Of a stretch of 64,000 bases of DNA, positions 1 through 64,000 are shown in pieces (position 1 is the stretch's first letter; the number at the start of each line of letters is the position of its first letter). The notes beneath the pieces were generated by a model. It saw only the letters and a list, made by a program, of their open reading frames with translations, was not told where the DNA came from and did no database searches. This stretch comes from Candidatus Poseidoniales archaeon (GTDB lineage: Archaea; Thermoplasmatota; Poseidoniia; Poseidoniales; Poseidoniaceae), in NCBI GenBank assembly GCA_003602575.1, contig QQRY01000059.1, positions 145 to 64,144 of the forward strand, in the 5' to 3' direction. The translations under genes were made by a program, and so were the position numbers.

Positions 1-25
1 AATATGAGGCCGACTATGGCCTTCT

Positions 26-3000
26 ATGCGCAGCCACATAGTAGCACTATTAATCTTGATTTTGCTAGGCCAGTCATTATCCAATCTCAATAGTAATAAT
101 CACGATATTGATTCATTAAATGATGATTTAACTGCCAAATCAACACAAAATAATATTAACACAATTGTATCGAACTCAACAAATCTGGGCGTTAATCAAT
201 CTATGAACATAGCAAGTATAGCTGGCTTAAGTGTAATAGACCTAATTATGGATGATGACAATAACATTTACATCTGTTTTCAAATGAGCAAAGGAAATTA
301 TAACTCACCTATTCAAATTGAAAATTATTCTTCAAATTCTAGTGAAGATTTCTATACATATATATTCGCTAAATTTGATTTCAACAGAAGTCTTGTTTGG
401 GCTTTCAACTCGACAAATTTAGGAAGTGATCCTAAAATGAAACTAACATCAAATCAATCCTTAATTATTGGTTCTTCGTATCGTAGCACTCCAAATACAG
501 TTTCGACGTTTTACAACCAAACTGGCACAAAGTCACTTTTTTTGGCGACTATTGACCCAAACGGAAATATGACGCGATTTGTAAAAGCTAACCCACCTTC
601 ATCAATTGGTATTGATGATTTTGCTATCGATTCAAATGGCAATATATACGTTTATGGTTATGTGGGGTGTTCATCATGTACTGCTCCAATATCCTTTGGA
701 ACAAGTACATTTTATGTTGCAGGTTCGACAGACTTCTTTGCAAAATTAAATTCAAGTGGCAATTGGGATTGGGGGATCGGTACAACAGGAAACTCTTGGG
801 CACCTAGTAATTTTTTGCTGAGTGTTGACTCAAATGATGATTTGATTATAGCAGCAGATCTCTCTCTCAAAACAGGAAATTGGGATATTAAAAATTTCCT
901 TGGGGTATCAAGAGCCAATGAACATCCTGAGCAACTTTCTGGTACCAATAATGGTTGTTTATTGATTAAGATGTATAATCACAATCGAACCATTAAATGG
1001 CACACTACAATATATGGAGAATCGGGTGCTACATTAAAATGTAATTCAATTGATGTTGACAGCCAAAATAATATTTTTATTGGTGGCTCATACAATGAAC
1101 CATTTAGAACGCACAATGGTTCTACGAGCCCTTATGGTGGGGAGGATGCATATGTCGCTAAATATACATCAAGTGGAAATTTATCTTGGGTAAATTATTT
1201 TGGAGGAACAGGAGATGACGTAATTTCATCAATCGTAGTTGGAAATAATGGATTTGTTTCTATTTGTGGTTATTCACGTAGTACTACGATGTCTGTTGAT
1301 AATGGATTTTTAACAGGAAACGTTCCAATGATATTCTTTATACAAATGGACAGTTATTCAAATTATACCACTAGAATTTCCTCTAACGGAATAGGAGATG
1401 AATTAAACTGTTTGATTGAATCAAGTACAAATGGAGAGAAAATTTTATTTTATCAATTTACTACACAAACAAGATTTTCTGATATTTCACATACAAGCAT
1501 AAAACAAACAGACCTTGCTATATTTGAGTTTTCTAGCGACTATGATAGTGATGGTGTTTCAGATTACAGGGATTATGATGATGATGATGATGGAATATTA
1601 GATACAATCGATAGATGCCAGCATGGTCAACTTGATTGGACATCAAATACTGTCACAGACCATGATGCTGACGGATGTGTGGATAAAACAGAGGATGATG
1701 ACGATGACAATGATGCTGTGAATGATCAATTGGATAATTGTTCCCTTGGTAGCGTTAATTGGATTTCAAACAATACAAGTGACATGGATAATGATGGTTG
1801 CCAAGATTCTGGTGAAGATGATGATGATGATAATGATGGTTTTATTGATTTGAATGATTTATGTCCTCGGGTTTTTGGAAATTCAACCTATTTGTCTGAA
1901 TTCGGTTGTATAGATACTGATGGCGATACAAGACCAGATATTACTGATTTCAAACCAAAAGATGCTTCTGAATGGAATGACGCCGATAATGATGGCTTTG
2001 GTGATAATGAAGACTTATATCCTTATGATTTTACACAGAACAAAGATTCTGATAATGATTCATATGGAGACAATTCCTATGGAACAGAAGGAGATTATTG
2101 TCCTCAAGTGTATGGAAACTCAACCATTGATGTTTTCGGATGCATAGATTCTGATGGTGATGGTTGGTCAAATGATGGAGATGCAGATAAAGATAATCCA
2201 ACACAATGGCAAGATCGAGACGGTGATGGATATGGAGATAATCAATCCGGAACTAATGCTGATATGTTTCCCTCAGATGGAACTCAATGGATTGATTCTG
2301 ATGGCGATGGTCATGGCGATAATCCATATGGAACACAAGGCGATTGGTTCCCTGATGACCCGACGAGATGGCGTGATTCTGACCAAGATGCTACAGCCGA
2401 TGAAGATGATGCATTTCCTAATGATGGAACGCAACAAGTCGATTCTGATGGGGATGGATACGGTGACAATATCGATGGAAATAGAGGTGATGCATTCCCC
2501 GATGACCCACTAGAATGGAAGGATTCTGACGGAGATCTTTTAGGTGATAATGCCGATATGTTCCCATATGACCCTACTCAAATTGAAGACAGAGATGGAG
2601 ACGGTATGGGTGATAATCCAATGGGAATTGGTGCTGATAAGTTCCCTGATGATGCAACTCAATGGGGAGATATAGATGGTGATGGATATGGTGATAATTC
2701 ACTAGGCAACAACCCAGATTTGTTCATCACTGATGCTACACAATGGGCTGACAGAGATGGTGATGGTTACGGGGATAATCCTCAAGGTAGGCTGTATGAT
2801 TTGTTCCCAGACAACCCGACACAATGGGAAGATGCTGATGAAGATGGACTTGGTGATAATCAATCAGGAACTGATGCTGACCCATTCCTCAACGACTTTG
2901 ATAATGATGGCTACAATGATTCAATGGACATCCTGCCCAAACTAGCAAGTCCAGGTGATCTAGACGCAGACGGATGTCTCGATGAAGTAGATGCATTCCC

Positions 3001-3649
3001 CGAAAACGGTCAAGAATGTGTTGATACAGACGGAGACGGAATAGGCAACAATGGCGATTCAGATGATGACGGCGATGGCTGGACTGATGCTGATGAAGAA
3101 AGGTTAGGAACTGATTCATTGTCTTCAACTGACACTCCTGTAGATAGTTTTGAAATTGTAATTCCAGGAACTGCAGTTGGACTTGGTGCTTGGGATTTAA
3201 TTGGAATATTTGGTGGCGTGCCATTTTTTGCTTGGATAGGTTTTGGATTCGCAACTAGAAATGGTCGCTGTGAACGATATGAAGAATTACTCAAAGAAGC
3301 TACATCAAGAGATGAATTAGAAAAAGTTGCACTACGCTGGGAATACTCGCTAATGCTCAGAATGTTAGGTCCACACCAAGGAATTAGGCTAGAGAGATTA
3401 CGTGCCGAACTAGATGACAAGTTTGAGAATGCAACCTATGATGAAACTGACATTGGTTTTGATCAAACCAGTATTGTAGAAAATGAAGGCAAAGATATTC
3501 CACCAATCAACGATTCATTTGCCGGACCAACAAAGGAAACAGCCGCAACATCAACCGATGAATCTGGCTATGAATGGTTCAAACAAGGTGAAGAGAATTG
3601 GTATCGACCTGTTGATAGTAACGATGAATGGTTCAAGTTTGAAAACTAA
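26..3649 (+). CDS. Large type-I membrane surface protein: signal peptide, repeat-rich N-terminal ectodomain, long thrombospondin type-3-like Ca-binding repeat array, one TM helix, ~150-aa cytoplasmic tail
   Basis: 1207-aa ORF. It has the hydrophobic leader MRSHIVALLILILLGQSLS and dozens of DxDxDGxGD / DxDxDGxxD motifs. The hydrophobic segment GLGAWDLIGIFGGVPFFAWIGFGF is followed by a charged tail. Confidence 0.8.
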   Translation: MRSHIVALLILILLGQSLSNLNSNNHDIDSLNDDLTAKSTQNNINTIVSNSTNLGVNQSMNIASIAGLSVIDLIMDDDNNIYICFQMSKGNYNSPIQIENYSSNSSEDFYTYIFAKFDFNRSLVWAFNSTNLGSDPKMKLTSNQSLIIGSSYRSTPNTVSTFYNQTGTKSLFLATIDPNGNMTRFVKANPPSSIGIDDFAIDSNGNIYVYGYVGCSSCTAPISFGTSTFYVAGSTDFFAKLNSSGNWDWGIGTTGNSWAPSNFLLSVDSNDDLIIAADLSLKTGNWDIKNFLGVSRANEHPEQLSGTNNGCLLIKMYNHNRTIKWHTTIYGESGATLKCNSIDVDSQNNIFIGGSYNEPFRTHNGSTSPYGGEDAYVAKYTSSGNLSWVNYFGGTGDDVISSIVVGNNGFVSICGYSRSTTMSVDNGFLTGNVPMIFFIQMDSYSNYTTRISSNGIGDELNCLIESSTNGEKILFYQFTTQTRFSDISHTSIKQTDLAIFEFSSDYDSDGVSDYRDYDDDDDGILDTIDRCQHGQLDWTSNTVTDHDADGCVDKTEDDDDDNDAVNDQLDNCSLGSVNWISNNTSDMDNDGCQDSGEDDDDDNDGFIDLNDLCPRVFGNSTYLSEFGCIDTDGDTRPDITDFKPKDASEWNDADNDGFGDNEDLYPYDFTQNKDSDNDSYGDNSYGTEGDYCPQVYGNSTIDVFGCIDSDGDGWSNDGDADKDNPTQWQDRDGDGYGDNQSGTNADMFPSDGTQWIDSDGDGHGDNPYGTQGDWFPDDPTRWRDSDQDATADEDDAFPNDGTQQVDSDGDGYGDNIDGNRGDAFPDDPLEWKDSDGDLLGDNADMFPYDPTQIEDRDGDGMGDNPMGIGADKFPDDATQWGDIDGDGYGDNSLGNNPDLFITDATQWADRDGDGYGDNPQGRLYDLFPDNPTQWEDADEDGLGDNQSGTDADPFLNDFDNDGYNDSMDILPKLASPGDLDADGCLDEVDAFPENGQECVDTDGDGIGNNGDSDDDGDGWTDADEERLGTDSLSSTDTPVDSFEIVIPGTAVGLGAWDLIGIFGGVPFFAWIGFGFATRNGRCERYEELLKEATSRDELEKVALRWEYSLMLRMLGPHQGIRLERLRAELDDKFENATYDETDIGFDQTSIVENEGKDIPPINDSFAGPTKETAATSTDESGYEWFKQGEENWYRPVDSNDEWFKFEN
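1538..3100 (+). repeat. Degenerate tandem array of Asp-rich TSP3-like calcium-binding repeats (coding)
   Basis: DSDGDGYGDN, DRDGDGYGDN and DADEDGLGDN type units recur every ~20-25 aa. Cys-containing versions (DHDADGCVD, DMDNDGCQD) occur at the start of the array. Confidence 0.8.
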
Positions 3650-3689
3650 TCAGACACTGCTTATTTTCTATAGAACAATTAACTGAAAG

Positions 3690-3762
3690 TGCTCGTACCG
3701 GGATTTGAACCCGGGTCAAAGGAATGAGAGTCCTTTATGATGGGCCACTACACTATACGAGC
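3690..3762 (-). tRNA. tRNA-Glu (anticodon CUC)
   Basis: The reverse complement GCUCGUA...UACGAGC-A folds as a cloverleaf. Anticodon arm AAGGA-CUCUCAU-UCCUU; T arm CCGGG-UUCAAAU-CCCGG. 73 nt, no encoded CCA. Confidence 0.85.
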
Positions 3763-3788
3763 TTGGCTAACCTGCCGTCGCCCATCCA

Positions 3789-3799
3789 TTATTTAGAAA
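3789..3799 (-). promoter_or_regulatory. Putative TATA box for tRNA-Glu
   Basis: On the minus strand, TTCTAAATAAT lies ~27-37 nt upstream of the tRNA 5' end. Confidence 0.35.
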
Positions 3800-3864
3800 T
3801 CTCCCTTGAAGACTAGTTTCAAAATACAAATAATATGTTCACTTTAACTAAAAACTGAAAGTGT

Positions 3865-4140
3865 AAATGAGCCACTGAACGACATCAGTCATTCACTTAC
3901 AAATTGCCGGGTCTTTCTTCTTTTGATATACCACCGCCATTACGTTTGGGTCATGGAAAACGAATACTTGAATGAAAAAGAATTGAAATTCTCTGACTTG
4001 ATAGAGATAAATAATCACTCCCCCACCCCTTCGTGGAGACTTAGATGTACCACGAAAATAGCTCACCCCAGTGGCAGAATCCCATCCCTTTCTGCCGCTG
4101 CTGGGTGGCAACCGGTTTTCTCACCGTCTGAAAGACCACT
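3865..4140 (-). ncRNA. Candidate structured non-coding RNA of unknown class (strand uncertain)
   Basis: A 435-nt gap with no credible ORF and locally GC-rich sequence. A perfect 9-bp hairpin forms between cagtggcag (4067-4075) and ctgccgctg (4092-4100). Long-range 8-bp complementarity links ggtctttc (3910-3917) to gaaagacc (4129-4136). A TATA-like TTCTAATTAT sits ~27 nt upstream on the minus strand (~4165). Confidence 0.25.
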
Positions 4141-4200
4141 AATGAGTGCTACAATTAACAACATAATTAGAAGGGTAAGAAAATCAAGAGGTGAGGCTTG

Positions 4201-4440
4201 ATGAGTAAAACTCGAAGACTTAGAAGTGAAATTTCAGAGTATCTAGATGATGTCGGAGAAGCAAATACAACTGCAATACTAGATCATATCAACAAGAGAT
4301 TTAGATGGGGCGCTACGATGAACCAATTAGGAAATGTACTTGCACGTGATAGTCGATTTACTAAAGTCGGTTTCGATGAAGGAACTGACGTAGGCGGTTT
4401 TAGAATGCGTGTCTGTGTTTGGTCCAAAGTGAGCGCTTGA
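4201..4440 (+). CDS. Small hypothetical protein, possibly winged-helix DNA-binding
   Basis: 79 aa from the ATG at 4201, preceded by GAGGTGAGG. The pattern ISEYLDDVGEANTTAILDHINKRF...QLGNVLARDSRFTKVG looks wHTH-like. Confidence 0.5.
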   Translation: MSKTRRLRSEISEYLDDVGEANTTAILDHINKRFRWGATMNQLGNVLARDSRFTKVGFDEGTDVGGFRMRVCVWSKVSA

Positions 4441-4478
4441 ATCAAAGAAGTCAAAACCCCTTAACCCCAGCCATATAC

Positions 4479-5357
4479 ATGTCGGGCAAGGTTCGAGCAT
4501 TTCTCGAACTAATGCGTCTGAAGAATGTAGTACTTGCGGCAATTACAGTGCCATTAGGCGCTCATTTTGCAATTGGTGGTGTCTGGTTTAATCAATATCT
4601 GTTAGAGGTAGCAATCCAAACCTTAGCGGTAGTATTCTTCATCGGTGCAGGAAATACGATGAATGACATCAAAGATTCTGAAATCGATAAAACAGCACAT
4701 CCAAATCGACCAATTCCATCCCAGCGTATCGCCATCAATGATGCGAAGAAATTTACCTGGATACTTTGGACTTTGAGCATAGTGTGTGTTTTATTTGGGA
4801 CTTTTAGGCTATATGACAATGATATGCAGTGGTACCCACTAGTTGCGATTTACGTAATAGCAGTTGCACTGATGATCAGTTATGACCATGGTCCAAAAAC
4901 TAAGGATTCGGGACTAATAGGTAACGTTTCAATATCAATTATGGTCGGTTCTGTTATTCTCTATGGAGCATCTAGTGTTTCAGCAATAAGTACACCTTTG
5001 GTCTGGTGGACTGCCAGTGTTGTATTCTTCACCAACCTTGCAAGAGAGATTGTCAAAGACTGTCAAGATATGGAGTCTGATGAAGGAATAAGGAATACAT
5101 TACCTATGTCTTTTGGATTACAGAATTCAAGAATGGCAGCTTATGTCATAATAATGGCATCATTAGTCTGCCTTTACATGCCATATTGGAAAGGGCCATT
5201 TGAATTTGGGCAACTATTCTTTCAAATACCTGCAATAATGACCTTAATTACTCTAAATAAGCCACTCTATGAAGGTAGAGATGCTCTTGTAGCAAGTAGA
5301 ATTAGAATTGCTATGTTATTTGGATTAACAGGATTTATCATTCCTATGTACTTGTGA
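4479..5357 (+). CDS. UbiA-family prenyltransferase, probably digeranylgeranylglyceryl phosphate (DGGGP) synthase
   Basis: Polytopic membrane protein with the Asp-rich motif GNTMNDIKDSEIDKTAHPNRPIP (NDxxDxxxD). The ATG at 4479 avoids overlap with the upstream gene; the ORF opens at 4419. Confidence 0.75.
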   Translation: MSGKVRAFLELMRLKNVVLAAITVPLGAHFAIGGVWFNQYLLEVAIQTLAVVFFIGAGNTMNDIKDSEIDKTAHPNRPIPSQRIAINDAKKFTWILWTLSIVCVLFGTFRLYDNDMQWYPLVAIYVIAVALMISYDHGPKTKDSGLIGNVSISIMVGSVILYGASSVSAISTPLVWWTASVVFFTNLAREIVKDCQDMESDEGIRNTLPMSFGLQNSRMAAYVIIMASLVCLYMPYWKGPFEFGQLFFQIPAIMTLITLNKPLYEGRDALVASRIRIAMLFGLTGFIIPMYL

Positions 5358-6326
5358 TTATTCTAATCCCATGAATTCGTACATCGCATCCCAAGCGCCT
5401 TCAGACACTAAGTAAGCAAGTAGTGACATTTGCGCCCACATACGATTTTCTGCTTGGTCAAATACTATCGAATGTTCGTGATCCATTACCCAATCAGTAA
5501 CTTCATCGCCCCTATGTGCTGGAAGACAATGCATGAATTTCCAATTTTCATCCATATTATCAACTAACTTTTCGTTAACTTGGAAACCGTCGAATGACGC
5601 TATTTTATCCTTCAAGTGTTCTTCTCCCATAGAGATAAAAACATCTGTGTAAACTACATGTGCATCCTTAACCGCTTCAACAGGGTCGTTGGTTTGTACA
5701 ACAGAACTCCCATTTTTCTCAGCGAGCGACTGAACTCTATCCATAACATCTTTATCTGGTTCATATCCTTTTGGAATTGCATAATGAATATCAATTCCAA
5801 GAATCGCACATGCTAAGGCCAAATCGTGCAGAACGTTATTTCCATCACCTACCCAAGCAATCTTCAAATCATCTAATTCACTAAAATGCTCTAAAACAGT
5901 CATCAAATCTGCAGCTGATTGGCAAGGATGATGCTTGTCTGAAAGTGCATTTATCACTGGAACTGTTGCATGCTTGGCTAATTCTTCAACATCAGCATGA
6001 GCATAGCAACGGTAAGTCATTGCACCAAGGAATCTAGAAAGAACTTGGGATGTATCACCTACTGTTTCGGACTTTCCTAGTTGAATATCATTCTTGAGTA
6101 ATGTCAAAGGATATCCTCCGAGTCTATTAATTCCAACTTCGAATGAAACTCTAGTTCTAGTTGAAGGCTTTTCATAAATTGAGCCCACTGCCAATGAATC
6201 TAATGGGAAGAAATTCATTGCAACTTCATCGCCTTCTTTCCACAACCTCTTAAACTCAATTGCCCATTTTAGTATCTTATGAAAGTCTTCTTCTACATCA
6301 TCAATAGCTAGTATATGCTTGACCAT
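5358..6326 (-). CDS. argF: Ornithine carbamoyltransferase
   Basis: Motifs STRTR, HPCQ, DGNNV and HCLPAHRGDEV. GGAGGTG lies upstream of the start. Confidence 0.9.
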   Translation of the reverse strand: MVKHILAIDDVEEDFHKILKWAIEFKRLWKEGDEVAMNFFPLDSLAVGSIYEKPSTRTRVSFEVGINRLGGYPLTLLKNDIQLGKSETVGDTSQVLSRFLGAMTYRCYAHADVEELAKHATVPVINALSDKHHPCQSAADLMTVLEHFSELDDLKIAWVGDGNNVLHDLALACAILGIDIHYAIPKGYEPDKDVMDRVQSLAEKNGSSVVQTNDPVEAVKDAHVVYTDVFISMGEEHLKDKIASFDGFQVNEKLVDNMDENWKFMHCLPAHRGDEVTDWVMDHEHSIVFDQAENRMWAQMSLLAYLVSEGAWDAMYEFMGLE

Positions 6327-6380
6327 GACACCTCCAAATGAAGAAGGCTTCTAAGATTTCTTGATAAAACAAGATCAATA

Positions 6381-7205
6381 TTAATCTCTTTCATGCTCGA
6401 TATCTTGAGCAAAGCCATCTCTTGAATCGCCCATTCCACCAAATAATGCTTGGGCAAATGTCAGTACATCTGCTAGTCCATCTTCTAGTTCAGAAGAAAG
6501 TGGAGTCAAACCAGGTGCCTGCGAAAATTCTTGCATCATCCTCAGTTGATTAATTGCAAATTCAGTTCTTTGCCCTCCAGCCTCATCATATAATGCCAGT
6601 TCCAATATCTCCAACCTCTCGGACCATTCCAAAATTTTAGCAAGTTCATCTTCGTCTAGTAAATCTGATTTTGATAAGAAATTCTTTGTTGGAAGTCCAA
6701 GTCTAAATTCAACAATACTTGAGAGAAGCATCTGAGAAACGAAACCAGATGGAGAACGTGAAAGCATCGGGTCAAAGAGATAGATTATTGCAGACTGATC
6801 TCTACCTAGAACTTCAATCAAATGATTACTGGCTTCTCTAAATGCAAATAATTCAACTTGACCGGGAGTATCTACTATCATAACCTCGCCAGAAAGTGCG
6901 TGTAGTTGCTCTGCAACATCGCCTGCCTGTGCTGCCAGAAGGTCAGCAGCTAGAATTTGTGCACCATTTGGACCCAAATCATACTCAGACATAACCTCGG
7001 TAAGAGAAATTAAATCTCTAACATCAAATTCTGCATCATAATGTACTCTTTCTGCTCCAGGATCGAGATTTACAGCAATTGCATCTGTTTCTAAAAATCT
7101 TGACCATCTTTGAAACGCAGTTACTAAGGATGATTTTCCAGCACCTGCGGTACCTACAACAAATAATACAGGAGGAGTCCCACTATCCATACCGACCATG
7201 TTCAA
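6381..7205 (-). CDS. GPN-loop GTPase
   Basis: P-loop GTAGAGKSS and GPN motif DLGPNGAQ. Length is typical of the PAB0955/Npa3 family. Confidence 0.85.
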   Translation of the reverse strand: MNMVGMDSGTPPVLFVVGTAGAGKSSLVTAFQRWSRFLETDAIAVNLDPGAERVHYDAEFDVRDLISLTEVMSEYDLGPNGAQILAADLLAAQAGDVAEQLHALSGEVMIVDTPGQVELFAFREASNHLIEVLGRDQSAIIYLFDPMLSRSPSGFVSQMLLSSIVEFRLGLPTKNFLSKSDLLDEDELAKILEWSERLEILELALYDEAGGQRTEFAINQLRMMQEFSQAPGLTPLSSELEDGLADVLTFAQALFGGMGDSRDGFAQDIEHERD

Positions 7206-7357
7206 TGCTCCGACTCACCATAAATCAAGTTCACCGTCAAAACATAACATTTTACTCGCAAAACGCATATATTTATTCAAACCTTTGAGCATAATGGTTA
7301 TGTGCTATGCATCAATGGGCGAACTGGCGCATTGTGTTTATGCGCGGAGGAATTGAA

Positions 7358-10300
7358 ATGTCTGATGAGAAACCACCTATGCCCGAGATGCCACCTATGC
7401 CACCTATGAATGCACCACCTGCACCTCCAGGTATGCCTCCTATGGACGCTCCACCTGCACCTCCGGGTATGCCTCCTATGCCAGGTATGCCGCCAATGGA
7501 TGCACCACCGACTCCTCCAGGTATGCCACCTATGGACGCTCCACCGGCTCCTCCAGGTATGCCACCTATGGACGCTCCACCTGCACCACCTATGCCAGGT
7601 ATGCCACCTATGGATGCTCCACCTGCACCACCTATGCCAGGTATGCCACCTATGGATGCTCCACCCGCACCTCCTATGCCAGAAATGCCACCTATGGATG
7701 CACCTCCTGCACCTCCTATGCCAGAAATGCCACCAATGGATGCACCTCCTGCACCACCGGGTATGCCACCGATGGACGCTCCACCTGCACCTCCTATGCC
7801 AGAAATGCCACCTATGGATGCACCTCCTGCACCACCGGAAATGCCACCTATGGACGCTCCACCTGCACCACCTATGCCAGGTATGCCACCTATGGATGCT
7901 CCACCTGCGCCTCCTATGCCAGAAATGCCACCGATGGACGCTCCACCTGCACCACCGGAAATGCCACCTATGGACGCACCACCAGCCCCTCCAGGTATGC
8001 CACCTATGGACGCTCCACCTGCACCACCGGACATGCCGCCTATGGATGCACCCCCTGCTCCCCCTGAGATGGAGTCAAACGACGAAACGGATGTTTCTGA
8101 AGAATCAGATATTCTAACCGATCTCTCTGCACCACCGGCTCCACCTATGCCAGAAATGCCTCCTATGGATGCACCACCGGCCCCACCTATGCCACCTATG
8201 GATGCACTTCCGGCTGCTGATGCACTATTAGCGCCTCCAGCACCTCCTGTGGAAGAGACATCTGCTGCTGATTTACTACTAGCACCTCCTGCGCCTCCAA
8301 GCATGCCACCTATGGACGCTCCACCTGCACCTCCTGCGGCTGATGCACTTCTTTCTCCACCTCTACCACCTGCTACAGTTGAAGGAGATTCTGAAGAAAC
8401 TGAAGATATGACTCCTGATGAACAAATTGGAGAACAAGCTGGAGCAACTATCCGTTCTAGAGCTGAAGTTGATGAAGTCCCTGGAGATAAACTCGAAGGT
8501 ACATTGCATGAAGTTGAAAAAGCGACTCTCAACAGTGACGGAGAAATAATTAAGCAAACCGTAAAAGGTACTCTAACAATCAATAACCCTTCCAGTGATG
8601 ATAGAATTTACGATATTGACGTAATCCTTGACAATGCAGATTCAACTGATATTGGTGGCGACCATGTTTCAGTAGATGAATTAGAAGCTGGTAAGAAATA
8701 CAGTATGAAGTATAAGGTTGATGGAATGAGGATGCTTGTTCTTCGTGAACACCTTGACACCAATCCTGCTCGCTCTCAGGAGCGTTCATTATCTGTTGCC
8801 AATGGACCTGATGGTGGACCATTAGCCCTTGAGATTGAAGTTGAAAACGTTTCAAATGTTACTATTGATAATGTAGAAGTTACAAGACATATACCGAGTG
8901 AAATGTCTTTTGAGAATTCTGGCGACGCAGTAATCGAAGATGGAAACATGACATGGTCTGTTGGAAGTCTATCTGCTGGAGAAAAGAAGTCTCTCTCTAT
9001 TGAAGGTAAAATTACAGTTACTGGAACCAAGACAATCAATGCTGGCTCCGCTTCTGCCACCTATACCGCAAATTCTACACTATCAAGTTTGAATTTCAGA
9101 GAGTTGGATGCATTCTGTCGAGGGTTTACTTACATGAGAGTTCGTGAGGATGAAAGACCAGATAACTGGCTCTGCAAGACGATTTTCGAAAACCGTTCAT
9201 CCTTTGCAGTGGACTTGGTTAAACTTCAAGTTACTATGAAAGGAAGTAATGAATTATTATTCGATATATCTGATGTTGATGACGATGTACTACCTAACGG
9301 AAAGTGGGAATCTGATGAGAGAACTGTTGAAGCAACTTCTGAACCTGATTTCACTTATGATCTTTCATATACAATTCTACCTAGGGCAGTGCGCTCAACA
9401 GAAGGTTCGATAAGTCTAGAAGAGAGTTCATTCGACATTCTAGAAGCAGATGTCGAAAAGAAGTATTCAACTACTGGACTGCGTTCATACCGAAGTCAAA
9501 AAGTCGGAGCTTCTTTGAAGTTGACAAATTCTGGTTCTTCAACCATCAATTTGATGAGAATTACTGATGATGTCCCGGGACTATTTGACGCTCCAGACCT
9601 TGAATCAATGAGAATCAGTATTGGTGGTAAGGAACTTGAACCAGAGCAGTATAAGGCTGAAGTTAGCTCTGGAATCACTCTCGAGAAAGAACATCGTTCA
9701 CCTGATGGAGATGGACATACTCTAACCCTAACTATCGGTACAAGAGGACCTCTAGGATTAACACCTGGAGACGACATTTCCATAGAATATGATTTGATTG
9801 CACCAGATCCTTCTCCAGAAAATAAGATAGTAGTTGCTCCACTTCGTACCGAGTTCAGTGCAGAAAGATTTGGTCCGGTCTGTTCAAGAGATTGTAGCAA
9901 TCCTCCATCTCTGAAAGTAATTCACCACAGAAGAGACTTCTCTGCAGGTAAGCAAGCAATACCTCTCGGCGGCAAGGGAAGATACGAAGTTCTAATCCTG
10001 TTCGAGAATAACGGAGATACTGCATTACAAGATGTTTACATCAATGATGTGATTCCTTCAAACTTTGAAATCAAAGATTGGCATATCAAAGGAACCGGTG
10101 GAAAGCGCGATGATTGCGAAATGACCAGTGAAGATGGCGATGATGGTGCTCATGTCAGTTGGATGATCCCAATTGTCGGTAAGAATGAGAGATTAGAAGT
10201 ATCTTTTGAAATAAAAGGTTCCGGAGAAGTCGACGCTGAAGCACTAAATAGGTTCCACGGAGTCCATTTCGGCGATGAGGTTGAAACTGAAGATGTTCCA

Positions 10301-10753
10301 AGTCTCGAGGAAGAATCGGTTGAAGAGGCTGTTGAAGAAGAATCAACAGAAGCTGAAGCCTCTGATGAAGAAACACCAAAGGTCACTTGGAGAGAAGATG
10401 TATTGCTAAGAGTCATGAAGGCTAGCGGCATTGAAGACAGAGATGCATTCATTGCTCATGCTGTAAACTTCGACCATGATGATAATGGCTACTTGAAGAA
10501 GGCTGAACTTGAAGACGCTGCTAAAGCTTGGAATGAAGCTAACTCTGAAGAATCTTCAGAAACAGAAGAAGGTGAGGAAGTGTCTGAAGAATCCACTGAA
10601 GAGGAAGCTTCTAGTGAATCAGAGGAAGCAACAAATGATGATTCAGCCGATGAAGAATCTGGAGAATCAGAAGAGAAGCAATGTCCTATTTGTTCTATAA
10701 TGTGTCCTAAAGACGCAAAAACTTGCTCGGCTTGTTCATTTGCCTTTATTTGA
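7358..10753 (+). CDS. Novel multidomain protein: Met/Pro-rich tandem repeats, DUF11/CARDB-like beta-sandwich segments, EF-hand loop, acidic linker, C-terminal zinc ribbon
   Basis: Continuous ORF (opens at 7307). The ATG at 7358 has GGAGG 8 nt upstream. No signal peptide or TM segment is visible. EF-hand loop DHDDNGYLKKAE at 10472-10507. C-terminal CPICSIMCPKDAKTCSAC. Confidence 0.8.
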   Translation: MSDEKPPMPEMPPMPPMNAPPAPPGMPPMDAPPAPPGMPPMPGMPPMDAPPTPPGMPPMDAPPAPPGMPPMDAPPAPPMPGMPPMDAPPAPPMPGMPPMDAPPAPPMPEMPPMDAPPAPPMPEMPPMDAPPAPPGMPPMDAPPAPPMPEMPPMDAPPAPPEMPPMDAPPAPPMPGMPPMDAPPAPPMPEMPPMDAPPAPPEMPPMDAPPAPPGMPPMDAPPAPPDMPPMDAPPAPPEMESNDETDVSEESDILTDLSAPPAPPMPEMPPMDAPPAPPMPPMDALPAADALLAPPAPPVEETSAADLLLAPPAPPSMPPMDAPPAPPAADALLSPPLPPATVEGDSEETEDMTPDEQIGEQAGATIRSRAEVDEVPGDKLEGTLHEVEKATLNSDGEIIKQTVKGTLTINNPSSDDRIYDIDVILDNADSTDIGGDHVSVDELEAGKKYSMKYKVDGMRMLVLREHLDTNPARSQERSLSVANGPDGGPLALEIEVENVSNVTIDNVEVTRHIPSEMSFENSGDAVIEDGNMTWSVGSLSAGEKKSLSIEGKITVTGTKTINAGSASATYTANSTLSSLNFRELDAFCRGFTYMRVREDERPDNWLCKTIFENRSSFAVDLVKLQVTMKGSNELLFDISDVDDDVLPNGKWESDERTVEATSEPDFTYDLSYTILPRAVRSTEGSISLEESSFDILEADVEKKYSTTGLRSYRSQKVGASLKLTNSGSSTINLMRITDDVPGLFDAPDLESMRISIGGKELEPEQYKAEVSSGITLEKEHRSPDGDGHTLTLTIGTRGPLGLTPGDDISIEYDLIAPDPSPENKIVVAPLRTEFSAERFGPVCSRDCSNPPSLKVIHHRRDFSAGKQAIPLGGKGRYEVLILFENNGDTALQDVYINDVIPSNFEIKDWHIKGTGGKRDDCEMTSEDGDDGAHVSWMIPIVGKNERLEVSFEIKGSGEVDAEALNRFHGVHFGDEVETEDVPSLEEESVEEAVEEESTEAEASDEETPKVTWREDVLLRVMKASGIEDRDAFIAHAVNFDHDDNGYLKKAELEDAAKAWNEANSEESSETEEGEEVSEESTEEEASSESEEATNDDSADEESGESEEKQCPICSIMCPKDAKTCSACSFAFI
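7379..8068 (+). repeat. Coding tandem repeat: 16-17 copies of MPPMDAPPAPP with 1-3 aa spacers (36/42-nt period); 3 more copies at 8119-8340
   Basis: Read directly from the translation and the DNA periodicity. Copies differ mainly at synonymous third-codon positions. Confidence 0.95.
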
Positions 10754-10765
10754 TTAGTATTAAAA

Positions 10766-11188
10766 TCAAATTTCTGGAAGAACCCATTGAGGCCAGAACT
10801 CATTTTCTGAAGAGGAACTGACTATCACCAGTGTAGGTCTATTTAATTCTGATAAAAACTGATCAAGTGGTTTTGGAGTAGATGGAGGAATTACTCCATC
10901 TCTCAAATCGACTGCAAGCCAAGCGCCCGGATATTGCTCCATCCATGCATCTAGTTCAGCAACTATACCTTGTGGTGGAACTCCTTGGCGAACACTAGCG
11001 ATATAATCCCAGCCACTAGGGCAACGCCTTGCTTCATCTGTCCACATAAATATTCGAGGTTGTTGCTTTAGCATAGCAATTTGTTCAATAGCTTCTAGTT
11101 CAGTTACACAAACCGGTTGAAAAGGCATTGGCATAGGTAGAGGATAACGCCAATTTGAATCTACTTGAAGCGGTTCTTTGCGTCGCAT
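10766..11188 (-). CDS. Hypothetical protein
   Basis: 140-aa ORF in a tight gene context. No recognisable motif. Confidence 0.45.
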   Translation of the reverse strand: MRRKEPLQVDSNWRYPLPMPMPFQPVCVTELEAIEQIAMLKQQPRIFMWTDEARRCPSGWDYIASVRQGVPPQGIVAELDAWMEQYPGAWLAVDLRDGVIPPSTPKPLDQFLSELNRPTLVIVSSSSENEFWPQWVLPEI

Positions 11189-11273
11189 GGATTAGTCTAA
11201 GAGGGTTTAGCGTTTCAAACTCACCCCTTATAGTTCATATTGGCAATTTAGGGTATTTTTGAACCCAACATTC

Positions 11274-12236
11274 ATGCCCTCTATGCTCTGCCCATCATCT
11301 ATGTCAAGTGGGAATAACCCGCCTCCACCTCAACCGCCAGGCGGTTCGATGATGATGATGCTCCTGATTATGGTCTTGATGACACTGCTGATCATGAATC
11401 CTGGAATTAGAGGTACACTTGGTGGAATTGCTGACCCAGTACTATCTCCAGTTCTACCTGAAGAAACTTATTTCATAATCACTGTACTAATGCTGGGTTC
11501 ATTTTCTATGCTAATGAATACAATTCTACGTAGCTTTTTCCAAGACCCAATAGCACAAGCACATATCGGTCACAGGCAGGGTCAAGTACGAAAAATGATG
11601 AATGATGCTCGTATGTCAAGAGACCCAATTCTCCAAGAAAAAGCAACTCTACTTCAGCAACAGATGATGCCAGAACAACTGAAAATACAAATGGGTGCTA
11701 TGAAGCCAATGATGTTTACAATGGTCATAATCATTGGTCTATTCTCTTGGCTAACAACTGCGGTTGAGACATTTAGAGTGGATTATGTATCACTGCCTTG
11801 GTCTTCTGAATGGAATTTATTAACAGATAAATTCCTATTTTTCCCAGCATGGATTTGTGCATATATTTGCATGAGTGCGCCCCTTGGAAGAGTTGTTGAT
11901 AGACACATTAAACTATTCCGATATCGTTCACATCCACTTGTTGTAGCAGGAGATAAATTGAAAGAGCCACTTCTTCACTTAGTTGCAGGTAAAGCTAAGA
12001 GTGAAGATGAAAATGCAAAGCGTAGAAGGCAGAGAAGTAGGTCAAAATCTAATAGGAACAAGAATGGAAAGAAAAAATCAAACAAGTCTGAAGAAAAACC
12101 TTCTAATTCCAAAGAGAATAAATCAACTTACTCAAGCGCTGAAGGTTTAGAATGCCCTACGTGTGGTTCCGACCTCATAACAAAGAGTGGGCCTAGAGAC
12201 AAGAAGTGTACAGTTTGCCGCTATACATGGGTGTAG
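11274..12236 (+). CDS. DUF106/EMC3-like membrane protein (archaeal YidC/Oxa1-like insertase candidate) with Lys/Arg-rich tail and C-terminal zinc ribbon
   Basis: TM-coiled coil-TM layout with MMPEQLKIQMGAMKPMMFTMVIIIG. It sits directly upstream of cmk and cbf5, as in the conserved archaeal gene order. Tail KRRRQRSRSKSNRNKNGKKK, then CPTCGS...CTVC. Confidence 0.6.
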   Translation: MPSMLCPSSMSSGNNPPPPQPPGGSMMMMLLIMVLMTLLIMNPGIRGTLGGIADPVLSPVLPEETYFIITVLMLGSFSMLMNTILRSFFQDPIAQAHIGHRQGQVRKMMNDARMSRDPILQEKATLLQQQMMPEQLKIQMGAMKPMMFTMVIIIGLFSWLTTAVETFRVDYVSLPWSSEWNLLTDKFLFFPAWICAYICMSAPLGRVVDRHIKLFRYRSHPLVVAGDKLKEPLLHLVAGKAKSEDENAKRRRQRSRSKSNRNKNGKKKSNKSEEKPSNSKENKSTYSSAEGLECPTCGSDLITKSGPRDKKCTVCRYTWV

Positions 12237-12238
12237 AC

Positions 12239-12769
12239 ATGGCAAAAATCACCATTTCAGGACATCCCGGCAGTGGTACAAGTTCTCTAGTTCAAAAACT
12301 GATGGAGCACTATGGTTGGGACTCTGTTAATGGTGGACAAATATTTCGTGATGAAGCAAAGGCTCGAAATCTTTCGCTGCAAGAGTTTGGTGAACTGTGT
12401 AAAGATGATGAAATGATTGACCGGCAATTAGATGAAAGACTGAAAGAAATTATTTCTGAAGATGTTGTTGAAATTGTTGAGTCCAGATTATCTGGATGGT
12501 GGGCGTTTAAGTTAGAAGAAAATTGCATCAGATTATGGCTAGACGTTAGTGACGAGGAAAGAGCAAATCGTGTTGTTAACCGAGAAGGTATATCTTTTGA
12601 ACAGGCACTAAGCGAAAATTCAGAGCGAGCAAAAATAGATTCACAACGATATATGCGAATGTATGGCCTTGACCCTGAACAAAAACAACCATACACACAT
12701 GTATTAGATGCGACACACATTGGAATAGACGAAGTGTTTAAACTGACTCTAGAAATTTTGGAGGGATGA
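12239..12769 (+). CDS. cmk: Cytidylate kinase, archaeal type
   Basis: N-terminal P-loop ITISGHPGSGTSS. About 176 aa. Conserved position between the DUF106 gene and cbf5. Confidence 0.75.
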   Translation: MAKITISGHPGSGTSSLVQKLMEHYGWDSVNGGQIFRDEAKARNLSLQEFGELCKDDEMIDRQLDERLKEIISEDVVEIVESRLSGWWAFKLEENCIRLWLDVSDEERANRVVNREGISFEQALSENSERAKIDSQRYMRMYGLDPEQKQPYTHVLDATHIGIDEVFKLTLEILEG

Positions 12770-13743
12770 TTTTGGCAAGACTGATTCTTGATTCTGAAGC
12801 AAAAACAAATAATGCAATCGGAGGCCATCCTGACTCGAGGAATGTAGAACAAAGACTTGCTTCAGGATTCATTCTGCTAGACAAACCAGCAGGACCTACT
12901 TCACATCAAGTAGCTTCGTGGGTCAGAGACCTGTTTGGTCTGGAAAGACTCGGACATGGTGGTACACTCGATCCTTTCGCCACAGGAGTTTTACCACTCC
13001 TTGCGGGTAAGTCGATGAAAGTGACCAAGAAGGTCTTAACTCATGATAAAACGTATATTGCCGTTTTTAGATGTGCTCAAGAACCCGATGAAGAAAAACT
13101 CAATTCTGCTATGAAAAGATTAACTGGTCGCGTATACAATGTCCCACCAGAGATTTCTGCTGTTAAGGTTCAAGTTAGGACTAGAAAAATATCTAATTTC
13201 GAAATGATTGAACGTAACGGCAAAGATTTTCTAACCCGTGTCGACTGTGAATCAGGAACCTATATTCGAACAATGGCTCGTGATTTAGGTCTGCTTCTTG
13301 GATATAAGGTTGAACTCAAAGAATTGAGAAGGGAAAAGTCTGGCAGATTTGAATTGTCCAAATGTGTAACATTACAAGAGGTTGCTGATGCTTACTGGTT
13401 ATGGAAAGAATGCGATAAGCCTGACGCTTTGCTTAAGATGATTCACCCTGTAGAAAAATTAGTTCTCGATATGCCTTCCGCCCATGTCAAAGATAGTGCG
13501 GCTGCAGCAATTGCTCATGGAGCACCACTACTTAGGCCAGGTATTGTTGAGATCGATGATAAAGTTTTGAATGGAAAGGAATTAGCAATTTTCACATTGA
13601 AAGATGAATTGGTTGGAATAGTTACACTAACCGTAGACTCAAATCAATTACCAAATATGGATTCTGGAGAAGTAGCAAGACCTAGTATGGTCTTACTTGA
13701 ACAAGACCTGTACCCTCGAAGATGGAGTGTACAAGATAAGTGA
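12766..13743 (+). CDS. truB: tRNA/rRNA pseudouridine synthase Cbf5 (TruB family, H/ACA RNP catalytic subunit) with PUA domain
   Basis: Motifs LDKPAGPTSHQV and GHGGTLDP (catalytic Asp). ATGA overlap with the cmk stop. Confidence 0.85.
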   Translation: MILARLILDSEAKTNNAIGGHPDSRNVEQRLASGFILLDKPAGPTSHQVASWVRDLFGLERLGHGGTLDPFATGVLPLLAGKSMKVTKKVLTHDKTYIAVFRCAQEPDEEKLNSAMKRLTGRVYNVPPEISAVKVQVRTRKISNFEMIERNGKDFLTRVDCESGTYIRTMARDLGLLLGYKVELKELRREKSGRFELSKCVTLQEVADAYWLWKECDKPDALLKMIHPVEKLVLDMPSAHVKDSAAAAIAHGAPLLRPGIVEIDDKVLNGKELAIFTLKDELVGIVTLTVDSNQLPNMDSGEVARPSMVLLEQDLYPRRWSVQDK

Positions 13744-13950
13744 TCAAGCTTCTTCAAATTCTTCATAAATATATTCTTCTGTTTCTATTCTTATTTTCAA
13801 TACAGACATGTTCCCACACCCACTTTGTCAACCTAAGTTGAACGACCCCCACAGTCTCAAAGTAATATCTCGTTTTACGTTCTACCTATCAATGTTAAGG
13901 TGTATTTTCGCGTTATCCGACATAGCATATCGGAAATAATTTAATTCTAA

Positions 13951-16344
13951 TCAATTGATTTTCCTGATTTTTGGAGGCGTTAGTAAAGTGAAAAGTCCTA
14001 TGATTATTACTAATACAATAATAGTGATAATCCATACCGATGAGCCAGATATCTCGAATCCACTCGATGTAGAATCTGATTCCTTCTCTTCTAGTACTTG
14101 TACAATAATTTCGGCTTGATTATTATCTTCATTTCCTTCGACAATATCGCCTCCTCGATCTATTTCAACACTAATTGTTGCAGATTGAATGCTTTCCGGA
14201 ACTTGCCATTCACATGTTACTACAGCAAGTTCTCCAGGTAAAAGAATCGAGATAGTTTGAATATCTACTAAATCTACACCTTGCTGGCATCTAACTGAGA
14301 TTAAAGTAGCCTCTGCATCACCATTGTTTCTAACATAAACACTGATTGGAATGATATCTCTATGATAAATTTCTTTATCTGTAACTACTATTTCTTCTAT
14401 TTCTAAATCTGGCAAAGATTGAACCTCAAGATCTAATATTCTTTGAGCACAGGTAGTCTGGTCACAGATATTAATCTCAACCGGGACAATTGAACCAGGA
14501 GTTGGAGCAATGACTGTTATGTAACCGGTGTCAAGGTCGATAGTAGCCCAACTTTTATTGGTATATGCAGTCAATCCTGTTGAATCAATATCACTGTATG
14601 TGAATGGCACCAGTGTGGAAACTGCTAATTCTACAGGAACAACTGCGGGGAATTCATTTAGCACTGGAGAATCATCGACAGAGTCTATAATTACAATGAA
14701 AGTTTCTTGCCATTGATTGCCTGCTTGATCGCTAACAGTAGTCAATACAGTGGTTGTTCCAGATGCTTCAGATTTGAGTAATATTCTTATGTCATCTTGA
14801 GAAATATCAACCGAAATCAAAGATTCATTTTCAATACTAAAGTCAATCGCTAAATTTTCATGGCTTGTTCTATCATCAACACAACCATTAACAAAAGGAA
14901 TTAGTTTTCCTCCTCCATCTTCTAAAAAGTGTTGAGTGCCAATCAAGTTACAAGTGGGGTCTTCATCCCATTCTAAATCAAATCCTCCAGTTACAGAGAT
15001 ACTAGAAATTTCAAGAGCAGTAGTACTTGAAGTTCCATTCGAATCCCAGTTAAACCAAGCTCTGATTCTCACTTCAATACTATCTGAATTAGAGTCAAGA
15101 TACTGCCCTATGGGTAAATCAAGATTGAAACTACCTAATTGAGCAATAGATTGGTAAGCCACTTCTTGGTTATTGACAAATACTTTCCATCTAGAGTTGG
15201 CAGTGGATAGACCATCCAAACTACCAAAAATTCTACCGTCTATTTTGAGAGAGGGATTATTGTAATCAGCTGAAATTCCTGAAACACATGAGTCGGTACT
15301 AGTGATTTTTATCTTTACAAATTGCTCTTCGACAAGTCCATGATTGGTTAGGGCGCTAAATTCAGAAAATGACACACCATCTGTCGAAGAAGAAACTTCC
15401 ATGACAACATCATCAATGCTAGAATCATCGAGTGAATAATGAACTCTTCCGATGGTTTGACTTGGTGGAGCCTCAATTATCTCACTTGTCCATGAACCTG
15501 ATGCACCAGAAACACTTGGTGATAGCCCGCATTGGGCAACGGCCATATTGTCATTAGTTCCGTTTGAGAGGTCGATTTGGACGATTGGCATTGAGTGCCC
15601 AGAAAAAATAGATGTCGAAGATGCCCACTCACTACCATACCATGGATATTTCACAACTACCTCGATTCCTAATGCATCGACGTCTAATCTGGAATCATCT
15701 GTCGAGCCTACAGAGACATAATCTAAATCAATTTCAATATCTTCAATCATTTGCCAATTCCAATTAGAAATGGAAGTTACATTCTTTGTCCATAGACTGC
15801 CATTCATGTAGTCAATTGAACTTTGAGTATTAACATAAGTAACTAAGTTTTCATAATTATCATCATATTTCATAGTAATTTGGACTTGATCTTGCTCTAA
15901 CTTATCAGGAATATGAAATGCTGCAACAACAGATACTGAAACTAATTCATAAGAACTCATACTGGAAACATCAAATGTATCTAACTCGATTATAGGCCCC
16001 GCTGTATAGGTATATTGCTGGTCTGGAGCGCCTGTTGAGAGGTTCGAATTGGTAGGTGAATTACTTGCCCAAGTAGTCAAAGACTGAAAGTTATCAGGTC
16101 GACTATGAAGCAAAGTCATTCGGTCATCTGCAACCATTGACTCTGTATATTCGGCATTAAGTGTTAGGAAAGATACTCCTGAGTCTGATTGCCAAAGGCC
16201 TGAATCTGAAAAATCTCCCTGAGGGAATAAATCGAAATTAGAAACTGAGTGGACACTTCTAGCACTTGAATGACCGACTAACGGCATAAAAAGCAATATT
16301 ACCAAAAAGGAAACTATCGAAATCCGCTTGTATTTCTCGCCCAT
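13951..16344 (-). CDS. Secreted/anchored surface protein with CARDB-like domain and C-terminal TM anchor
   Basis: 797 aa. Signal-like N-terminus ISIVSFLVILLFMPLVGHSSA. CARDB signature VYVRNNGDAEATLISVRC...EGNEDNN. C-terminus SSGFEISGSSVWIITIIVLVIIIGLFTLLTPPKIRKIN. Confidence 0.75.
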   Translation of the reverse strand: MGEKYKRISIVSFLVILLFMPLVGHSSARSVHSVSNFDLFPQGDFSDSGLWQSDSGVSFLTLNAEYTESMVADDRMTLLHSRPDNFQSLTTWASNSPTNSNLSTGAPDQQYTYTAGPIIELDTFDVSSMSSYELVSVSVVAAFHIPDKLEQDQVQITMKYDDNYENLVTYVNTQSSIDYMNGSLWTKNVTSISNWNWQMIEDIEIDLDYVSVGSTDDSRLDVDALGIEVVVKYPWYGSEWASSTSIFSGHSMPIVQIDLSNGTNDNMAVAQCGLSPSVSGASGSWTSEIIEAPPSQTIGRVHYSLDDSSIDDVVMEVSSSTDGVSFSEFSALTNHGLVEEQFVKIKITSTDSCVSGISADYNNPSLKIDGRIFGSLDGLSTANSRWKVFVNNQEVAYQSIAQLGSFNLDLPIGQYLDSNSDSIEVRIRAWFNWDSNGTSSTTALEISSISVTGGFDLEWDEDPTCNLIGTQHFLEDGGGKLIPFVNGCVDDRTSHENLAIDFSIENESLISVDISQDDIRILLKSEASGTTTVLTTVSDQAGNQWQETFIVIIDSVDDSPVLNEFPAVVPVELAVSTLVPFTYSDIDSTGLTAYTNKSWATIDLDTGYITVIAPTPGSIVPVEINICDQTTCAQRILDLEVQSLPDLEIEEIVVTDKEIYHRDIIPISVYVRNNGDAEATLISVRCQQGVDLVDIQTISILLPGELAVVTCEWQVPESIQSATISVEIDRGGDIVEGNEDNNQAEIIVQVLEEKESDSTSSGFEISGSSVWIITIIVLVIIIGLFTLLTPPKIRKIN

Positions 16345-16472
16345 ATAATAGCGACATTATCGATAACTATTGAATGCAAGGGTAAAAAGATTAATTATTT
16401 GCAGATAATTAAACTCGTTATGTTTAGCGGATTATTGAAATACCAAGCACTTGAGGCCACATATACCCTGAT

Positions 16473-16545
16473 GGCTGTGATGGTGTAGGGGTTAGCACGA
16501 CAGATTGTGGTTCTGTCAGCCCGAGTTCGATTCTCGGTCACGGCC
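16473..16545 (+). tRNA. tRNA-His (anticodon GUG) with genome-encoded G-1
   Basis: Acceptor GCUGUGA/UCACGGC. Anticodon arm ACAGA-UUGUGGU-UCUGU. T arm CCGAG-UUCGAUU-CUCGG. An extra 5' G lies opposite C73. Confidence 0.85.
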
Positions 16546-16554
16546 CTCCTTTGA

Positions 16555-17187
16555 TTATTCCAGTTTATCTTTTTCTATAGAATGACCCATACGGTCAACT
16601 TTAGTTTCAAGATAGGAACGATTAGAATCTCCAACACCGACAACTAATGGAACTCTTTCATACACATCTATACCGTATTCTTTTAGTTGGTTTATCTTGT
16701 TAGGATTATTTGTTAATAGACTAACTTTGTCTATTTTTAATGACTCCAACATCGATGCAGCAATCTTGTAATCTCTATTATCTGCTGGAAGTCCTAACAT
16801 AAGATTTGCATCAAGAGTATCAGCACCTAGATCTTGAAGCCTATATGCCTGGATTTTGGCATGAAGACCTATGCCTCTGCCTTCCTGTCTGAGATATAGT
16901 AAACATCCCCATCCCTTGTCAGAAATCGCTTTTAACGCTGCATGTAATTGAGGTCCACAATCACACCTGAGGCTTGTGAAAGCATCACCAGTCAGACATT
17001 CGGAATGAACTCGAACCAGTACAGGATCTGGGCCTTCCATTTCTCCTAAAGTCAAGGCGACATGGTCAAAGCCAGTCGACGCTTCATTGAATACTCTTAT
17101 TTTGAATTCACCAAAGGCGGTAGGTAATTTAGCTTCACTAGGAATTGAAGAAACTTCTACAACATTGATCTCATCACTTTTCGTCAT
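16555..17187 (-). CDS. ribA: GTP cyclohydrolase II
   Basis: Motifs [21 protein letters not shown] (Zn site) and [11 protein letters not shown]. Confidence 0.9.
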
Positions 17188-17519
17188 TAATTCACCTCTA
17201 TTATAAATCTGAATTCTCCAGATTGATCATTTATGATTTTCATTGAGTGCGGCAATCTTTCAATGAGCATTGGAATATCATGAAGAGCCTCGGGGTCATC
17301 TGCAATAACCTCCAAAACGTCGCCTCTTTTCAAGTTCTTCAATGCCTTCTTGGTTTCAGCCAATGGCACTGGGCAAAAAAAACCTATGACATTTAATTGG
17401 TGTGAAATATTTAATTCTAAATCTATACTTGACACCCCCTTAACATCATAAGGGCATAAATTCTTGCATTTCAACCCATGCATCAGAAATATCGACATAA
17501 TAAATCCACCATACCTCAT
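17187..17519 (-). CDS. TusA/SirA-like sulfur-carrier protein
   Basis: Motif [29 protein letters not shown] (CPxP motif). The true start is probably an internal Met. The stop overlaps the ribA start (TAATG). Confidence 0.65.
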
Positions 17520-17543
17520 ATTGATGAATAGATACTGCTACCG

Positions 17544-18524
17544 TTGTACATGGCCAATAACCAGACATCCCCTTCCGCAGCGGAAGATTTGTCATGGAGT
17601 GAAGTATTTGAACTTGGTAAAAAATATCTAAAAATACCATTGGCCCTAGTGTGCGTGGAACTTTTTTACTGGTTTATCACTCAGCCTTCAGATACTTTGG
17701 TTCCTATCCAAATGAGTGAAGCTTGGATTTGGAATGAATTAACAAATTTGATTTACGGAGAAGGGACTGCAACCCTTACTACTCATAATGGTTGGATGAC
17801 ACAGGTTAATCTCTACAATGCTAATTTCCCCGGAAGCCTGGATACAGTCGCATTGTACGTCTCTGATGAATGTGCAGGAGTTCATGAAATGATCTTTATT
17901 TCTACTCTCATAATTATGACTGAAGGAGTTCCACAAAAATTGAAGATACGCTCAGTAATGGTCATGTGTTCAATCGTCTACATTCTAAATATCATTAGGT
18001 TAGTCCTATTCTACCCAATTGCAGCATCCGACTGTCAAATTGACCCGAGCAATGCTGCTTGTCTTACAGGAATTTGGAATTACCACGAGGCTGTATACAA
18101 ATGGGGATTCTTACTATTGCTTGTAGTGATGTGGCTGGTTTGGTTTAGATTTGTTGGTGGCTCCTCAAAGGTCCTTAATTCAAAGAAAAATAAAGAAAAC
18201 TGGAGAATTGGAATTCGCTCAATTTGGGAAACAAAGCATTTCGTTGTAATTGGTTTTGTTATTATGATGATATGTTATGGGATTTTTAGTATTACAACCA
18301 ATGAAATCGCCATGGATGCAAAACAGACTCTAGATTTCTGCTCATTCTCCAACCAATTATCCTCAAGCAGTTGTATTGAAGCACAAAATAATTGGGACAA
18401 TGCAATTGATACCTCTTGGTCATTATCAGCAATTGGATTAGTTGTAGGAGCATTTACAGTTTTCAAATTTGAGAGAAAAAATACTGATGGGAAATGGCCA
18501 TCAGAAATTGATGAAGAAGAATAA
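17544..18524 (+). CDS. Archaeosortase/exosortase-family membrane protein
   Basis: Polytopic membrane protein. It has the Cys motif VSDECAGVHEMIF (C110), the Arg motif YILNIIRLVLF (R152, 42 aa downstream) and a later His motif NYHEAVYKWGF. This matches the Cys/Arg/His triad and the spacing I recall for ArtA. Confidence 0.65.
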   Translation: MYMANNQTSPSAAEDLSWSEVFELGKKYLKIPLALVCVELFYWFITQPSDTLVPIQMSEAWIWNELTNLIYGEGTATLTTHNGWMTQVNLYNANFPGSLDTVALYVSDECAGVHEMIFISTLIIMTEGVPQKLKIRSVMVMCSIVYILNIIRLVLFYPIAASDCQIDPSNAACLTGIWNYHEAVYKWGFLLLLVVMWLVWFRFVGGSSKVLNSKKNKENWRIGIRSIWETKHFVVIGFVIMMICYGIFSITTNEIAMDAKQTLDFCSFSNQLSSSSCIEAQNNWDNAIDTSWSLSAIGLVVGAFTVFKFERKNTDGKWPSEIDEEE

Positions 18525-19952
18525 TCAATTGACAATAGATGATTTTATACTAATTCCATTCATTTGATTCTTCTCTAATGCCTTTATTGCTAGACCAATT
18601 TTACTCGTGTGTATTTCTACTTTAGTTGAAGTATCTTCAAAGATTATGTCTCCGATTGCTAGTTCATCACATTTTATCGCATTTACGAACCACTGAGTGA
18701 TATTTCTTGAAGAGCCTAATTTTGAGGAGGGGGCGTCAAGTTCAAGTGTAACAAATCCAAAAACACTAGAATTTTCTTGGTAATCATCTTGATACTTTAC
18801 TAGTTCATCAACTCCTTCGTTTAATGCAGGTACTTCAGATTCACTGATATCTAAATTATAGGTTGCAATTATTTTGGATAATTGAGGAGAGTCGTCTTTG
18901 GAGACAAGACTCCATGCTTCTCCTGTTCGACCAATTCTACCTGTTCGACCAACTCTGTGAATGAATGAATCAATATCGTTAGGAATATCATAGTTGATAA
19001 CTAGGGTAATCCCATCGACATCAATCCCTCGTGCCGCTACATCGGTTGCAATGATTGTTTTGAAATCACCGTTCTTGAATTTATCAAGTATTTTCTCTCT
19101 TTGATTCTGGTTCAAATCACCATGCAATCCTTCAACACTGAACTTATTTTTTCTGAGTCTTTGAGTTGCTAAATCAACCATTCTCTTGGTATTACAAAAG
19201 ATAATTGTTTGATCATCCTCATCCATTCGCAACAATAAACGTGATAATGCCCATAATTTATTGGCCCTTCCAATTCTTACACTGAACATATCAACAGGAG
19301 GTAAATCCAATTCTTCAGTATTGGTCAAAATGAATTCCGGTTCATTCATGAACTCATTTGCTGCGTCGATTATCTCTTGAGGGAATGTTGCAGAAAATAG
19401 TAGAGTTTGTTGTCTATTTGTCATCTTTTCAACTACCCACATAATGTCTGGGAAAAATCCCATATCCAACATTCTATCCGCTTCATCTAGACAAAATATT
19501 GATGCTGAAGACATATCGATAAATTCTCTTCGAGTCATATCCATCACTCTTCCAGGAGTCCCCACGATAATATCAACACCATCTTGTAATTTTCTTGCTT
19601 GTTTCTCTAAATCAGTACCGCCATAAACAGTAACTATTTTCAATCCCAAGTCACCTTGCAGTGAATCTATCTCCTGTGAAACTTGATTAGCAAGTTCTCT
19701 AGTTGGAGCTAGGATTAGTGCTTGAAATTCACCAGTAGGTTGACAAGATTCTAAAATTGGAATACCAAATGCTGCAGTTTTACCTGAACCAGTTCTTGCT
19801 TGACCAATAATGTCTAAGCCCTTCCTTGCAAGGGGAATTGTATCCTTTTGAACTTGAGTTGCAAACTCCCAACCGAGAGAGTCTAGTCCTGATTGAAGTT
19901 GGGGTGGCAAATTCCACGCTTTGAAAGTTTGATTTGTGAACATTTTTTTCAC
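18525..19952 (-). CDS. DEAD-box ATP-dependent RNA helicase with DbpA-like C-terminal RNA-binding domain
   Basis: Motifs AQTGSGKTAAF, PTRELA, DEAD, SAT and HRVGRTGR. About 75 aa of C-terminal extension. Confidence 0.9.
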   Translation of the reverse strand: MKKMFTNQTFKAWNLPPQLQSGLDSLGWEFATQVQKDTIPLARKGLDIIGQARTGSGKTAAFGIPILESCQPTGEFQALILAPTRELANQVSQEIDSLQGDLGLKIVTVYGGTDLEKQARKLQDGVDIIVGTPGRVMDMTRREFIDMSSASIFCLDEADRMLDMGFFPDIMWVVEKMTNRQQTLLFSATFPQEIIDAANEFMNEPEFILTNTEELDLPPVDMFSVRIGRANKLWALSRLLLRMDEDDQTIIFCNTKRMVDLATQRLRKNKFSVEGLHGDLNQNQREKILDKFKNGDFKTIIATDVAARGIDVDGITLVINYDIPNDIDSFIHRVGRTGRIGRTGEAWSLVSKDDSPQLSKIIATYNLDISESEVPALNEGVDELVKYQDDYQENSSVFGFVTLELDAPSSKLGSSRNITQWFVNAIKCDELAIGDIIFEDTSTKVEIHTSKIGLAIKALEKNQMNGISIKSSIVN

Positions 19953-19989
19953 CTCCGTCTCAATTCACTACGGGCCGCCGAGACGGGGG
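19952..19989 (-). promoter_or_regulatory. 5'-leader hairpin sequestering the helicase Shine-Dalgarno sequence
   Basis: On the minus strand, CCCCCGUCUC-(18 nt)-GAGACGGAGG forms a 10-bp stem (one G-U). Its 3' arm contains GGAGG, 8-12 nt upstream of the ATG at 19952. Confidence 0.45.
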
Positions 19990-20008
19990 CAACCCTCTAC
20001 GAATGTAA

Positions 20009-20224
20009 TCAGAAGTTATCCTTTTCAGCAATTTCTTTCTGAAGAATACCCATCCAGTACTTGCGAGCATTTTCTTTGTTTAATGGGCGACGCATCTGTC
20101 TGACATGTTCCAAAATGTATTGTCGGAACTTCAAAGATTTGTTTCGATTAACTCCCTTTGGGGTTAGTCCATCCCACAAACGATCAAATTGTTCAGCTTT
20201 ATCATTGAAAGGAGAGTCACTCAT
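20009..20224 (-). CDS. Small basic hypothetical protein
   Basis: 71-aa ORF with GAGGTG upstream. No recognisable motif. Confidence 0.4.
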   Translation of the reverse strand: MSDSPFNDKAEQFDRLWDGLTPKGVNRNKSLKFRQYILEHVRQMRRPLNKENARKYWMGILQKEIAEKDNF

Positions 20225-20299
20225 AATTACACCTCTTAAGCAAGCAGTCCACTAAAGCCCCCTTCTTAACCATGCCGACAATTAATTCTGATGGATTAA

Positions 20300-21604
20300 T
20301 CAAAATTCTTCATCATCAGAATCCATCAAATAGTCATCTTCATCATATCCCATCATTTCATCTTGACTGACTGGACGATACAAAGGATTGTTCTTCATTG
20401 CCTCTTCTTTGAGAGATTCATTCTTTTTGATATTGCGTTCTTCTTCTGTTAGAGGCTTCTTGGATGCTGCATTAACATTAACTTCAGTTGTTAATTTTTC
20501 TAATCCTAACTGGATACCATGCGCCTCAGCAACCTCTCTGTCCAACTTAGGGACTGAAGGCGAAGGCGCCAAGAACTTGTTCTTTTGAGATTCCGAACCC
20601 TCAAGAGATTCATCAATAGTCATCTCTTTCAATTCTTTACGTAGTTTAGGATCTACCTCACTCTTCAGCAAGTCAGTAGCTACGCCACGTAAGACCTCTT
20701 CAGAATATAATTTAGGAAGCATTTCGATACATGCTCGACGAATATTGATATCTTTCGATGAAGCACTTTGAAGAATTAATTCTCTCGCCCTTCCACTGTC
20801 CTTATCCATACCTTGAATGGCTTTTACAGCACTCAATCTAACCTTAGGGTCTGAGTCAATAATGGCTCTTTCAGAAAAGATAGTAGCAAGTCTTGTTTCA
20901 TTTCTTGCTAGGGACGGCAGGGTTTTGGCAGCATTTCGGCGAACTTCGACATCTTCATCATCCAAAGCCCAAGATATAAGATCCCAAGTCACTGAACCAC
21001 CCTTGGATAACAGTTTCCTCAATAGTTTAGCAGCTTTCCTTCGATAGATAGGGTCTTCTTCAAGAAGAAGCGTATCGATGTGTTCACAAGCAACTGAAGG
21101 CCATGTTTCGCAGAGGGAATTAAGTCCTTTCCAAGCAGCATCCATTCTGCTTTTATTGTATGAACGTAATTCATTTTGTAGAATTACTTGAACGCCAGAC
21201 GGGAATACTGGTGCTGAGAGCGAAAGACATTTGCTCGCTGCTTGTCTAACATTTACATCAGAATCGTCTAATAATACAGAAAGCCAATCAAATAACTCAT
21301 CAGATTTTTGTGTTGCCACCTCTGGAAGAGCCTTCAATCCTGCCTCCCTAATTTCAGGATCATCGCTTTCTAGAGCCAATAATAGTGTCTCATGAGCCTT
21401 CATGGCATTCCTACCTTTACCCTTAATCCGGGTCAAAGCAATGATTCCTTCGGGTTTGAATAATACTAAATCTTTACCTTTCCAACTTACATTAACTGAT
21501 ACGATTTCTCCTCTAGATAGAGGGATTATGTCTTGTTCATTTATCGCCATCCAAGGACCTGATTCAGTTTCCACTACATGATTTAGATTTTTAGAACCAC
21601 CCAT
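20300..21604 (-). CDS. HEAT-repeat (PBS-lyase-type) protein with acidic C-terminus
   Basis: Repeated D(P/V)xVRxxAaxaL units: DPEIREAGLKAL, DVNVRQAASKCL, DVEVRRNAAKTL, DPKVRLSAVKAI. Confidence 0.7.
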   Translation of the reverse strand: MGGSKNLNHVVETESGPWMAINEQDIIPLSRGEIVSVNVSWKGKDLVLFKPEGIIALTRIKGKGRNAMKAHETLLLALESDDPEIREAGLKALPEVATQKSDELFDWLSVLLDDSDVNVRQAASKCLSLSAPVFPSGVQVILQNELRSYNKSRMDAAWKGLNSLCETWPSVACEHIDTLLLEEDPIYRRKAAKLLRKLLSKGGSVTWDLISWALDDEDVEVRRNAAKTLPSLARNETRLATIFSERAIIDSDPKVRLSAVKAIQGMDKDSGRARELILQSASSKDINIRRACIEMLPKLYSEEVLRGVATDLLKSEVDPKLRKELKEMTIDESLEGSESQKNKFLAPSPSVPKLDREVAEAHGIQLGLEKLTTEVNVNAASKKPLTEEERNIKKNESLKEEAMKNNPLYRPVSQDEMMGYDEDDYLMDSDDEEF

Positions 21605-21775
21605 TTGTATTGGCTTGCCGGTTCGGGGATCTCTAGCGATGTATTCACGTGAAATTCATATTCCCCCTTGATGCGCGCATAGTACCTGTTCAAAAGAAAC
21701 TATTGCTTCCATGGGCTTCAATTCATTCTAGGGATTATCAACTATAACACCTAAATTGAAAAACAATCACCCTAT

Positions 21776-22396
21776 ATGCCAATCATGGCGGATGCAGATG
21801 TTGATGATATCTGTAGAGTTTTAGCGGTCTGCTTTCGTCATGGTGAGTCACTTTCAGAACTTGATATCGAGAGAGTTTTATCTTTTGACATGGGCTGGCT
21901 ATCTCCCGATGAAGCCAGTACTGCTGTACATGCTCTAATTGATTCCGGATGGTTGATTGGAGATGTTGATGACTTGCAACCTGTGGTAAAAAATAATTCG
22001 ATTACAACACCACTTGGTTGGTTTCCTAGACCTTCGAGATTAATCAATCCAGTAAGGTATGATTCTAAACAATTTAATGAATCGTCAAATAGTGAGGGTA
22101 TACCTGTAACTGAAGAACCGACTAAGAAAGTTGAGGCACCTGTCAAAATTGATGCCCAGTCTGAATTAACAAGTAAAGATCCAAGAGCAAAAATGGAAAG
22201 AAGGTTGAAACGGTATGTTGCGAAACAATCTAAACTTGATATTGAAGAAATTGAAAGACGAATTCAAAGAAAAAAGAATGCTTTGAGTTTCGTAACCGTT
22301 TGGATGTGTATTGCATTAGTAGCACGAGAGCAGGGTCTAGAAATGAAAGATATTATCGAAGCACTTTCTGGAAATCAAGCCAAATCATCTAACTGA
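21776..22396 (+). CDS. Conserved archaeal hypothetical protein (DUF2240-like)
   Basis: The N-terminal pattern LSELDIERVLSFDMGWLSPDEASTAVHALIDSGWL resembles the DUF2240 signature as I recall it. Confidence 0.45.
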   Translation: MPIMADADVDDICRVLAVCFRHGESLSELDIERVLSFDMGWLSPDEASTAVHALIDSGWLIGDVDDLQPVVKNNSITTPLGWFPRPSRLINPVRYDSKQFNESSNSEGIPVTEEPTKKVEAPVKIDAQSELTSKDPRAKMERRLKRYVAKQSKLDIEEIERRIQRKKNALSFVTVWMCIALVAREQGLEMKDIIEALSGNQAKSSN

Positions 22397-24978
22397 GGTT
22401 CAAACTCTTTTTCGATTACTTGTTCCTCTTTACTTCTAGCAGAAAGTTCCATGACAACAGGAAGTAATACTAGTGCTAACAGCAGAGAAAAGAAGACGGT
22501 GATCGCTGTAATTAACCCAAAGTCCTGTATTACAGGCATTGGAGAAAACATCAGAACTAAGAATCCAAGAGCTGTTGTCAAAGCACTCATAATCAAAGCG
22601 ACACCTGTAGTAGATATTGATGCCCTAAGTGCGTCCCAATGATTATTTCTACGGGCCAATTCAACTTCAAAACGACGCCACATGTGTATCGAATAATCTA
22701 TACCAATTCCTAATGTTAGCGCAGTCACCATTACAGTCAAAACATTCCATTTCAAACCGATTACAGCCATCGAACCAACTACCCAAAGAGATGCCACACC
22801 TACCGGGAATAGAATAACCACCGCAGGTAAGATTCTTCTGGTTAGAGAAATTAGAACAATAAAGGATACAATGAGTGAAATTGCTGTGGATTTGATTTGA
22901 GAAATCGAAATACCGTCAAGAACTGATTGAAGCATTGCTAAATCTCCGGTTACGTATAATTCCGAATTAGAAGCAAGATTATATCTCAAAGTACCAGATT
23001 TAGATTCATCTCCTAGCATTGTTTCAAAGTCCTTCACAACTTGTTCGGACTGAACTGAAGTTGAGGCTTCGACTCGAACTTCATTCCTAAGGTAGATTAT
23101 ATTTGACCCTTCGAGATATACGCTATTTTCAACTCTTTGTGACCAAGTCTCACCACTGATGGCATCAGCAGTAGTATCATTTTCCATAAGTGACTTGAAA
23201 GCAAATCCTAAATCACATCCCCTGCTATAATTATCAACATAGACGCCACCGTCAGCAAAAACTTCTAAATTATGAGTTTCACCAAAATTACTATCTCGTA
23301 GAATTGCATCTCGCAAAATTACATAAGGTCCTTCATATGAAGGAGATGGTAGTTTGCCATCAGTACCTACAACGTCGTGATTCGATTCTAAATCACCATG
23401 TAAACCCCGTAATTCTGTCAATAAATCAGAATCCCCATCAATGTATACTTTCTCTTCGACTGGCTCGAATAAAACATAGATGACTTTCCATCCAGCACTA
23501 TCGTAATTTTCAGCTAATTCGCCCCTAACACTCATTATTTCCATATCTGGATCAACAAAATCTCCCAAATCAAAGTCAGTGTCAAGTGATGCTGCGCCAA
23601 AAATTGAAATTCCTGAAAGAAGTAATACAACAAGGAAAATACTTACTTGTTGTTTCTGTTGAACCTTGGCCAAAGTATTAGCAAAAACCGGCATAGTAAT
23701 CGCTTTAGATTCACTTACCAACTTAGAAGAATCAAAAACTACATGAAGAGCACCAACTACTACGGTGGATGTAATGAATGCACAAATGACACCAAATGCT
23801 AATGCTAATCCAAATGTTGTCAAAGGAGGCAATGGAGAGATGATATTCGCTAGGAATGCTGCAACAGTCGTTATCACAGCTAAAGAGAGTGGAACTGATA
23901 GTCTTGCACATGCACGTAACCATGATTCTGCAGGATCTGAGTATTGCTCTCGGACTGTGGCATTTGCTCTTTGTAAGTGAATTGCATAGTCAATGCCTAA
24001 GCCAAGAACAAGTGGAGCAACAGCAACTTCGAGTGCTGTAAACTTTACATTGAATAGATTCAGAGCGCCATATGTCCAAATTAGAGCGCATGATAATCCT
24101 ACCAGAGGGAAAGCCACATCTCTGACTGAACGGAATGTGAAAATAAGTAAAACAACAACTACTAGCAGAGCCAGGATCACTAGTAAGGCTAAATTATCAA
24201 AAGTGCCACTATCGATATCATAGGATAATAAGTCTAGTGAAACAACGCCATAATCTAGTTCTGAATCATCTGAAATTTGGTTGAATTTCTGTCTCAATTC
24301 AACTTGAACTTCTTTTCTCTCCTCCTCGGAAAGTTCAGGATCGATTTCCAATACCCAAAGCGTCGAACTAGCCACAGGAGTTCCGTCGCCTGTAGCCTCA
24401 GAAAGATAATCACAAGTTGGAGTGAAGTCTAGATCTGTATTCAATAATGCGGATGATGCATAAGTTGCTGCTGAAAGAAATTGATCGTCATTGGTTAATC
24501 GGCACTCTACATCCTCATCCACAATCTCATCCAATAATTGATTCCATGAACTGAGTTGTGAGAGATTAGTTCCATTTGATTCCTCATCTAAGGCCAATTG
24601 AAGTATACTTGGCGTAGTAGTCCAAACCGTAATTGAATCATCTTGGGACTTAGAGATCTCCTCAATTTCTAAAAGATGCTGTTGCATTAATAGTATGTTA
24701 TCGAATGTAAGAACATTTCCTCCATCATCACGTTCTACATCAATGAAAAGGGGCCTAGTTTCATTTGGAAAATACTCATGAATTCTATCATGGGCATCTT
24801 TTGACTCCGAATCGGGAGAAAAAGCATCCAAGTCAGTATTGAATTGAGGGGGTGAGGAAAATAAATTTCCTAGCAAAAGTACCGTAATTAGACCAGTAAC
24901 GACCAAAATAGGAATAGACACCTTACGGAATTTGTCTGTAAATGAGGCCATAGTCTCCTCTAACTTCACAGTGTCCAT
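22375..24978 (-). CDS. RND-superfamily exporter (MMPL/COG1033-type), 12 TM with two large extracytoplasmic loops
   Basis: Two half-repeats, each with the G(L/I)GIDY(A/S)IH motif (GLGIDYAIHLQRA; GIGIDYSIHMWRRF). The ATG at 24978 (MDTVKLEE) is preferred over the ORF opening at 25035. Confidence 0.8.
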   Translation of the reverse strand: MDTVKLEETMASFTDKFRKVSIPILVVTGLITVLLLGNLFSSPPQFNTDLDAFSPDSESKDAHDRIHEYFPNETRPLFIDVERDDGGNVLTFDNILLMQQHLLEIEEISKSQDDSITVWTTTPSILQLALDEESNGTNLSQLSSWNQLLDEIVDEDVECRLTNDDQFLSAATYASSALLNTDLDFTPTCDYLSEATGDGTPVASSTLWVLEIDPELSEEERKEVQVELRQKFNQISDDSELDYGVVSLDLLSYDIDSGTFDNLALLVILALLVVVVLLIFTFRSVRDVAFPLVGLSCALIWTYGALNLFNVKFTALEVAVAPLVLGLGIDYAIHLQRANATVREQYSDPAESWLRACARLSVPLSLAVITTVAAFLANIISPLPPLTTFGLALAFGVICAFITSTVVVGALHVVFDSSKLVSESKAITMPVFANTLAKVQQKQQVSIFLVVLLLSGISIFGAASLDTDFDLGDFVDPDMEIMSVRGELAENYDSAGWKVIYVLFEPVEEKVYIDGDSDLLTELRGLHGDLESNHDVVGTDGKLPSPSYEGPYVILRDAILRDSNFGETHNLEVFADGGVYVDNYSRGCDLGFAFKSLMENDTTADAISGETWSQRVENSVYLEGSNIIYLRNEVRVEASTSVQSEQVVKDFETMLGDESKSGTLRYNLASNSELYVTGDLAMLQSVLDGISISQIKSTAISLIVSFIVLISLTRRILPAVVILFPVGVASLWVVGSMAVIGLKWNVLTVMVTALTLGIGIDYSIHMWRRFEVELARRNNHWDALRASISTTGVALIMSALTTALGFLVLMFSPMPVIQDFGLITAITVFFSLLLALVLLPVVMELSARSKEEQVIEKEFEPQLDDLA

Positions 24979-25109
24979 AGAAAGGCGACGCGGATTCAGT
25001 AAAAAAGTAAAGGGGTTAATAGTACACAAATACAATCATTTTAGATTTCACCGACGATTATTGAAAGGATAACTTCAAAACAAGTAGGCTTCACGACAGA
25101 CCGTTCGCT

Positions 25110-25367
25110 ATGCCAGTAAAGGTACTTATCATGGAAAAAAATGAACTGAGATTGAGAATTATTGGTGAAAGCCATACTGCTCTTCAAATGCTTCGTGAGC
25201 GCTTGAATGGACACAAAAATGTCGATTATGCCAACTATTTCCCCGGTCACCCTGAGTTGGATGACCCAGAATTTTATATTAGAATCAAGGGGAAAAGTTC
25301 TGGTGAAAAGTTGCTAAAAGAAATAGTCGGCGGAATCTCAAAGGATTTTTCTTCAATAAGCCTCTGA
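25110..25367 (+). CDS. rpoL: DNA-directed RNA polymerase subunit Rpo11 (RpoL)
   Basis: NELRLRIIGESHTALQMLRERL...VDYANYFPGHPELDDPEFYIRI matches the Rpo11/RBP11 pattern. Confidence 0.75.
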   Translation: MPVKVLIMEKNELRLRIIGESHTALQMLRERLNGHKNVDYANYFPGHPELDDPEFYIRIKGKSSGEKLLKEIVGGISKDFSSISL

Positions 25368-25380
25368 AGGGGCTGAAATC

Positions 25381-26781
25381 ATGGCTTTTTCTGACCCTTT
25401 GTCAAATTTGATTGGGCTTGAGGGTTATGCTACTGATACCAAAGGTATTGGAGGATTGCTAAAATCTAGAGTCACCGATTTTAGAGTTGAGGAAATTTCT
25501 ACCCCTCTTCATTTAGAGCCACGCGGTAGATTCACAGTAGCAAAAATAACTTTGACAAATTGGGAAACAAATAGATTCTGTACTAATCTAGCAAGAACCC
25601 TCAAAATACCAAGGAATCGAATCTTTTTTGCAGGAACCAAAGATAAAAGGGCTGTAACTCAACAATTATTCGTAATTGATGCAAATCAAAATAAAGTGGC
25701 AGAAGTGGAAATGCCCGATGTTGAAATTGAAATATTGGGTAGAACTCATCAGAAAATAGGCTTTGGAAACCATAGAGGAAATAGATTCACTATAGTTGCA
25801 AGAGGATGTTGTCATGAAGATGGAACTCCTATGACTGAGAAAGAAGCATTGGATGAAGTGGAATTAATCAAGATGAGATTAGATGAATCATTAGGGAGTA
25901 ACTTATTCCCCAACTGGATAGGTCCGCAGAGATTTGGTTCTGGAAGGCCAGTGACCGCCGAAGTAGGTAAGCACATTATAGCAAATAGATGGAAAGATGC
26001 TGCTATGGCATATATCTCAATGCAAGGGATTTCTGAAAAAGAAGATGTTGAAGAATTCAGAAAATTCGTAAGGGATAATGGCCCTGTACAAGAAGCCTTG
26101 GAAATAATACCTCAATGGCTAGGATTTGAAAAACGAATGCTAGAACAATTGATCAAAAAACCTGATGATTGGGTAGGTGCGATTCTAAAACTTCCAAATA
26201 ATCTTCAATTAATGACTATTCATGCACTACAATCAGTTGTTTTTAATAAATCATTAAACTCTAGAATCAATGCAAAATTACCAATTTCCACTCCTGTTAT
26301 TGGAGATTTAGTTGGAAGAATAGATGAAAAGGGTCAATTGGATGCATCGAGTTGTATAATGGTCGAACAACGAACATTACCTCGAGTAGAGAGAAATTGT
26401 GTATTGGGAAGATTAAGTCCAACCGGACCTTTACCTGGAAGTGAGATCTCTACTTGTGAAGGAGAAAGTGGAGATATAGAAAAGCAAACTATCAGAGATA
26501 TGGAATTAGAAGACGCTAACTGGTACATAGAAAGAATACCAAGACTTTCAACAAAAGGAACAAGAAGAGCCCTAGTAACTTCCTTTGGAGATTTTCATGT
26601 AGATACTGTCCCAATTGTTAACGATGACACTTTAGGCACTAAATGGCAACAAGGACCCGGTGAAAATAGTAGATGGCATCCAGAAGGTGCATGTGTAAGA
26701 TTTAGATTTACACTTTCATCTGGTAGCTATGCTACTACATTGCTTAGAGAATTTATGCAATGCCCACTAGGGCAATTATGA
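25381..26781 (+). CDS. truD: tRNA pseudouridine synthase TruD/Pus7
   Basis: Catalytic motif FAGTKDKRAVTQQ. Length and domain layout fit the TruD family. Confidence 0.85.
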   Translation: MAFSDPLSNLIGLEGYATDTKGIGGLLKSRVTDFRVEEISTPLHLEPRGRFTVAKITLTNWETNRFCTNLARTLKIPRNRIFFAGTKDKRAVTQQLFVIDANQNKVAEVEMPDVEIEILGRTHQKIGFGNHRGNRFTIVARGCCHEDGTPMTEKEALDEVELIKMRLDESLGSNLFPNWIGPQRFGSGRPVTAEVGKHIIANRWKDAAMAYISMQGISEKEDVEEFRKFVRDNGPVQEALEIIPQWLGFEKRMLEQLIKKPDDWVGAILKLPNNLQLMTIHALQSVVFNKSLNSRINAKLPISTPVIGDLVGRIDEKGQLDASSCIMVEQRTLPRVERNCVLGRLSPTGPLPGSEISTCEGESGDIEKQTIRDMELEDANWYIERIPRLSTKGTRRALVTSFGDFHVDTVPIVNDDTLGTKWQQGPGENSRWHPEGACVRFRFTLSSGSYATTLLREFMQCPLGQL

Positions 26782-26783
26782 TT

Positions 26784-27059
26784 TCAAAGAAGTCCCATTG
26801 AAAGTACTTCGATTTCTCCAACACCGTGGATCATAGACATCTTTTCTTCGAAATCATCGGACAAACCGCCTTCCTTGTCAGACATGACAACATGAACTTG
26901 TACAAACTTCAGTCCGAAGGCGAGTGGCTTAACGTCAACTGCTTGAACATCATAAACATCGCTAGCTAGAGATTTCACAGCCTCTGCAATTGCTTCAGCA
27001 TTAACATCCTCAACTTCAGAGTTAGGATTCAACTTATATGTCATTGCGACCATACCCAT
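26784..27059 (-). CDS. Translation elongation factor aEF-1 beta
   Basis: 91 aa. VKPLAFGLKFVQVHVVMSD...VGEIEVLSMGLL is typical of aEF-1beta. GAGGTGAT lies upstream. Confidence 0.85.
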   Translation of the reverse strand: MGMVAMTYKLNPNSEVEDVNAEAIAEAVKSLASDVYDVQAVDVKPLAFGLKFVQVHVVMSDKEGGLSDDFEEKMSMIHGVGEIEVLSMGLL

Positions 27060-27068
27060 AATATCACC

Positions 27069-27239
27069 TCAGGGCCCCTGATATCCACAGGTATCGCAGA
27101 TGTATAGTACACCTTGGTTTCGGCATCTAGGACTTCTCCCGATTGAGATTTCGTCACATCCAGGGCAGGGGAAAGTGGTTGAACCTTCCTCTACCAGTGG
27201 AACGCCAGATGATGTACAATTTGCTGCTCTCTCACTCAT
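27069..27239 (-). CDS. Small zinc-ribbon protein (COG2888-like, usually paired with aEF-1beta); not in the ORF track
   Basis: My own translation gives 56 aa: MSERAANCTSSGVPLVEEGSTTFPCPGCDEISIGRSPRCRNQGVLYICDTCGYQGP. GAGGT lies 9 nt upstream, and the stop is 9 nt before the aEF-1beta start. Confidence 0.7.
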   Translation of the reverse strand: MSERAANCTSSGVPLVEEGSTTFPCPGCDEISIGRSPRCRNQGVLYICDTCGYQGP

Positions 27240-27333
27240 GAATATACCTCAGGAACAAAGCCCCCCACGCCCTACCCTTCTTTATGGTTGCGTGAGATGA
27301 GCAATGCTGAAAATATGGTTCTTGAAGCACAAA

Positions 27334-27681
27334 TTAGCGGTCAATAACCGTAATTTGACCTGAAAGGCCTGTGCTAACGACCAATTCGCCGTCTCTAGAA
27401 GTACACCAACCGGAATGAATTCTAACAACATCTCCAATTCTAATTCTATCTATCTGTTCACCCCATAGCACCAACCCTACAAGTCCCGATTCATCTCGAC
27501 CACATGCAGCAGCCAAAGGTCCATTGTATTTTTTTGAATGAACGATTCTACGAGGATATATCCGAAGAATAACTAGTTCAAGCCTCTTGACAACTGTTTC
27601 TGCTTTGAGATCTCGTACTAACTGTCTGTCATATTGTTTTATTCTTCGTCCTAATTTTCTAATAAATGGTTTTCTTGCCAT
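27334..27681 (-). CDS. OB-fold nucleic-acid-binding protein (SSB/RPA-like single OB)
   Basis: The pattern GRDESGLVGLVLWGEQIDRIRIGDVVRIHSGWCTSRDGELVVSTGLSGQI matches the DETG...LW...GD OB-fold signature. Confidence 0.55.
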   Translation of the reverse strand: MARKPFIRKLGRRIKQYDRQLVRDLKAETVVKRLELVILRIYPRRIVHSKKYNGPLAAACGRDESGLVGLVLWGEQIDRIRIGDVVRIHSGWCTSRDGELVVSTGLSGQITVIDR

Positions 27682-27722
27682 AAACTAGGATTTCAATTCA
27701 ATGTTAATCAAACATTCTAACC

Positions 27723-28460
27723 TTATTCTCTCTTTCTTCTAACCTTGAATGATGAATAGACTTCTTCTGGTCCATCATCAATTTCACTTCCGCTCAACTT
27801 TGGTTCAAGTAATGACTCGTAGGTTTTTCTGATGTTGACACCTTTATTCATTTTCCATGGCATGAAATTTCTACACACCAGATAGACTTCTGATGATGAG
27901 TTACGCGAAGCATCGGGAGAGAATCTCTTGACTTCTGAGAAGTAAGGCTTCACTGCCTTAATCAATTCTTCAACACCAATTCCTTGGAATAACTTTGACG
28001 TAAATGAACCGCCTTTACATAATAGTTTCATTGAAAAATCAAAAACATCTGCTACAAGAGTCATTGCAACAGTTTGATCAACATCCCACTTACCAGTAAT
28101 ATCAGGCGAAATATCGGAAATTATTGTATTAATTGGGCGCTCATCTAACTCTTCAAGAATTCTATCTTGCGTCAAATCTTCCGTAATATCACCCACAAGA
28201 AGCGTTGCACCTTCCACTGGTTGACATGGGTCAAGGTCAACTCCAATTACAACTCCCTCATCGCCAACCAGTTCAACTGCTACTTGTGCCCATCCTCCGG
28301 GATGACAACCAACGTCCAGTACTACATCGCCTTCACGAATAAGTTTGAATCTCTTCTGTATCTGAAGTAGCTTAAATGCAGAGCGAGCACGATAGCCACT
28401 GGCTTTTGCTTGACGCCTCCAAGAATCTCGCTTATGATTCTCAATCCAGTGGTCTGCCAT
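27723..28460 (-). CDS. rlmE: 23S rRNA 2'-O-ribose methyltransferase RlmE/FtsJ with C-terminal extension
   Basis: Motifs YRARSAFKLLQI, VLDVGCHPGGWAQV and DISPDITG. Confidence 0.85.
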   Translation of the reverse strand: MADHWIENHKRDSWRRQAKASGYRARSAFKLLQIQKRFKLIREGDVVLDVGCHPGGWAQVAVELVGDEGVVIGVDLDPCQPVEGATLLVGDITEDLTQDRILEELDERPINTIISDISPDITGKWDVDQTVAMTLVADVFDFSMKLLCKGGSFTSKLFQGIGVEELIKAVKPYFSEVKRFSPDASRNSSSEVYLVCRNFMPWKMNKGVNIRKTYESLLEPKLSGSEIDDGPEEVYSSFKVRRKRE

Positions 28461-28561
28461 AGACTCTCACCCAAACCATACTAGAAGTTCATGCAATTGA
28501 AACCTCTTATGATTATACATCAATACACAGGGATGAATAGGGTCAACCTCTTGGCCCGTTC

Positions 28562-29533
28562 ATGGCAAAGCGGTGGATGAGGCAGAAGATTTTGCCCATC
28601 CCGAATTTAATACTCGCAATTGTGGTTTTTATCTTACTAACAACTCCTTCATCAAGTGCCGTTGTAATAGATGCTGCAAATGAATTAGAAGGCACATATG
28701 AAGCATCAGGTGGAAGAACTATACTGGTCGAAGAGTTAAGCGCAACATGGTGTTCAAGTTGTTCAGAAATAGATCCTTACTTGATGGAAGTTGCTGATTC
28801 GCACGGCTCCCGAATTTCAATAGTTACTTATCATCCATCAGATGATGTGGATGCCTTTCAACCAGAAGCATCGCAGCATCGAATCGACCGTTTGAAAATT
28901 ACTCACCCTGAAATCGGCTCAACGCCTAGCTTCGTTGTCGATGGTGGAAAAATAAGAGTCGGCCCTGAATCATGGCCAGATGTTCAAAAGGATATTTTGA
29001 CTAAAGAAGTCAACAATCCTAATCCAAGTGAATTGAATTTCGAAATCCAAAGAATCAATGGAAGTATTGAAGCATCGATTAAGGGATTTAATCCACAGGG
29101 CAATGGAGATAATATTTCTCAATTGACATTCATGCTAGCCGAGCATTCGGTCAAAGTTCCAAACGGTTTTGCAAACCCTGGCGAGAGTACAAGAGATCGA
29201 GTTGTCACTGGAGTTGCAGAATGTAATTTACAGAATAATTCAATCGGCTATTCTAATGGATTTAGTAATGTCATAATCAATGATGATTCTTGTACATCAG
29301 GATTTAGTGTAACTTTAGATGAAGATATATCTCAATTTAGTTTGGTTTTAGTTCATGAAAGAGTCGTTGAAAACCTGACTACTCTAGACACTTCAGCAAA
29401 TACTTACGGTGTTGTTGAATTTTCTTACAGGGATGTTGAATCATCGGAATCTTGGAATAATTTAATGATCATATTAATTGGCTTCACAATTATTGGATTT
29501 TTGTGGCATTCTTATCAAAAAACTAAGAATTAA
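28562..29533 (+). CDS. Membrane-anchored extracytoplasmic thioredoxin-fold protein (DUF1223-like, WCSSC motif)
   Basis: N-terminal anchor LILAIVVFILLTTPSSSA and a C-terminal TM. VEELSATWCSSCSEIDP...VTYHPSDD...TPSFVVDGG resembles the DUF1223 CSSC pattern. Confidence 0.55.
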   Translation: MAKRWMRQKILPIPNLILAIVVFILLTTPSSSAVVIDAANELEGTYEASGGRTILVEELSATWCSSCSEIDPYLMEVADSHGSRISIVTYHPSDDVDAFQPEASQHRIDRLKITHPEIGSTPSFVVDGGKIRVGPESWPDVQKDILTKEVNNPNPSELNFEIQRINGSIEASIKGFNPQGNGDNISQLTFMLAEHSVKVPNGFANPGESTRDRVVTGVAECNLQNNSIGYSNGFSNVIINDDSCTSGFSVTLDEDISQFSLVLVHERVVENLTTLDTSANTYGVVEFSYRDVESSESWNNLMIILIGFTIIGFLWHSYQKTKN

Positions 29534-29631
29534 GTAATTAAATTACTTTTTACATAAATTAATTTCTGTTTTCAGGCGTAAAATGAACATTTGACCGTAG
29601 GTTTGATAACCTCCCGCGAGAATGATATAAC

Positions 29632-29901
29632 ATGGAAAAGACATGGGAGGATGTTGAGTGGCAGGGAGACGAACCGTTGAAAGAATGGTATGTAGAATAT
29701 ATCGCAATCGTGAATGATGAGAAATTCCACCACATGTCAGTTCTATACGGAGAAGATTACTCTGATGTCCAGAGAAGTCTATTACATGAAGTAAGGAGAA
29801 CTTATACAGTCAATGATAGAATAGATGTAACAATAATCAAGATTCATGAAACCGATGAGAAAACAGATGCTGCCTTATTCGAAGGATTGTTTGTACCTTA
29901 A
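29632..29901 (+). CDS. Hypothetical protein
   Basis: 89-aa acidic ORF with no recognisable motif. Confidence 0.4.
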   Translation: MEKTWEDVEWQGDEPLKEWYVEYIAIVNDEKFHHMSVLYGEDYSDVQRSLLHEVRRTYTVNDRIDVTIIKIHETDEKTDAALFEGLFVP

Positions 29902-30501
29902 TCACTTCTCTTGATATCTTATCTCAATGATGTCACTGGTGTTAATAAGTAAATAATCGTCATATTGATCGATTTCTTGACCTCCGACAGTCATTATTAG
30001 TTCATGTGTTGAATTTACTCTATATTCAAAAATCCCAGTTTCATCAAAATGATGCCCCCAGATATCAAAGAATACTCCAATCGGTATATCGATATCTTCA
30101 TTCGATTCAATATGCAATCTTCCTGAGCTGTCGTGAGTATGTACTGCATGCATTTCTTCTCCATCTTTATTACAAATATCAGTCATTATACCCACGTTCG
30201 CAGGAATGACTTCTTGTTGGCCATTGATGAAAATTTGTAGTGTAGCATGGTCATGCCTTGCTAAGCCATCATGGTCCAAACAATCTTGAGAAATAGGGTC
30301 AGGGTTATTCGAGGTATTGTATGATCCACCCGTATTTTCTGATGAATTATTAGAGGAGTTCTCAACAATATCATCTGATGAGTCTTCATTTGAAGAAAAA
30401 ATAGAACTCAGAGATATATCATTCTCTCTAGCCAGAATAGCGAACAAAAGTATTAATGAGACTAATGTTACAAAAGCCCACATTTTGCTTTCTTTATTCA
30501 A
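29902..30501 (-). CDS. Secreted His-rich protein of unknown function
   Basis: N-terminal anchor WAFVTLVSLILLFAIL, a Ser/Asn-rich linker, then CLDHDGLARHDHATLQIFINGQQ...MHAVHTHDSSGRLHIE...WGHHF. Confidence 0.55.
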   Translation of the reverse strand: MNKESKMWAFVTLVSLILLFAILARENDISLSSIFSSNEDSSDDIVENSSNNSSENTGGSYNTSNNPDPISQDCLDHDGLARHDHATLQIFINGQQEVIPANVGIMTDICNKDGEEMHAVHTHDSSGRLHIESNEDIDIPIGVFFDIWGHHFDETGIFEYRVNSTHELIMTVGGQEIDQYDDYLLINTSDIIEIRYQEK

Positions 30502-30513
30502 AAAAGCACCTCA

Positions 30514-31146
30514 TCACTTATTCCATTCCGAATTATCTTCTTGGAGTTTCTTCAGTCTGAAAAATCCAACAAATGCAGCGATATTAGCAATATGTGCAGT
30601 TGTACAATAAAGACATATCTTCTCTTCTTGAATCTCATAAGAGACCAATAATCCAATGACTAATAATCCAATACCGGTTGTTAGAAGACCCATACTTACA
30701 AATCGCTCAGAAAGTGGATGGTTATGTTCTTGCTTCAAAACTAATACAATGAAGAGCAGTAATGCAAAAGTGGCCATTCCAATTAGACCCCATGATAGAC
30801 CTAAGACAGGGTCTACATTCAGTTTGCTATTACCTAGTAAATCATCGCAAGAAAAAGTCGATGTTGAAGAACAGAAACTCCCTCCTTCACTGATTTTTGA
30901 GGAAATCCAAAGTGTCTGAGTGGATACTGCAAACCCTGCGAGTGAAATTAATTGAAGTCCTGAAAGTAAACGCCCTCTAGCTGTTTTTAGCGAAGGAAAT
31001 CTATCTGTTAAAGAAGATACGAAAGATTCGCCCCAAGGAGTTACGATCAGAAAACCAATCAATACAGGCAAAAGATATGCTCCAACAAGAAGATTAGATG
31101 TCAAATCAAGCACTCTCCCTAGGAACCAATCTAACGATTGCATCAT
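30514..31146 (-). CDS. Vitamin K epoxide reductase (VKOR) family membrane protein
   Basis: Polytopic membrane protein with the loop cysteine pair CSSTSTFSC and the in-membrane CLYC (CxxC) motif. Confidence 0.75.
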   Translation of the reverse strand: MMQSLDWFLGRVLDLTSNLLVGAYLLPVLIGFLIVTPWGESFVSSLTDRFPSLKTARGRLLSGLQLISLAGFAVSTQTLWISSKISEGGSFCSSTSTFSCDDLLGNSKLNVDPVLGLSWGLIGMATFALLLFIVLVLKQEHNHPLSERFVSMGLLTTGIGLLVIGLLVSYEIQEEKICLYCTTAHIANIAAFVGFFRLKKLQEDNSEWNK

Positions 31147-31741
31147 TTACTTTTTCATCTTGATGTTCCGAAGAGGACCAAGCGATTATCCCATCTGGTT
31201 GAATCAAGAAATAGTTTGGAGTTCCTGGAATACCCCATTCTTTCATGTTGTCTTGGTCAATATCGTCAATGTAAGGGAAGTTGTGATTATAGTCGGACCG
31301 GAATTTTTCAATCTCTGCTCTATCCGTTTCATGACCTTGGATATCGAGTTCTGTGGCACTGGCTAAAAAGTTGACATGAGGTCCGTTCCAATCGGGATTA
31401 TTGACACTGAAGGTATTAGCAAATTGACCATATTCATCTGCTGTTTGCTGACAATAAGGACAATCAGTATCCATGAACTCGATTACAACCCATTGACCGC
31501 TAACATCGCCTTCTTGCCATGAGGTATTGAAATAACTACTAAAGTCAAATTCTGTCCATCCTGAGCCATTGTAGTACTTACCTTCAATGTCAGGTGCTCT
31601 TTGTCCTTCATTAGTTCCTACTGAAACTGGGTTTGCCGTAAAAGCAATAATCATAATTCCAATAAAAAACAATGACATGACCTTGATTAGAGCATTGCCA
31701 ACTGCTGCTGCGTTTTCATCTTCTATAACATCAATCTTCAT
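31106..31741 (-). CDS. Membrane-anchored thioredoxin-like (TlpA/redoxin-type) protein
   Basis: N-terminal TM, then WVVIEFMDTDCPYCQQTADEY (CPYC active site). The 3' end overlaps the VKOR gene start. Confidence 0.75.
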   Translation of the reverse strand: MKIDVIEDENAAAVGNALIKVMSLFFIGIMIIAFTANPVSVGTNEGQRAPDIEGKYYNGSGWTEFDFSSYFNTSWQEGDVSGQWVVIEFMDTDCPYCQQTADEYGQFANTFSVNNPDWNGPHVNFLASATELDIQGHETDRAEIEKFRSDYNHNFPYIDDIDQDNMKEWGIPGTPNYFLIQPDGIIAWSSSEHQDEKVNDAIVRLVPRESA

Positions 31742-31745
31742 AATT

Positions 31746-32690
31746 TCACAGTCCTATTTCCTCGATTAAGCACTTAGCCGTATGACGTATTGCATCCTCG
31801 CTGTTATATCGCACATCATATCCTGTTGAAAGCATTTTGTCAATACCGAGCATCGCCCTTGGGATATCTCCAGCCCAACCTCTGTCCCCACCAGTATACT
31901 CGATCTTTGCGTCTTTGCAATTGGTTTCTTCGATTACTATTTCGGCAATTCTAGATACTGAGGCTGTATCATGACTACCTAAATTAAACAAATTTAGACT
32001 CTCATTGGAATTTTCCATTACATGTAAAATCCCGTCAACGCAATCACCAACTTCCATGTACGACTTTTCTTGAAGCCCATTACCTAGAACTTCAAGTCTT
32101 GAAGGGTCTGCTTTGAGTTTGTGAATAAAATCAAAAATTACGCCATGTGTACCTCTGTGTCCAATAATATTGGCAAATCTAAAAATCCATGCTTGAAGAC
32201 CAAAGGTACCCACCCAACTACTAATCAGTCCTTCTCCCGCCTGTTTACTAGCTCCATAAAGAGAAATTGGCATACATGGTCCATGATTCTCAGGTGTTGG
32301 CATAGGTGCATTTTCGCCATATACTACCGAAGAAGATGCAAATACGATCTTTTTTACTTCACACCTTCTCATAGATTCAACAATATTGTAAGTTGCAATT
32401 GTCCCTTGCTTCAAATCTGTATCTGTAATCTTGGTTCCCAATCTAATATCGGGATTAGCCGCTAAATGGAACACGCAATCTATTCCTTCCATAGCTCCAT
32501 GAACGTCATCAAAATTAGTGATATCTCCCTCATGTAAAACTACAGAGCCCGAATCAATATGAGTTTGAATGAATTCAATCTTGCCGCTGGACAAATTATC
32601 TAAAACTACGACTTCATCACCTCTAGAAATCAATCTATCAATAAGATGTGAACCAATAAATCCAGCCCCACCTGTAACAAGTGCTCGCAT
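31746..32690 (-). CDS. NAD-dependent nucleotide-sugar epimerase/dehydratase (GalE-like)
   Basis: Motifs MRALVTGGAGFIGSHL and YGASK. Extended-SDR length. Confidence 0.85.
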   Translation of the reverse strand: MRALVTGGAGFIGSHLIDRLISRGDEVVVLDNLSSGKIEFIQTHIDSGSVVLHEGDITNFDDVHGAMEGIDCVFHLAANPDIRLGTKITDTDLKQGTIATYNIVESMRRCEVKKIVFASSSVVYGENAPMPTPENHGPCMPISLYGASKQAGEGLISSWVGTFGLQAWIFRFANIIGHRGTHGVIFDFIHKLKADPSRLEVLGNGLQEKSYMEVGDCVDGILHVMENSNESLNLFNLGSHDTASVSRIAEIVIEETNCKDAKIEYTGGDRGWAGDIPRAMLGIDKMLSTGYDVRYNSEDAIRHTAKCLIEEIGL

Positions 32691-32817
32691 AGTTTAACCA
32701 ACAAACACGACCGTATAAGGAGAATGGTTTACGTGATAAGACCAAATGATTACTTTGATAACCATTGAAACTAACAGATATATTTCCTGCTGGCTAAGTC
32801 AGCAAGGTTGTGAGAAA

Positions 32818-33087
32818 ATGGTAAAACAAAAAATAGGAAAAAATGAACAAGAAAATAAGAACGAAAAATTGGAAGAAAACAGAAGCCTACTTGTAGGTTA
32901 TGTTAGAAAAAGTAATGCTGGTGGAGCACTGAAAATTTCCATCAATAATGATGCTTTTTCAGACTGCTTGACATATGTTACTAGCGATGGACAAACATAT
33001 GTCCCACTAGTCATATCTCTGAATGCCTTAAATCGTGTGATCGAAGGTGAAAGAGCTGTGACTACAATCAGTCAAATGCTTGACTAA
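32818..33087 (+). CDS. Hypothetical protein
   Basis: 89 aa from the ATG at 32818 (the ORF opens at 32746). No recognisable motif. Confidence 0.4.
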   Translation: MVKQKIGKNEQENKNEKLEENRSLLVGYVRKSNAGGALKISINNDAFSDCLTYVTSDGQTYVPLVISLNALNRVIEGERAVTTISQMLD

Positions 33088-33248
33088 TCATTTAATTATG
33101 ATGCAGGTCGTGAATGAGTTCACGCCATAAATAACGCCTGCAACCGCTCTGAGGAGTGGTTGCAGGCCCTTAGTAAGTAATTTTATACTAAATCTATATT
33201 TATATCAATACCAATATATAGTCACGGTCAACAGGTAAGTATGTGGAA

Positions 33249-34187
33249 ATGGGTGATACACATACCGATGAGACCGAGCGTTTCATCGTGGCAGGGATGC
33301 CAATGTACAATGAAGAAGAAACCATTGGCACAGTTGTAACAATGGCTCTAAGGCATGTTGATGCTGTAATTTGTATTGACGATGGTTCATCGGATTCAAG
33401 TGCAAGAATTGCAGAAAAATGTGGTGCAATAGTTGTTAGACACAGAGTTAATCGAGGCTATGGAGGCGCTTTGAAGACACTATTTATTAAAGCCAAAGAG
33501 ATCAATGCTGATGCTCTTGTAATACTAGACAGTGACGGCCAGCATGAAACCTCTGATATTCCTAAGTTACTAGAACCAATTATTTCAGGTGAAGCAGATT
33601 TCACAATAGGCTCCCGATTCATAAATGGGGGAGGTGGTACAGATATGCCAGCATATAGAAGATTAGGAATAAAAGTAATCACTGCCGCAAGTAATCTTTC
33701 TAGTGATTTGGGCATCAAAGATACCCAATCTGGATTTAGAGCCTTCTCTCGTTCTGCAATTGAAAGGTTGAGATTCGATGCGGAGGGCATGGAATTATCT
33801 CTTGAGATGTTAGAGGATGCTCATGATAAGAATCTAAAAATTCAAGAAGTACCAACAATTATTCGTTACGATGTCCCTAAAGGATCCAATTTCACGGCTG
33901 TATCTCACGGATTCACAGTCCTATCTTGGGCACTACTTTCCCTATCTCAAAAGAAACCACTTCTTGTATTAGGAATTCCAGGTGTTGGCCTATTAGCAAC
34001 TGGTGCAGCGATGGGATTGAATCTGGCTCAAGGATTTACAGGACAACTTGACAATTACATTGGAACTGGACTTTCTGCTGTCTGGATTGGAGTATTAGGC
34101 CTATCATTGATGGCAACTGGACTAGTCCTACAAAGTGCTCGAGGTTTCCTTAAGCATCTACTTGTAAAAGAGTTCGGGCTAGACTAA
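33249..34187 (+). CDS. Family-2 glycosyltransferase (dolichyl-phosphate sugar synthase-like) with C-terminal TM helices
   Basis: Motifs MPMYNEEETIG, IDDGSSDSS, NRGYGGA and ILDSDGQH. Two C-terminal hydrophobic helices. Confidence 0.8.
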   Translation: MGDTHTDETERFIVAGMPMYNEEETIGTVVTMALRHVDAVICIDDGSSDSSARIAEKCGAIVVRHRVNRGYGGALKTLFIKAKEINADALVILDSDGQHETSDIPKLLEPIISGEADFTIGSRFINGGGGTDMPAYRRLGIKVITAASNLSSDLGIKDTQSGFRAFSRSAIERLRFDAEGMELSLEMLEDAHDKNLKIQEVPTIIRYDVPKGSNFTAVSHGFTVLSWALLSLSQKKPLLVLGIPGVGLLATGAAMGLNLAQGFTGQLDNYIGTGLSAVWIGVLGLSLMATGLVLQSARGFLKHLLVKEFGLD

Positions 34188-34239
34188 CCGAATTTCGAAT
34201 TTATGCTAAATTCGATTATTATTACTGAATGGTAATAGT

Positions 34240-37212
34240 ATGGTTCAAGACCCTACTATATTTCGACTAATCATGAGCGAAAGGGGCGGACCTATACGGG
34301 AAGCCCTCAATACCGTATCAGAACAATTTTCGAGTGTCCGTAGAAGAATTGCAGATTCGACTACTAAAAAACTCGATAGTATGTATGGAAATATTTTGTC
34401 ATCTCCTGCTACAGTTGTGATTCTTTTAGTTATAATTGCGGCTTTTTTTGCTCAGCAGGGTATGAGTTTCCAAGACCAAATCGATGATGATGTAGAAATT
34501 TTTCTTCCTGATGGCGCTCCATCCACAGAACTATTACTCGAAGTTAGGGAAGAATGGTCTACTGATATAACCATTATTTACATCAAAACCAATAATGCAG
34601 ACCCTAACCTTGATGAAAATGGTCAACCAATGTGGGCTAAAGGTGAAGATAATATTACAGATAAAGCAATTCTTGAAGAGATTAGTTGGGTTGAAGGTGA
34701 TGACCGAAATATTGGTGGAGATTCGATTAGTAGAGGCATAGACTATGACAAGGATGACCATGGACGAAATGATGGAGTTTTATGGATAATATCTCCTGCA
34801 CAAATAATGAAAGAGATTAATTCTGCTGATGGTAGATTTAATGATTCATTTTGTAATAATATCATCGACACTAGAGACCCTGGTGAATTGATTAGTTTTG
34901 ATATTCCGTGTGACATGCTGCCACCTGGAGGAGAATATGCTATACCGGAGCAAGCTCAAATTGATCGAATCATTGAAGAATCAAATGGGAGTTTTGAAGC
35001 TCTAATAAAAGATACTAATGACATGGACTTATCTTATGATAGTGATGGAGACGGTGATCCCACAAATGACATGGATGGAGATGGAATATGGGATACAACT
35101 GCAATAATTGTAGGGATGAGCCAAGATTTTGATTCAATGGAAGATTTTGCAGACTTTAAGGAATTGATGAACCATTTTGAGAGGGTTATAGAAAATCGTC
35201 CTGGATACGAAGATGAAAATAATCCTGCGTTGGAAGAAATGACTGTTACTGGTTTGAATAAAGTCTTAGAAGATGTTTCCGAAGAAATTTATCAAGACCT
35301 ATTGATGATTCTTCCGTGGTCAGTACTATTTACAATCCTTATTATCACCGCCCTCCATAGGTCTTTGAAGGTGGTAGTAATCACCGGTCTTCCAATAGTA
35401 ATGGCACTTGCTGTCACATTTGGTTCGTCTGTAATTCTTGATTTCACGCTGACTCCTATGATAGTTGCAACGTTCCCAATTTTAATTGGTTTAGGTGTAG
35501 ATTATGCATTACATATGGTTAATCGTATTGAAGAAGTGCGGCGCAAAGAACTCATCAAATTAACAGATGAAAATGAAAGAAGAAGACGTAAGGGTCAAAC
35601 TTTACAAGAAGTTCCAGATTTATGGGATTTGGATTTTTATAAAAAATGTGTTCTCGAAATGACAAGTTCAACCGGAGTGGCTGTTTTTATTTCCGCCATG
35701 ACTACAATTATTGGTTTCTCAGTACTGATTGCGCCTCAAATAGTCACAGTTGCACCAATCCGTTCAGTTGGTATGACACTTGTAATAGGGATTGCATCAA
35801 CCCTATTTTTCAGTATTATTTTGGTTCCAACTCTTGCATGGATGCTCGGGTTCCATAAACGTTCGAACCTAATTAATTGGAAGAATATTGGCAAGTGGCC
35901 AGTAAAAGGATTTTTGGTAATATTACTTATTGCAGGTAGCATTACATTTTCTGGAATCATGATGTGGAGTGGCCAAATGGATAAATCCATTACTGGAAGT
36001 GACCAAACACCAGATAATATAGATTCAATCGAATCATTGTCAGAATATTCAAGTTATTTCAGCGGAGGGCAAACTTCACTATTCATTTTCAGCGCTGAAG
36101 AGCGAACCAATAATAATAATACTGACCAAATTAGGGACTTACCAGTCTTAGATGTAATCGATGGACTAGAGAATAGGATAGACGATGTTGATAGAACTAA
36201 TACAACGAGTATAGTGACTTTCCTTAGAACAATACCGGTACAGATTGGATGGGAGGCACCGGTCATAGGCGGTACCTATGTTTACAAGGATAGCTTGTGG
36301 AATTTCCTGCATGAGCCTTGCTGGACAAGTAATGATCCAATAGAATGTAATGCTTGGTTATTACTGGATGCTTCAGGGCCAGGTGGAAGGGAACAACTAC
36401 GCAAGGACATGGTAAATGTCGTTTTTGATACATTGAGCGATGAAGTATTGTCTATGCTACTGAATGAAGACGGTACAAAGGGCATCGTCTATGTTACTCA
36501 GCCATATATGAATTTGGACTATGCATCTGAATTGAGAGATGACATCGATTTAATGTTGCAAGAGGATACAGGACTTGATGGCACTGGTGCATCAAAGTTG
36601 ACTGGAGGCTTACCTGTATCCTTGGACATCAATGAGGGAATTCATGGTGCTCAAAATCTAACAACTATTGTCACAATGATTATTCTCACAATAGTTTTAT
36701 CATTTGTTTTCCGATCATTCAGATTGGGAATATATACTATGATTCCTGTAGCAGTTGTGATTCTTTGGCAACCTATTTTGATGGATAGTTCAGATGTAAA
36801 TGTTAATATTTTCACTGCAATGATTGGCACAATTGTATTTGGCATCGGGGTTGATGATTCAATCCACGTGATGCACAGAATACAAGAGGAAGGGGAAACT
36901 CCCACGGGAATTGCAAATTCTATAGAAGAGACTGGTCAGACCATATTTGAAACCACAATCACAACAGTCAGCGGTATTGCTGCTGGATTTTTAGTATCAT
37001 TCCCTGGACTTGAGAACTTCTTCATGATAATGTGTCTACTGATCATATTTGCCTTCATTACGAGTACTTTCTTATTACCTGCTGTAATAACATTAGAACA
37101 TTGGATCAAGGCTAAAATCAAAGGAGAAGGAAATTGGATTGATTATGGAGAAGGAATAGCATTGGCTTCACCAATATCGATGAAGCCGCTTGACGCGGTC
37201 TTGGAAGAGTAG
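34240..37212 (+). CDS. RND-superfamily exporter (MMPL/COG1033-type), second copy
   Basis: Motifs GLGVDYALHMVNRIEE and GIGVDDSIHVMHRIQEE. 12 predicted TM segments and large acidic loops. Confidence 0.8.
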   Translation: MVQDPTIFRLIMSERGGPIREALNTVSEQFSSVRRRIADSTTKKLDSMYGNILSSPATVVILLVIIAAFFAQQGMSFQDQIDDDVEIFLPDGAPSTELLLEVREEWSTDITIIYIKTNNADPNLDENGQPMWAKGEDNITDKAILEEISWVEGDDRNIGGDSISRGIDYDKDDHGRNDGVLWIISPAQIMKEINSADGRFNDSFCNNIIDTRDPGELISFDIPCDMLPPGGEYAIPEQAQIDRIIEESNGSFEALIKDTNDMDLSYDSDGDGDPTNDMDGDGIWDTTAIIVGMSQDFDSMEDFADFKELMNHFERVIENRPGYEDENNPALEEMTVTGLNKVLEDVSEEIYQDLLMILPWSVLFTILIITALHRSLKVVVITGLPIVMALAVTFGSSVILDFTLTPMIVATFPILIGLGVDYALHMVNRIEEVRRKELIKLTDENERRRRKGQTLQEVPDLWDLDFYKKCVLEMTSSTGVAVFISAMTTIIGFSVLIAPQIVTVAPIRSVGMTLVIGIASTLFFSIILVPTLAWMLGFHKRSNLINWKNIGKWPVKGFLVILLIAGSITFSGIMMWSGQMDKSITGSDQTPDNIDSIESLSEYSSYFSGGQTSLFIFSAEERTNNNNTDQIRDLPVLDVIDGLENRIDDVDRTNTTSIVTFLRTIPVQIGWEAPVIGGTYVYKDSLWNFLHEPCWTSNDPIECNAWLLLDASGPGGREQLRKDMVNVVFDTLSDEVLSMLLNEDGTKGIVYVTQPYMNLDYASELRDDIDLMLQEDTGLDGTGASKLTGGLPVSLDINEGIHGAQNLTTIVTMIILTIVLSFVFRSFRLGIYTMIPVAVVILWQPILMDSSDVNVNIFTAMIGTIVFGIGVDDSIHVMHRIQEEGETPTGIANSIEETGQTIFETTITTVSGIAAGFLVSFPGLENFFMIMCLLIIFAFITSTFLLPAVITLEHWIKAKIKGEGNWIDYGEGIALASPISMKPLDAVLEE

Positions 37213-37213
37213 T

Positions 37214-37517
37214 GGAGGAGTAGGGAGTAAGCCCCTTTCTGTTACCTTTCGGCGACCACATTCAACTTAGCATCCTACCTGTCCCTAGGCACGCAACCTC
37301 AAAACGGGACTGTTTGGACTTGCTCCTGTGCGGTTGCTCGTTTCATCGACCACAAGGCAATCTCCGTCTTTCAACATCATAGTACACACCTTGTATCGTT
37401 CGTTTCTGTAGCATTGACCTAACCATCTCTGATTTCTCACTTCTGCGAGGCACACGCGTTATGGAGAGGGGACTTTCCTCAGAGTCGAACTCTGTCAGTG
37501 GCCCTCCTACTCCCTCC
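37214..37517 (-). ncRNA. rnpB: RNase P RNA (archaeal type A)
   Basis: The reverse complement carries CR-I GAGGAAAGUCCCC (37468-37480) and CR-V ACAGAAAGGGGCUUAC (37227-37242), which can form P4. The 5' GGAGGGAGUAGGAGGG and 3' CUCCCUACUCCUCC ends form the terminal P1 helix. About 304 nt and GC-rich relative to its flanks. Confidence 0.85.
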
Positions 37518-37567
37518 AAATATCCGTGTAACCTATACAATTCAAAACCTTCGGATAGAAAATCCAA

Positions 37568-40500
37568 TCACTGATAGGGATTTTCACCTGGTGAATTTGC
37601 ATGTTGTTGTGAAGCATAAGCAGCCGCTTGAGCTTGGTTGAGCCTAGGTAATGACTTTTGGTTTTGAGGAATATTTCTAGGGTTTTGTGGCTTACGCAGT
37701 CCAAAAATAAGGAGACCTATCAGTGCGACAGTGAATATAAAAATTATAACCAGAAGAATCGGATTAATCTCACTAAATCCTCCTAGAAGTCCACCTGAAG
37801 ATTCTTCCTCAACATAGAAGGTGTCTGTCTGAGCAGTCGGGCCATTAATGATTACAAACTCAATCCACATTGTACCTTCTCTGTCGGGGCTCCACTGATG
37901 TGAAAATATTCCAGTCCCACCCGATTGTATTTCGATTTCTTGTGCATGAATCCTAGTTCTTGCACCATTGCTTTCCACTCTCTCTACAATAAGTTGAGCA
38001 AAACCAGAAGCTTCACCTGAATTTTTAATCAATACTGCCAGTTCTACATTTTCGCCTACTGAGATGTCTCGTGATGGTGAAATCTCTGGTTCTTGGAATA
38101 CGAACTCTGGAACTTGCTGCTCTAATTGCCAAATACTCAAAGGTGCATCAATTGCATTGAATTCTGAACTTATATCCTGTCCAGACATATCCTTCCCAGT
38201 AACCCAAATTCGAAGCTCTAATGCTTGATTTCGTTCTTCTTCAAGAATTGCATCTTGTAAGTTTAGTGAAGCAAATAATGGAATTTCTTGCCCATATGGT
38301 TTACCACCTAATAATTCAAGGTTAGATGAACCATTGACTACACTATTAGTCAACATACCAAATCCGGATGGATGAACTTCCCAGTTAAGTTGTAGTGAGT
38401 CAACATCTAAATAATCAGATTCAGAAATTAATAGTTCAATTTCAAGTTCAGACCAATCGGATTCATAAATTAACTCATTGACTGCAGGATGATTAATTTT
38501 AACCATCTCTGGAGGAGAATCATCAATGACAAACCACATTAGAGGGTTAACTGGTTGTTTAATCGATGCACCATTAGGAGAGTTACGAAGAGACACCTCG
38601 AAATAATAAGAATTCGTAATCAGAGGAGATATGATAGTACCGTTAAAAGAACCATTAACGAAATCTACTTGTGCTTGGTTTCCACCAATTTCAAACAATA
38701 AATCCAGTGATTGGTTGACACTTCTACCAGTCATCGACCAAACTATCTCGCCCACGACATTCACATCTTCACGTGGTTGTACCCAGTGAGCATCGCCGGA
38801 TAGCAACTGATTATTTACTGTAAATTCTAAAGATGATTTGTCTATTGACATCTCACCCGAGAATCTCCAATCCAAATCATATAACTCCAAGAGGGTCGAT
38901 TGACCGTTCAAATCTGAAATCATTATGCTAGGTCTTCGATAGATACTGTCATCTGGATCAAAGCCCCATTGTAATTTGAAATCAATAATAAATTTACCAT
39001 TTGATGCAAATATATCATCTCCTGAATCACTAACTATTCTACAACTCTCGATGCTTATGTAAAGTGTTGATGCTGTACAGACATTGCCGTCTCGGTCCCA
39101 AATGATTGTAGAATCATCAGGTTGATTAGATGATAAATCGAATTCAATATGATTGATATCTGTTATTCCATTCTTATCCCAAATCGGGATTTCTAAATTT
39201 ATCATTTCACCTGGATGTAGCCATGTATCAGGCCCGAGGCCCCAAGTCAATGGGTCATAGCCTAATTGTGGTGAACCGTCGTTGCTAATCTGAAGGTGGT
39301 ACAATGGAGATGTAGAATTACCAGAATTCGAAAGTAAATTACCTGCTGAATCTGCAATTTCTAGCCAACCGATGGAATATGAGCCATCATTTGCTTGAGA
39401 TGTATCCAAATCGAATCCATAATTTCCTTGTAACAATGTCAAATCATTTGGTTGTATAAGATCACTGACTTGTACTTCTTCAATCTGCATCAAATTATCA
39501 TTATTAGAGTCATGCTCCCAAGAATTCCAGAAATTAATTTTTGCATGTGTAGGTAAAACCGGTCGGTCTGAAATGGTAAATTCTAATTGAGTTGAAGGAG
39601 ATGCTTCAACATGGTCGTATTCATCTATATTCATGTACAATAATTCTGGCGAAATGGAATCAAAACCGAAATTCGCTGAACTAGGTACCTGATAAGATAC
39701 AGCCTGACCTTGGAGAGGCATTAGTTCTAATTCGACCAAAACATTACTTTCATCAGATGGAACAACCCAAGGAATCGAAACGATTCCATCATTGATAATT
39801 GTGGATGTAGAATATTCATTACCTTCAATCAATAATCTAACCAATACTTGGCCAGTCCTAGGCGATGACATCTCGCTACCTTCAAAACCTAATTCTGCAA
39901 TAACAGTGACCGGCTCACCAGATTTTAGATATGGATAATCATTATCAGAATTTATTCCATTTAGTCCTTCAACATACCAATCGTTCAGAGAAATATCATT
40001 CTCAACTCCATTTGAGTTACCCAGTCCAAACAATTTGCTAACAGGAAGCATAGGTCCGCTGGATGATACCAAATTTGCAGATACCACTAGAGACTCTTCA
40101 TCATCCCACTGAATAGGGAACTTGAATCTGTGATTAAATTGAAGAATTGTCCCACTTTCTACCATTGAAATACTTCCACTTTGGCCTAAATCGCTCCACA
40201 TAAGTCCAACACCTGATTGAATACAAGAAGTAATTCCATTGCCGTATAGAGGCATTGACAAAATAGGGCATCTAATTTGACTACTATGGTCTTGTCCTAC
40301 CAAATTTAAATCAATCAACCAAGAATTAGAACGAGAATAATCTCCAGGGTTAGTAATTCCAATTCCCGAAAAGTCGAAGGTACTAACCACATCTATCCAA
40401 TCTACTGATGGAGTGAAAGTATCTGTGACGTTAACGACCTCTAGAGATACTGGGATAACAGATGCTTGTGAAGTGATTCCATTTACTGTTAGAACAATGG

Positions 40501-42538
40501 AACCGGTCCCCAACATCCTAACAGGCAGTGAAACTTCTTTACTTCCAGAAACCGAAATAACTGACCCTAATTGATTATTTACTCCCAAAACTAAACTATC
40601 GGTTGCCAAGAAGTCAAGTGTGATAGAATCGTCATATATAGCCATCAATCCACCCATGTGAACGTTGGTTGAAGTTGATGATGAGCCGATTTTAATCGCA
40701 ACTTCAACGAAATTCAATCCATTGAGATTAATCGAGTAAACAGCCTGAGAAAGGGCAGTGTTGATATTTGAAATATCTCCTGCTGATAATTTAATATCCT
40801 GAACCGAAGTCATAGTGTCCAATGTCTTGGTAAGAATATCCTGCCCTCCAACTGTAACTGTCAAGTATGGATTAATCATTGCAACTCCCGGACTTGCTGC
40901 GACAAAATTGAAAGATTCAATTCCTGAAGATGGCATCATTACTGAAAAGTAAGAAGGAGTAGATGGGGTAGATGGGGATTCTTTCCACAAAGAATCATCA
41001 CTAAATCTATCTTGAATTCCAAGCCTACCAATTCCAGTTTTATCCATAGACCAGTCGGCAAATCCATCAAGACCAATATCTATTTCCAAACCATCTGCAA
41101 CACTAGTTCTAACCAATTCAACATCGAACGTATCCAATGCCCAATTGCCACCAGTTCCAAAAACTCTAAAATGCACTGAGAAATGTGGTTTATCTAGAGT
41201 TTGGAATACATTATTCACCAGGCTGCTCCATGTTTGACCTGAATCTAAACTATACTCAAGTCTAGCTGAACCAGTTAAACTAGTATTAGACTTCATTCCA
41301 ACAAAACCGCTTCTAACTAAGAATTCAGGAGAAGTGGCTGTACCTGATCCACTGATTTGTTCATTAATCCAGTTTGAACTTTGTAGTAGCCATCCTCTAT
41401 CTGCCGGACTAGTAGCGAAATCGTCAACCATTAAACCTTCAAAATGTATACCATTAATTTCTGGTAAAGTACCAGAAGTGGTTTCCATGTAAACAAATAT
41501 TTTAGCCATAGGATATGTTTCCCAATCTATCATTCCCAAATCTAGAGAAGTTACAGTTAAATCTTCAAACCCTGGAATTGTTAGATTGGTTGATGCATCA
41601 ACTAAATCCCATTCAAAAACCGCATCATCTGGAATATATGCATCCATGTACATGAAACCAAAATTGCGAATCTCTCCTTGACCCGTAGCTTCAGGGCCAA
41701 ATGGTTCAGACATCCAGTACCCATCGCCATTTCCTGCACCTCCGGCAGGCGTGATAACAATCTCATCAACCCAAGCGGTATCCGAGCCAGAGTTCACACT
41801 TCCATCCTTAGTGTATGACCAAGTTAGTGTTGATATGGAGGAAGTGATAGAAAATGAGTGCGTTCCTGTAGCAGAGCCAGACCATTGGTTAGTGTATGAA
41901 TATCGAGAACAAGCAGTGTTATCAATGCAAAAATTAAGATAATCAAAACTACCTTCAGAAGATACTTGATAATTGAATGTCCCCGTACCTGCTGGTAAAG
42001 AAGATACATCTAAAGTCATAGAAGTCACTTGATTATGGGTGATAGTTCCCGCTTTAGCAGTCTTCGAACCAACAAGCACATTTGAACTTTGAATTGCCCA
42101 GTTAGATATTCCACTCAATGTCCAATCCGGTGAAAATGAGCCTGATTCAAAATCCCATTTCCATTCTTGAGGCAATAATGATAGTGAAGTACCATTTACA
42201 TCAACTCCGGAATAATTTTGTGAGGCTGAAAAATCATTTGCATCTGTCAAAGAAAAGGCAGTTGAAGTTGGAAGAGAAGACGATTCCACTCCTAAACTCA
42301 ATGTTTGAACTACTTCGCCATCTGGGACTGAAACTGAAACTTTCTCTACCGCACCATCGGGGAATGAACCTATAGACACAGTAGTTCCTTGGCCAATGGG
42401 TGTTGTTGAATCGATGTCAAAATCCGACAATACCGAAATTTCTGGTGATTTTTCGGTAATTACTGGCATTTGGGAAGAAAGAATGAACAACATCACAATC
42501 CCGACGGCCGAAAAAATACCGCGATTCATCAGTCCCAT
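37568..42538 (-). CDS. Giant (1656 aa) surface protein with signal peptide, CARDB-like domain, C-terminal TM anchor and short cytoplasmic tail
   Basis: N-terminus MGLMNRGIFSAVGIVMLFILSSQ. CARDB-like signature GENVELAVLIKNSGEASGFAQLIVERV. C-terminus GGFSEINPILLVIIFIFTVALIGLLIFGLRKPQNPR. Confidence 0.8.
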   Translation of the reverse strand: MGLMNRGIFSAVGIVMLFILSSQMPVITEKSPEISVLSDFDIDSTTPIGQGTTVSIGSFPDGAVEKVSVSVPDGEVVQTLSLGVESSSLPTSTAFSLTDANDFSASQNYSGVDVNGTSLSLLPQEWKWDFESGSFSPDWTLSGISNWAIQSSNVLVGSKTAKAGTITHNQVTSMTLDVSSLPAGTGTFNYQVSSEGSFDYLNFCIDNTACSRYSYTNQWSGSATGTHSFSITSSISTLTWSYTKDGSVNSGSDTAWVDEIVITPAGGAGNGDGYWMSEPFGPEATGQGEIRNFGFMYMDAYIPDDAVFEWDLVDASTNLTIPGFEDLTVTSLDLGMIDWETYPMAKIFVYMETTSGTLPEINGIHFEGLMVDDFATSPADRGWLLQSSNWINEQISGSGTATSPEFLVRSGFVGMKSNTSLTGSARLEYSLDSGQTWSSLVNNVFQTLDKPHFSVHFRVFGTGGNWALDTFDVELVRTSVADGLEIDIGLDGFADWSMDKTGIGRLGIQDRFSDDSLWKESPSTPSTPSYFSVMMPSSGIESFNFVAASPGVAMINPYLTVTVGGQDILTKTLDTMTSVQDIKLSAGDISNINTALSQAVYSINLNGLNFVEVAIKIGSSSTSTNVHMGGLMAIYDDSITLDFLATDSLVLGVNNQLGSVISVSGSKEVSLPVRMLGTGSIVLTVNGITSQASVIPVSLEVVNVTDTFTPSVDWIDVVSTFDFSGIGITNPGDYSRSNSWLIDLNLVGQDHSSQIRCPILSMPLYGNGITSCIQSGVGLMWSDLGQSGSISMVESGTILQFNHRFKFPIQWDDEESLVVSANLVSSSGPMLPVSKLFGLGNSNGVENDISLNDWYVEGLNGINSDNDYPYLKSGEPVTVIAELGFEGSEMSSPRTGQVLVRLLIEGNEYSTSTIINDGIVSIPWVVPSDESNVLVELELMPLQGQAVSYQVPSSANFGFDSISPELLYMNIDEYDHVEASPSTQLEFTISDRPVLPTHAKINFWNSWEHDSNNDNLMQIEEVQVSDLIQPNDLTLLQGNYGFDLDTSQANDGSYSIGWLEIADSAGNLLSNSGNSTSPLYHLQISNDGSPQLGYDPLTWGLGPDTWLHPGEMINLEIPIWDKNGITDINHIEFDLSSNQPDDSTIIWDRDGNVCTASTLYISIESCRIVSDSGDDIFASNGKFIIDFKLQWGFDPDDSIYRRPSIMISDLNGQSTLLELYDLDWRFSGEMSIDKSSLEFTVNNQLLSGDAHWVQPREDVNVVGEIVWSMTGRSVNQSLDLLFEIGGNQAQVDFVNGSFNGTIISPLITNSYYFEVSLRNSPNGASIKQPVNPLMWFVIDDSPPEMVKINHPAVNELIYESDWSELEIELLISESDYLDVDSLQLNWEVHPSGFGMLTNSVVNGSSNLELLGGKPYGQEIPLFASLNLQDAILEEERNQALELRIWVTGKDMSGQDISSEFNAIDAPLSIWQLEQQVPEFVFQEPEISPSRDISVGENVELAVLIKNSGEASGFAQLIVERVESNGARTRIHAQEIEIQSGGTGIFSHQWSPDREGTMWIEFVIINGPTAQTDTFYVEEESSGGLLGGFSEINPILLVIIFIFTVALIGLLIFGLRKPQNPRNIPQNQKSLPRLNQAQAAAYASQQHANSPGENPYQ

Positions 42539-42646
42539 GTCTACTTTGACGCGTACTGGTAGGTCAAAAGATTTCGCTATATTTTAACATCTAAACATTT
42601 TCAGATTTAAAGAAATTATCAAAGGCCCAGCCACATTACAACAAAT

Positions 42647-43348
42647 ATGGAAGATGTCGAATTGCTGAAGAGAAATGCTGGCATTGCCGCATGTAAATTT
42701 GTCAAAAATAAAATGAAAGTTGGACTGGGAACTGGATCTACTGTCAAACACACCGTTATTGAGTTAGGTCGAATGATAAAGGAAGAAGGTCTTGAAATCG
42801 TAGGAGTTCCAACCTCATTGGCTACTGAAAAATTAGCCCTAGAAGTAGGAATACCTCTTGTCGAACTTTCTGATGTCAATTCATTGGATATTGTAATAGA
42901 TGGAGCAGATGAATTCGACCCTGATTTTCAATTAATAAAAGGCGGAGGAGCAGCATTACTAAGAGAAAAAATTGTGGCTCAAGAATCAAAAGCTATGGTC
43001 GTAGTTGCTGATGAAAGAAAACGTGTCTCTAAATTAGGGGCGTTTCCGCTGCCAATCGAGATAACACCATTTGCTTACCAATCTACTATCCGTAAACTAA
43101 CTAATTTGCTTGACTGTAGAGTCAATTGTAGAATGTCGGGCGATAATCCAGTCATAACAGATAATGGTAATTTGATTGCTGATGCACATTGCGGACCATC
43201 GATTGAAGAACCAAGAAAGGTTGAAAATGAAATTTTGATGATCGCTGGAGTTGTTCAAGTTGGCTTGTTCAACGATATGTGTGATGCTGTGATACTTGCT
43301 GGAAACAATGGTGTTGAAGAAATAATTAACCCGAATGGCCGCCTATAA
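42647..43348 (+). CDS. rpiA: Ribose-5-phosphate isomerase A
   Basis: Motifs GLGTGSTV, IDGADE and KGGGAALLREK. Confidence 0.9.
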   Translation: MEDVELLKRNAGIAACKFVKNKMKVGLGTGSTVKHTVIELGRMIKEEGLEIVGVPTSLATEKLALEVGIPLVELSDVNSLDIVIDGADEFDPDFQLIKGGGAALLREKIVAQESKAMVVVADERKRVSKLGAFPLPIEITPFAYQSTIRKLTNLLDCRVNCRMSGDNPVITDNGNLIADAHCGPSIEEPRKVENEILMIAGVVQVGLFNDMCDAVILAGNNGVEEIINPNGRL

Positions 43349-43397
43349 TTGAAATAAACAAATCAATGATTAAATACGGGTGTTAAGACGCTTGGTT

Positions 43398-43471
43398 GGG
43401 CCTGTAGCTTAGTCAGGTAGAGCGACGGACTCTTAATCCGTCGGTCGCGGGTTCGAACCCCGTCAGGCCCG
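43398..43471 (+). tRNA. tRNA-Lys (anticodon CUU)
   Basis: Acceptor GGGCCUG/CAGGCCC. Anticodon arm ACGGA-CUCUUAA-UCCGU. T arm GCGGG-UUCGAAC-CCCGU. Confidence 0.85.
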
Positions 43472-43472
43472 C

Positions 43473-43769
43473 CTAACCACGATTAATTCCCAATACGTTA
43501 TTTTTAGAAACAAATCCAAAATTATGTGAATCTTCTGAAGATGTTGGATCTGGATTATCGCCTACAACCCACAAATCACCTTCTTGATTGATTTTTTGTA
43601 TTCTCTTAATTATTGTCAAATTACTATTGAACGGATGTAAAAAAACAATTATTTCACCAATAAATAGTTCTTGACCAACATACTCTTCGCATTCAATAAC
43701 TTGCCCGTCATCTAAAACCGGCCACATACTGTGGCCTGAAACAACAACTTGGATGTTTTTCATCAACAA
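43473..43769 (-). CDS. sodX: NiSOD maturation endopeptidase (SodX, S26 signal-peptidase family)
   Basis: Motifs GHSMWPVL (Ser), IIKRI (Lys) and GDNPDPTSSEDSHNFG. Lies immediately downstream of sodN. Confidence 0.75.
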   Translation of the reverse strand: MLMKNIQVVVSGHSMWPVLDDGQVIECEEYVGQELFIGEIIVFLHPFNSNLTIIKRIQKINQEGDLWVVGDNPDPTSSEDSHNFGFVSKNNVLGINRG

Positions 43770-44204
43770 TCAACTTGCACGAATCCAAGGAACTTCTTTG
43801 CCCTTGACCGCCCAAAACATGTTATGGATACCTTCGATAGCATCCATCAATTCTTGTGCATGTTCCGCTGAAACTTCTACCTTACATGCACTGCAAAGTT
43901 TTGCAGCCTTCCAAAAAGTATCATGAAGGTCAGGGATGGATTCCAAGTGTTGAGGCTTGAAGAAATCTGTCCAGAGAACCAATAACTCATCCTTGCACTT
44001 CTGAGCCTCTTCCTCTTTGATCGATGCATAACGGCTCATTGTATTGAGATAAGTTGCTGAACCGCTGTTATCTGAATGGTTTTGAGCTAGTGTTAGCATT
44101 TTCTTGGTCATAGATTGTACTGCTTCTCCTGCTACTCTTGCACTTGCTGGGTCGTATACTCCACACGGCCCATCACAATGCGCCTCTGCTATAATTGCTG
44201 ACAT
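43770..44204 (-). CDS. sodN: Nickel-containing superoxide dismutase precursor
   Basis: An 8-aa leader is followed by the Ni-hook HCDGPCGVYDP. About 144 aa, four-helix-bundle size. Confidence 0.9.
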   Translation of the reverse strand: MSAIIAEAHCDGPCGVYDPASARVAGEAVQSMTKKMLTLAQNHSDNSGSATYLNTMSRYASIKEEEAQKCKDELLVLWTDFFKPQHLESIPDLHDTFWKAAKLCSACKVEVSAEHAQELMDAIEGIHNMFWAVKGKEVPWIRAS

Positions 44205-44247
44205 ATATCATCCCAGACCTAGGAGTCATATCAATTTAATGATTGAA

Positions 44248-45171
44248 TCACTTTACTACAATCGTTGTTCCTTCTTCCCCTTTTAACGCTTTTAGAGCAT
44301 CCCCTGGTTGGCAAAGAATTGATTTGAGATTGGGATTGTGTAAAGTTGCTTCTACTAAACTACCGATTTTGGGAGCCATTGAGCCCTTTGGAAATTCTCC
44401 TTTTGAAGTAAATTCTTCACACTGGTCAATGGTTAAAATCCGGTGTGATGTTTCTTGTTCGGTTCCAAATCCGGTTTTGACACAATCGATTGCTGTCGAA
44501 ATAATTAATGCATCAGCGTTAAGTTTTATTGCCAATAATGATGATAATCTATCTTTATCGATTACTGCTGGTACTCCTGAAAAATGATTCTCATGACGAA
44601 CAACTGGGATACCGCCACCACCTCCACATATTACGACTGCTTTCAGTTCCACTAATTTTCTGATAACCTCAAGGTCTAGAACATTCATTGGAAGAGGGCT
44701 TGCAACTACTCTTCTCGGACCTAACTTAGTTTCTGCTATATCCCAATCAGCAGACATCACTACTTGGTCGGATAGAACTGGACCTACTGGTTTTGTCGGG
44801 AATTTAAAGCCATTATCAGATGGATCAACCTCGACCCTAGTAACTACACAGACTGTCCTTTCTGGCCGCCTTCTCTTATTCAAAATTGAATCTAGATTCA
44901 AAGAAAGTGAATGACCTATCATGCCCTGTGTTGCAGCAACCCAAGAATCCATGGTTTGTGAAATATTTTGATCTAATTGCATCAGATGACCTACTTGAGG
45001 GCCATTGCCGTGTGTTAAAACTACGCTCCAACCAGCTTCCAGTAAGTCCACAACATCGCTCATCACTCTGGCAAGAACCTCTTCACTTTTACCATCTTCA
45101 TCCCCAGTAGGCGAAGATAGAGCATTCCCCCCAATTGCATATACTGCAACACGATTCATACCTATTGCCAA
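44248..45171 (-). CDS. arcC: Carbamate kinase
   Basis: Motifs AIGGNAL, THGNGPQVG and GGGGGIPV. Confidence 0.85.
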   Translation of the reverse strand: MAIGMNRVAVYAIGGNALSSPTGDEDGKSEEVLARVMSDVVDLLEAGWSVVLTHGNGPQVGHLMQLDQNISQTMDSWVAATQGMIGHSLSLNLDSILNKRRRPERTVCVVTRVEVDPSDNGFKFPTKPVGPVLSDQVVMSADWDIAETKLGPRRVVASPLPMNVLDLEVIRKLVELKAVVICGGGGGIPVVRHENHFSGVPAVIDKDRLSSLLAIKLNADALIISTAIDCVKTGFGTEQETSHRILTIDQCEEFTSKGEFPKGSMAPKIGSLVEATLHNPNLKSILCQPGDALKALKGEEGTTIVVK

Positions 45172-45295
45172 CAGCGATATAGTTTGAGTATTTCCTATAT
45201 ATGATTAATAAAATTGCTTTTTTACAACCTCTAGAAATGTTCCAACTTGGGTGACATTGAATTATACCTATCTTTAGGGTTAATTGGGCGAGAGT

Positions 45296-46624
45296 ATGAA
45301 GACTACGTGGATTGGAGATGTACAATCGGGTCAGCATGATGATAAAGAAGTTGAATTGAAGGGTTGGGTGAAGCGTTCTCGCGGTTCTAATAAAATCCGA
45401 TTTATTGTACTTCGAGATTCGACTGGAACAATTCAGTGCGTGGCAAAAAGAGATGTCTTGGGAGATGAAAGTTTTGAACAAATTAAATCAGCACTCATAG
45501 AGTCATCAATTATTCTCAAGGGTATTGTTAACGTTGATGAACGCTCAGAAGGTGGTCATGAACTTGTTGTTAATTCAGCAGAGGTCATTGGTCCTGTAAA
45601 TCCTGAAACTCCTTTCCCAATTACTGAATCTGCAATGGCTGCAGCAGATGGTGGAGAAACTGAATTCCTTTTGGATAATCGACATCTATACCTTCGAACT
45701 TCTAGAATGACTACTATGTTGAAAATTCGTAGTTCTGTTTTTGGTGCAATCCATTCATACTTTAGAGACAGAGATTTCCTCGAATACCAAGCCCCCAACT
45801 TTGTTGCTGGAGCAGTCGAAGGTGGCTCAACACTTTTCGAAGTACCTTACTTTGGTAGAAAGGCATACCTAACTCAATCATGGCAACTTTATGCCGAAGC
45901 GGCAATGCCAGCTTTGGAAAGATTGTATACAATAGCGCCTTCATTCCGTGCAGAAAAGTCTAGAACTAGAAGACATTTAACAGAATTTTGGCATGCTGAA
46001 ATGGAAATGGCATGGGCAACAAATGATGAAATTATGAATCATGGAGAAGGCGTGGTTCGTCACATATCATCTACTCTCCTCGATGAGAGAAGTGATGAAC
46101 TTCAATCTCTAGGTCGAGACCTAGATTTAATCGGACGTTTTGCCGACTCACCTTATCCAAGAATGCGATATGATGAGGCAGTTGAAACTCTTCAAGGACT
46201 TGGAGTAGAAATTGAATGGGGACAGGATTTGGATTACTCGAAAGAGAAAATTTTGACACAAGACTTCGACGTACCGCACTTCTTGACTCACTATCCGAAA
46301 ATCGCCAAACCATTCTATCATAGAGTTGATCCTGGTGATGAAAAATATGTTCTTTGCCACGACCTACTAGCCCCAGAAGGATATGGAGAAATAATCGGTG
46401 GCGGAGAAAGAACTTGGTCAGAAGAAGAAATTTTAGCGAGAATTGATGAAGAAGGTACACCTAGAGAGCCTTATCAATTTTATATCGATACTAGAACCTA
46501 TGGAGGTGTACCTCACGGTGGTTTTGGACTTGGAGTGGATAGGGTTTGCTCCTGGCTTAGCGGTGCTGACCATATTAGAGAAGTAATACCATTCCCTAGA
46601 GATTCAAGAAGAGTTACACCTTAG
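45296..46624 (+). CDS. asnS: Class IIb aminoacyl-tRNA synthetase, most likely asparaginyl-tRNA synthetase
   Basis: N-terminal OB fold, motif 2 FRAEKSRTRRHLTEFWHAEMEMAW and motif 3 GGFGLGVDR. The ExE pattern favours AsnRS over AspRS. Confidence 0.7.
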   Translation: MKTTWIGDVQSGQHDDKEVELKGWVKRSRGSNKIRFIVLRDSTGTIQCVAKRDVLGDESFEQIKSALIESSIILKGIVNVDERSEGGHELVVNSAEVIGPVNPETPFPITESAMAAADGGETEFLLDNRHLYLRTSRMTTMLKIRSSVFGAIHSYFRDRDFLEYQAPNFVAGAVEGGSTLFEVPYFGRKAYLTQSWQLYAEAAMPALERLYTIAPSFRAEKSRTRRHLTEFWHAEMEMAWATNDEIMNHGEGVVRHISSTLLDERSDELQSLGRDLDLIGRFADSPYPRMRYDEAVETLQGLGVEIEWGQDLDYSKEKILTQDFDVPHFLTHYPKIAKPFYHRVDPGDEKYVLCHDLLAPEGYGEIIGGGERTWSEEEILARIDEEGTPREPYQFYIDTRTYGGVPHGGFGLGVDRVCSWLSGADHIREVIPFPRDSRRVTP

Positions 46625-46632
46625 GTGATTTG

Positions 46633-47676
46633 ATGAGTGACGTTATTGCACTTGGGTGCGGTTTGGTTGGAAAATTTGTAATCAAAAGGTTACTAGAAAA
46701 TCAAAATACCGTCACTGTAGTAGATTTGAATATCTCTAAGGAAATTGCAAATCTAGAACAAGTAAATGCCATTGAAGGTGATGTTTTTTCAATAATTGAT
46801 TCTTTGCCAAAAAATAAAATTGTAGTCAATATGTTGCCAGGGCGAATAGGAGATAAGGTAAGACCTAAGTTGATCGAGTCAGGTCATCAAATTATTGATT
46901 TAGCATTCACTTTGGAAGACCCAATTAAATATTCTGAACTTGCCAAAATCAATAATTGCTCACTTCTTTGGGATGTTGGAATTGCTCCTGGATTATCTAA
47001 CATGTTAGTGAAAAGAGGTAGTGAGATATTGGGTGAATTAGATCTTGTCCACATTAAAGTTGGTGGCAATCCATCGGAAATGGATTCAGGCTGGTCATAT
47101 ATGGCCCCATTTTCTCCATCTGATGTTATTGAAGAATATACTAGGCCTGCTAGAATAATTGAAAATAATCAATCTGTAACTGTTCCTGCTTTATCTCAAA
47201 GGCATTTAATCGATGTTGAATACCATGGAAAGATGGAGGCATTTCTCACCGATGGCCTTAGAAGTATAATGGATTCAATACCTGCAAAAGAAATGAAAGA
47301 ATTCACAGTAAGATGGCCTGGACATATTGACAAGTGGATTAATGAAGGCATCGATATGGATGAAAAAGAACTCTTGGAGCAATGGCAATTTGATGATAGT
47401 AGAGATGAATTTACTTGGCTTGAAGTAAAGGTTCAAAAAGATGATTCGAAAATTCGTTGGATGGTTTACGATAGTGGAAAAGACGGCGCCAGTTCAATGG
47501 CAAGAACTACTGGACTGGTTACAGCTGCTTGTGCGATTTTATTCCTAGAAAAAGGACCTTTGAGTGGCTGTGGTTTGGTATCTGGGATACATCCACCTGA
47601 AAATCTCTCAAATGATTCAATTCAATATATTATTGACTATCTACAAGAAAACGGTGTTGAAATAAATCAGTATTAG
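46633..47676 (+). CDS. Saccharopine dehydrogenase-like NAD(P)-binding oxidoreductase
   Basis: N-terminal Rossmann motif IALGCGLVGKFV. Two-domain size. GGTGA lies upstream of the ATG at 46633. Confidence 0.55.
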   Translation: MSDVIALGCGLVGKFVIKRLLENQNTVTVVDLNISKEIANLEQVNAIEGDVFSIIDSLPKNKIVVNMLPGRIGDKVRPKLIESGHQIIDLAFTLEDPIKYSELAKINNCSLLWDVGIAPGLSNMLVKRGSEILGELDLVHIKVGGNPSEMDSGWSYMAPFSPSDVIEEYTRPARIIENNQSVTVPALSQRHLIDVEYHGKMEAFLTDGLRSIMDSIPAKEMKEFTVRWPGHIDKWINEGIDMDEKELLEQWQFDDSRDEFTWLEVKVQKDDSKIRWMVYDSGKDGASSMARTTGLVTAACAILFLEKGPLSGCGLVSGIHPPENLSNDSIQYIIDYLQENGVEINQY

Positions 47677-47789
47677 ATTAATTCTTCATCGCATTCTGGA
47701 CAGGGCATACCTGGTATAAATTCACCTAGGATAAAACCACAATTCGCGCAAAAAGAGGTAAGAAAGGCGTAATCATCTACAGAGGACAT
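47673..47789 (-). CDS. Possible 38-aa zinc-ribbon mini-protein (not in the ORF track)
   Basis: My own translation: MSSVDDYAFLTSFCANCGFILGEFIPGMPCPECDEELI, with two CxxC knuckles. It fills an otherwise empty 146-nt gap, but the SD is weak. Confidence 0.3.
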   Translation of the reverse strand: MSSVDDYAFLTSFCANCGFILGEFIPGMPCPECDEELI

Positions 47790-47822
47790 GACATCTTCTA
47801 TGCACTAGATTAAATAAAACTT

Positions 47823-48617
47823 TCATTTTGACATCTTTGATTTTATCTTATCCAAAATAATTTCCAAATCTTTCTCTCTGACGACTTCATCACAAAACTC
47901 CAAAGGTCTTTCATCCCAAGGGTTGAAGCAAATTGAATAACCTGATTCTTGAAACATACCAATATCTCCTGCTGAATCACCAACAGATGCTGTACGTTTC
48001 TTATTGATTCCAAATCTACGTTGTAACATATTCACAATAGAACCTTTACCATTCATCTGAACCTGATATCTTCCAAAGTCATCAATCAAGAAGTCATCCC
48101 CATATTGTTCTCCCACTAGCCATCCATTTGTGAAAACCGTCAGAAGTGTGTCTTGTCCATTTGCAAATCTTTGCGATGTAAATCTATCAATGCCGCCCCA
48201 TCTACGCTTCCATGGCTTACCATTTGGAAAATGTGCAGCGATATCTCTAGCAGTTTGTTGAAGGCCACCACTAACGATAGCTACTTTAGCACCGTCGTCA
48301 AGAAGTCCTTGTATCAACATGCGCCAATTTTTCATCATTGGCATACCTTCCATATTCTGACGAAGTTCGGAATCAGTTACCGGCTTTTGCGATGAACTTC
48401 TACTCCCTTTAATCAAAGCAATATCAAGTTTAATCCAGTCCCATTCATCTAGTAGACCTTGATTATATAGCTCGAAAGATTCATCATTCGAAAGGCCCAT
48501 TTTGTCATATACAAATTGCCAAGTGGACAAATGGTCAACCAGTACTCTGTCCATATCAAGACACACAAGATAATCTTCTGACTTCATAGAATCACATTCA
48601 CTTACTAGTCCAGTCAT
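47823..48617 (-). CDS. HAD-superfamily hydrolase (phosphoserine-phosphatase-like)
   Basis: Motif I CLDMDRVLVD; motif IV VGDSAGDIGM. Confidence 0.65.
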   Translation of the reverse strand: MTGLVSECDSMKSEDYLVCLDMDRVLVDHLSTWQFVYDKMGLSNDESFELYNQGLLDEWDWIKLDIALIKGSRSSSQKPVTDSELRQNMEGMPMMKNWRMLIQGLLDDGAKVAIVSGGLQQTARDIAAHFPNGKPWKRRWGGIDRFTSQRFANGQDTLLTVFTNGWLVGEQYGDDFLIDDFGRYQVQMNGKGSIVNMLQRRFGINKKRTASVGDSAGDIGMFQESGYSICFNPWDERPLEFCDEVVREKDLEIILDKIKSKMSK

Positions 48618-49431
48618 ATTGAGACTGTATTTGCTCTACTTGCTTACCCATAATGTATAGAATCAAAGCAACCATCATAGCGAAAAGTCCAATCAAAGTC
48701 ATTGCAATAGTTGTTAGAGTTACACTTATTGAGGTTGTATTCAATTCGCTAAAGGTATCCACTACATTGCCTGAAAGTTTGTATCCTAGTACAAAAAGAA
48801 CAATGCCTGGTATACCAAAAAGAAGTAGCGGGTGCCTTGTTTCTAACATCCAATAAAATAATTGTGCGAATCTCGAGGCTGTCGCTAATGATTCTCTCTG
48901 TGGCAATCTAATCGCTTTTTGAGTTGGAGTAACTCTGACTTTTAGATCTTCACTGAAGTCTATTGCATTAGATAATGGTGAAGTTTTTGATAATTCGTAC
49001 AACCCTTCTTTAGATAAAACCATATGAGAGAATTCTATAGAGTCGATTACTAAGTCATTGGCATCTATCAAATTTTCACTATCCTCATTAGTAAATGCTA
49101 TGTATATATCCCAAGACTCTCTAATTCTATTTTCTATTACTGGAAAATCACTCAGTTTCCAGTCATCATTTATCATTAGAACTAAATTTGTCATTTCTTG
49201 ATCTAAATTAGATTCCAAAATAAATTTCGACACTTCTTTACATCCAACTTCTGAGTTATAATGATAAACACGGCAATCAAATTCTTCAGCCAACTCTACA
49301 GTCAAATCATTTGAACCCAAGTCAAAAAATACTACTTCCTGAGAAACCTCTCTGGCTCGAACAATTATAGAAATAATCCTCAATTCGAGATCGCGGCCGA
49401 GTAAAATAATCCTCGAACCTTTATTCTGCAT
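48598..49431 (-). CDS. Degenerate GT2-like membrane protein
   Basis: The N-terminal region parallels the GT2 fold (IISIIVRAREVSQEVVFFDLGSNDLTVELAEE) but lacks a clean DxD motif. Two C-terminal TM helices. Confidence 0.45.
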   Translation of the reverse strand: MQNKGSRIILLGRDLELRIISIIVRAREVSQEVVFFDLGSNDLTVELAEEFDCRVYHYNSEVGCKEVSKFILESNLDQEMTNLVLMINDDWKLSDFPVIENRIRESWDIYIAFTNEDSENLIDANDLVIDSIEFSHMVLSKEGLYELSKTSPLSNAIDFSEDLKVRVTPTQKAIRLPQRESLATASRFAQLFYWMLETRHPLLLFGIPGIVLFVLGYKLSGNVVDTFSELNTTSISVTLTTIAMTLIGLFAMMVALILYIMGKQVEQIQSQYDWTSK

Positions 49432-49525
49432 GGCCGTGTCACAGGGTTTTACCTTTCAAACCTATCATGAAAAATAACTAATTATATCTAAAATTAAAGT
49501 AAAAATAACTTATCAAGTACTTTAT

Positions 49526-50488
49526 TTGATATGCCTTATTGGAAGGATTGTGTACCACAAATGGCGTGTAGGTGTTGTTATCCCCGCACGTAATGAAGAG
49601 AATTTCATAGGCACTGTTTTGAGCGATATTCCGAAATTAGTCGATGATGTTATTGTGGTAAATGATGGTTCGACAGATTCTACCGAAGAGGTTGCAAGTA
49701 ATTATTTTGAAGAGGATTATAATCTAGAGATAATTCAAAATCATGGACAGGGAGTCGGTTCGTCTATTGACAGAGGACATCGCAAATTATTGGAAATCTG
49801 TGAAAAGCCATTCATCAGTGTAGTGATGGCTGGCGATGGACAAATGGATCCTGATGATATAGAAAAACTCCTATACCCGATTATTAATGGCGAAGCGGAT
49901 TATTCTAAAGGAGATAGATTTATTCATCCAAAAAATGCCTCCAATATGCCTAAAATCAGAAAACTAGCGAGTATGATTCTAGCTTTTTTCACAACGCTTG
50001 CAGCAGGTCAGAGAATATCTGACCCACAGTGCGGATATACTGCTACCAGTTTCAGAGTGATTGAATCTTGGAACTGGAATAAATCTTGGAAGGGTTATGG
50101 ATATCCTAATTATTGGCTAATCAATCTTGCCAAGATGTCTTGGAGAATATCTCATGTACCGGTTAAATCAATTTATGGTACAGAGAAATCTGGCATAAAT
50201 AATGTATCATTTTTCTTTAAAGTAGGACTTATGATGGCTATTCAACACCATCGCAGAGTATTTTCGAAACTATTCTCAAAAGATATAAATCCGCATATTA
50301 TTTTTTCATTCACCTCCTATTTCATCGGTTGGATTGCTATCTTACCTTGGACTAGTACCGATTTGGAACGGACATTAGTGGAAAGAGGGATTCCGATTTA
50401 TCTCATAGTATTGGTTTCTTGGACTGCAGCCCATATCTTTGACAGACTTTCTGTAAATGTATCAAAGGAGTTGAAGCATAATGCGTAG
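49526..50488 (+). CDS. Family-2 glycosyltransferase with C-terminal TM region
   Basis: Motifs VVIPARNEENFIG, VVNDGSTDST and AGDGQMDP. The start codon is uncertain (TTG at 49526 or GTG at 49550). Confidence 0.75.
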   Translation: MICLIGRIVYHKWRVGVVIPARNEENFIGTVLSDIPKLVDDVIVVNDGSTDSTEEVASNYFEEDYNLEIIQNHGQGVGSSIDRGHRKLLEICEKPFISVVMAGDGQMDPDDIEKLLYPIINGEADYSKGDRFIHPKNASNMPKIRKLASMILAFFTTLAAGQRISDPQCGYTATSFRVIESWNWNKSWKGYGYPNYWLINLAKMSWRISHVPVKSIYGTEKSGINNVSFFFKVGLMMAIQHHRRVFSKLFSKDINPHIIFSFTSYFIGWIAILPWTSTDLERTLVERGIPIYLIVLVSWTAAHIFDRLSVNVSKELKHNA

Positions 50489-50813
50489 AATGGATAAGAG
50501 AAATAACCCTAGAAAAGCACACGTAAGACATATTCTAGTTGCCAACAAACCTGAGGCAAGAGATATATTGGAACAAATTCAAAATTCAAAAAAACCATTC
50601 AAGGAATTCAAAAAGATGGCTAAAAGATTCTCCAACTGTGCCAGTGGAAGTAAAAAAGGAGACTTAGGCGAATTTATTGAAGGACAGATGGTTTTAGATT
50701 TTGAAAAGGCTGTTTGGGCTACAGAGCCTGAATCAGTCCCTGCTAAATTCATCAAGACACAATTTGGATATCACATTATTTGGGTACATTCGAAAACAGA
50801 CAGTAGTGAATAA
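50481..50813 (+). CDS. Parvulin-type peptidyl-prolyl cis-trans isomerase
   Basis: Motifs HVRHILV, SGSKKGDLGEF and TQFGYHIIWV. AAGGAG lies upstream. Confidence 0.85.
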   Translation: MRRMDKRNNPRKAHVRHILVANKPEARDILEQIQNSKKPFKEFKKMAKRFSNCASGSKKGDLGEFIEGQMVLDFEKAVWATEPESVPAKFIKTQFGYHIIWVHSKTDSSE

Positions 50814-50814
50814 A

Positions 50815-50892
50815 TGGTGGGCGTACCAAGATTTGAACTTGGGTCCAAGCGTCCCAAACGCCCGAGTATAGGCCAAACTAACCCATACGCCC
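50815..50892 (-). tRNA. tRNA-Pro (anticodon UGG), CCA encoded
   Basis: The reverse complement is GGGCGUA...UACGCCC-ACCA. Anticodon arm GGGCG-UUUGGGA-CGCUU. T arm CCAAG-UUCAAAU-CUUGG. Confidence 0.8.
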
Positions 50893-50926
50893 GTAGTTCT
50901 TGGCCACAACTTCATACCTATGAAGT

Positions 50927-51358
50927 TCACTCAAGAAATTGCCATTTACCACTTTCAATTCTAATGACCAAACCTTGAGTCTCTACATGTTCCATGAAAT
51001 CCACTACATCAATTTCTAAACCATTTTTCTTCAATTTTTGAACTACTATTTTTTGATGGATTATTCCGTTGTCATCACATGAATCTTTGACTACTCGTAA
51101 TCCTAATGATGGATTGTATTCTTTGGTGACTAAAAATGAATCTTCGGAAAGTTTTGAATGAAGTTGTGCCCTTAGTTCCTCAGGAGTATTAGCCAATACT
51201 ACTTTCATTCTCAATTCATTAGAATCTGTTGCTTTATCTACAACTTCTGAGTTATCACCTATTCTTTGACCACAATGAGGGCATGAATGACCGGTACTTT
51301 TGCGTCCATGACAGATCTTACATGCAGGACATCTCAAAACCAACCAAGAATCAGCCAT
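50927..51358 (-). CDS. Hypothetical protein with N-terminal zinc ribbon
   Basis: LRCPACKICHGRKSTGHSCPHCGQ at the N-terminus, followed by a ~100-aa globular region. Confidence 0.5.
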   Translation of the reverse strand: MADSWLVLRCPACKICHGRKSTGHSCPHCGQRIGDNSEVVDKATDSNELRMKVVLANTPEELRAQLHSKLSEDSFLVTKEYNPSLGLRVVKDSCDDNGIIHQKIVVQKLKKNGLEIDVVDFMEHVETQGLVIRIESGKWQFLE

Positions 51359-51393
51359 AGTAGTCTGTTAATTCGAGAGTTTTTGAAGATGCC

Positions 51394-52080
51394 TTACAAA
51401 CTGAAATCCGAATTACCACTATTTCTTCTTCCACCAGGCCTCATTGCTGGAGCAGCAGGTGCTTTGACATCCACTCTTTTTTGCTGATTATCTAAAGGTA
51501 CTGTTAACCCTCCTCTAATTGGTCCAGTTGAGGTCTTACCACCAAATGAAAGTGAATTTGGTAGAATCAAAGCTGCCATTGCAACACCATGGTGTTCTGC
51601 ACCAGCAGTTACTTCATCGACCGCTACATCAAACGAAACTACCTCGAGGTCTCTACTTGCTAATCGTCTCTGTAAATTTCGCCTCAAGAGAAGTGAAGTT
51701 TCCTCATAATCTAATTCAGTAGATATAGTCGCAACAACTGCACATTCATCGCCTTCTGGAGTCACACAAGATGCCCATGCAACTCCTGCGCATGCACTTC
51801 CTCCATTATACGAATATGAGGTTGCAATATGGCACTCCACCAATGAACCCAAAGGTAGCGGGCGCGGGGGGGTTGCTTCAAAATTCAATGGCAACATTGC
51901 TCCTTTGACTTCAATTAGCCTTGTATCTCCAAGACCCATTTCAACTAAGCCTTGGTCATATGCATCTTCAGCATTTTCGCCCCATGGGGCAACTGCTGTC
52001 ATCAACCAACCCTGACAAGTTTTCCGTACTCTACCCGGCTTCATGTTACAAGACAAACGCAAGAGGTTCATGAACAACAT
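51394..52080 (-). CDS. Pyruvoyl-dependent arginine decarboxylase (PvlArgDC)-like protein lacking the processing serine, with Gly/Arg-rich tail
   Basis: GENAEDAYDQGLVEMGLGDTRLIEVKGAMLP...LPLGSLVE aligns by eye to the PdaD pattern GE..LNAFD.AL...GIGN.[11 protein letters not shown]...LP.GALV. Confidence 0.4.
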   Translation of the reverse strand: MLFMNLLRLSCNMKPGRVRKTCQGWLMTAVAPWGENAEDAYDQGLVEMGLGDTRLIEVKGAMLPLNFEATPPRPLPLGSLVECHIATSYSYNGGSACAGVAWASCVTPEGDECAVVATISTELDYEETSLLLRRNLQRRLASRDLEVVSFDVAVDEVTAGAEHHGVAMAALILPNSLSFGGKTSTGPIRGGLTVPLDNQQKRVDVKAPAAPAMRPGGRRNSGNSDFSL

Positions 52081-52094
52081 GGTTATCGCAATGT

Positions 52095-52400
52095 ATGGTC
52101 GCAGGTTATCGCAAGGTGATTTTAGCGGCCGCTGCTGGACTTATTCTCATCTCAATAATGCTGGCTAGTATTGATGAGAATACATCCAGTATCTTGATTT
52201 TTACAACAATCTTTTCTTCGGCGATAGTAATTCTTTATTGGAAACTATTCGATTCTAATGAAGATAAAGATAATTCTAATTCTGCATCACCAATAAAGAC
52301 ACAAGCAAATATTGGAAAGTCTTCGCCCAATACGGTTTCTTCGATAAGAAGTAAAGTCCCTGACCCACTGGAAGAAGATATTGACATACCACTTATGTGA
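52095..52400 (+). CDS. Small two-TM membrane protein
   Basis: 101 aa with two hydrophobic helices and a hydrophilic tail. Confidence 0.45.
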   Translation: MVAGYRKVILAAAAGLILISIMLASIDENTSSILIFTTIFSSAIVILYWKLFDSNEDKDNSNSASPIKTQANIGKSSPNTVSSIRSKVPDPLEEDIDIPLM

Positions 52401-54305
52401 TCAAAGTAATCTTACTGTTTCAAGATTCTTTGGAGCATAAGTACGACACTTGTACCTCTCTCTTAGAGTATGCCCAAGTTCGTTACACTTGTGATAATCT
52501 CCATGATGGCAAATAATATTCTTAGGTTTAGGATGTAACTGGTCAACAAATTCTAGCAATTGTCTTCTATCAGAATGTCCTGAGAAACCATCGATAGTCA
52601 ACATTTCACAACCTACCTTGACAATTTCGGTTTTTCCATTAATCACCATAGGAACTTCTCCAAATCCTTTTTGCAATCTTCTTCCAAGTGTACCCTCTGC
52701 TTGGTATCCGACAAAACATAGAGAGTTTCTCTCTTCATGAGCCCAGTTCTTGAAATATTCCATAACAGGACCACCATTCAACATACCTGAAGTTGCAAGA
52801 ACAATACATGGAGATGTATCCATCATTATACTCTCTCGAAGTTCACGGCCTTTTACAGGTCTAAACCATTCGCTAGTGAATGGATTCTCCCCATCATCTT
52901 GCAATAATGATTTTCTAAGGCTGCTGGTGAGGTAATCAGGGTGTGAAGAATGAATTGCTGTTGCTTCCTGAATCATTCCATCGAGCCATACAGGAACTGG
53001 CTTAACAGTTCCTGATCTAAATAATTCATCGATTGCAATCATTACTTCTTGGCTTCTACCTACAGCAAAAACAGGACAAATCATTTTGCCGCCTCTTTGA
53101 ATGGTTCTTGCTACAATGTCTTGTAATTCTTGATTAGCCTCTTGTCTGGAAGGTTGATAATCGCCTGAAGCACCATAAGTAGATTCGATGACCAAAGTCT
53201 CAACCTTTGGAAATCTTGTATTAGCAGCGTCAAATAACCAGGACTTCTCGTACTTTTGGTCTCCACTAAATACAATGTTATGCTTACCTTCACCAATGTG
53301 TAGATGTACTGCTGAAGAGCCAAGAATATGTCCTGCATTGGAGAAAGTCAACTTGATATCTGGAGATATATCTGTGGTTTCACCCCAATCAACATCCACT
53401 ACATGCTTCATACATGTTCTAATATCTTCCATATCATAAGCAGGGCTTCTACCTTCTGCCCCGCTGACCTTGATATAATCGGACTGAAGAATGAGCATCA
53501 AATCACGAGTCGGTGGAGTGCAATATACAGGTCCACGGTATCCATATTTGAATAAAACTGGCAACATTCCAGCATGATCTAGATGTGAGTGAGTCAAAAC
53601 TACAGCATCGAGTTTTTCTAAAGGAAGAGCCTCGGGGGCGGTAAAGAAAGGCATTGGGTCTGTGGTAGAAGCAATGTTGACTCCTACGTCAATCATAACT
53701 CGTGATTCATTGGTAGTTACAAAGTGACAAGCTCTACCCACTTCTCTGTACGAACCTAAAGCAGTGACTCTTGCCCATGATGTGCCAGGGCGTGTTGGCC
53801 TGTGCATATTGAGCCCGAAATCTTTCAATAATTTACGACGTTCTTCAGCATTAGCATTGCGATATCCTCTGATATCATGAACTGTCTTTGAGAAAATTGG
53901 TGGAGTTCTTTCAACAATAGGAATCCATCCAGTTTTTTCTCTTATTTCAGCAACATTTGCACCTCTACGACCAACTGCATCACCGGGATTTTGACACTGA
54001 ATTATTACTTCACTAAAGCAACCGTCAAAATAAATTTGAGTTAGTTCTGCACTTTCTGGAATTAGAGATTCAATTATTGATTTAGCTTCTAATTCTGGCT
54101 TGACTATTGACTTATCTGGTCTAACTTTTATCTTTCTGCGAATCTTCTTAGCAATCTTTCCAACAAGTCCATCTCCCCCACCAAACTTCTTTGGTTCAGT
54201 TGTGACAATTGCAATATTTCCTGCTTCTAACTCAACTGTATAATCAATTGATTTAGGCACAATCTTAGATATCTCATCTTTCAATTCTTTAAATGTAAGG
54301 CGCAT
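52401..54305 (-). CDS. aCPSF1/FttA: KH-domain beta-CASP metallo-beta-lactamase ribonuclease
   Basis: N-terminal KH region, HSHLDHAG motif and beta-CASP C-terminus ending HHGD. The ATG at 54305 (MRLTFKELK) gives the canonical ~634 aa and removes the overlap with psmB. Confidence 0.9.
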   Translation of the reverse strand: MRLTFKELKDEISKIVPKSIDYTVELEAGNIAIVTTEPKKFGGGDGLVGKIAKKIRRKIKVRPDKSIVKPELEAKSIIESLIPESAELTQIYFDGCFSEVIIQCQNPGDAVGRRGANVAEIREKTGWIPIVERTPPIFSKTVHDIRGYRNANAEERRKLLKDFGLNMHRPTRPGTSWARVTALGSYREVGRACHFVTTNESRVMIDVGVNIASTTDPMPFFTAPEALPLEKLDAVVLTHSHLDHAGMLPVLFKYGYRGPVYCTPPTRDLMLILQSDYIKVSGAEGRSPAYDMEDIRTCMKHVVDVDWGETTDISPDIKLTFSNAGHILGSSAVHLHIGEGKHNIVFSGDQKYEKSWLFDAANTRFPKVETLVIESTYGASGDYQPSRQEANQELQDIVARTIQRGGKMICPVFAVGRSQEVMIAIDELFRSGTVKPVPVWLDGMIQEATAIHSSHPDYLTSSLRKSLLQDDGENPFTSEWFRPVKGRELRESIMMDTSPCIVLATSGMLNGGPVMEYFKNWAHEERNSLCFVGYQAEGTLGRRLQKGFGEVPMVINGKTEIVKVGCEMLTIDGFSGHSDRRQLLEFVDQLHPKPKNIICHHGDYHKCNELGHTLRERYKCRTYAPKNLETVRLL

Positions 54306-54378
54306 ATTAAAACCTCTTATCCACAACTCAGACAACAATGTGTACTTGACACAATGCAGCGAACTGCGGGAAAATAAT

Positions 54379-55002
54379 TCAAGAAAGTAGTTTCTTGATT
54401 TGGTCTTGGGAAACTTGTACGTAACCATCTTTAGCAGTGATTACGGCCAAATCCATTCCATTGCCGGAGGCCGCATCACGCTGCCCCGATGCGTGAAGGG
54501 AGCGTGCTGCCAGTTTCAATGCTTCGGTCTCAGTCATATTGTCTTTAAATCCATCTTCAAGGACACCATACATGTACGGAGAGCCAGAACCGGTGGCACA
54601 ATATTTGTCAGGAATTGAACCGCCAGCAGAATCGATTGAGTACACATGCCCGCCATCCGGATCAACTCCAACGATTAGTAATTGTACCCAATGTGGCCTT
54701 CCTGAAAGAATATTTGCGGTCAATGTTGCCGCTCCTTTAACGGTCATTGGTTGCTGCCTTCTAAGTTCAAAAAGAGCAACTTCTGCAGAAAGTGTACGGG
54801 AAAGAGACTGAGCATGCCCAACTAATCCTGCAGTTGTTAATGCTAGATTTTCACCTATTTTGAATAACTTCTGGACACTTTTGTTAGCGATAAAATGACC
54901 CATGGTCGCCCTATGGTCTGCTCCAACAACTACTCCACCCTTGAAAGTAATGCCTATGGTACTGGTTCCTGTCTTGACAACATTTGCTTCTGCATTCATC
55001 AT
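54379..55002 (-). CDS. psmB: Proteasome subunit beta
   Basis: Short propeptide, then TSTIGITFKGGVVVGADHRAT. The ATG at 55002 is preceded by GGAGA. The longer ORF (to 55227) is an artefactual extension. Confidence 0.9.
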   Translation of the reverse strand: MMNAEANVVKTGTSTIGITFKGGVVVGADHRATMGHFIANKSVQKLFKIGENLALTTAGLVGHAQSLSRTLSAEVALFELRRQQPMTVKGAATLTANILSGRPHWVQLLIVGVDPDGGHVYSIDSAGGSIPDKYCATGSGSPYMYGVLEDGFKDNMTETEALKLAARSLHASGQRDAASGNGMDLAVITAKDGYVQVSQDQIKKLLS

Positions 55003-55166
55003 ATCTCCTCGCTGTAATCGACACCTATTGAACATTGGTGCGATTTCCCCTAAACTTGATTGTATTTCAACCCCCCGAAATGGCGACAGTACAATCATAG
55101 CAAAAATAACCTCTGACGGTAGATTTGATGGGAGTGTTCTTGAAGCGTTACCTTTCAGGGGGGGAC

Positions 55167-55751
55167 ATGAGGAGGAAAAAAGGCGTCGAGAAAGATGATG
55201 CACAGTCCTCATTAGATGCATTCTCAAATGTCAATATACCCGAGATGCCTGATTTGGATAGTCTTGCAAAAGCAGATAAAATACTCAAGAATGAGAAAAA
55301 GTTGAATTCCCATGATGAGACTGAGGGATTGAATACCTTCGAAATGCCAAGTATGTCTCCGGTTAAAGAAAAACCTGCAGCACCTAGTGGGCTAATTTAT
55401 CATGACCTCGAAAAATTATATTCTGACCCCCCAATAAAAGAAAACAACAGCGGTTTAGTAGTTCACAGAGCGGTTTTAAATGACATAACAGGTTGTCCTA
55501 CACTACTCAATTGGCTTTCTGATGGACATGCAGCGATAGTTGAAATGAATCGATTGGTTAAGAGAGAAACTGAATTTTCATCAGCCATCAATCAACTTCA
55601 TACTTTCATAGAGGGAGACTTAGGAGGTCAAATAATTCAAATTACAGACAGTCGGTTAATGCTTTTACCACCAGGATGTCGTGGAGTTAAAGGAATAGAA
55701 ATGGAAGCATTCGCGGCTAGTGCAGAAGATCTTGGCAGGCGAAGATTATGA
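55167..55751 (+). CDS. sepF: SepF-like cell-division protein with long N-terminal extension
   Basis: The C-terminal ~90 aa, VVHRAVLNDITGCPTLLNWLSDGHAAIVEMNRL...FIEGDLGGQIIQITDSRLMLLPPG, match the SepF/DUF552 pattern. Confidence 0.65.
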   Translation: MRRKKGVEKDDAQSSLDAFSNVNIPEMPDLDSLAKADKILKNEKKLNSHDETEGLNTFEMPSMSPVKEKPAAPSGLIYHDLEKLYSDPPIKENNSGLVVHRAVLNDITGCPTLLNWLSDGHAAIVEMNRLVKRETEFSSAINQLHTFIEGDLGGQIIQITDSRLMLLPPGCRGVKGIEMEAFAASAEDLGRRRL

Positions 55752-56347
55752 TCGAAGAAAAACCTGTGGACATCCCTTGTCCAATCTGTTCGCTTAAAGG
55801 CGAAGTCAACATGATTGCACATATCAGCGAAATACCTTACTTTGGAGAACATACTCAAGTTACTGTAATGTGCCACAGTTGTGGTTGGAGACAGACGGAT
55901 TTTATTCCAGCAGAAGGAAAAAAAGCTGGTGGATGGACTTTAGTTTTAGAAAATGAGGAGCAACTTAAGTCCAGAATAGTACGTTCATCATCGTGTACAG
56001 TCAGTATACTAGAACTCGATTTACAAGTCAATCCTGGTAGTAGTTCAACTGGATATGTCTCAAATGTTGAAGGTGTACTAAATAGATTTACTAAGATCAT
56101 AGATATGGTACTTGGAGATTTAGATAAAGAAGATTCTATTGAAGATATCGAAAAACTTGAAGCGATGAAATATCAAATCGAAAATGTAGGGACTGATGAT
56201 AATATTAAGTTGACATTAGAATTTCTTGACCCGCATGGACATTCGATGATTATCGATCAGAATGCTACTGAAAGAGAGTTGACAGAAGGGGAATTGGAAA
56301 GTTTACCAGTAGGTCCAGACCCTGCAGTATTTTCCAAAGATGATTAA
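55748..56347 (+). CDS. ZPR1-type zinc-finger protein
   Basis: CPICS...(x29)...CHSCG, followed by the ZPR1 beta-rich module. ATGA overlap with sepF. Confidence 0.7.
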   Translation: MIEEKPVDIPCPICSLKGEVNMIAHISEIPYFGEHTQVTVMCHSCGWRQTDFIPAEGKKAGGWTLVLENEEQLKSRIVRSSSCTVSILELDLQVNPGSSSTGYVSNVEGVLNRFTKIIDMVLGDLDKEDSIEDIEKLEAMKYQIENVGTDDNIKLTLEFLDPHGHSMIIDQNATERELTEGELESLPVGPDPAVFSKDD

Positions 56348-57729
56348 ATCGCATCAGAAGCAAGGAATTCACTAACTAAATGCTCATTTTGTGAACGCTT
56401 TTCATGCAGATCTGAAAGCCAATCAGTAGCCCTATCAATGCATAGTTGCTTCATTTCGCCAGCTAGAATCTTACCCGCTCGATAATCGGAATTGAGCGAC
56501 TGTAAGAATTCATCATCATCTTCAAAGAAGTACATCATGTACTGATATGCAACGTCCACATCAGGGTTACCACCTAACCTTCTATGTTCTTCTATAGTTG
56601 ACTGACCACCAGAATATGCTCGCTTGATTTTCTTGATAACTTGGTCGATATCATCATCTAAGAATAGAGTTGTTTTCGGCTTACTACTACTCATCTTATC
56701 ACCTGTCAAGCCTACTGCAAAGTGATGATATGTCGAAGAGGGTGCCATAAGACCCATTCCTCCTAATTGTCTTTCATACTGTAATAACTTACTACGAATT
56801 CTAATTTTGTCCTTAGATGTTGCCCCTGGAACATTTACAGTACCATTTTTTGGATTAGAAATTATATCAGAAAATCCAAGTGATGTTAGTTGTGAAACTA
56901 TTCCATCAAAAATACTTTTCAGTTTCTGTTTATCGATTCTTCCATTGGGTTGTTGTCCCAAGAGTTCTGCATTATCTTCTTGGATTGAGAGCCCTATCAC
57001 AACTCCTGAATTTTTTCCATCATTGACATTAAACCAATTTGTTTTTGACGCCAAACCCCTAGTCAATCTAAGATGTGGGTCTTGGTCAACGCCGACTGGA
57101 ACAACAATAGGTCGCAAGCCCCCATAGTCCTCAGTTTGCGGATGTAAGATATCACCTACTTGCACCATTGGAGCCTGAACATGGGCTAAATTAGTATCTC
57201 CAGAAAATCCATAAATTGATTCAAACTCATTAAGATTAGTTCTCTTACCCAATTGGAATCCTAGCCTCTGTACAATTGGTCTACTCGATTGAAAATATAC
57301 TTGTGTCTTTTCAGGATCTAATCCTAATGCAGCATAATTAGAGATATATTGGTTTAAGGCAATATCTCTTCCTTTAGAAAGTGAAATACCACGAGTTGCT
57401 TGACTTTCCAAATCTGCAACAGCAATAGTTACATCTCCGCCTTGCTTTTGAAACCACTTTACTTGTTCGATAACCATTGAGTGGCCCATGTGCATTTTTC
57501 CACTAGGCATCAAGCCGGTTAGAACACCAAATTTCCCCCCCGAATTCTTAGCATCAAGGACCACGTCTAAGTCTCTGTGTGCAAAAATTATACCCCTACG
57601 ATGAAGTTTAGATGGTTCTTTCATCTGAACATTATCCATGGATGAAAGACCGAACTGTTCTATAATTCTAGAATAATCAGTAGATTGATTACTGCTCCAA
57701 GGGTCAATCTTAACATCTCCCCCTCCCAT
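56344..57729 (-). CDS. trpS: Tryptophanyl-tRNA synthetase (archaeal/eukaryotic type)
   Basis: HIGH-type motif KMHMGH, KMSKS-type motif KMSSSKP and an N-terminal DPW...DY..II.QFG pattern. Confidence 0.8.
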   Translation of the reverse strand: MGGGDVKIDPWSSNQSTDYSRIIEQFGLSSMDNVQMKEPSKLHRRGIIFAHRDLDVVLDAKNSGGKFGVLTGLMPSGKMHMGHSMVIEQVKWFQKQGGDVTIAVADLESQATRGISLSKGRDIALNQYISNYAALGLDPEKTQVYFQSSRPIVQRLGFQLGKRTNLNEFESIYGFSGDTNLAHVQAPMVQVGDILHPQTEDYGGLRPIVVPVGVDQDPHLRLTRGLASKTNWFNVNDGKNSGVVIGLSIQEDNAELLGQQPNGRIDKQKLKSIFDGIVSQLTSLGFSDIISNPKNGTVNVPGATSKDKIRIRSKLLQYERQLGGMGLMAPSSTYHHFAVGLTGDKMSSSKPKTTLFLDDDIDQVIKKIKRAYSGGQSTIEEHRRLGGNPDVDVAYQYMMYFFEDDDEFLQSLNSDYRAGKILAGEMKQLCIDRATDWLSDLHEKRSQNEHLVSEFLASDAI

Positions 57730-57801
57730 AGAATAGCCTCATATCGTGGGCAGACCAATCAGCCATGAAGGCTTCGCTCATTATCGAGCCAAAGTGCCCT
57801 T

Positions 57802-59055
57802 CTATTCGCTTTTACTTTTCCTATCAGCAGAGTTTTCATTTCTTGCAAGTGGCCCTATTCCTTCATTTTTCAAAACTAATAACATAGTAATAATCACTCC
57901 AGCGCCTATTGTAATCGCAACATATGGAATCCAAGGCGACTTACTTTCCGCCGGTCTTGGAATTACTAACCAAGTGAAAACAAGATTTTCTTGATCGACA
58001 AATCTCTTTGACCACTTGAATAAATCTGTTGTTTCATGTGCTGCAATAGTGATTGCAGAACTATGATTATTCCAAAATTCAGTCATTTCCATTATTTCAT
58101 AATCATCATTTGTCAATGTGATATTTACCCTATTTCCATTTACTACACTGAGGTGTAAGTATTGGTTCTGTTCATGCGAATATCCCTCCTTAGTATGACG
58201 TACCTGAGAGATATTTTCCATTTCACCATTAGAATCTATTATTGATAAAATCTGAGAATTATTGATATCGAAAGCCCAAGTTAAGGGTACATTCCACCTA
58301 TCCGGATTTATGCCAGTACATTGTTCAACAATCAATGATTCAAATGATAGAATGTAATTTTGACCTACCTGATTTATCGAATGGTCGAACTGATAGCATT
58401 TACTTGCACTCCAATACGACCATGCTTGACCCCAAGTTGTAAGCCAAGCTTCTGCTTCTTCGCTAATGTACTGTTCAATATCCTTGTCATGTCTTATGGT
58501 AGCATCGTTTACTCTACCAATCCAATAAAGATTAACTAAGCCACCCTCATTAACCGCATCTTCCACCTGCTGCTTAGAACCTATAATCTGCTCTAAACTA
58601 CCGCCTCTTCTTCCAAGGTTATACCAATCAAGCATATCGATAGGTGTATCATTAGAAGAATGCCATGCAGAATCTTCTAGGCCAGTATTATCTCCATGAA
58701 CCATAAAACCATTTTCAGAAATTATCTGATGTTGATATTGTGATAATGAATCAGGCGTAAATGTGGAAATGGGATAATCTCCCCAACGATTAGCAGATAC
58801 ACGTTGTTCGATATACTGCCGGCATTCTGTTGCTACTGCACCTGGATCTGCTTTCCATGAAAGACCTTGCATCCCATAACAGCCAAATTCATCACCATTT
58901 TCGAGTCTTTCTTGTGCGAGTGAAGTAGTTAGCCAGCCGTCCTCTTCCCAGTTAGATTGAGCGGAAATACTAGGAGAAAATATAATTGATGATAATAAAA
59001 ATACAATAAAAATAGTTAAACTTCGAGTGAAAACAGTAGAGTTACACTCGCTCAT
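57802..59055 (-). CDS. Secreted hypothetical protein with C-terminal TM anchor
   Basis: Signal peptide LTIFIVFLLSSIIFSPSISAQS, a Trp-rich ectodomain and the C-terminal helix WIPYVAITIGAGVIITMLLVL. Confidence 0.6.
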   Translation of the reverse strand: MSECNSTVFTRSLTIFIVFLLSSIIFSPSISAQSNWEEDGWLTTSLAQERLENGDEFGCYGMQGLSWKADPGAVATECRQYIEQRVSANRWGDYPISTFTPDSLSQYQHQIISENGFMVHGDNTGLEDSAWHSSNDTPIDMLDWYNLGRRGGSLEQIIGSKQQVEDAVNEGGLVNLYWIGRVNDATIRHDKDIEQYISEEAEAWLTTWGQAWSYWSASKCYQFDHSINQVGQNYILSFESLIVEQCTGINPDRWNVPLTWAFDINNSQILSIIDSNGEMENISQVRHTKEGYSHEQNQYLHLSVVNGNRVNITLTNDDYEIMEMTEFWNNHSSAITIAAHETTDLFKWSKRFVDQENLVFTWLVIPRPAESKSPWIPYVAITIGAGVIITMLLVLKNEGIGPLARNENSADRKSKSE

Positions 59056-59142
59056 GGTAACCGCTCAGATGAATGCGATTTGAAATTTCGTATCCGAATG
59101 ATACACATTAACTAACAAAAACTTGGAATGTAGCTTTAATCA

Positions 59143-59967
59143 GTGGCAATTATCAAAGGGTATTGGTTTTCAGTCGATAATATGCCCGATTCATCTGACC
59201 TTGAGGTCGCGTGGAATGAATTGAAGCAACATTGGTACATCAAGCCATATAATGGTCATATGCCAGCAACACCTGGATACTCATTTATTCGTTTCATATT
59301 TTCCCCCCTAATTAGGGGTCTTATGCGAATCAAGGCTACTGGGCTGAATAATATTCCAACATCAGGACCTACAATTCTAGCAGCCAACCACTTATCTCAT
59401 GTAGACCCAATACTCACCATAGCATCATCTAGAAGAAAAGCCCATTACCTCGCAAAAGATGGACACTTCCGGAATTTCTGGCTTAGGCAATTCATGAAAA
59501 TGACTGGCCAGATTAAAACTCATAGAGAAGAAGGTGGAGACCAGGCACTATCATCTGCTGCAGATGTACTTTCAGCAAGAAGCGCATTGGGAATTTTCCC
59601 TGAAGGAACGCGTTCAAAGAAAACTGAATCACCATTACTCCTACCAGGAAAAACAGGCGTCGCTAGACTTGCTGCATCATACCCCGACACAGTAGTTGTA
59701 CCAATTGCACTTAATGGAACAAGAGAAATGATGGCTCCACAAAAACATAAATTGCCCCGTTTGTGGAAACCTATTGATATCAACATTGGAAGAGGAATTA
59801 CTTGGATTGAATGGCTACAAGATCCTAAAGGTGGAGATATTAGTATCGAAGATTTAAATGCGCTAAAAGAACGGGAAGAGCATGAAATAAAGGCTAAACT
59901 TGCTTCACTCTATAGAAAATTTACTGATCAATTAATGGCTTCAATTAAACATCTTGGTGCTCCATAA
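59143..59967 (+). CDS. PlsC-family acyltransferase (1-acyl-sn-glycerol-3-phosphate acyltransferase-like)
   Basis: Motif I AANHLSHVDP (HX4D) and motif III FPEGTRS. The start is uncertain (GTG at 59143 or ATG at 59182). Confidence 0.75.
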   Translation: MAIIKGYWFSVDNMPDSSDLEVAWNELKQHWYIKPYNGHMPATPGYSFIRFIFSPLIRGLMRIKATGLNNIPTSGPTILAANHLSHVDPILTIASSRRKAHYLAKDGHFRNFWLRQFMKMTGQIKTHREEGGDQALSSAADVLSARSALGIFPEGTRSKKTESPLLLPGKTGVARLAASYPDTVVVPIALNGTREMMAPQKHKLPRLWKPIDINIGRGITWIEWLQDPKGGDISIEDLNALKEREEHEIKAKLASLYRKFTDQLMASIKHLGAP

Positions 59968-59996
59968 TTAATATACGGTTGAAGTGAAAAACTTGT

Positions 59997-60695
59997 GTGC
60001 GTAGCGTTTACACTCCAATGGGACCTTTAGTTTTGGAGAAAGAAGTCGAGGAAGATAAATTATCTGCTGAAATAAGAGGTTTAGAATTACTTTACGAAAT
60101 CGCTTCTAAATCACCTAATTGGAGACTCGAATTATCAAGTACAAGACCATTCATTCGTTCTAATGATGGCTCACCTGAAATTCAAATAGATATTTTTTCT
60201 TGTATTTTGAATAAATTACTGAATGATGATGAGCACTTATGTATTACAATGAGTATGAAGAATATCTGCGTATTAACTGATTTTGACTCTAATGAAAACA
60301 TACCCTCCAGTGATGCGATGATCTCACTTATCTTATTGGGGAATTCCGGTTGGCCTCCAAAGCATACTCCCGAAACATTAGAAGAAAAAGCCATAGGATA
60401 CTTCAAAGAAACATGTGAAATTGAAGGCATAAAAAGTTCTAATTTAGATTTCCGTGATTTTGAATTATTAGATGAATGTAAGACTCATTTAGAAAATAAA
60501 AGGTATCGTGAATGTTTAATTGAATTAGGAAGATTATCTCGTTTTTTGTATGTATGTAAGATGGTTTCTGTCGAAGGAACTATCGATTTTATCTCACCAA
60601 TTCTTACAAAAATACCAATCATTTATCGATTGGAATACTTGGACAATCCTAATGAAGAATATGATTCTGTTTTCTTAGGCATGAGTTCAAACTAG
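59997..60695 (+). CDS. Hypothetical protein
   Basis: 232-aa ORF (an ATG is also available at 60018). No recognisable motif. Confidence 0.4.
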
Positions 60696-60742
60696 AGATA
60701 ACCATCAAGTGCTGTCTACCTCAACCTCCGATTGGTGAAACT

Positions 60743-61537
60743 ATGGATGAGTATTTACGCCTGATTAATCATATTCTAGAGAATGGTGAAGAAAAGGGCG
60801 ATAGAACTGGTACTGGGACACTATCTGTATTTGGATACCAAATGAGATTTGATTTGTCAAAAGGATTCCCAATGGTTACTACAAAAAAGGTTCATCTGAA
60901 ATCAATTATTCATGAATTACTATGGTTCCTTAAAGGGGATACTAATGTCAAATATCTTCAGGAAAACGGCGTTAGAATTTGGAATGAATGGGCTGATGAA
61001 AATGGTGATTTAGGACCTGTTTATGGGAAGCAATGGAGGGAATGGCAAGACAATAATGGCCGTGTTATTGACCAAGTAGAACAAGCGATTGAAATGATAA
61101 AAAATAATCCTAATAGTAGAAGGATAATTGTTTCAGCATGGAATGTCGGAGAACTTGAACAAATGGCACTAATGCCCTGCCATGCATTTTTCCAATTTCA
61201 TGTAGCAAATGGAAAGCTCAATTGTCAATTATATCAGAGAAGTGCTGATGTATTTCTAGGAGTCCCTTTCAACATTGCATCATATGCTATTCTAACTCAT
61301 ATGATTGCGCAAATTTGTGGATTAGAGGCTGGAACTTTTGTCCATACACTAGGCGATGCACACTTGTACACAAATCATCTAGAACAGGCTAGATTACAGG
61401 TTAGTCGAGAACCACTGCCTTTACCAACTCTAAAATTAAATCCAGAGATTATGAATATTGATGATTTCAAGTATGAAGATTTCGAGGTTGTAGACTACCA
61501 ACATCATCCACATATCTCCGCACCTATAGCAATTTGA
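60743..61537 (+). CDS. thyA: Thymidylate synthase (ThyA)
   Basis: Motifs DRTGTGT, active-site ALMPCH and a terminal PIAI. Confidence 0.95.
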
Positions 61538-61545
61538 GGGATTTT

Positions 61546-62013
61546 ATGATTATCTTTGTTTATGCATGTGACCTAAAGGGTGCCATTGGTAAAGATGGCG
61601 ACTTACCGTGGCGACAGTCTACTGACTTGCAACATTTCAAGAGGGTGACATTAGGAGGTACTATAGTAATGGGTCGTAAAACATGGGATAGTTTACCAGG
61701 TAAACTTCCTGGGCGCAGAAGTATAGTCATGAGTCGTTCTGCTAGAGATGATATCGAAGTGATGAACTATGAGGAGGTCATGGATTTATCTCTAGAACAA
61801 GATGTTTACATTATCGGAGGTGGAGAGATTTACAGTCTATTTCTTGAAGATGCAAAAGAATTGCACCGTACTGTAATACAAACTGAGATCAATGATGCAG
61901 ATACATTTGCCCCCGATATTGAGGACCTAGGTTTTCATTTAATTGGTGAAAGAGTCGTTGAAGCAAGTGATAAAGACCAATATGACATGGTATTTCAGCA
62001 CTTCATCCGCTAA
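61546..62013 (+). CDS. folA: Dihydrofolate reductase
   Basis: Motifs IGKDGDLPWR and VMGRKTWDSLP. Sits next to thyA. Confidence 0.9.
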   Translation: MIIFVYACDLKGAIGKDGDLPWRQSTDLQHFKRVTLGGTIVMGRKTWDSLPGKLPGRRSIVMSRSARDDIEVMNYEEVMDLSLEQDVYIIGGGEIYSLFLEDAKELHRTVIQTEINDADTFAPDIEDLGFHLIGERVVEASDKDQYDMVFQHFIR

Positions 62014-62381
62014 TTTTCCGGCTTATATTCGGTAACTCTAACTCCAAGTCTCCCAGTAAGAGCTTCTCTTTTCATTATTCTGGCAAATTTCTTTTCAAAG
62101 GCTGACTTCAAATCAATTTTCATAGCCAAAGAATGACCCATTAACAAAATAAGAATATCTGCCATTTCTTCAGCACATTCTTCAAGGGGTTTACCTTTGG
62201 TAACCGCTGCTGAAAGTTCACCGAGTTCTTCAACAGTTAATGCAATTCTATAGCCCATATCATGGCCATTCTTTGATTCAAAGTCGTGCTTGTGATGGAA
62301 AGATGCTACTTTCTTCATCATTATCTCCCATTCATTATTTGCTTCGAAATCCATCCACTGATCTACATTCATTCCTTCCAT
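62010..62381 (-). CDS. MazG-like nucleoside triphosphate pyrophosphohydrolase
   Basis: LTVEELGELSAAV...EEMADILILLMG matches the ExxE...ExxD MazG helical motif. Confidence 0.65.
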   Translation of the reverse strand: MEGMNVDQWMDFEANNEWEIMMKKVASFHHKHDFESKNGHDMGYRIALTVEELGELSAAVTKGKPLEECAEEMADILILLMGHSLAMKIDLKSAFEKKFARIMKREALTGRLGVRVTEYKPEN

Positions 62382-62417
62382 AGTTATGATAATGCTCGGA
62401 AGGTGATAGAGGTTGTG

Positions 62418-63203
62418 TTAGTCCAGTAGTTTGACCAAACAATCCCAAACAGGACCGAGTCTAGTATTGGCTTTTGATGAGACTTCATGATGCGATAAAT
62501 CCGCAGTTGAATCTCCTGGTTCTCGTCCTGCTGCCCAGTTTGAAGATATGCAAACCGCAACATATGGAATTTCTAATTCACGCGCCAATTTGGATTCACG
62601 TGGCATTGTCATTCCTACCATATCTCCTCCGAGTTTATCTATAGCATCAATTTCTGCACGAGTCTCAAAATGAGGACCTTGGGCAAGCCAATAGGTGTAC
62701 ATCAAATTTTCATCTTTAGCAAAATCTTGAGATTCACGAAGTAGTTTTTCTAAAATTGAATTAAGTTCGGATGAAAACGGTTCTGTTACAGATGTAAATA
62801 CTGCTTCATCATCATGAAATGTTGTTGCTACGCCTGTAAAATCGATGTATTGTTCAGCTAGGGCAACCTTTCCAGGAGGGAAATCTTGTGCAATTGCACC
62901 AACAGAACACACAGCCATTATCGCTTCACAACCTGAATCTTTTAGAGCCGTAATATTAGCATGATGATTTATTTTATGTGGTGGCATATTGCTACCTTTG
63001 CCATTATGATGCCTTTGAAGAAAAATCAACTCTCTTGATTCACTACCTTTGCTTAGAGTCATACAGGTAAGAGGAACTTCGCCCCATTGTGTTTCTACTT
63101 TGATTGAATCATTTCTAATTAGAGTCAATCCAGCCTCTTCGATTTGAGATCCTAGAGTCATTTCAATTAATCCAGTTCCACCAATGACGCCTAATCGCTG
63201 CAT
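62418..63203 (-). CDS. mtnP: 5'-methylthioadenosine/purine nucleoside phosphorylase
   Basis: Motifs GVIGGTGL, FLQRHH and GMTMPRE. Confidence 0.8.
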   Translation of the reverse strand: MQRLGVIGGTGLIEMTLGSQIEEAGLTLIRNDSIKVETQWGEVPLTCMTLSKGSESRELIFLQRHHNGKGSNMPPHKINHHANITALKDSGCEAIMAVCSVGAIAQDFPPGKVALAEQYIDFTGVATTFHDDEAVFTSVTEPFSSELNSILEKLLRESQDFAKDENLMYTYWLAQGPHFETRAEIDAIDKLGGDMVGMTMPRESKLARELEIPYVAVCISSNWAAGREPGDSTADLSHHEVSSKANTRLGPVWDCLVKLLD

Positions 63204-63264
63204 AATTGCCCCACCTAGTAATCACTTGTCAAACCTGCGCACAGGAATGTTTGATTTACTCGAT

Positions 63265-64000
63265 TCAAGCACTTAGGCGTTCAATCAGTTCTGATTTCTT
63301 ACCAGATACTGGTTTACCAGCTGCTTTTAGAAGTTCCTTTAACTCTGCAACAGTCATGCTACTGTAATCAACTGACTCGTCGGAAGACTCTTCTTCAGCA
63401 GTTGCTTCTTCAGCGACTTCTTCTTCAACAACTTCCACTTTCTCTGACTCTGGTTCCAATGCCTCAGCTGCATCCAAAATCGAAGGTGAATCTTCAGACT
63501 CTTCATCTTCCATAGCCGCTGCAATTGCTGCTGCTTTCTTAGCCTTCAATTCGGATTCTTGTCTGGCTTCTTGAGCGTGAATCTCATCGAGTGTAGGACC
63601 AGATTCAGATACAACACCCTCTTGTAGTAACTGGCTCTTTCTAATAGAAATAGAGCGTATAGGATAAATTGGCTTGATTGCCTTACGAATATCTTCTTCT
63701 AATTCTCCACCAAGAATTGATTCTTGCAACTTTGAATAAGTGTTCTTGGAAGCAAATGCTATCATAACTTCTCTGGTTTTCAGACGCATTGCTTGCTTGA
63801 CTGAAGTTTGAACACGCTTCTGAGTAATTGTAAGAGGTTTTAGTCTAACCAAGTAACCATCGGTTGTGACTACATCGATTACATCGTCGATCTTACCACG
63901 ATATCTACGGATTTGTCTTCTTGTGTGGTCTGTTTGATGATGATGACCGATAAAGGTAGTAAGGGCATCTTGTCCTACACATTCCTTGACACGGAATTTA
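63265..64000 (-). CDS. rps3ae: Ribosomal protein eS1 (S3Ae), 5'-truncated by the window edge, with acidic linker and C-terminal SAP domain
   Basis: The reading frame stays open upstream of the TTG at 63852 (..TTDGYLVRLKPLTITQKRVQTSV.. is the eS1 core). The C-terminus is MTVAELKELLKAAGKPVSGKKSELIERL. Confidence 0.75.
   Translation of the reverse strand, partial: KFRVKECVGQDALTTFIGHHHQTDHTRRQIRRYRGKIDDVIDVVTTDGYLVRLKPLTITQKRVQTSVKQAMRLKTREVMIAFASKNTYSKLQESILGGELEEDIRKAIKPIYPIRSISIRKSQLLQEGVVSESGPTLDEIHAQEARQESELKAKKAAAIAAAMEDEESEDSPSILDAAEALEPESEKVEVVEEEVAEEATAEEESSDESVDYSSMTVAELKELLKAAGKPVSGKKSELIERLSA

What the first reader, a model, noticed from the sequence alone, without database searches (positions are those of the whole stretch)
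7358..10753. Leaderless 1131-aa protein combining polyproline/Met repeats, surface-type beta-sandwich domains, an EF-hand and a zinc ribbon
No signal peptide or hydrophobic segment is visible anywhere in the ORF. It nevertheless contains at least three segments with the DUF11/CARDB-like signature (e.g. LALEIEVENVSNVTIDNVEVTRHIPSEMSF..., GASLKLTNSGSSTINLMRITDDVPGLF..., RYEVLILFENNGDTALQDVYINDVIPSNFEI...), which is normally found on exported proteins. These segments sit between a ~230-aa MPPMDAPPAPP array and a C-terminal module. That module has a canonical EF-hand loop (DHDDNGYLKKAE, 10472-10507), a ~60-aa Ser/Glu acidic linker and a CxxC-x10-CxxC zinc ribbon. I cannot place this architecture in any characterised family. 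It reads like a cytoplasmic, Ca-responsive scaffold or adaptor, and it is divergently transcribed from a GPN-loop GTPase. A 6-bp leader hairpin (7327-7345) lies just upstream of the GGAGG.
Basis: partly seen in the sequence, partly recalled or inferred. Interest (0 to 1): 0.8.

Follow-up and report, generated by a model that had tools for sequence, protein, structure and literature searches.

The report
Adaptor-like mu-homology protein in marine archaea
This gene encodes a cytoplasmic protein of marine Group II archaea whose folded core begins with the same "mu-homology" domain that eukaryotic vesicle-coat adaptors use to grab cargo; that domain was previously reported in prokaryotes only from Asgard archaea, so finding it here as a core gene changes where this piece of "eukaryotic" machinery is thought to occur.

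Summary

The new result is the identity of the β-rich core. 49 of the 50 best PDB matches are AP-1/2/3/4 μ or δ-COP μHDs. Three Ig-like sandwiches follow.

The ~580-aa core is homologous (22-29% identity, E down to 1e-73) to Asgard proteins that match Pfam Adap_comp_sub above threshold. Eme et al. 2023 listed such proteins as candidate adaptor μ-subunit homologues. BLASTP against one of their sequences gives E=1e-22.

The gene is found in 292 GTDB species genomes; the 80 best, which are the ones listed, are all Poseidoniales apart from one record titled Salipiger. Of 100 long relatives, 95 lack any hydrophobic segment, so the family is cytoplasmic.

The repeat peptides are under strong purifying selection (pN/pS ≈ 0.03). 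The Zn ribbon and then the EF-hand were added within Poseidoniales.

Best reading: a multivalent, possibly Ca-regulated cytoplasmic adaptor or scaffold. The function itself is inferred, not shown.

The parts
7296..7306 (+). Conserved leader box GGTTATGTGCT, about 50-60 nt upstream of the start codon; role unknown (promoter-proximal element or regulator site?)
   Evidence: Identical in 18 of 19 non-redundant Poseidoniales leaders although the flanks diverge. No Rfam family matches 7150-7420.
7327..7345 (+). Small hairpin (GCGCAT-N7-ATGCGC) immediately 5' of the Shine-Dalgarno sequence
   Evidence: Present as described. A 4-6 bp hairpin occurs at about the same place in 19/19 homologous leaders, with different stem sequences: CCGC/GCGG, UUGC/GCAA, GUCGC/GYGAC. 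Single-sequence energy is not better than shuffles, and RNAalifold finds no consensus.
7346..7350 (+). Shine-Dalgarno GGAGG, 7 nt before the ATG
   Evidence: GAGG conserved in all leaders.
7358..10753 (+). Complete coding sequence, 1131 aa plus stop
   Evidence: The N-terminus MSDEKPP is shared with 45 of 120 homologues; the others are truncated by gene callers at internal Met codons.
7358..8392 (+). Intrinsically disordered N-terminal region (residues 1-345). It holds 19 copies of PPM[DN]APP[AT]PP in 12/14-aa units, an acidic spacer (238-262), further repeats, and three D[AL]LL[AS]PP motifs (288, 305, 329).
   Evidence: Among the 19 copies there are 18 different DNA versions, with pS=0.50 and pN=0.016, so the peptide itself is under purifying selection. 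Polyproline plus D-L-L motifs recur in all Poseidoniales clades, while Met-richness does not.
8465..9193 (+). Mu-homology domain (residues ~370-612; boundaries approximate).
   Evidence: AF2 domain model: pLDDT 90, pTM 0.77. Foldseek against the PDB: 49 of the top 50 are AP-1/2/3/4 μ or δ-COP μHDs, prob 1.00, E from 5e-8, TM (target-normalised) 0.53-0.65 for isolated μHD chains, about 240 aligned columns. The family profile hits AP-3/AP-2 μ in PDB sequences at E=4e-5 to 1e-3. 28 of 55 relatives hit Pfam PF00928. The PF00928 match of P0148 maps to residues 376-584.
9194..9472 (+). β-sandwich 2 (residues ~613-705). The most conserved family motif, E-x-ERP-x-x-W-x-C-x3-F-E-N-x-S-x-F, lies at the junction of the μHD and this domain (about residues 596-616).
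   Evidence: AF2 full model, pLDDT >90. Invariant or near-invariant columns P262, C267, F271, N273, S275 of A3 across MGII and Asgard.
9473..9898 (+). β-sandwich 3 (residues ~706-847), CLIPPER_2/DUF7507-like
   Evidence: Weak Pfam DUF7507 match at 699-745. All-β AF2 model.
9899..10237 (+). β-sandwich 4 (residues ~848-960), DUF11/TIGR01451-type, preceded by the invariant V-x-H-x-RR-x4-GK motif
   Evidence: TIGR01451 match, 26.4 bits against a cut-off of 24. Invariant H517, R519, G525, K526, N545, D558 in A3. AF2.
10238..10372 (+). Acidic disordered linker (residues ~961-1005)
   Evidence: pLDDT <50 for model residues 645-667; composition.
10373..10555 (+). Three-helix EF-hand module (residues ~1006-1066); Ca-type loop DHDDNGYLKKAE at 10472-10507
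   Evidence: Present in 164/167 proteins of the clade at >=60% identity, 0/45 of the 40-60% clade and 0/18 Asgard relatives.
10556..10675 (+). Ser/Glu-rich acidic disordered linker (residues ~1067-1106)
   Evidence: pLDDT about 28-30; composition.
10676..10750 (+). C-terminal zinc ribbon CPIC-x10-CSAC (residues ~1107-1131)
   Evidence: Four Cys conserved in 113/120 homologues. Present in all Poseidoniales clades (156/167 and 45/45) and absent from Asgard relatives. Only weak similarity to eL40 and RanBP2-type fingers (E>=0.04).
6381..7205 (-). Divergently transcribed GPN-loop GTPase (a neighbour, not shown to be a functional partner)
   Evidence: PF03029, E=5e-51. The adjacency is kept at 66% and 45% identity, but as part of a larger syntenic block.

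Best explanation
**What it is**
The gene encodes a soluble cytoplasmic hub protein that is a core gene of Poseidoniales (Marine Group II archaea).

**Anatomy, N to C**
1. A ~345-aa disordered arm carrying about 22 copies of a selected proline-rich peptide (PPMDAPPAPP) and three D-L-L motifs.
2. A mu-homology domain (μHD). This is the bipartite β-sandwich with which eukaryotic AP-complex μ subunits, δ-COP, muniscins and stonins bind short linear motifs and acidic lipids.
3. Three Ig-like β-sandwiches of the DUF11/CLIPPER type.
4. An acidic linker, a single EF-hand, a second acidic linker and a terminal zinc ribbon.

**Relatives**
The μHD plus three-sandwich core is the Poseidoniales counterpart of the Asgard proteins previously flagged as homologues of the C-terminal domain of the adaptor μ subunit.

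**Shown here**
- The anatomy above.
- Cytoplasmic character, from the absence of any export signal across the family.
- Homology to the Asgard family.
- The predicted μHD fold.
- Purifying selection on the repeat peptide.
- Stepwise addition of the Zn ribbon (all Poseidoniales) and then the EF-hand (the clade at >=60% identity).

**Inferred mechanism**
- The rigid μHD/Ig platform recognises short peptide motifs, for example in cytoplasmic tails or disordered regions of partners, and possibly the membrane surface.
- The long multivalent arm recruits many copies of a proline-motif or DLL-motif reader, or binds back to the platform of other molecules to form a network.
- Ca2+ binding to the EF-hand and the Zn ribbon modulate or localise this assembly.

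**Confidence**
The confidence given (0.6) is a blend: about 0.85 for the identity (a cytoplasmic μHD-family protein homologous to the Asgard candidates) and about 0.4 for the adaptor/hub mechanism.
For: **Cytoplasmic**
- Maximum hydropathy is 0.71. 95 of 100 long relatives have no hydrophobic segment.
- Genuine surface proteins in the same window (26..3649 and 13951..16344) carry classic N-terminal signals and C-terminal anchors.
- The protein ends in a four-Cys Zn ribbon and has an EF-hand.

**μHD**
- Foldseek with the domain model: 49 of the top 50 hits are μHDs, prob 1.00. In the full-length search μ2/μ3A also appear, with TM (target-normalised) 0.54-0.65 for the isolated μHD chains.
- The family HMM hits AP-3, AP-2, δ-COP, AP-1 and AP-4 μ in PDB sequences. 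The 20 best are all AP μ chains.
- 28 of 55 relatives match PF00928, best E=1.9e-10, several above the gathering score.

**Homology to the Asgard family**
- phmmer gives E values from 1e-73 down across residues ~380-960. tblastn gives 1e-43 to 1e-49.
- BLASTP against a published Asgard ESP candidate gives E=1e-22.
- All named distant relatives are Loki, Thor, Hod or Njord archaea.

**Core gene**
- 292 confirmed species-representative genomes. Conserved synteny.

**Functional short motifs in the arm**
- pN/pS is about 0.03 among repeat copies. The motif classes are conserved order-wide.

**EF-hand**
-.

**Basis for the adaptor inference**
- Established knowledge of eukaryotic μHD proteins: AP μ binds YxxΦ, FCHo/SGIP μHD binds DPF motifs, δ-COP is a further case. 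Several of them (FCHo, SGIP1, stonin) combine a long motif-bearing disordered region with a μHD.
Against: - The window protein itself does not hit Pfam PF00928.
- An MGII-only profile shows no significant sequence match to μ subunits (HMMER against the PDB; hhalign against μ2 E=0.27). The μHD assignment for this protein therefore rests on transitive homology through Asgard relatives plus a predicted, not experimental, structure.
- TM-scores of about 0.55-0.6 with rmsd 4-6 Å are moderate.
- No ligand-pocket residues were checked.
- Poseidoniales are not known to have endomembranes, coats, clathrin or the other AP subunits, so there is no obvious cargo-sorting context.
- No partner gene is conserved next to it beyond general synteny.
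- The EF-hand loop has Lys at position 9, which is outside the PROSITE pattern. Only one loop is present where EF-hands normally come in pairs.
- No expression or localisation data were available.
Confidence: 0.6

Rival explanations
1. It is a surface adhesin or S-layer-associated protein, like classical DUF11/CLIPPER/CARDB proteins, exported by an unconventional route. The proline-rich region would act as a cell-wall-spanning stalk.
For: Pfam DUF11 and TIGR01451 matches above threshold, and weak DUF7507/CARDB matches. DUF11 (CLIPPER) is typically found in surface fibrillar adhesins (PMC12617251). Pro-rich spacers are common in wall-anchored proteins (general knowledge). The full-model Foldseek top hits are extracellular multi-Ig chains such as integrin legs and PrgB.
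Against: - No signal peptide, Tat motif, TM segment or C-terminal sorting signal. The same holds for 95 of 100 relatives.
- Exported proteins in this very window do have signals and anchors.
- The C-terminus is a four-Cys Zn ribbon, with an EF-hand before it.
- The integrin-type matches have TM of only about 0.15, reflecting generic tandem Ig domains.
- The best DUF11 segment is part of a μHD.
Confidence: 0.06
2. It is a cytoplasmic scaffold unrelated to membranes. The μHD/Ig platform and the multivalent arm would organise a housekeeping machine suggested by its neighbours, such as RNA polymerase or ribosome biogenesis (GPN-loop GTPase, Cbf5) or membrane-protein insertion (EMC3/YidC-like). It might act as a condensate-forming hub.
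For: Adjacency to the GPN-loop GTPase (divergent) and to EMC3_TMCO1-CMK-Cbf5 is retained down to 45% identity. The long low-complexity arm with selected multivalent motifs is typical of condensate scaffolds (general knowledge). The weak similarity of the Zn ribbon is to ribosomal eL40 (E=0.11).
Against: The whole region is collinear in Poseidoniales, so adjacency is not specific evidence. The immediately downstream gene differs between clades: a 140-aa ORF here, a 341-aa TPR protein elsewhere. An Asgard homologue has an unrelated neighbourhood. The eL40 similarity is not significant.
Confidence: 0.2
3. The Met-rich repeats (32 MxxM and 12 MxxMxxM motifs) make it a Cu(I)/Ag(I) buffer or a methionine-based antioxidant sink.
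For: The N-terminal 330 aa are 16% Met, with regular MxxM spacing. MxxM 'Mets' motifs bind Cu(I) in Ctr1 and CopA/PcoA-type proteins (general knowledge).
Against: Met-richness is not conserved. Sister clades have polyproline/acidic arms with few or no Met (for example P0271, P0327, P0360), whereas PPxPP and D-L-L motifs persist. Met-based Cu sites are typical of oxidising compartments, not the cytoplasm (general knowledge). This reading does not explain the μHD/Ig/EF-hand/Zn-ribbon body.
Confidence: 0.05
4. The ORF is an assembly chimera or a fusion of two genes (a repeat gene plus a β-sandwich gene), or a repeat-collapse artefact.
For: Database gene models for the identical locus differ in length (915 and 959 aa against 1131 aa). 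Tandem repeats are prone to mis-assembly.
Against: The shorter models simply start at internal Met codons of the same sequence. The arrangement of arm, acidic spacer, arm and core is found in dozens of independent assemblies, including contigs of 1.0 to 1.5 Mb (for example P0022 and P0041). Repeat copies differ at synonymous sites (18 DNA versions of 19 copies), which argues against collapse or duplication artefacts. Only the copy number is uncertain.
Confidence: 0.01

Closest known systems
Asgard archaeal 'Adap_comp_sub' (PF00928) proteins, listed as candidate homologues of the C-terminal domain of the adaptor-complex μ subunit (Eme et al. 2023, Nature, PMC10307638, Table S3); NCBI calls some of them 'COG1470 family protein'
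   Same: - The same ~580-aa core: μHD followed by three Ig-like sandwiches, collinear, 22-29% identity.
- Shared motifs: G-x-L-x3-N-x-S-x3-RI[WY]D, ERP-x2-W-x-C-x3-F-x-N-x-S-x-F and V-x-H-x-RR-x4-GK.
- No signal peptide, and not fused to a longin (Clat_adaptor_s) domain.
   Different: - The lineage is Poseidoniales (Thermoplasmatota), not Asgard.
- The MGII proteins are too diverged to hit PF00928 themselves.
- They carry an added N-terminal Pro-rich multivalent arm, a C-terminal Zn ribbon and, in one clade, an EF-hand.
- Asgard members instead have other N-terminal extensions (HEAT repeats, coiled coils) and several paralogues per genome.
Eukaryotic μHD proteins: AP-1 to AP-4 μ subunits, δ-COP, and especially the muniscins/SGIP1/stonins, which combine a long disordered motif-bearing region with a μHD
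   Same: A predicted μHD fold over about 240 residues. Profile-level sequence similarity of the family to μ2 303-408 and to the start of the μ4 μHD. The μHD is combined with a long disordered region rich in Pro and short repeated motifs. D-L-L-type motifs recall the clathrin-binding DLL repeats of AP180; this comes from memory and was not tested.
   Different: - No longin, F-BAR or stonin-homology domain.
- The μHD is followed by three extra Ig-like domains rather than ending the protein.
- Conservation of the YxxΦ or DPF pocket was not examined.
- The host has no known coat, clathrin or endomembranes.
- About 12% structure-based identity.
[quoted passage not shown]
   Same: Pfam and TIGRFAM matches above threshold. 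Ig-like β-sandwiches carrying the N-x-G...[DN]-x-[IV]-P signature.
   Different: No signal peptide, no anchor, no long tandem stalk. The protein is cytoplasmic. One 'DUF11' match is really part of a μHD. The Lys-Asp-Asn isopeptide triad could not be checked, and the last strand of sandwich 4 lacks an obvious Asn.
EF-hand Ca-binding proteins (calbindin, secretagogin, calmodulin)
   Same: A helix-loop-helix with ligands D1, D3, N5, G6, L8 and E12. Profile hits only EF-hand proteins.
   Different: A single loop within three helices, rather than a pair of EF-hands. Lys at loop position 9. Pfam score below threshold.
Short terminal zinc ribbons (zinc_ribbon_2-like; RanBP2/NZF-like spacing C-x2-C-x3-N-x6-C-x2-C in most family members)
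   Same: Four Cys with identical spacing. In most homologues the Asn is present (in this window it is Cys).
   Different: No significant database match (best E=0.04). The Trp typical of RanBP2 fingers is absent.

Membership tests
Mu-homology domain (Pfam PF00928 Adap_comp_sub) | Sequence match to the Pfam model at or above the gathering score | tested here: not met
   The window protein has no PF00928 hit even at E<=1. Its homologues do: 28/55 at E<=0.01, and P0173 (35.2 bits) and P0186 (39.7 bits) exceed the 31.6-bit cut-off.
Mu-homology domain (Pfam PF00928 Adap_comp_sub) | Bipartite all-β fold of about 250-280 residues, superposable on solved μHDs over both subdomains | tested here: met
   AF2 domain model with pLDDT 90. 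Foldseek: 49 of the top 50 PDB hits are μHDs of AP-1/2/3/4 and δ-COP, prob 1.00, about 240 aligned columns, TM (target-normalised) 0.53-0.65 for isolated μHD chains. This is a predicted structure only.
Mu-homology domain (Pfam PF00928 Adap_comp_sub) | Profile-level sequence homology to eukaryotic μ subunits | tested here: inconclusive
   The mixed MGII+Asgard profile gives AP-3 μ at E=4.4e-5, and the 20 best hits are all AP μ chains. The Asgard-only profile against μ2 gives E=0.0013. The MGII-only profile gives nothing (E=0.27).
Mu-homology domain (Pfam PF00928 Adap_comp_sub) | Ligand pockets (YxxΦ site F174/D176/K203/W421/R423 of μ2, or the DPF/WxxΦ sites) and the basic PIP2 patch | not tested
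   Model coordinates and residue-level structural alignments were not available from the tools.
AP/COPI adaptor medium subunit (full μ subunit) | N-terminal longin (Clat_adaptor_s) domain fused to the μHD, and partner large and small subunits | tested here: not met
   The N-terminus is a 345-aa Pro-rich disordered region with no longin match. It is not a μ subunit, only a μHD-containing protein. Partner subunits were not searched for.
Asgard Adap_comp_sub ESP-candidate family (Eme et al. 2023) | Collinear homology over the μHD plus downstream sandwiches, with shared invariant motifs | tested here: met
   phmmer gives E=1e-73 to 1e-23 over query 40-620. BLASTP against Jordarchaeia_GBS07_35160 gives 28% identity over 312 aa, E=1e-22. 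Invariant columns are shared in A1 and A3.
DUF11 / CLIPPER surface adhesin domains | Pfam PF01345 or TIGR01451 match above cut-off | tested here: met
   PF01345: 39 bits against 24.6 (residues 490-567). TIGR01451: 26.4 against 24 (residues 882-904).
DUF11 / CLIPPER surface adhesin domains | Signal peptide and cell-surface context (sorting signal, tandem stalk) | tested here: not met
   No hydrophobic segment anywhere. The family is cytoplasmic.
DUF11 / CLIPPER surface adhesin domains | Lys-Asp-Asn intramolecular isopeptide triad | not testable with these tools
   Testing this needs model coordinates. Invariant K865 and D897 (A3 K526, D558) exist in sandwich 4, but no conserved Asn is evident in its last strand.
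EF-hand | 12-residue loop with ligands at positions 1, 3, 5 and 12, Gly6 and a hydrophobic residue at 8, flanked by helices | tested here: met
   DHDDNGYLKKAE. Flanking helices at model 689-699 and 709-727, pLDDT about 96. Conserved in 164/167 of its clade. The profile retrieves only EF-hand proteins, best E=2.5e-6.
EF-hand | Pfam gathering score, strict PROSITE pattern, and a paired second EF-hand | tested here: not met
   EF-hand_7 scores 11.4 bits against 30. Lys at loop position 9 is outside the PROSITE set (from memory of PS00018). Only three helices and one loop are predicted.
Zinc ribbon | Two CxxC knuckles with conserved spacing | tested here: met
   CPIC-x10-CSAC, conserved in 113/120 homologues and in 45/45 of the sister clade. 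Two short β-strands are predicted. No significant family-level match.

The most novel reading that the evidence does not exclude
**Claim**
The μHD-based adaptor module is not an Asgard/eukaryote invention. It is an older archaeal cytoplasmic device, or one exchanged between Asgard archaea and Poseidoniales. In abundant planktonic archaea it already works as in eukaryotes: a μHD platform reads short linear motifs at the membrane, coupled to a long multivalent proline/DLL-motif arm that nucleates a Ca2+-regulated protein network.

**Corollary**
The same ~80-100 residues match both Pfam DUF11 and the AP μ subunits. The second β-sandwich of the μHD may therefore derive from the prokaryotic DUF11/CLIPPER Ig domain, which would give the μHD a traceable prokaryotic origin.
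Probability: 0.15. Interest if true: 0.85.

Novelty: new variant of a known kind. Interest (0 to 1): 0.66.

Why it matters
- **Where the μHD occurs.** The μHD is a defining part of eukaryotic vesicle-coat adaptors. Its prokaryotic relatives have so far been reported, sparsely, only from Asgard archaea, and they are used as evidence for proto-trafficking in the eukaryotic ancestor. The same protein family turns out to be a near-universal, syntenic core gene of Poseidoniales, one of the most abundant archaeal groups in the surface ocean and not an Asgard lineage.
- **Evolutionary meaning.** Either the family is older than Asgard or it moved horizontally. In both cases its presence alone cannot be read as a eukaryote-like trafficking trait.
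- **A more tractable system.** The MGII version is abundant in metagenomes, metatranscriptomes and metaproteomes. It has a high-confidence model and a strikingly clean multivalent peptide array under purifying selection. That makes "what does a prokaryotic μHD bind?" directly testable.
- **Annotation.** The family is currently labelled "DUF11 domain-containing" or "uncharacterized repeat protein", and gene models are often N-terminally truncated.

Tried and rejected
- **Single-sequence searches.** Single-sequence phmmer of residues 340-1131 against the PDB found nothing. Pfam and NCBIfam on the protein alone gave only DUF11/TIGR01451.
- **Second homologue search wasted.** An Asgard-only alignment (A2) was needed to obtain named Asgard relatives.
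- **MGII-only profiles.** The MGII-only profile against PDB sequences and hhalign against μ2 were not significant. Direct MGII-to-μ sequence similarity cannot be claimed.
- **Full-length Foldseek.** It was dominated by generic multi-Ig chains (integrin legs, PrgB, α2-macroglobulin, TRAPPII) with TM of about 0.15. I rejected these as uninformative and re-predicted the first domain alone.
- **Gene neighbourhood.** It did not identify a partner.
- **Leader RNA.** No Rfam hit, no significant single-sequence fold and no RNAalifold consensus.
- **Literature.** Searches for an archaeal μHD outside Asgard, or for this MGII protein, found nothing.
- **Hypotheses considered and rejected.** Cu-binding Met motifs, because Met-richness is not conserved. 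A chimeric assembly. A paralogue elsewhere in the window: none found.

Full report
**1. The observation**

The ORF 7358..10753 (+) is real and encodes 1131 aa. A longer ORF from the ATG at 7307 is listed, but the start at 7358 is the credible one. GGAGG lies 7 nt upstream. The N-terminus MSDEKPP is shared by 45 of 120 database homologues; the rest were truncated at internal Met codons by gene callers. The 90 nt upstream behave as a conserved non-coding leader.

- No 19-residue window exceeds a Kyte-Doolittle mean of 0.71, so there is no signal peptide or TM segment.
- The first 330 residues are 44% Pro, 16% Met and 16% Ala, and contain 19 copies of PPM[DN]APP[AT]PP in 12/14-residue units. After an acidic spacer come more repeats and three D[AL]LL[AS]PP motifs.
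- Pfam gives DUF11 above threshold for residues 490-567 and a weak DUF7507 match for 699-745. NCBIfam gives TIGR01451 for 882-904.
- The EF-hand loop, acidic linkers and CxxC-x10-CxxC are at the stated coordinates.
- The divergent neighbour is a GPN-loop GTPase (PF03029, E=5e-51).

**2. The repeats are selected peptides, not drift or an assembly artefact**

The 19 copies of the 10-residue core are encoded by 18 different DNA sequences. All variable sites but two are third codon positions. Pairwise pS is 0.50 against pN of 0.016. Each copy is therefore old enough to have saturated synonymous sites, while the peptide is kept intact.

Across the order the arm varies in length (143-361 aa in proteins with an intact start). 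It always starts MSDE-like, always carries polyproline motifs (PPxPP[GE][ML][DE]) and usually carries D-L-L motifs (LDLLTP, ADLLAP, DALLAPP). Met-richness is lost in sister clades. This is how motif-bearing disordered regions typically evolve. It also argues against a conserved metal-binding role for the Met residues.

**3. Relatives**

The non-repeat part (residues 340-1131) has hundreds of close homologues named Poseidoniaceae, Thalassarchaeaceae or Poseidoniales.

- A scan of GTDB species representatives confirmed 292 genomes. The 80 best are all Poseidoniales, apart from one record titled Salipiger, and the closest is an MGIIa MAG at 92% identity.
- Synteny (UbiA, OTCase, GPN | gene | x | EMC3_TMCO1, CMK, Cbf5, CARDB surface protein) is kept at 66% and at 45% identity. 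This is a core, vertically inherited gene. The neighbourhood is a collinear housekeeping block, and the gene immediately downstream differs between clades. An Asgard homologue has an unrelated context. I therefore give little weight to the GPN adjacency.
- An exhaustive search of 1.84 billion cluster representatives found 554 relatives. Beyond the MGII clades (>=33% identity) there is a large set at 22-29% identity, aligned collinearly to residues ~380-960 with E values down to 1e-73.
- Every one of these that carries a source name is Asgard: Promethearchaeota/Lokiarchaeota, Ca. Harpocratesius, Thorarchaeota, Hodarchaeota, Njordarchaeia.
- Of 100 relatives longer than 550 aa, 95 have no hydrophobic segment. 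Absence of an export signal is a property of the superfamily, not a gene-model error.

**4. What the β-rich core is**

Pfam scans of the distant relatives gave PF00928 (Adap_comp_sub, the μ-homology domain of adaptor medium subunits) alongside DUF11.

- 28 of 55 members match at E<=0.01, best 1.9e-10. P0173 and P0186 are above the gathering score. Three members also touch AP3B1_C and one has HEAT repeats. The precomputed Pfam labels of the Promethearchaeota group agree.
- A profile of the family that includes the window protein, searched against all PDB sequences, returns AP-3 μ (E=4.4e-5) and AP-2 μ2 (about 8e-4) as its 20 best hits, followed by δ-COP, AP-1 μ and AP-4 μ among the weaker ones. 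Profile positions 148-253 align to μ2 303-408, and positions 25-68 align to the start of the μ4 μHD, so the match is collinear over the domain.
- AlphaFold2 on residues 340-1131 with a 70-sequence alignment gave mean pLDDT 86, with the β-region mostly above 90.
- In the full-length Foldseek search, generic multi-Ig chains lead with TM of about 0.15. μ2 and μ3A C-terminal domains appear with prob 1.00 and TM (target-normalised) 0.54-0.65 for the isolated μHD chains.
- Re-predicting residues 365-655 alone (pLDDT 90, pTM 0.77) and searching the PDB gave an unambiguous ranking. 49 of the top 50 hits are μHDs of AP-2, AP-3, AP-4, AP-1 and δ-COP, with about 240 aligned columns, essentially the whole target domain.
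- Mapping the PF00928 match of the Asgard member P0148 through the alignment places the μHD at residues about 376-584, extrapolated to about 370-612.
The same stretch matches both DUF11 and the μ subunits.

Three further Ig-like sandwiches follow, at about 613-705, 706-847 and 848-960. The last two resemble CLIPPER_2 and CLIPPER/TIGR01451.

Caveats:
- The window protein itself has no PF00928 hit.
- An MGII-only profile finds no μ subunit, and hhalign against μ2 gives E=0.27. The Asgard-only profile gives E=0.0013.
- The assignment for this protein therefore rests on robust homology to Asgard proteins that do match, plus a predicted structure.

**5. Relation to what is known**

Eme et al. [quoted passage not shown] They list 44 candidates in Table S3. 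The first of these (Jordarchaeia_GBS07_35160) aligns to the window protein at 28% identity over 312 residues, E=1e-22, and carries the same family motifs. The MGII protein is thus a member of that published candidate family.

I found no paper in the searchable library describing it outside Asgard, or describing this MGII protein. The library is incomplete, so this is absence of evidence only. DUF11 was recently renamed CLIPPER and characterised as an isopeptide-bonded stalk domain of surface adhesins (PMC12617251). The present family is a cytoplasmic exception to that generalisation.

**6. C-terminal modules**

- A profile of the 64-residue module retrieves EF-hand proteins from the PDB: calbindin 2.5e-6, secretagogin 6e-4 and calmodulin about 1e-3, aligned over helix-loop-helix.
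- AF2 predicts three helices with the loop between the second and third. The loop has the canonical ligands but Lys at position 9, and there is no second loop. Ca binding is plausible but unproven, and dimerisation through the odd EF-hand is conceivable.
- The modules were added stepwise. The Zn ribbon is in all Poseidoniales clades (156/167 and 45/45) but in 0/18 Asgard relatives. The EF-hand is in 164/167 proteins of the clade at >=60% identity and in 0/45 of the 40-60% clade.
- The Zn ribbon has RanBP2-like spacing in most homologues, but no significant match.

**7. Mechanism**

Shown:
- a soluble protein with a long multivalent disordered arm whose peptide motifs are under selection;
- a rigid platform of μHD plus three Ig domains, conserved from Asgard to MGII;
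- two small terminal modules on acidic tethers.

Inferred from the established behaviour of μHD proteins (AP μ, δ-COP, FCHo/SGIP1, stonins): the platform reads short linear motifs and perhaps acidic membrane surfaces. The arm recruits many copies of a partner, or cross-links molecules into a network. The EF-hand and Zn ribbon regulate or localise the assembly.

I put about 0.85 on [quoted passage not shown] and about 0.4 on the adaptor or hub mechanism as stated.

Rivals: an export-independent surface adhesin (0.06), a scaffold for neighbouring housekeeping machinery (0.2), a Met-based metal or redox buffer (0.05), and an assembly chimera (0.01).

**8. Verdict**

This is a new, lineage-specific variant (added arm, Zn ribbon and EF-hand) of a known but barely characterised kind, the archaeal μHD proteins. 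It occurs in a non-Asgard lineage where it is a core gene. That matters for how "eukaryotic signature" trafficking domains are interpreted, and it offers an abundant and clean system for asking what a prokaryotic μHD binds.

Noticed in passing
window 7296-7306 (and homologous leaders in L001, L006-L085): An 11-nt box, GGTTATGTGCT, about 50-60 nt upstream of the start codon is identical in 18 of 19 non-redundant Poseidoniales leaders, while the flanking sequence diverges. It could be a promoter-proximal or regulator-binding element shared with the divergent GPN-GTPase promoter, or part of the 5' UTR. No Rfam match.
   Followed up: partly
window 7327-7345 and the equivalent positions in 19 homologous leaders: A 4-6 bp hairpin directly 5' of the Shine-Dalgarno sequence recurs in every clade with different stem sequences (GCGCAU/AUGCGC, CCGC/GCGG, UUGC/GCAA or GCAG, GUCGC/GYGAC). 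That pattern looks compensatory. Single-sequence energies are not significant, and RNAalifold could not register the stems.
   Followed up: partly
window 7312-8583 (-) and 7410-8117 (+, other frame); L001 7221-7990: The proline repeat casts long shadow ORFs: a 423-aa Gly-rich antisense ORF and a 235-aa out-of-frame ORF. Annotation pipelines mis-call this region. The identical locus appears in databases as 915-aa and 959-aa proteins starting at internal Met codons, and L001 carries two spurious small genes in place of the arm.
   Followed up: yes
window 11259-12236 (+): The neighbouring EMC3/TMCO1-like (YidC-type) membrane protein has a short Pro-rich N-terminus (NNPPPPQPPGG), a long Lys/Arg/Ser-rich tail and its own C-terminal zinc ribbon (CPTC-x14-CTVC). 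So two adjacent genes end in tethered Zn ribbons.
   Followed up: no
window 26-3649 (+) and 13951-16344 (-): Two genuine surface proteins. One is 1207 aa with many Asp-rich DxDGDGxGDN-type Ca-binding repeats; the other is 797 aa with a CARDB domain. Both have classic N-terminal signal peptides and C-terminal TM anchors, which gives an in-window control for what exported proteins look like in this genome.
   Followed up: partly
P0136 / P0394 / P0401 (other Poseidoniales genomes; not in this window): A second, shorter paralogue exists in some MGII genomes labelled Thalassarchaeaceae or 'Euryarchaeota archaeon'. It is 687 aa, 33% identical, has no Pro-rich arm and no EF-hand, but does have a C-terminal Zn ribbon. 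tblastn finds no copy in this window.
   Followed up: partly
Asgard relatives P0157, P0185, P0197, P0198, P0221, P0236, P0258, P0267 and others: One subgroup of the Asgard relatives has N-termini that look like HEAT/PBS-lyase repeats (one member hits HEAT_2 at E=8.5e-15). Three members weakly hit AP3B1_C. Others carry long coiled-coil insertions, or a conserved N-terminal 'MGFKR...LET.LSP.F.G.PLK' motif. A HEAT plus μHD combination is reminiscent of adaptin trunk plus μ.
   Followed up: no
window protein residues 587 and 606 (nt ~9116-9118, 9173-9175): Two Cys are highly conserved in a cytoplasmic β-domain: DAFCRGF (near-invariant in the MGII alignment A4; some sequences have Ser here) and NWLCKT (invariant across MGII and Asgard in A3). 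They flank the most conserved family motif (ERP-x2-W-x-C-x3-FENxSxF). Whether they pair, bind metal or line a pocket could not be examined without coordinates.
   Followed up: no
L081 (CAXQWT010000087.1): One GTDB record carrying a 63%-identical copy with typical MGII flanks is titled 'Salipiger bermudensis' MAG (a bacterium). This is almost certainly a binning contaminant rather than a bacterial homologue.
   Followed up: no

What the first reader, a model, noticed from the sequence alone, without database searches (positions are those of the whole stretch)
7379..8340. MPPMDAPPAPP tandem array is conserved at the protein level, not the DNA level
Sixteen consecutive MPPMDAPPAPP cores (plus one MNAPPAPP variant) are separated by G, E, D, MPG or MPE spacers, giving 36/42-nt periods. 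Three more copies follow an acidic spacer. Copies differ mostly at synonymous positions (gat/gac, gct/gca, cct/cca/ccg), which argues for selection on the peptide rather than recent slippage. Two hypotheses are testable. (a) The units are polyproline-II ligands, reminiscent of formin FH1 GMPPPPP tracts, for a proline-recognition module. (b) The roughly 40 MxxM / MxM motifs (MPPM, MPGM, MPEM) act as Mets-type Cu(I)/Ag(I) ligands, as in Ctr1, PcoA or CopB.
Basis: partly seen in the sequence, partly recalled or inferred. Interest (0 to 1): 0.65.

Follow-up and report, generated by a model that had tools for sequence, protein, structure and literature searches.

The report
Proline-methionine repeat arm on archaeal adaptor-like protein
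The repeat is real and selected at the peptide level: it is a disordered, proline-rich arm of about 20 docking motifs at the start of a cytoplasmic protein of Marine Group II archaea, and the body of that protein contains the mu-homology domain used by eukaryotic vesicle-coat adaptors.

Summary
Window 7397-8065 encodes 17 head-to-tail MPPM[D/N]APP[A/T]PP units, and three more follow an acidic spacer. Between units dN/dS is 0.011 and pS is 0.52. The 17 identical peptides are written in 16 different DNA versions.

The array is the N-terminus of a 1131-aa gene (7358-10753, +) with no signal peptide or membrane segment. The gene is conserved, with its neighbours, across Poseidoniales (Marine Group II archaea). 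Every orthologue with a complete N-terminus has a proline-rich array of this kind, with 0-17 copies of the strict [D/E/N]APPxPP motif.

The main new result concerns the protein body. It is homologous to Asgard proteins that hit Pfam Adap_comp_sub. An AlphaFold model of aa 355-720 (pLDDT 87) matches mu-homology domains of AP1-4 and delta-COP in 49 of the top 50 Foldseek hits. Further beta-sandwiches, an EF-hand and a Zn ribbon follow.

Reading (a), a polyproline-II ligand array, is favoured, but no partner was identified. Reading (b), Mets-type Cu(I) binding, is disfavoured. The protein looks cytoplasmic. Deep relatives keep the G[M/L/F]DAPPPPPP repeats but have no MxxM pairs. There are no His or Cys residues in the arm and no copper genes nearby.

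The parts
7358..10753 (+). Whole gene, 1131 codons plus stop. The ORF is open from 7307, but the likely start is the ATG at 7358 (MSDEKPPMP...).
   Evidence: ORF list. GGAGG at 7346-7350 lies 7 nt upstream of ATG 7358. Orthologues share the start M[S/T][D/E]EKPPMP. There is no hydrophobic segment: the maximum 19-residue Kyte-Doolittle mean is 0.7.
7358..7396 (+). Conserved N-terminal cap MSDEKPPMPEMPP, which leads into the array.
   Evidence: Nearly the same cap is present in full-length orthologues.
7397..8065 (+). Main tandem array: 17 units MPPM[D/N]APP[A/T]PP (33 nt each) with 1- or 3-residue spacers (G, E, D, MPG, MPE), giving periods of 36/42 nt.
   Evidence: dN/dS is 0.011 and pS is 0.52. 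GC is 60% against 39% for the window. AlphaFold2 pLDDT is 31-41 (10-residue block means) for the part of the arm that was modelled.
8066..8128 (+). Acidic spacer EMESNDETDVSEESDILTDLS between the two motif blocks.
   Evidence: An acidic spacer sits at the equivalent place in orthologues.
8129..8374 (+). Second motif block: two exact and one degenerate MPPMDAPPAPP units, interleaved with three AAD[A/L]LL[A/S]PP[A/L]PP motifs (8213-8248, 8264-8299, 8336-8371).
   Evidence: The D-x-L-[L/M]...PPAPP motif class recurs in all lineages, as ADALLAPPAPP, ADPLMDPLAAPPAPP or GLDLLAPAPP.
8471..9202 (+). Mu-homology domain (about aa 372-615; boundaries approximate).
   Evidence: AlphaFold2 model of aa 355-720: mean pLDDT 87.3, pTM 0.78. 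In Foldseek against the PDB, 49 of the top 50 hits are muHDs of AP1-4 mu subunits and delta-COP, with E 3e-9 to 2e-7 and target-normalised TM 0.34-0.66. BLASTP to Sigynarchaeota P0273 gives E 3e-51. P0273 hits PF00928 above the gathering score. The profile of distant relatives hits AP2 mu2 at E 4.7e-6. The Pfam DUF11 hit (aa 490-567) lies inside this domain.
9203..10252 (+). Further beta-sandwich (Ig-like) domains, about three.
   Evidence: Strand patterns in both AlphaFold2 models. Weak DUF7507 and TIGR01451 hits. Foldseek with the whole model finds tandem-Ig proteins.
10379..10555 (+). Helical EF-hand-like domain. The canonical 12-residue Ca2+ loop DHDDNGYLKKAE lies at 10472-10507.
   Evidence: The loop matches DxDxNGxLxxxE by inspection. 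It is nearly invariant in 60 orthologues. Three helices are modelled with pLDDT of about 90. Hits to calmodulin (E 0.06) and EF-hand_7 (E 0.13) are weak.
10682..10735 (+). C-terminal Cys4 zinc ribbon CPICS...CSAC, preceded by an acidic linker (10556-10681).
   Evidence: The four Cys are nearly invariant in orthologues. Relatives give weak Zn_Ribbon_1 and DZR hits.

Best explanation
The array encodes a disordered, strongly acidic, polyproline-II-prone N-terminal arm of about 340 residues. The arm carries two classes of short linear motif in many copies.
- Class 1, about 20 copies: PP[G/E]-hydrophobic-(PP-hydrophobic)-[D/E]-A-P-P-A-P-P, written here as [G/E/MPE/MPG]MPPMDAPPAPP.
- Class 2, 3 copies: D-x-L-L-x-P-P-x-P-P.

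The arm is attached to a soluble, most likely cytoplasmic scaffold. The scaffold consists of a mu-homology domain, about three further Ig-like beta-sandwiches, one EF-hand Ca2+ site and a Zn ribbon.

The most likely mechanism is multivalent recruitment. Each unit is a low-affinity docking site for a proline-recognition surface on a partner that has not been identified. That partner could be another protein, or the folded body of other copies of the same protein. Many copies in a row would give avidity and reach, as in the proline-rich arms of eukaryotic endocytic adaptors and formin FH1 regions.

Shown here: the repeat, the selection on the peptide, its conservation across Poseidoniales, its predicted disorder, and the domain content of the body. 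Inferred: cytoplasmic location, polyproline-II conformation, ligand function and multivalency. Unknown: the partner and the cellular process.
For: Peptide-level selection:
- dN/dS between units is 0.011 and pS is 0.52, with no adjacency effect.
- The 17 identical peptides are encoded by 16 DNA versions.
- Codon scrambling reaches 76% of the random expectation.

Motif order, not just composition, is conserved:
- Among 575 [D/E]APPxPP instances in 186 distinct N-terminal regions, x is A in 546. The preceding residue is M in 484, L in 39, V in 7, I in 3 and F in 2. The following two residues are [G/E][M/L] in 441.
- A proline-rich motif array is present in every orthologue with a complete N-terminus: Poseidoniaceae, Thalassarchaeaceae and deep 'marine group II/III' clones. 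The arm is 169-423 aa long with 8-34 PPxPP.
- Between the window and a 93%-identical long-read genome (L006), the arrays differ only by whole-unit in-frame gains and losses and by spacer swaps.
- An independent assembly of the near-identical strain has the same flanks.

Disorder: pLDDT is 31-41 (10-residue block means) for the part of the arm that was modelled.

Adaptor-like context: muHD by fold and by transitive sequence homology.

Cytoplasmic indicators: no signal peptide or membrane segment; Cys4 ribbon and EF-hand loop.
Against: - No partner was found.
- No proline-recognition domain (SH3, WW, GYF, EVH1, profilin) was detected among the roughly 47 window proteins scanned. This covers only 64 kb of the genome.
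- AlphaFold2 did not dock the three modelled units or the D-x-L-L motifs onto the protein's own folded domains. Binding in cis is therefore not supported.
- The motif fits no eukaryotic ligand class cleanly (see the membership tests).
- Met is kept at 84% of the hydrophobic positions in surface-ocean lineages. A purely hydrophobic contact does not fully explain this.
- Cytoplasmic location and polyproline-II conformation are predictions, not measurements.
- Three of 83 species-representative loci have no conserved start in frame with the array (L003, L028, L053; L003 shows a visible frame shift in translation), and L052 is also frame-shifted. I could not tell whether these are assembly errors or real.
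Confidence: 0.55

Rival explanations
1. Composition-driven spacer or condensate former. The arm has no dedicated binding partner. It acts as a stiff, acidic polyproline-II rod or entropic bristle that spaces the folded body from something else. Alternatively it drives self-association or phase separation through weak Met/Pro contacts.
For: - The composition is extreme: P 44%, M 16%, A 16%, and one K or R in 340 residues.
- Arm length varies widely between species, 169-423 aa.
- The unit sequence drifts between lineages: MPPMDAPPAPP, MPPMPEAPPAPP, GMDAPPPPPP.
- No partner was found.
Against: - Residue order is conserved far beyond composition. The [D/E]APPAPP[G/E]-hydrophobic motif is kept in hundreds of instances.
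- dN/dS between units is 0.011.
- A second, distinct motif class (D-x-L-L...PPAPP) and a conserved acidic spacer keep a fixed order along the arm in all lineages.
Confidence: 0.25
2. Mets-type soft-metal site. The 32 MxxM pairs bind Cu(I) or Ag(I) through thioethers, as in Ctr1, PcoA, CopB and CusF-type proteins, so that the arm buffers or senses copper.
For: - There are 54 Met and 32 MxxM in 340 residues.
- Asp lies next to the Met pairs.
- Met is retained at 84% of the hydrophobic positions across surface-ocean Poseidoniales.
- These organisms live in an oxic photic zone, where copper stress is plausible (general knowledge).
Against: - The protein is predicted to be cytoplasmic, whereas known Mets motifs work in oxidising extracytoplasmic compartments (established knowledge).
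- Deep orthologues P0330, P0347 and P0367 keep 7 DAPPxPP repeats with Met at 2-3% and zero MxxM.
- Met is replaced by L, V, I or F at the motif position.
- There are no His or Cys in the arm and no MxM.
- No copper-handling gene was found in the window or in the conserved neighbourhood.
Confidence: 0.08
3. Surface adhesin or S-layer-associated protein whose proline-rich segment is a wall-spanning stalk, as in many bacterial DUF11, CARDB and pilin-like surface proteins.
For: - DUF11 and TIGR01451 hits.
- Foldseek with the whole model returns integrin legs, pilins and adhesins.
- A CARDB protein is encoded about 3 kb downstream.
Against: - The window protein has no signal peptide, membrane anchor or sorting signal, and the orthologues share its hydrophilic M[S/T][D/E]EKPPMP start.
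- It has a Cys4 Zn ribbon and an EF-hand.
- The best-modelled region is specifically a muHD, a cytosolic fold.
- Its Asgard homologues also lack signal peptides.
Confidence: 0.05
4. Functionless, slippage-prone low-complexity DNA that happens to lie in an open frame.
For: - Copy number differs between species.
- The array breaks short-read assemblies: 51 of 83 loci end at it.
- A few MAGs show frame shifts.
Against: - Units are near-saturated at synonymous sites, with almost no replacement changes.
- All good assemblies are in frame, and differences between them are whole units.
- The array is universal in the order.
Confidence: 0.02

Closest known systems
Muniscins (FCHo1/2, SGIP1, yeast Syp1) and stonins: eukaryotic endocytic adaptors
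   Same: A long disordered, proline-rich or motif-rich region is combined with a mu-homology domain in one soluble cytosolic polypeptide. The arm carries many short linear motifs for multivalent, low-affinity recruitment. The muHD fold was tested here. The architecture of muniscins and stonins is taken from established knowledge and from the titles and abstracts listed.
   Different: - Domain order differs. Here the arm is N-terminal and the muHD is followed by about three extra Ig-like domains, an EF-hand and a Zn ribbon. In muniscins the muHD is C-terminal, after an F-BAR or membrane-binding module.
- No F-BAR domain or stonin-homology domain is present.
- The motifs differ ([D/E]APPAPP[G/E]-hydrophobic, not DPF, NPF or WxxF).
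- The host is a euryarchaeon with no known endomembranes.
AP-complex mu subunits and delta-COP (Pfam PF00928 Adap_comp_sub), and their Asgard homologues reported by Eme et al. 2023 (PMC10307638)
   Same: - The two-subdomain beta-sandwich muHD fold.
- Clear sequence homology to Asgard proteins that pass the PF00928 threshold.
- The profile of distant relatives finds AP2 mu2 as the best PDB match.
   Different: - There is no N-terminal longin domain.
- The window protein itself does not reach any PF00928 score.
- No other AP or COPI subunit was found nearby, apart from a HEAT-repeat protein with a sub-threshold Adaptin_N hit about 10 kb away.
- The Asgard relatives have a helical N-terminal domain of about 100 aa in place of the proline-rich arm.
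Formin FH1 and Ena/VASP/WASP-type polyproline tracts (profilin and EVH1 ligands)
   Same: Tandem proline-rich units are preceded by a hydrophobic or Gly-Met residue and repeated many times for avidity. Deep relatives even have G[M/L/F]DAPPPPPP(P) runs.
   Different: - There is no FH2, WH2 or EVH2 domain.
- In the window the proline runs are broken as PPxPP, and no PPPP occurs.
- No profilin or actin gene was seen in the window.
GYF-domain ligands (PPG-hydrophobic; PMC10187677) and the PGM (Pro-Gly-Met) motifs of spliceosomal proteins
   Same: APPAPPGMPP contains PPG-hydrophobic. The deep relatives have PPPPPPG[M/L/F].
   Different: Gly is required by GYF domains (PMC10187677). Here the position is E or D in 4 of 10 direct junctions. 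Across the family, EM (244) outnumbers GM (139). GYF domains are not known in archaea (own knowledge).
Mets motifs of copper transporters and resistance proteins (Ctr1, PcoA, CopB, CusF)
   Same: A high density of MxxM, 32 in the arm.
   Different: See the rival explanation. The compartment is predicted to be cytoplasmic, the Met pairs are lost in deep orthologues, there is no MxM and no His, and there is no copper gene context.

Membership tests
Mu-homology domain (Pfam PF00928 Adap_comp_sub) | Fold of about 250-280 residues made of two beta-sandwich subdomains, as in AP mu subunits and delta-COP | tested here: met
   AlphaFold2 model of aa 355-720 has pLDDT 87.3 and pTM 0.78. In Foldseek against the PDB, 49 of the top 50 hits are muHDs, with E 3e-9 to 2e-7, 230-260 aligned columns in most hits and target-normalised TM up to 0.66.
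Mu-homology domain (Pfam PF00928 Adap_comp_sub) | Sequence match to the family profile at or above Pfam's gathering score | tested here: inconclusive
   The window protein gives no PF00928 hit even at E <= 1, and the MGII-only profile does not find mu subunits in the PDB. Its homologue P0273 (BLASTP E 3e-51) scores 35.1 bits against a threshold of 31.6. The profile of distant relatives finds AP2 mu2 at E 4.7e-6. Membership therefore rests on transitive homology plus fold.
AP or COPI medium subunit (mu or delta) | N-terminal longin domain and assembly with large (adaptin) and small (sigma) subunits | tested here: not met
   The N-terminus is a disordered proline-rich arm with no longin hit. No sigma or adaptin subunit was found among the window proteins scanned. 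The protein is not an AP mu subunit.
AP mu subunit cargo recognition | Conserved YxxPhi-binding pocket | not tested
   Residue-level superposition on mu2 was not done.
Muniscin (FCHo/SGIP1/Syp1) | N-terminal F-BAR or membrane-binding module, disordered proline-rich linker, C-terminal muHD | tested here: not met
   A proline-rich disordered region and a muHD are present, but there is no F-BAR and the order is different (arm, muHD, Ig x3, EF-hand, Zn ribbon).
Formin FH1 | Polyproline tracts directly upstream of an FH2 domain; profilin binding | tested here: not met
   There is no FH2 hit. Profilin binding cannot be tested with these tools.
Mets-motif copper site | Clustered MxxM or MxM motifs | tested here: met
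   32 MxxM and 0 MxM in aa 1-340.
Mets-motif copper site | Extracytoplasmic or periplasmic location, or part of a copper transporter or oxidase | tested here: not met
   No signal peptide or membrane segment. A Zn ribbon and an EF-hand are present. There is no copper gene in the window. Location is a prediction only.
Mets-motif copper site | Met ligands conserved in orthologues | tested here: not met
   Deep orthologues have 2-3% Met and no MxxM while keeping the DAPPxPP repeats. M is replaced by L, V, I or F at the motif position.
Mets-motif copper site | Cu(I) or Ag(I) binding | not testable with these tools
   Needs ITC or a competition assay with synthetic peptides.
SH3 class I/II ligand | PxxP core with a flanking Arg or Lys | tested here: not met
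   One K or R in the 340-residue arm; 167 K+R in 33,563 residues of family arms.
GYF ligand | PPG-hydrophobic with an obligatory Gly | tested here: not met
   6 PPG[MLIFV] against 4 PP[E/D][MLIFV] in the window. Family-wide, EM 244 against GM 139. The Gly requirement is from PMC10187677.
EVH1 class I ligand | [F/L/W/Y]PPPP | tested here: not met
   No PPPP in the window arm. Deep relatives have hydrophobic-DAPPPPPP, which is close but not identical.
EF-hand | Canonical 12-residue loop D-x-[D/N]-x-[D/N/S]-G-x-[I/L/V]-x-x-x-E between two helices | tested here: met
   DHDDNGYLKKAE at aa 1039-1050. Flanking helices have pLDDT of about 90. The loop is nearly invariant. Profile hits are only weak: EF-hand_7 E 0.13, calmodulin E 0.06. 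Ca2+ binding was not tested.

The most novel reading that the evidence does not exclude
Poseidoniales are abundant planktonic euryarchaea and are not Asgard archaea. In this reading they universally encode a working relative of the eukaryotic coat-adaptor mu-homology domain, fused to a multivalent polyproline recruitment arm, a Ca2+-binding EF-hand and a Zn ribbon. The protein would be a Ca2+-responsive cytoplasmic adaptor or condensate scaffold that gathers partners through about 20 [D/E]APPAPP[G/E]-hydrophobic sites. If so, the logic of a folded cargo domain plus a motif-rich disordered arm, typical of endocytic adaptors, would predate or exist outside the Asgard-eukaryote lineage. It would also imply an archaeal proline-recognition module that has not yet been described.
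Probability: 0.3. Interest if true: 0.85.

Novelty: new variant of a known kind. Interest (0 to 1): 0.7.

Why it matters
Proline-rich tandem motif arrays and mu-homology domains are hallmarks of eukaryotic membrane-traffic and cytoskeleton adaptors. Until now the muHD has been reported outside eukaryotes only as a Pfam domain hit in Asgard archaea (PMC10307638). Here a clear homologue sits in a housekeeping neighbourhood of every Poseidoniales genome examined. Databases annotate it only as a DUF11 or 'uncharacterized repeat protein', and it carries a repeat arm under very strong peptide-level selection.

This gives a concrete, testable entry point into three questions. What does a muHD do in a cell without known endomembranes? 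Do archaea outside Asgard use polyproline-based multivalent recruitment? Did the muHD arise from prokaryotic DUF11-type Ig domains? The DUF11 hit lies inside the muHD.

There is also a practical consequence. The array breaks most short-read assemblies of these genomes at this locus, so the gene is truncated in most database entries.

Tried and rejected
- Foldseek with the first, whole-length model (aa 231-1131, pLDDT 63) returned only generic tandem-Ig proteins such as integrin legs and pilins. It was uninformative. Modelling aa 355-720 alone with a deeper MGII plus Asgard alignment resolved this.
- Neither the window protein on its own nor the MGII-only profile finds mu subunits in PDB sequences. 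The profile finds only weak calmodulin hits.
- The search for related loci with the very divergent alignment A2 failed because it had no conserved stretch. With A4 it returned only Poseidoniales among the 80 best, so the taxonomic range of the intermediate relatives remains poorly defined. Cluster look-ups named only Lokiarchaeota/Harpocratesius and Thalassarchaeaceae.
- Literature searches for MGII plus proline-rich, Asgard plus mu homology, Adap_comp_sub, muniscin plus archaea, and Poseidoniales plus eukaryotic signature protein found nothing on this protein.
- The conserved 140-aa Trp-rich neighbour (10766-11188, minus strand) was considered as a possible proline-binding partner.
- There is no paralogue of the body in the window and no other proline-rich ORF there.
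- Asgard gene neighbourhoods show Arf/Ras-like GTPases within 4-7 kb in two of three loci but no conserved operon. Such GTPases are very common in Asgard genomes, so this is not used as evidence.
- The formin FH1, SH3, GYF and EVH1 ligand classes were each considered and fail a defining feature (see the membership tests).
Full report
**Observation.** The + strand between 7397 and 8065 encodes 17 head-to-tail units MPPM[D/N]APP[A/T]PP. Fifteen are exact, one has N and one has T. The spacers are G, E, D, MPG or MPE, with one GMPPMPG, which gives periods of 36 and 42 nt. After an acidic spacer (aa 237-257) come two more exact units and one degenerate unit. They are interleaved with three AAD[A/L]LL[A/S]PP[A/L]PP motifs. 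The first 340 residues are 44% Pro, 16% Met and 16% Ala. They contain 44 Asp+Glu, one Lys/Arg, and no His or Cys. There are 32 MxxM motifs and no MxM.

**Selection on the peptide.** The 17 identical-peptide cores are written in 16 DNA versions. Nei-Gojobori counting between the 17 tandem units gives pS = 0.52, pN = 0.0095 and dN/dS = 0.011. Adjacent units are no more alike than distant ones. The codon mismatch per unit pair is 4.16, against 5.45 expected for random draws from the window's codon usage.

**The gene.** The array is the N-terminus of a 1131-codon gene. The ORF is open from 7307. The likely start is ATG 7358, which has a GGAGG 7 nt upstream and the start sequence M[S/T][D/E]EKPPMP shared by orthologues. 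The stop is at 10753. The protein has no hydrophobic segment; the maximum 19-residue hydropathy is 0.7. Pfam finds only DUF11 and a weak DUF7507 hit.

The window is archaeal, with an archaeal RNase P RNA. It belongs to Marine Group II (Poseidoniales). The closest genome record is a Poseidoniaceae MGIIa long-read MAG.

**Conservation.** A search with the non-repeat 792 residues finds hundreds of orthologues at 64-100% identity. All of those whose N-terminus is complete carry arrays of the same kind. In 83 Poseidoniales loci, 80 of them GTDB species representatives:
- 51 contigs end in or just before the array;
- 6 have N-gaps inside it;
- 23 have an intact ORF from the conserved start;
- 3 have no start in frame, and L003 among them shows a visible frame shift in translation.

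L052, a long-read assembly, is also frame-shifted near its start. Assembly error cannot be told apart from real change in these cases.

Intact arms are 169-423 aa long and contain 8-34 PPxPP. The unit varies by lineage:
- [G/E/MPE]MPPMDAPPAPP in the window's clade;
- EMPPMPPMDAPPAPP in other Poseidoniaceae;
- GMPAMPPMPEAPPAPP elsewhere;
- G[M/L/F]DAPPPPPP(P) in deep 'marine group II/III' relatives.

Across 575 instances the core [D/E]-A-P-P-A-P-P followed by [G/E]-[M/L] is what stays constant. A second motif class (ADALLAPPAPP, ADPLMDPLAAPPAPP or GLDLLAPAPP) always follows, after an acidic spacer.

Against a genome that is 93% identical in the body (L006), the main array has 16 rather than 17 units. 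The differences are whole-unit in-frame indels and spacer swaps. A near-identical strain from another sample has the same flanks around a scaffold gap.

Gene order is conserved across MGIIa and MGIIb: UbiA, ornithine carbamoyltransferase, GPN-loop GTPase (divergent), this gene, a 140-aa ORF (convergent), an EMC3/TMCO1-like insertase, cytidylate kinase, Cbf5, a CARDB protein.

**What the body is.** An exhaustive representative search finds 554 relatives. Among them are 600-800-aa proteins at 22-29% identity over about 580 residues, with E values of 1e-22 to 1e-53. A profile of these retrieves proteins from Sigyn-, Hel- and Lokiarchaeota that carry precomputed Pfam PF00928 (Adap_comp_sub), the mu-homology domain of adaptor-complex medium subunits.

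Rescanning confirms this. P0273 scores 35.1 bits (E 1.2e-8), above the gathering score of 31.6, over profile positions 9-234 of 259. BLASTP of the window body against P0273 gives E 3e-51 over 619 residues. The profile of distant relatives, searched against all PDB sequences, returns AP2 mu2 as the best match (E 4.7e-6), then delta-COP at E 0.058.

The window protein alone and the MGII-only profile do not reach mu subunits. I therefore tested the fold. An AlphaFold2 model of aa 355-720, built with an MGII plus Asgard alignment, has mean pLDDT 87.3 and pTM 0.78. In Foldseek against the PDB, 49 of the 50 best hits are mu-homology domains (AP2 mu2, AP1 mu1, AP3 mu3A, AP4 mu4, delta-COP). E values are 3e-9 to 2e-7, most hits align over about 230-260 columns, and TM normalised by target is 0.34-0.66.

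The longer, lower-confidence model (aa 231-1131) shows:
- the arm as disordered (10-residue pLDDT block means of 31-41);
- about five beta-sandwiches;
- a three-helix EF-hand-like module with pLDDT of about 90;
- a terminal ribbon.

The EF loop DHDDNGYLKKAE is canonical and nearly invariant, as are the four Cys of the ribbon.

Eme et al. [quoted passage not shown] Makarova et al. 2024 described adaptin-appendage-like Ig domains, some with Zn ribbons, in euryarchaeal ESCRT loci (PMC11188069). I found nothing on this Poseidoniales family or its arm.

**How it most likely works.** The arm is best read as a multivalent array of short linear motifs, presented in polyproline-II conformation from a soluble muHD scaffold. 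I put this at about 0.55.
- Shown: the repeat, the selection, the conservation of motif order, the predicted disorder, and the domain content.
- Inferred: cytoplasmic location, polyproline-II conformation, ligand function and avidity.
- Unknown: the partner.

AlphaFold2 did not dock the three modelled units onto the protein's own domains. No proline-recognition domain was seen among the window's proteins.

The motif fits no eukaryotic ligand class cleanly:
- there are no basic residues, as SH3 ligands need;
- Gly is not obligatory, as it is for GYF ligands;
- there is no PPPP in the window for EVH1 or profilin-type runs, although deep relatives have such runs;
- there is no FH2 domain.

**Rivals.**
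- *Spacer or condensate role driven by composition (0.25).* This is not excluded. It is weakened by the conservation of residue order and by the fixed two-block layout of the arm.
- *Mets-type copper reading (0.08).* The MxxM density favours it. Against it are the predicted compartment, the loss of the Met pairs in deep orthologues that keep the proline core, the M-to-L/V/I/F replacements, the absence of His and MxM, and the absence of any copper gene context.
- *Surface adhesin with a proline-rich stalk (0.05).* This is contradicted by the absence of any export signal and by the Zn ribbon, EF-hand and muHD.
- *Functionless slippage (0.02).* The substitution pattern contradicts it.

**Comparison with what is known.** In function and architecture the closest analogues are the muniscins and stonins, which combine a motif-rich disordered region with a muHD. 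The protein is not a member of those families, nor of the AP/COPI medium subunits. It has no F-BAR, stonin-homology or longin domain, and the domain order differs. Membership of the muHD superfamily is supported by fold and by transitive sequence homology, but not by a direct profile hit.

I rate the finding a new variant of a known kind. It is a novel proline-rich motif array on a muHD protein in a non-Asgard archaeal order.

**Caveats.**
- All structural statements are predictions.
- Copy numbers from short-read MAGs are unreliable, because the array breaks assemblies.
- The literature library is incomplete.
- The taxonomic identity of many intermediate relatives is unknown.

Noticed in passing
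window 10766-11188 (-): A 140-aa ORF with six Trp residues and no Pfam or PDB sequence match. It lies tail-to-tail 12 nt from the muHD gene. A 139-140-aa ORF sits at the same place in the MGII loci L001, L003, L004 and L005. It is a speculative candidate for a proline-binding partner.
   Followed up: partly
window 20300-21604 (-): A 434-aa HEAT-repeat protein (HEAT_2 E 1.8e-20) with a sub-threshold Adaptin_N hit (E 7.8e-5, 21.9 bits against a gathering score of 37). It lies about 10 kb from the muHD gene. It may be a generic HEAT protein.
   Followed up: no
window 6381-7205 (-): A GPN-loop GTPase (ATP_bind_1, E 5e-51) is transcribed divergently from the muHD gene. This pairing is conserved in all MGII loci inspected (L001, L003, L004).
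   Followed up: partly
L007, L008, L010, L011, L013-L015, L017, L018 and others; L004, L019, L020: In 51 of 83 Poseidoniales loci the contig ends in or just before the repeat array, and 6 more have N-gaps inside it. The array systematically breaks short-read assemblies, so most database entries for this protein are N-terminally truncated and start at an internal Met of the repeat.
   Followed up: yes
L003 7673-8300; L052; L053: The arrays are out of frame with the body in three assemblies. L003 and probably L052 are long-read or very long contigs. I could not tell whether these are indel errors in C-rich DNA or real pseudogenisation.
   Followed up: partly
Asgard homologues P0148, P0273 and others; L086, L087, L088: The Asgard relatives replace the proline-rich arm with a helical N-terminal domain of about 100 aa. 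P0148 has a non-significant IMD/I-BAR hit there (E 0.09). Weak Alpha_adaptinC2 hits (E 0.01-0.05) fall on the last beta-sandwich. A second paralogue lies 4-6 kb away in L086 and L088, and an Arf/Ras-like GTPase gene lies within about 5 kb in L086 and L087.
   Followed up: partly
P0136 cluster (P0374, P0375, P0381): Thalassarchaeaceae (MGIIb) genomes also encode a 687-aa paralogue, 33% identical, with a Zn ribbon but without the proline-rich arm. No paralogue is present in this window.
   Followed up: partly
window 8825-9058 (aa 490-567): The only significant Pfam hit of the protein, DUF11 (named CLIPPER in newer Pfam), lies inside the predicted muHD, in its second beta-sandwich. The same overlap is seen in the Asgard homologue P0273. 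This hints at a link between prokaryotic DUF11 Ig-like domains and the muHD.
   Followed up: no
window 7397-8374: The arm contains about 149 Pro, mostly as PP pairs in contexts (APP, PPG, PPE, PPD) that in bacteria and eukaryotes stall ribosomes unless EF-P or eIF5A is present (own knowledge; PMC4218817 was listed). Translation of the arm probably depends strongly on aIF5A.
   Followed up: no
window 37568-42538 (-) and 26-3649 (+): A 1656-aa ORF with no Pfam hit at all, and a 1207-aa ORF with only an SBBP beta-propeller repeat hit. Both are large uncharacterised proteins.
   Followed up: no
window 7307-7357: The 17 codons upstream of the likely start (MHQWANWRIVFMRGGIE) are included in several database gene calls and look semi-conserved (MHQWRNCRIDFLRGGIE, MQKWRSYRIVIVRGGIE). 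This is more likely a conserved leader and Shine-Dalgarno region than coding sequence.
   Followed up: no

Follow-up and report, generated by a model that had tools for sequence, protein, structure and literature searches.

The window, the whole stretch of 64,000 nucleotides from a Candidatus Poseidoniales archaeon that was analysed here, carries on its forward strand (17544-18524) an open reading frame for a 326-aa polytopic membrane protein of the archaeosortase/exosortase family; its annotated start codon is TTG, with an ATG two codons downstream. The earlier note on this DNA had credited the protein with the Cys, Arg and His motifs of archaeosortases and exosortases, and the three residues are found where it had placed them: Cys110, the putative catalytic nucleophile (17871-17873, +), sits inside an invariant YVSDECAGxHEM motif (DECAG here), Arg152 (17997-17999, +) follows exactly 42 residues further on in an LNxxRL motif (YILNIIRL here) and His181 (18084-18086, +) belongs to a WxxHxxxYxWGFL motif (NYHEAVYKW here). 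None of the three varies among 17 aligned homologues with 52-75% identity. Across the exosortase/archaeosortase family, Cys, Arg and His constitute the inferred catalytic triad (10.1101/2023.06.07.544157). Two pairs of cysteines, C164/C173 and C266/C277, are likewise invariant in the alignment. The loops that carry them are predicted to be extracytoplasmic, the membrane orientation of the enzyme being predicted solely by the positive-inside rule, and the invariance of these pairs in predicted outer loops suggests disulfide bonds. The AF2 model of the enzyme (pLDDT 76) is mostly helical, with about 6-7 long helices and a small beta sheet at residues 76-105; a fold search of the PDB with this model returned no match at E <= 0.001 and no solved archaeosortase or exosortase fold.

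The exosortase/archaeosortase signature of NCBIfam, TIGR04178, matches the enzyme over residues 105-201 with 30.1 bits for a cut-off of 23 (33.6 bits in the scan of the genome), and Pfam Exosortase_EpsH (PF09721) scores it below the gathering threshold (21.6 vs 25.7). When the protein was classified against the Art models, as had been proposed, no Art or Xrt subfamily model was reached in the NCBIfam scan and the enzyme fell into none of the defined subfamilies. The best of these models is ArtD, with 21.5 bits over the Cys-bearing helix against a cut-off of 125, followed by ArtA (TIGR04125, 18.2 vs 75); lower scores include those of XrtG (17.3 vs 102.75), ArtH (10 vs 200) and pacearchaeosortase (7 vs 80). 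At E <= 10, matches were reported for ArtB, ArtD, ArtE, ArtH, pacearchaeosortase, XrtA, XrtG, XrtM and XrtW, each with a score far under its cut-off, and none for the rest of the models covering ArtB, C, D, E, F and H, pacearchaeosortase, heimdallarchaeosortase and XrtA to XrtX. The enzyme shares the TIGR04178 signature region with the short archaeosortases (ArtB to ArtF, ArtH, pacearchaeosortase and heimdallarchaeosortase) but it scores far under their cut-offs and is about twice as long, and none of the anchors tested here showed their signals (VPXXXP, PEF, PIP, PACE-CTERM and Heimdall-CTERM).

The genome, 1.97 Mb in size, encodes a bona fide archaeosortase A (ArtA) elsewhere (TIGR04125, 103.7 bits vs a cut-off of 75), on the reverse strand of contig C50 at about 64.4-65.4 kb (locus L001, 1426-2358), next to the gene of a TM-anchored surface protein of 1233 aa whose cytoplasmic tail is long. 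ArtA is near-universal in the order, being present as a single copy in 145 of the 151 genomes sampled. Eight C-terminal signals of the PGF/PGL type occur in the genome, and the two PGF proteins that were tested pass TIGR04126 (33.1 and 25.2 bits vs a cut-off of 24.5). Like the ArtA of the PGF-CTERM system (TIGR04125; Haloferax volcanii), the enzyme of the window is polytopic, has Cys and Arg motifs that align and a conserved His, is predicted to place a small extracytoplasmic segment ahead of the Cys-bearing helix, and coexists with secreted proteins that have C-terminal TM anchors. In BLASTP and hhalign alignments with the genome's own ArtA, which are weak (E = 0.008 and 0.041), Cys110 pairs with the Cys of CTALQSM (CAGVHEM in the enzyme) and Arg152 with the Arg of ILNVFRN (ILNIIR in the enzyme, ILNVFR in ArtA). 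His181 would be the family His on the strength of the TIGR04178 match that spans it, rather than of a pairwise alignment. Unlike ArtA, the enzyme stays far from the TIGR04125 cut-off in a genome that has a true ArtA, is extended at its C-terminus by about 120 residues, with two TM helices and the two invariant Cys pairs, and has no PGF-like cognate signal that could be assigned to it.

Of the 339 close homologues that a word-indexed search retrieved, the named ones bear the label "exosortase/archaeosortase family protein" or "hypothetical protein" and come from Candidatus Poseidoniaceae (NCBI/JGI). An exhaustive profile search for relatives returned only 115 matches among 1.84 billion representative proteins; the ten remote relatives that were scanned are all TIGR04178-positive and none reaches a subfamily model. 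The gene is single-copy in 75/75 sampled genomes of the window's own family, whose homologues are named Poseidoniaceae, and is also found in both sampled genomes of a second family (f2) and in six genera of a third (f3). Within the 151 genomes of the order, seven f3 genera, with genomes of 1.2-1.7 Mb, lack the gene. In the tree of the neighbouring CARDB protein (see below) these genera form one clade with 100/99 support, and the enzyme was thus lost a single time. The gene order DEAD-box helicase - enzyme - TusA-like - RibA - CARDB (TusA-like at 17187-17519 and RibA at 16555-17187, both on the reverse strand) is conserved across the three Poseidoniales families, and in the enzyme-less clade the enzyme gene alone is missing from the block, leaving the helicase and TusA genes adjacent. 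A literature search brought up no paper joining an archaeosortase with Marine Group II or Poseidoniales. To judge from its sequence, the enzyme is a real member of the archaeosortase family and represents an undefined subfamily restricted to Poseidoniales (Marine Group II).

The window also encodes large surface proteins with membrane anchors, three of which had been proposed to share a short (G/S)F(S)EI motif ahead of the anchor, possibly a sorting signal particular to this lineage. The first is the CARDB neighbour, a 797-aa secreted protein (13951-16344, -; Pfam CARDB, 53.6 bits) with a signal peptide and a C-terminal TM anchor, in which GFEI (14050-14061, within SSGFEISGSS) is followed by the TM segment and then by TPPKIRKIN at the true C-terminal end. 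In the second, a 1656-aa type-I surface protein (37568-42538, -), GFSEI (37766-37780, within GGFSEINP) precedes the TM segment and RKPQNPR, after which comes a cytoplasmic tail, about 44 aa long from the TM segment, that ends in SPGENPYQ. The third, a 1207-aa type-I surface protein encoded on the forward strand (26-3649), has SFEI (3146-3157, within DSFEIVIPG) ahead of an atypical TM segment containing Gly, Trp and Asp, then TRNGR and a cytoplasmic domain of about 125 aa. All three anchor sequences are thus present as quoted in the earlier note, which had also rightly pointed out that two of them continue beyond the basic patch and that none is a PGF, PEF, PIP or VPXXXP signal: no such CTERM model matches them, and TIGR04126 (PGF-CTERM) finds nothing on the three at E <= 10.

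What fails is the idea that the three share the motif beyond chance. The ORFs of the genome (738,858 aa) contain the pattern [GS]FS?EI 26 times, and only four of these occurrences lie ahead of a hydrophobic segment: the three already named and one that is internal to a 496-aa protein. Genome-wide, no surface anchor beyond those of the three window proteins carries it. When the pre-anchor regions of 92 type-I anchored proteins were scanned without bias, FEI was found once (0.52 expected) and F.EI once (0.38 expected), 300 or more tripeptide patterns outscored FEI, and the enriched patterns were acidic/Ser linkers only (e.g. DS.S, DDS and ESS). An HMM of the three anchors, a search that had been suggested as a check, retrieved from the genome just the three proteins used to build it; the next match (E = 0.026) was a generic linker followed by a TM segment. 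As a sorting signal of the lineage the motif is not supported: it lacks enrichment at C-termini genome-wide, which the earlier note had itself named as a ground for refuting the idea, and two sets of orthologues vary at its F and E.

Orthologues of the 797-aa protein read AFTIS, SFDIS, SDSIQ, ETIIS, GVSEG, IEIGDG and others at the GFEI segment, so that GFE is not conserved; what they keep is a loose I[SG]..[FL][WY], the TM segment and [GA]P.K[IV][KR][KR]. Those of the 1656-aa protein follow [ST][ED]G[FLV][LFM].. [IVL][SAT][SEA][IV]N[PST] before the TM segment, with I, V or L where the window protein has F (IASVN, ITSVN, VSEVN), and conserve across genera the tail end (S/V)PG(E/Q)NPY(Q/K). Only in the family of the 1207-aa protein is SFE[IV] conserved, and there it is part of a larger C-terminal module that includes the cytoplasmic domain: P[VI][DE]SFE[IV].[IV]PGT.[IV]GLGAWDLIG, TR..R, LGPHQGIRLERLR and GYEW..WYR..W, in this order. 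This module, whose GLGAWDLIG TM segment is unusual and P-containing, is conserved at 53-71% identity in many genera, in proteins that are 1021-1609 aa long and differ in their ectodomains. Because SFE[IV] is so strongly conserved in this family, the segment is functional in some way, but in that one protein. Compared across their orthologues, the juxtamembrane segments of the three window proteins are unrelated and their (G/S)F(S)EI resemblance is coincidental.

The cytoplasmic tails deserve attention in their own right. The ArtA of H. volcanii can process a tripartite signal placed mid-protein (review PMC6098224), so a tail beyond the basic patch is by itself no proof against cleavage and it is the conservation of the tail that counts. 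Since the tails of the 1656-aa and 1207-aa proteins are conserved, both appear to stay bitopic permanently. The large surface proteins of this genome in fact have, as a rule, long cytoplasmic tails that draw on a few recurring modules, which makes long-tail anchors a general, retained architecture here. The modules include a Trp-rich, hairpin-like end of the form W..DG..W..G.EW, a PLP..GLP.GW[TS]M[ED]QW..YG..[WY]L segment in nine or more proteins and zinc-ribbon ends in six or more surface proteins; tail modules are found in the window at residues ~1030-1207 of the 1207-aa protein and, elsewhere in the genome, in proteins located for example at C39 64059, C37 35997 and C7 10704. Such modules suggest that the surface proteins are coupled to cytoplasmic partners. 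No other anchored protein of the genome shares the (S/V)PG(E/Q)NPY(Q/K) end of the 1656-aa protein (37568-37600 of the window, -), an end that superficially resembles an NPxY-type sorting motif.

Taken together, we consider it likely that the gene at 17544-18524 encodes a divergent, lineage-specific archaeosortase-family enzyme that stands beside a canonical ArtA, with no substrate tied to it, and that the FEI resemblance of the three window proteins is coincidental. Based on its conserved residues, the polytopic protein would be a cysteine endopeptidase of the membrane and perhaps a transpeptidase, with a Cys110/Arg152/His181 centre predicted to lie close to the extracytoplasmic side. If it works as ArtA does, its substrates would be secreted proteins, one or several, whose membrane-spanning C-terminal signal it would cut off and which would probably be re-anchored, and the canonical ArtA would serve the PGF-CTERM proteins of the genome alongside this second enzyme. 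None of the three candidates for a substrate, that is, the FEI proteins, the CARDB C-terminus and a class of LP[SF]x[SG] C-termini, co-varies cleanly with the enzyme.

It is possible, though doubtful, that the enzyme founds a second, order-specific archaeosortase subfamily with a substrate class of its own (the CARDB protein or the LP[SF]x[SG] proteins) for which no curated model exists as yet. The CARDB version, in which the enzyme processes only the neighbouring 797-aa protein as a dedicated pair, we regard as unlikely, although several observations speak for it: (i), the C-terminus of the CARDB protein has a tripartite architecture at a true C-terminal end, and the signal would consist of a juxtamembrane [ST]xx[LMF][WY], the TM segment and [GA]P.K[IV][KR][KR] at the extreme C-terminus. 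(ii), an HMM of this C-terminus finds no other match in the genome, the pattern of a one-to-one relationship. (iii), the two genes are divergent and 0.5-2.2 kb apart in each of the three families whenever one contig carries both, and gene neighbourhood is how dedicated exosortase systems have been recognised (10.1101/2023.06.07.544157). (iv), a W or Y at the start of the TM segment is found in 13 of 14 CARDB orthologues from enzyme-bearing f2/f3 genomes and in 0/20 from enzyme-less ones, in which the juxtamembrane sequence is a different one (often DRGP) and the tail is mostly longer. Dedicated single-target systems such as XrtG, in which enzyme and target are encoded side by side, resemble this case in that the enzyme gene occurs once per genome and has nearby the gene of one conserved secreted protein with a unique C-terminal anchor; they differ in that the neighbourhood here belongs to a syntenic block of housekeeping genes, and genomes that have lost the enzyme still encode the putative target.

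It is this synteny that weakens the pairing. The block from the helicase to the CARDB gene is syntenic order-wide and the enzyme-less genomes miss the enzyme gene only, so the linkage of enzyme and CARDB protein is explained by general synteny. The CARDB protein itself is found, essentially in single copy, in 150 of the 151 genomes of the order, and in all enzyme-less genomes it persists with its TM anchor and with GP.K[IV][KR][KR]. The enzyme-less genomes being one clade, the differences in their CARDB C-termini amount to a single evolutionary event, and the strong conservation of a motif past the TM segment suggests a retained cytoplasmic contact. Two arguments were accordingly set aside. 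That the CARDB C-terminus varies together with the enzyme carries no statistical weight, the enzyme-less genomes being a single clade, and gene neighbourhood is no sign of a dedicated target, since the enzyme alone drops out of a conserved housekeeping block. The 797-aa protein may itself be a major protein of the Marine Group II envelope or one of the S-layer type.

That the enzyme acts on LP[SF]x[SG] C-termini, leaving the eight PGF/PGL-type ones to ArtA, appears quite unlikely to us. Two enzymes and two signal classes would then pair up, and the second class does exist in this genome: seven secreted proteins (C14 19270-20220, C14 57636-59579, C51 65374-66309, C30 14759-16603, C46 29886-33977, C35 3910-7143 and C47 48471-48971) end in an acidic/Ser linker, LP[SF]x[SG] abutting the TM helix and a short basic end. 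These C-termini are non-PGF and match neither TIGR04126 nor any other NCBIfam CTERM model, and orthologues of the C46 protein conserve DS[LIV]PS[IL][SG] (DSLPSLS, DSIPSIG). An HMM of this signal matches 63 of the 75 genomes of the window's family, and the matches inspected were non-PGF in enzyme-bearing f3 genomes (6/6) and mostly PGF cross-hits in enzyme-less genomes (5/8). The same HMM, however, matches 0/2 of the f2 genomes and 7/24 of the enzyme-bearing f3 genomes (12/50 of the enzyme-less ones), and non-PGF LPxx signals such as GLPNLSL, SLPAHGL and SLPFMNL are also present in genomes without the enzyme. A balanced PGF+LPS HMM, searched against 36 chosen genomes, gave equal numbers of matches per genome with and without the enzyme, and its top matches were of the PGF type in 27 of 29 cases in f2/f3 genomes with the enzyme vs 30 of 30 in those without. 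With a single loss of the enzyme, the association has no statistical power. Phylogenetic profiling protein by protein was given up for the C46 protein (1363 aa), surface proteins being too variable: its orthologues are found in just 6/81 genomes. LP[SF]x[SG] shares with PGF the L-P and its position, so these signals may be degenerate PGF-CTERM read by ArtA, or else an undescribed signal class.

Very unlikely, in our opinion, is a non-proteolytic or repurposed relative that has kept the fold for another role and has no C-terminal sorting substrate. This reading is favoured by the failure of every test here to find a cognate signal, by weak scores against all family models and by the atypical architecture (the C-terminal extension, two more TM helices and the conserved Cys pairs), but the strict invariance of the triad residues and of their motif contexts down to 52% identity in 17 sequences argues for retained catalysis. 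We give next to no credence to the reading in which the pre-anchor (G/S)F(S)EI is the cognate signal and the three window proteins are the substrates: three such occurrences would have been a priori unlikely had the motif been fixed in advance, and one family does conserve SFE[IV], but no further anchored protein in the genome has the motif, its F and E vary among the orthologues of the 797-aa and 1656-aa proteins, the distance from motif to TM segment is not the same in the three proteins, whereas known exo/archaeosortase motifs abut the helix (10.1101/2023.06.07.544157), the conserved tail ends SPGENPYQ and GYEW..WYR..W speak against cleavage, and the 797-aa protein retains its anchor in the 53 genomes that lack the enzyme.

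Little is understood of how the cell envelope is made in Marine Group II archaea, which are very abundant and have not been cultured. Alongside an ArtA that nearly all of them possess, their genomes encode a second archaeosortase, an orphan, which belongs to the core genes of one family and disappeared a single time, in a clade whose genomes are small. Nothing in this enzyme departs from the known archaeosortase kind, and it offers a concrete target for work on envelope biogenesis. The negative result on the motif keeps a spurious "FEI-CTERM" signal out of annotation, and the large surface proteins of this genome are for the most part not sortase substrates but permanently bitopic proteins whose cytoplasmic tails are modular. 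Should the second archaeosortase prove to have its own substrate class, it would add a new pair of Art subfamily and sorting domain in very abundant archaea of the surface ocean.
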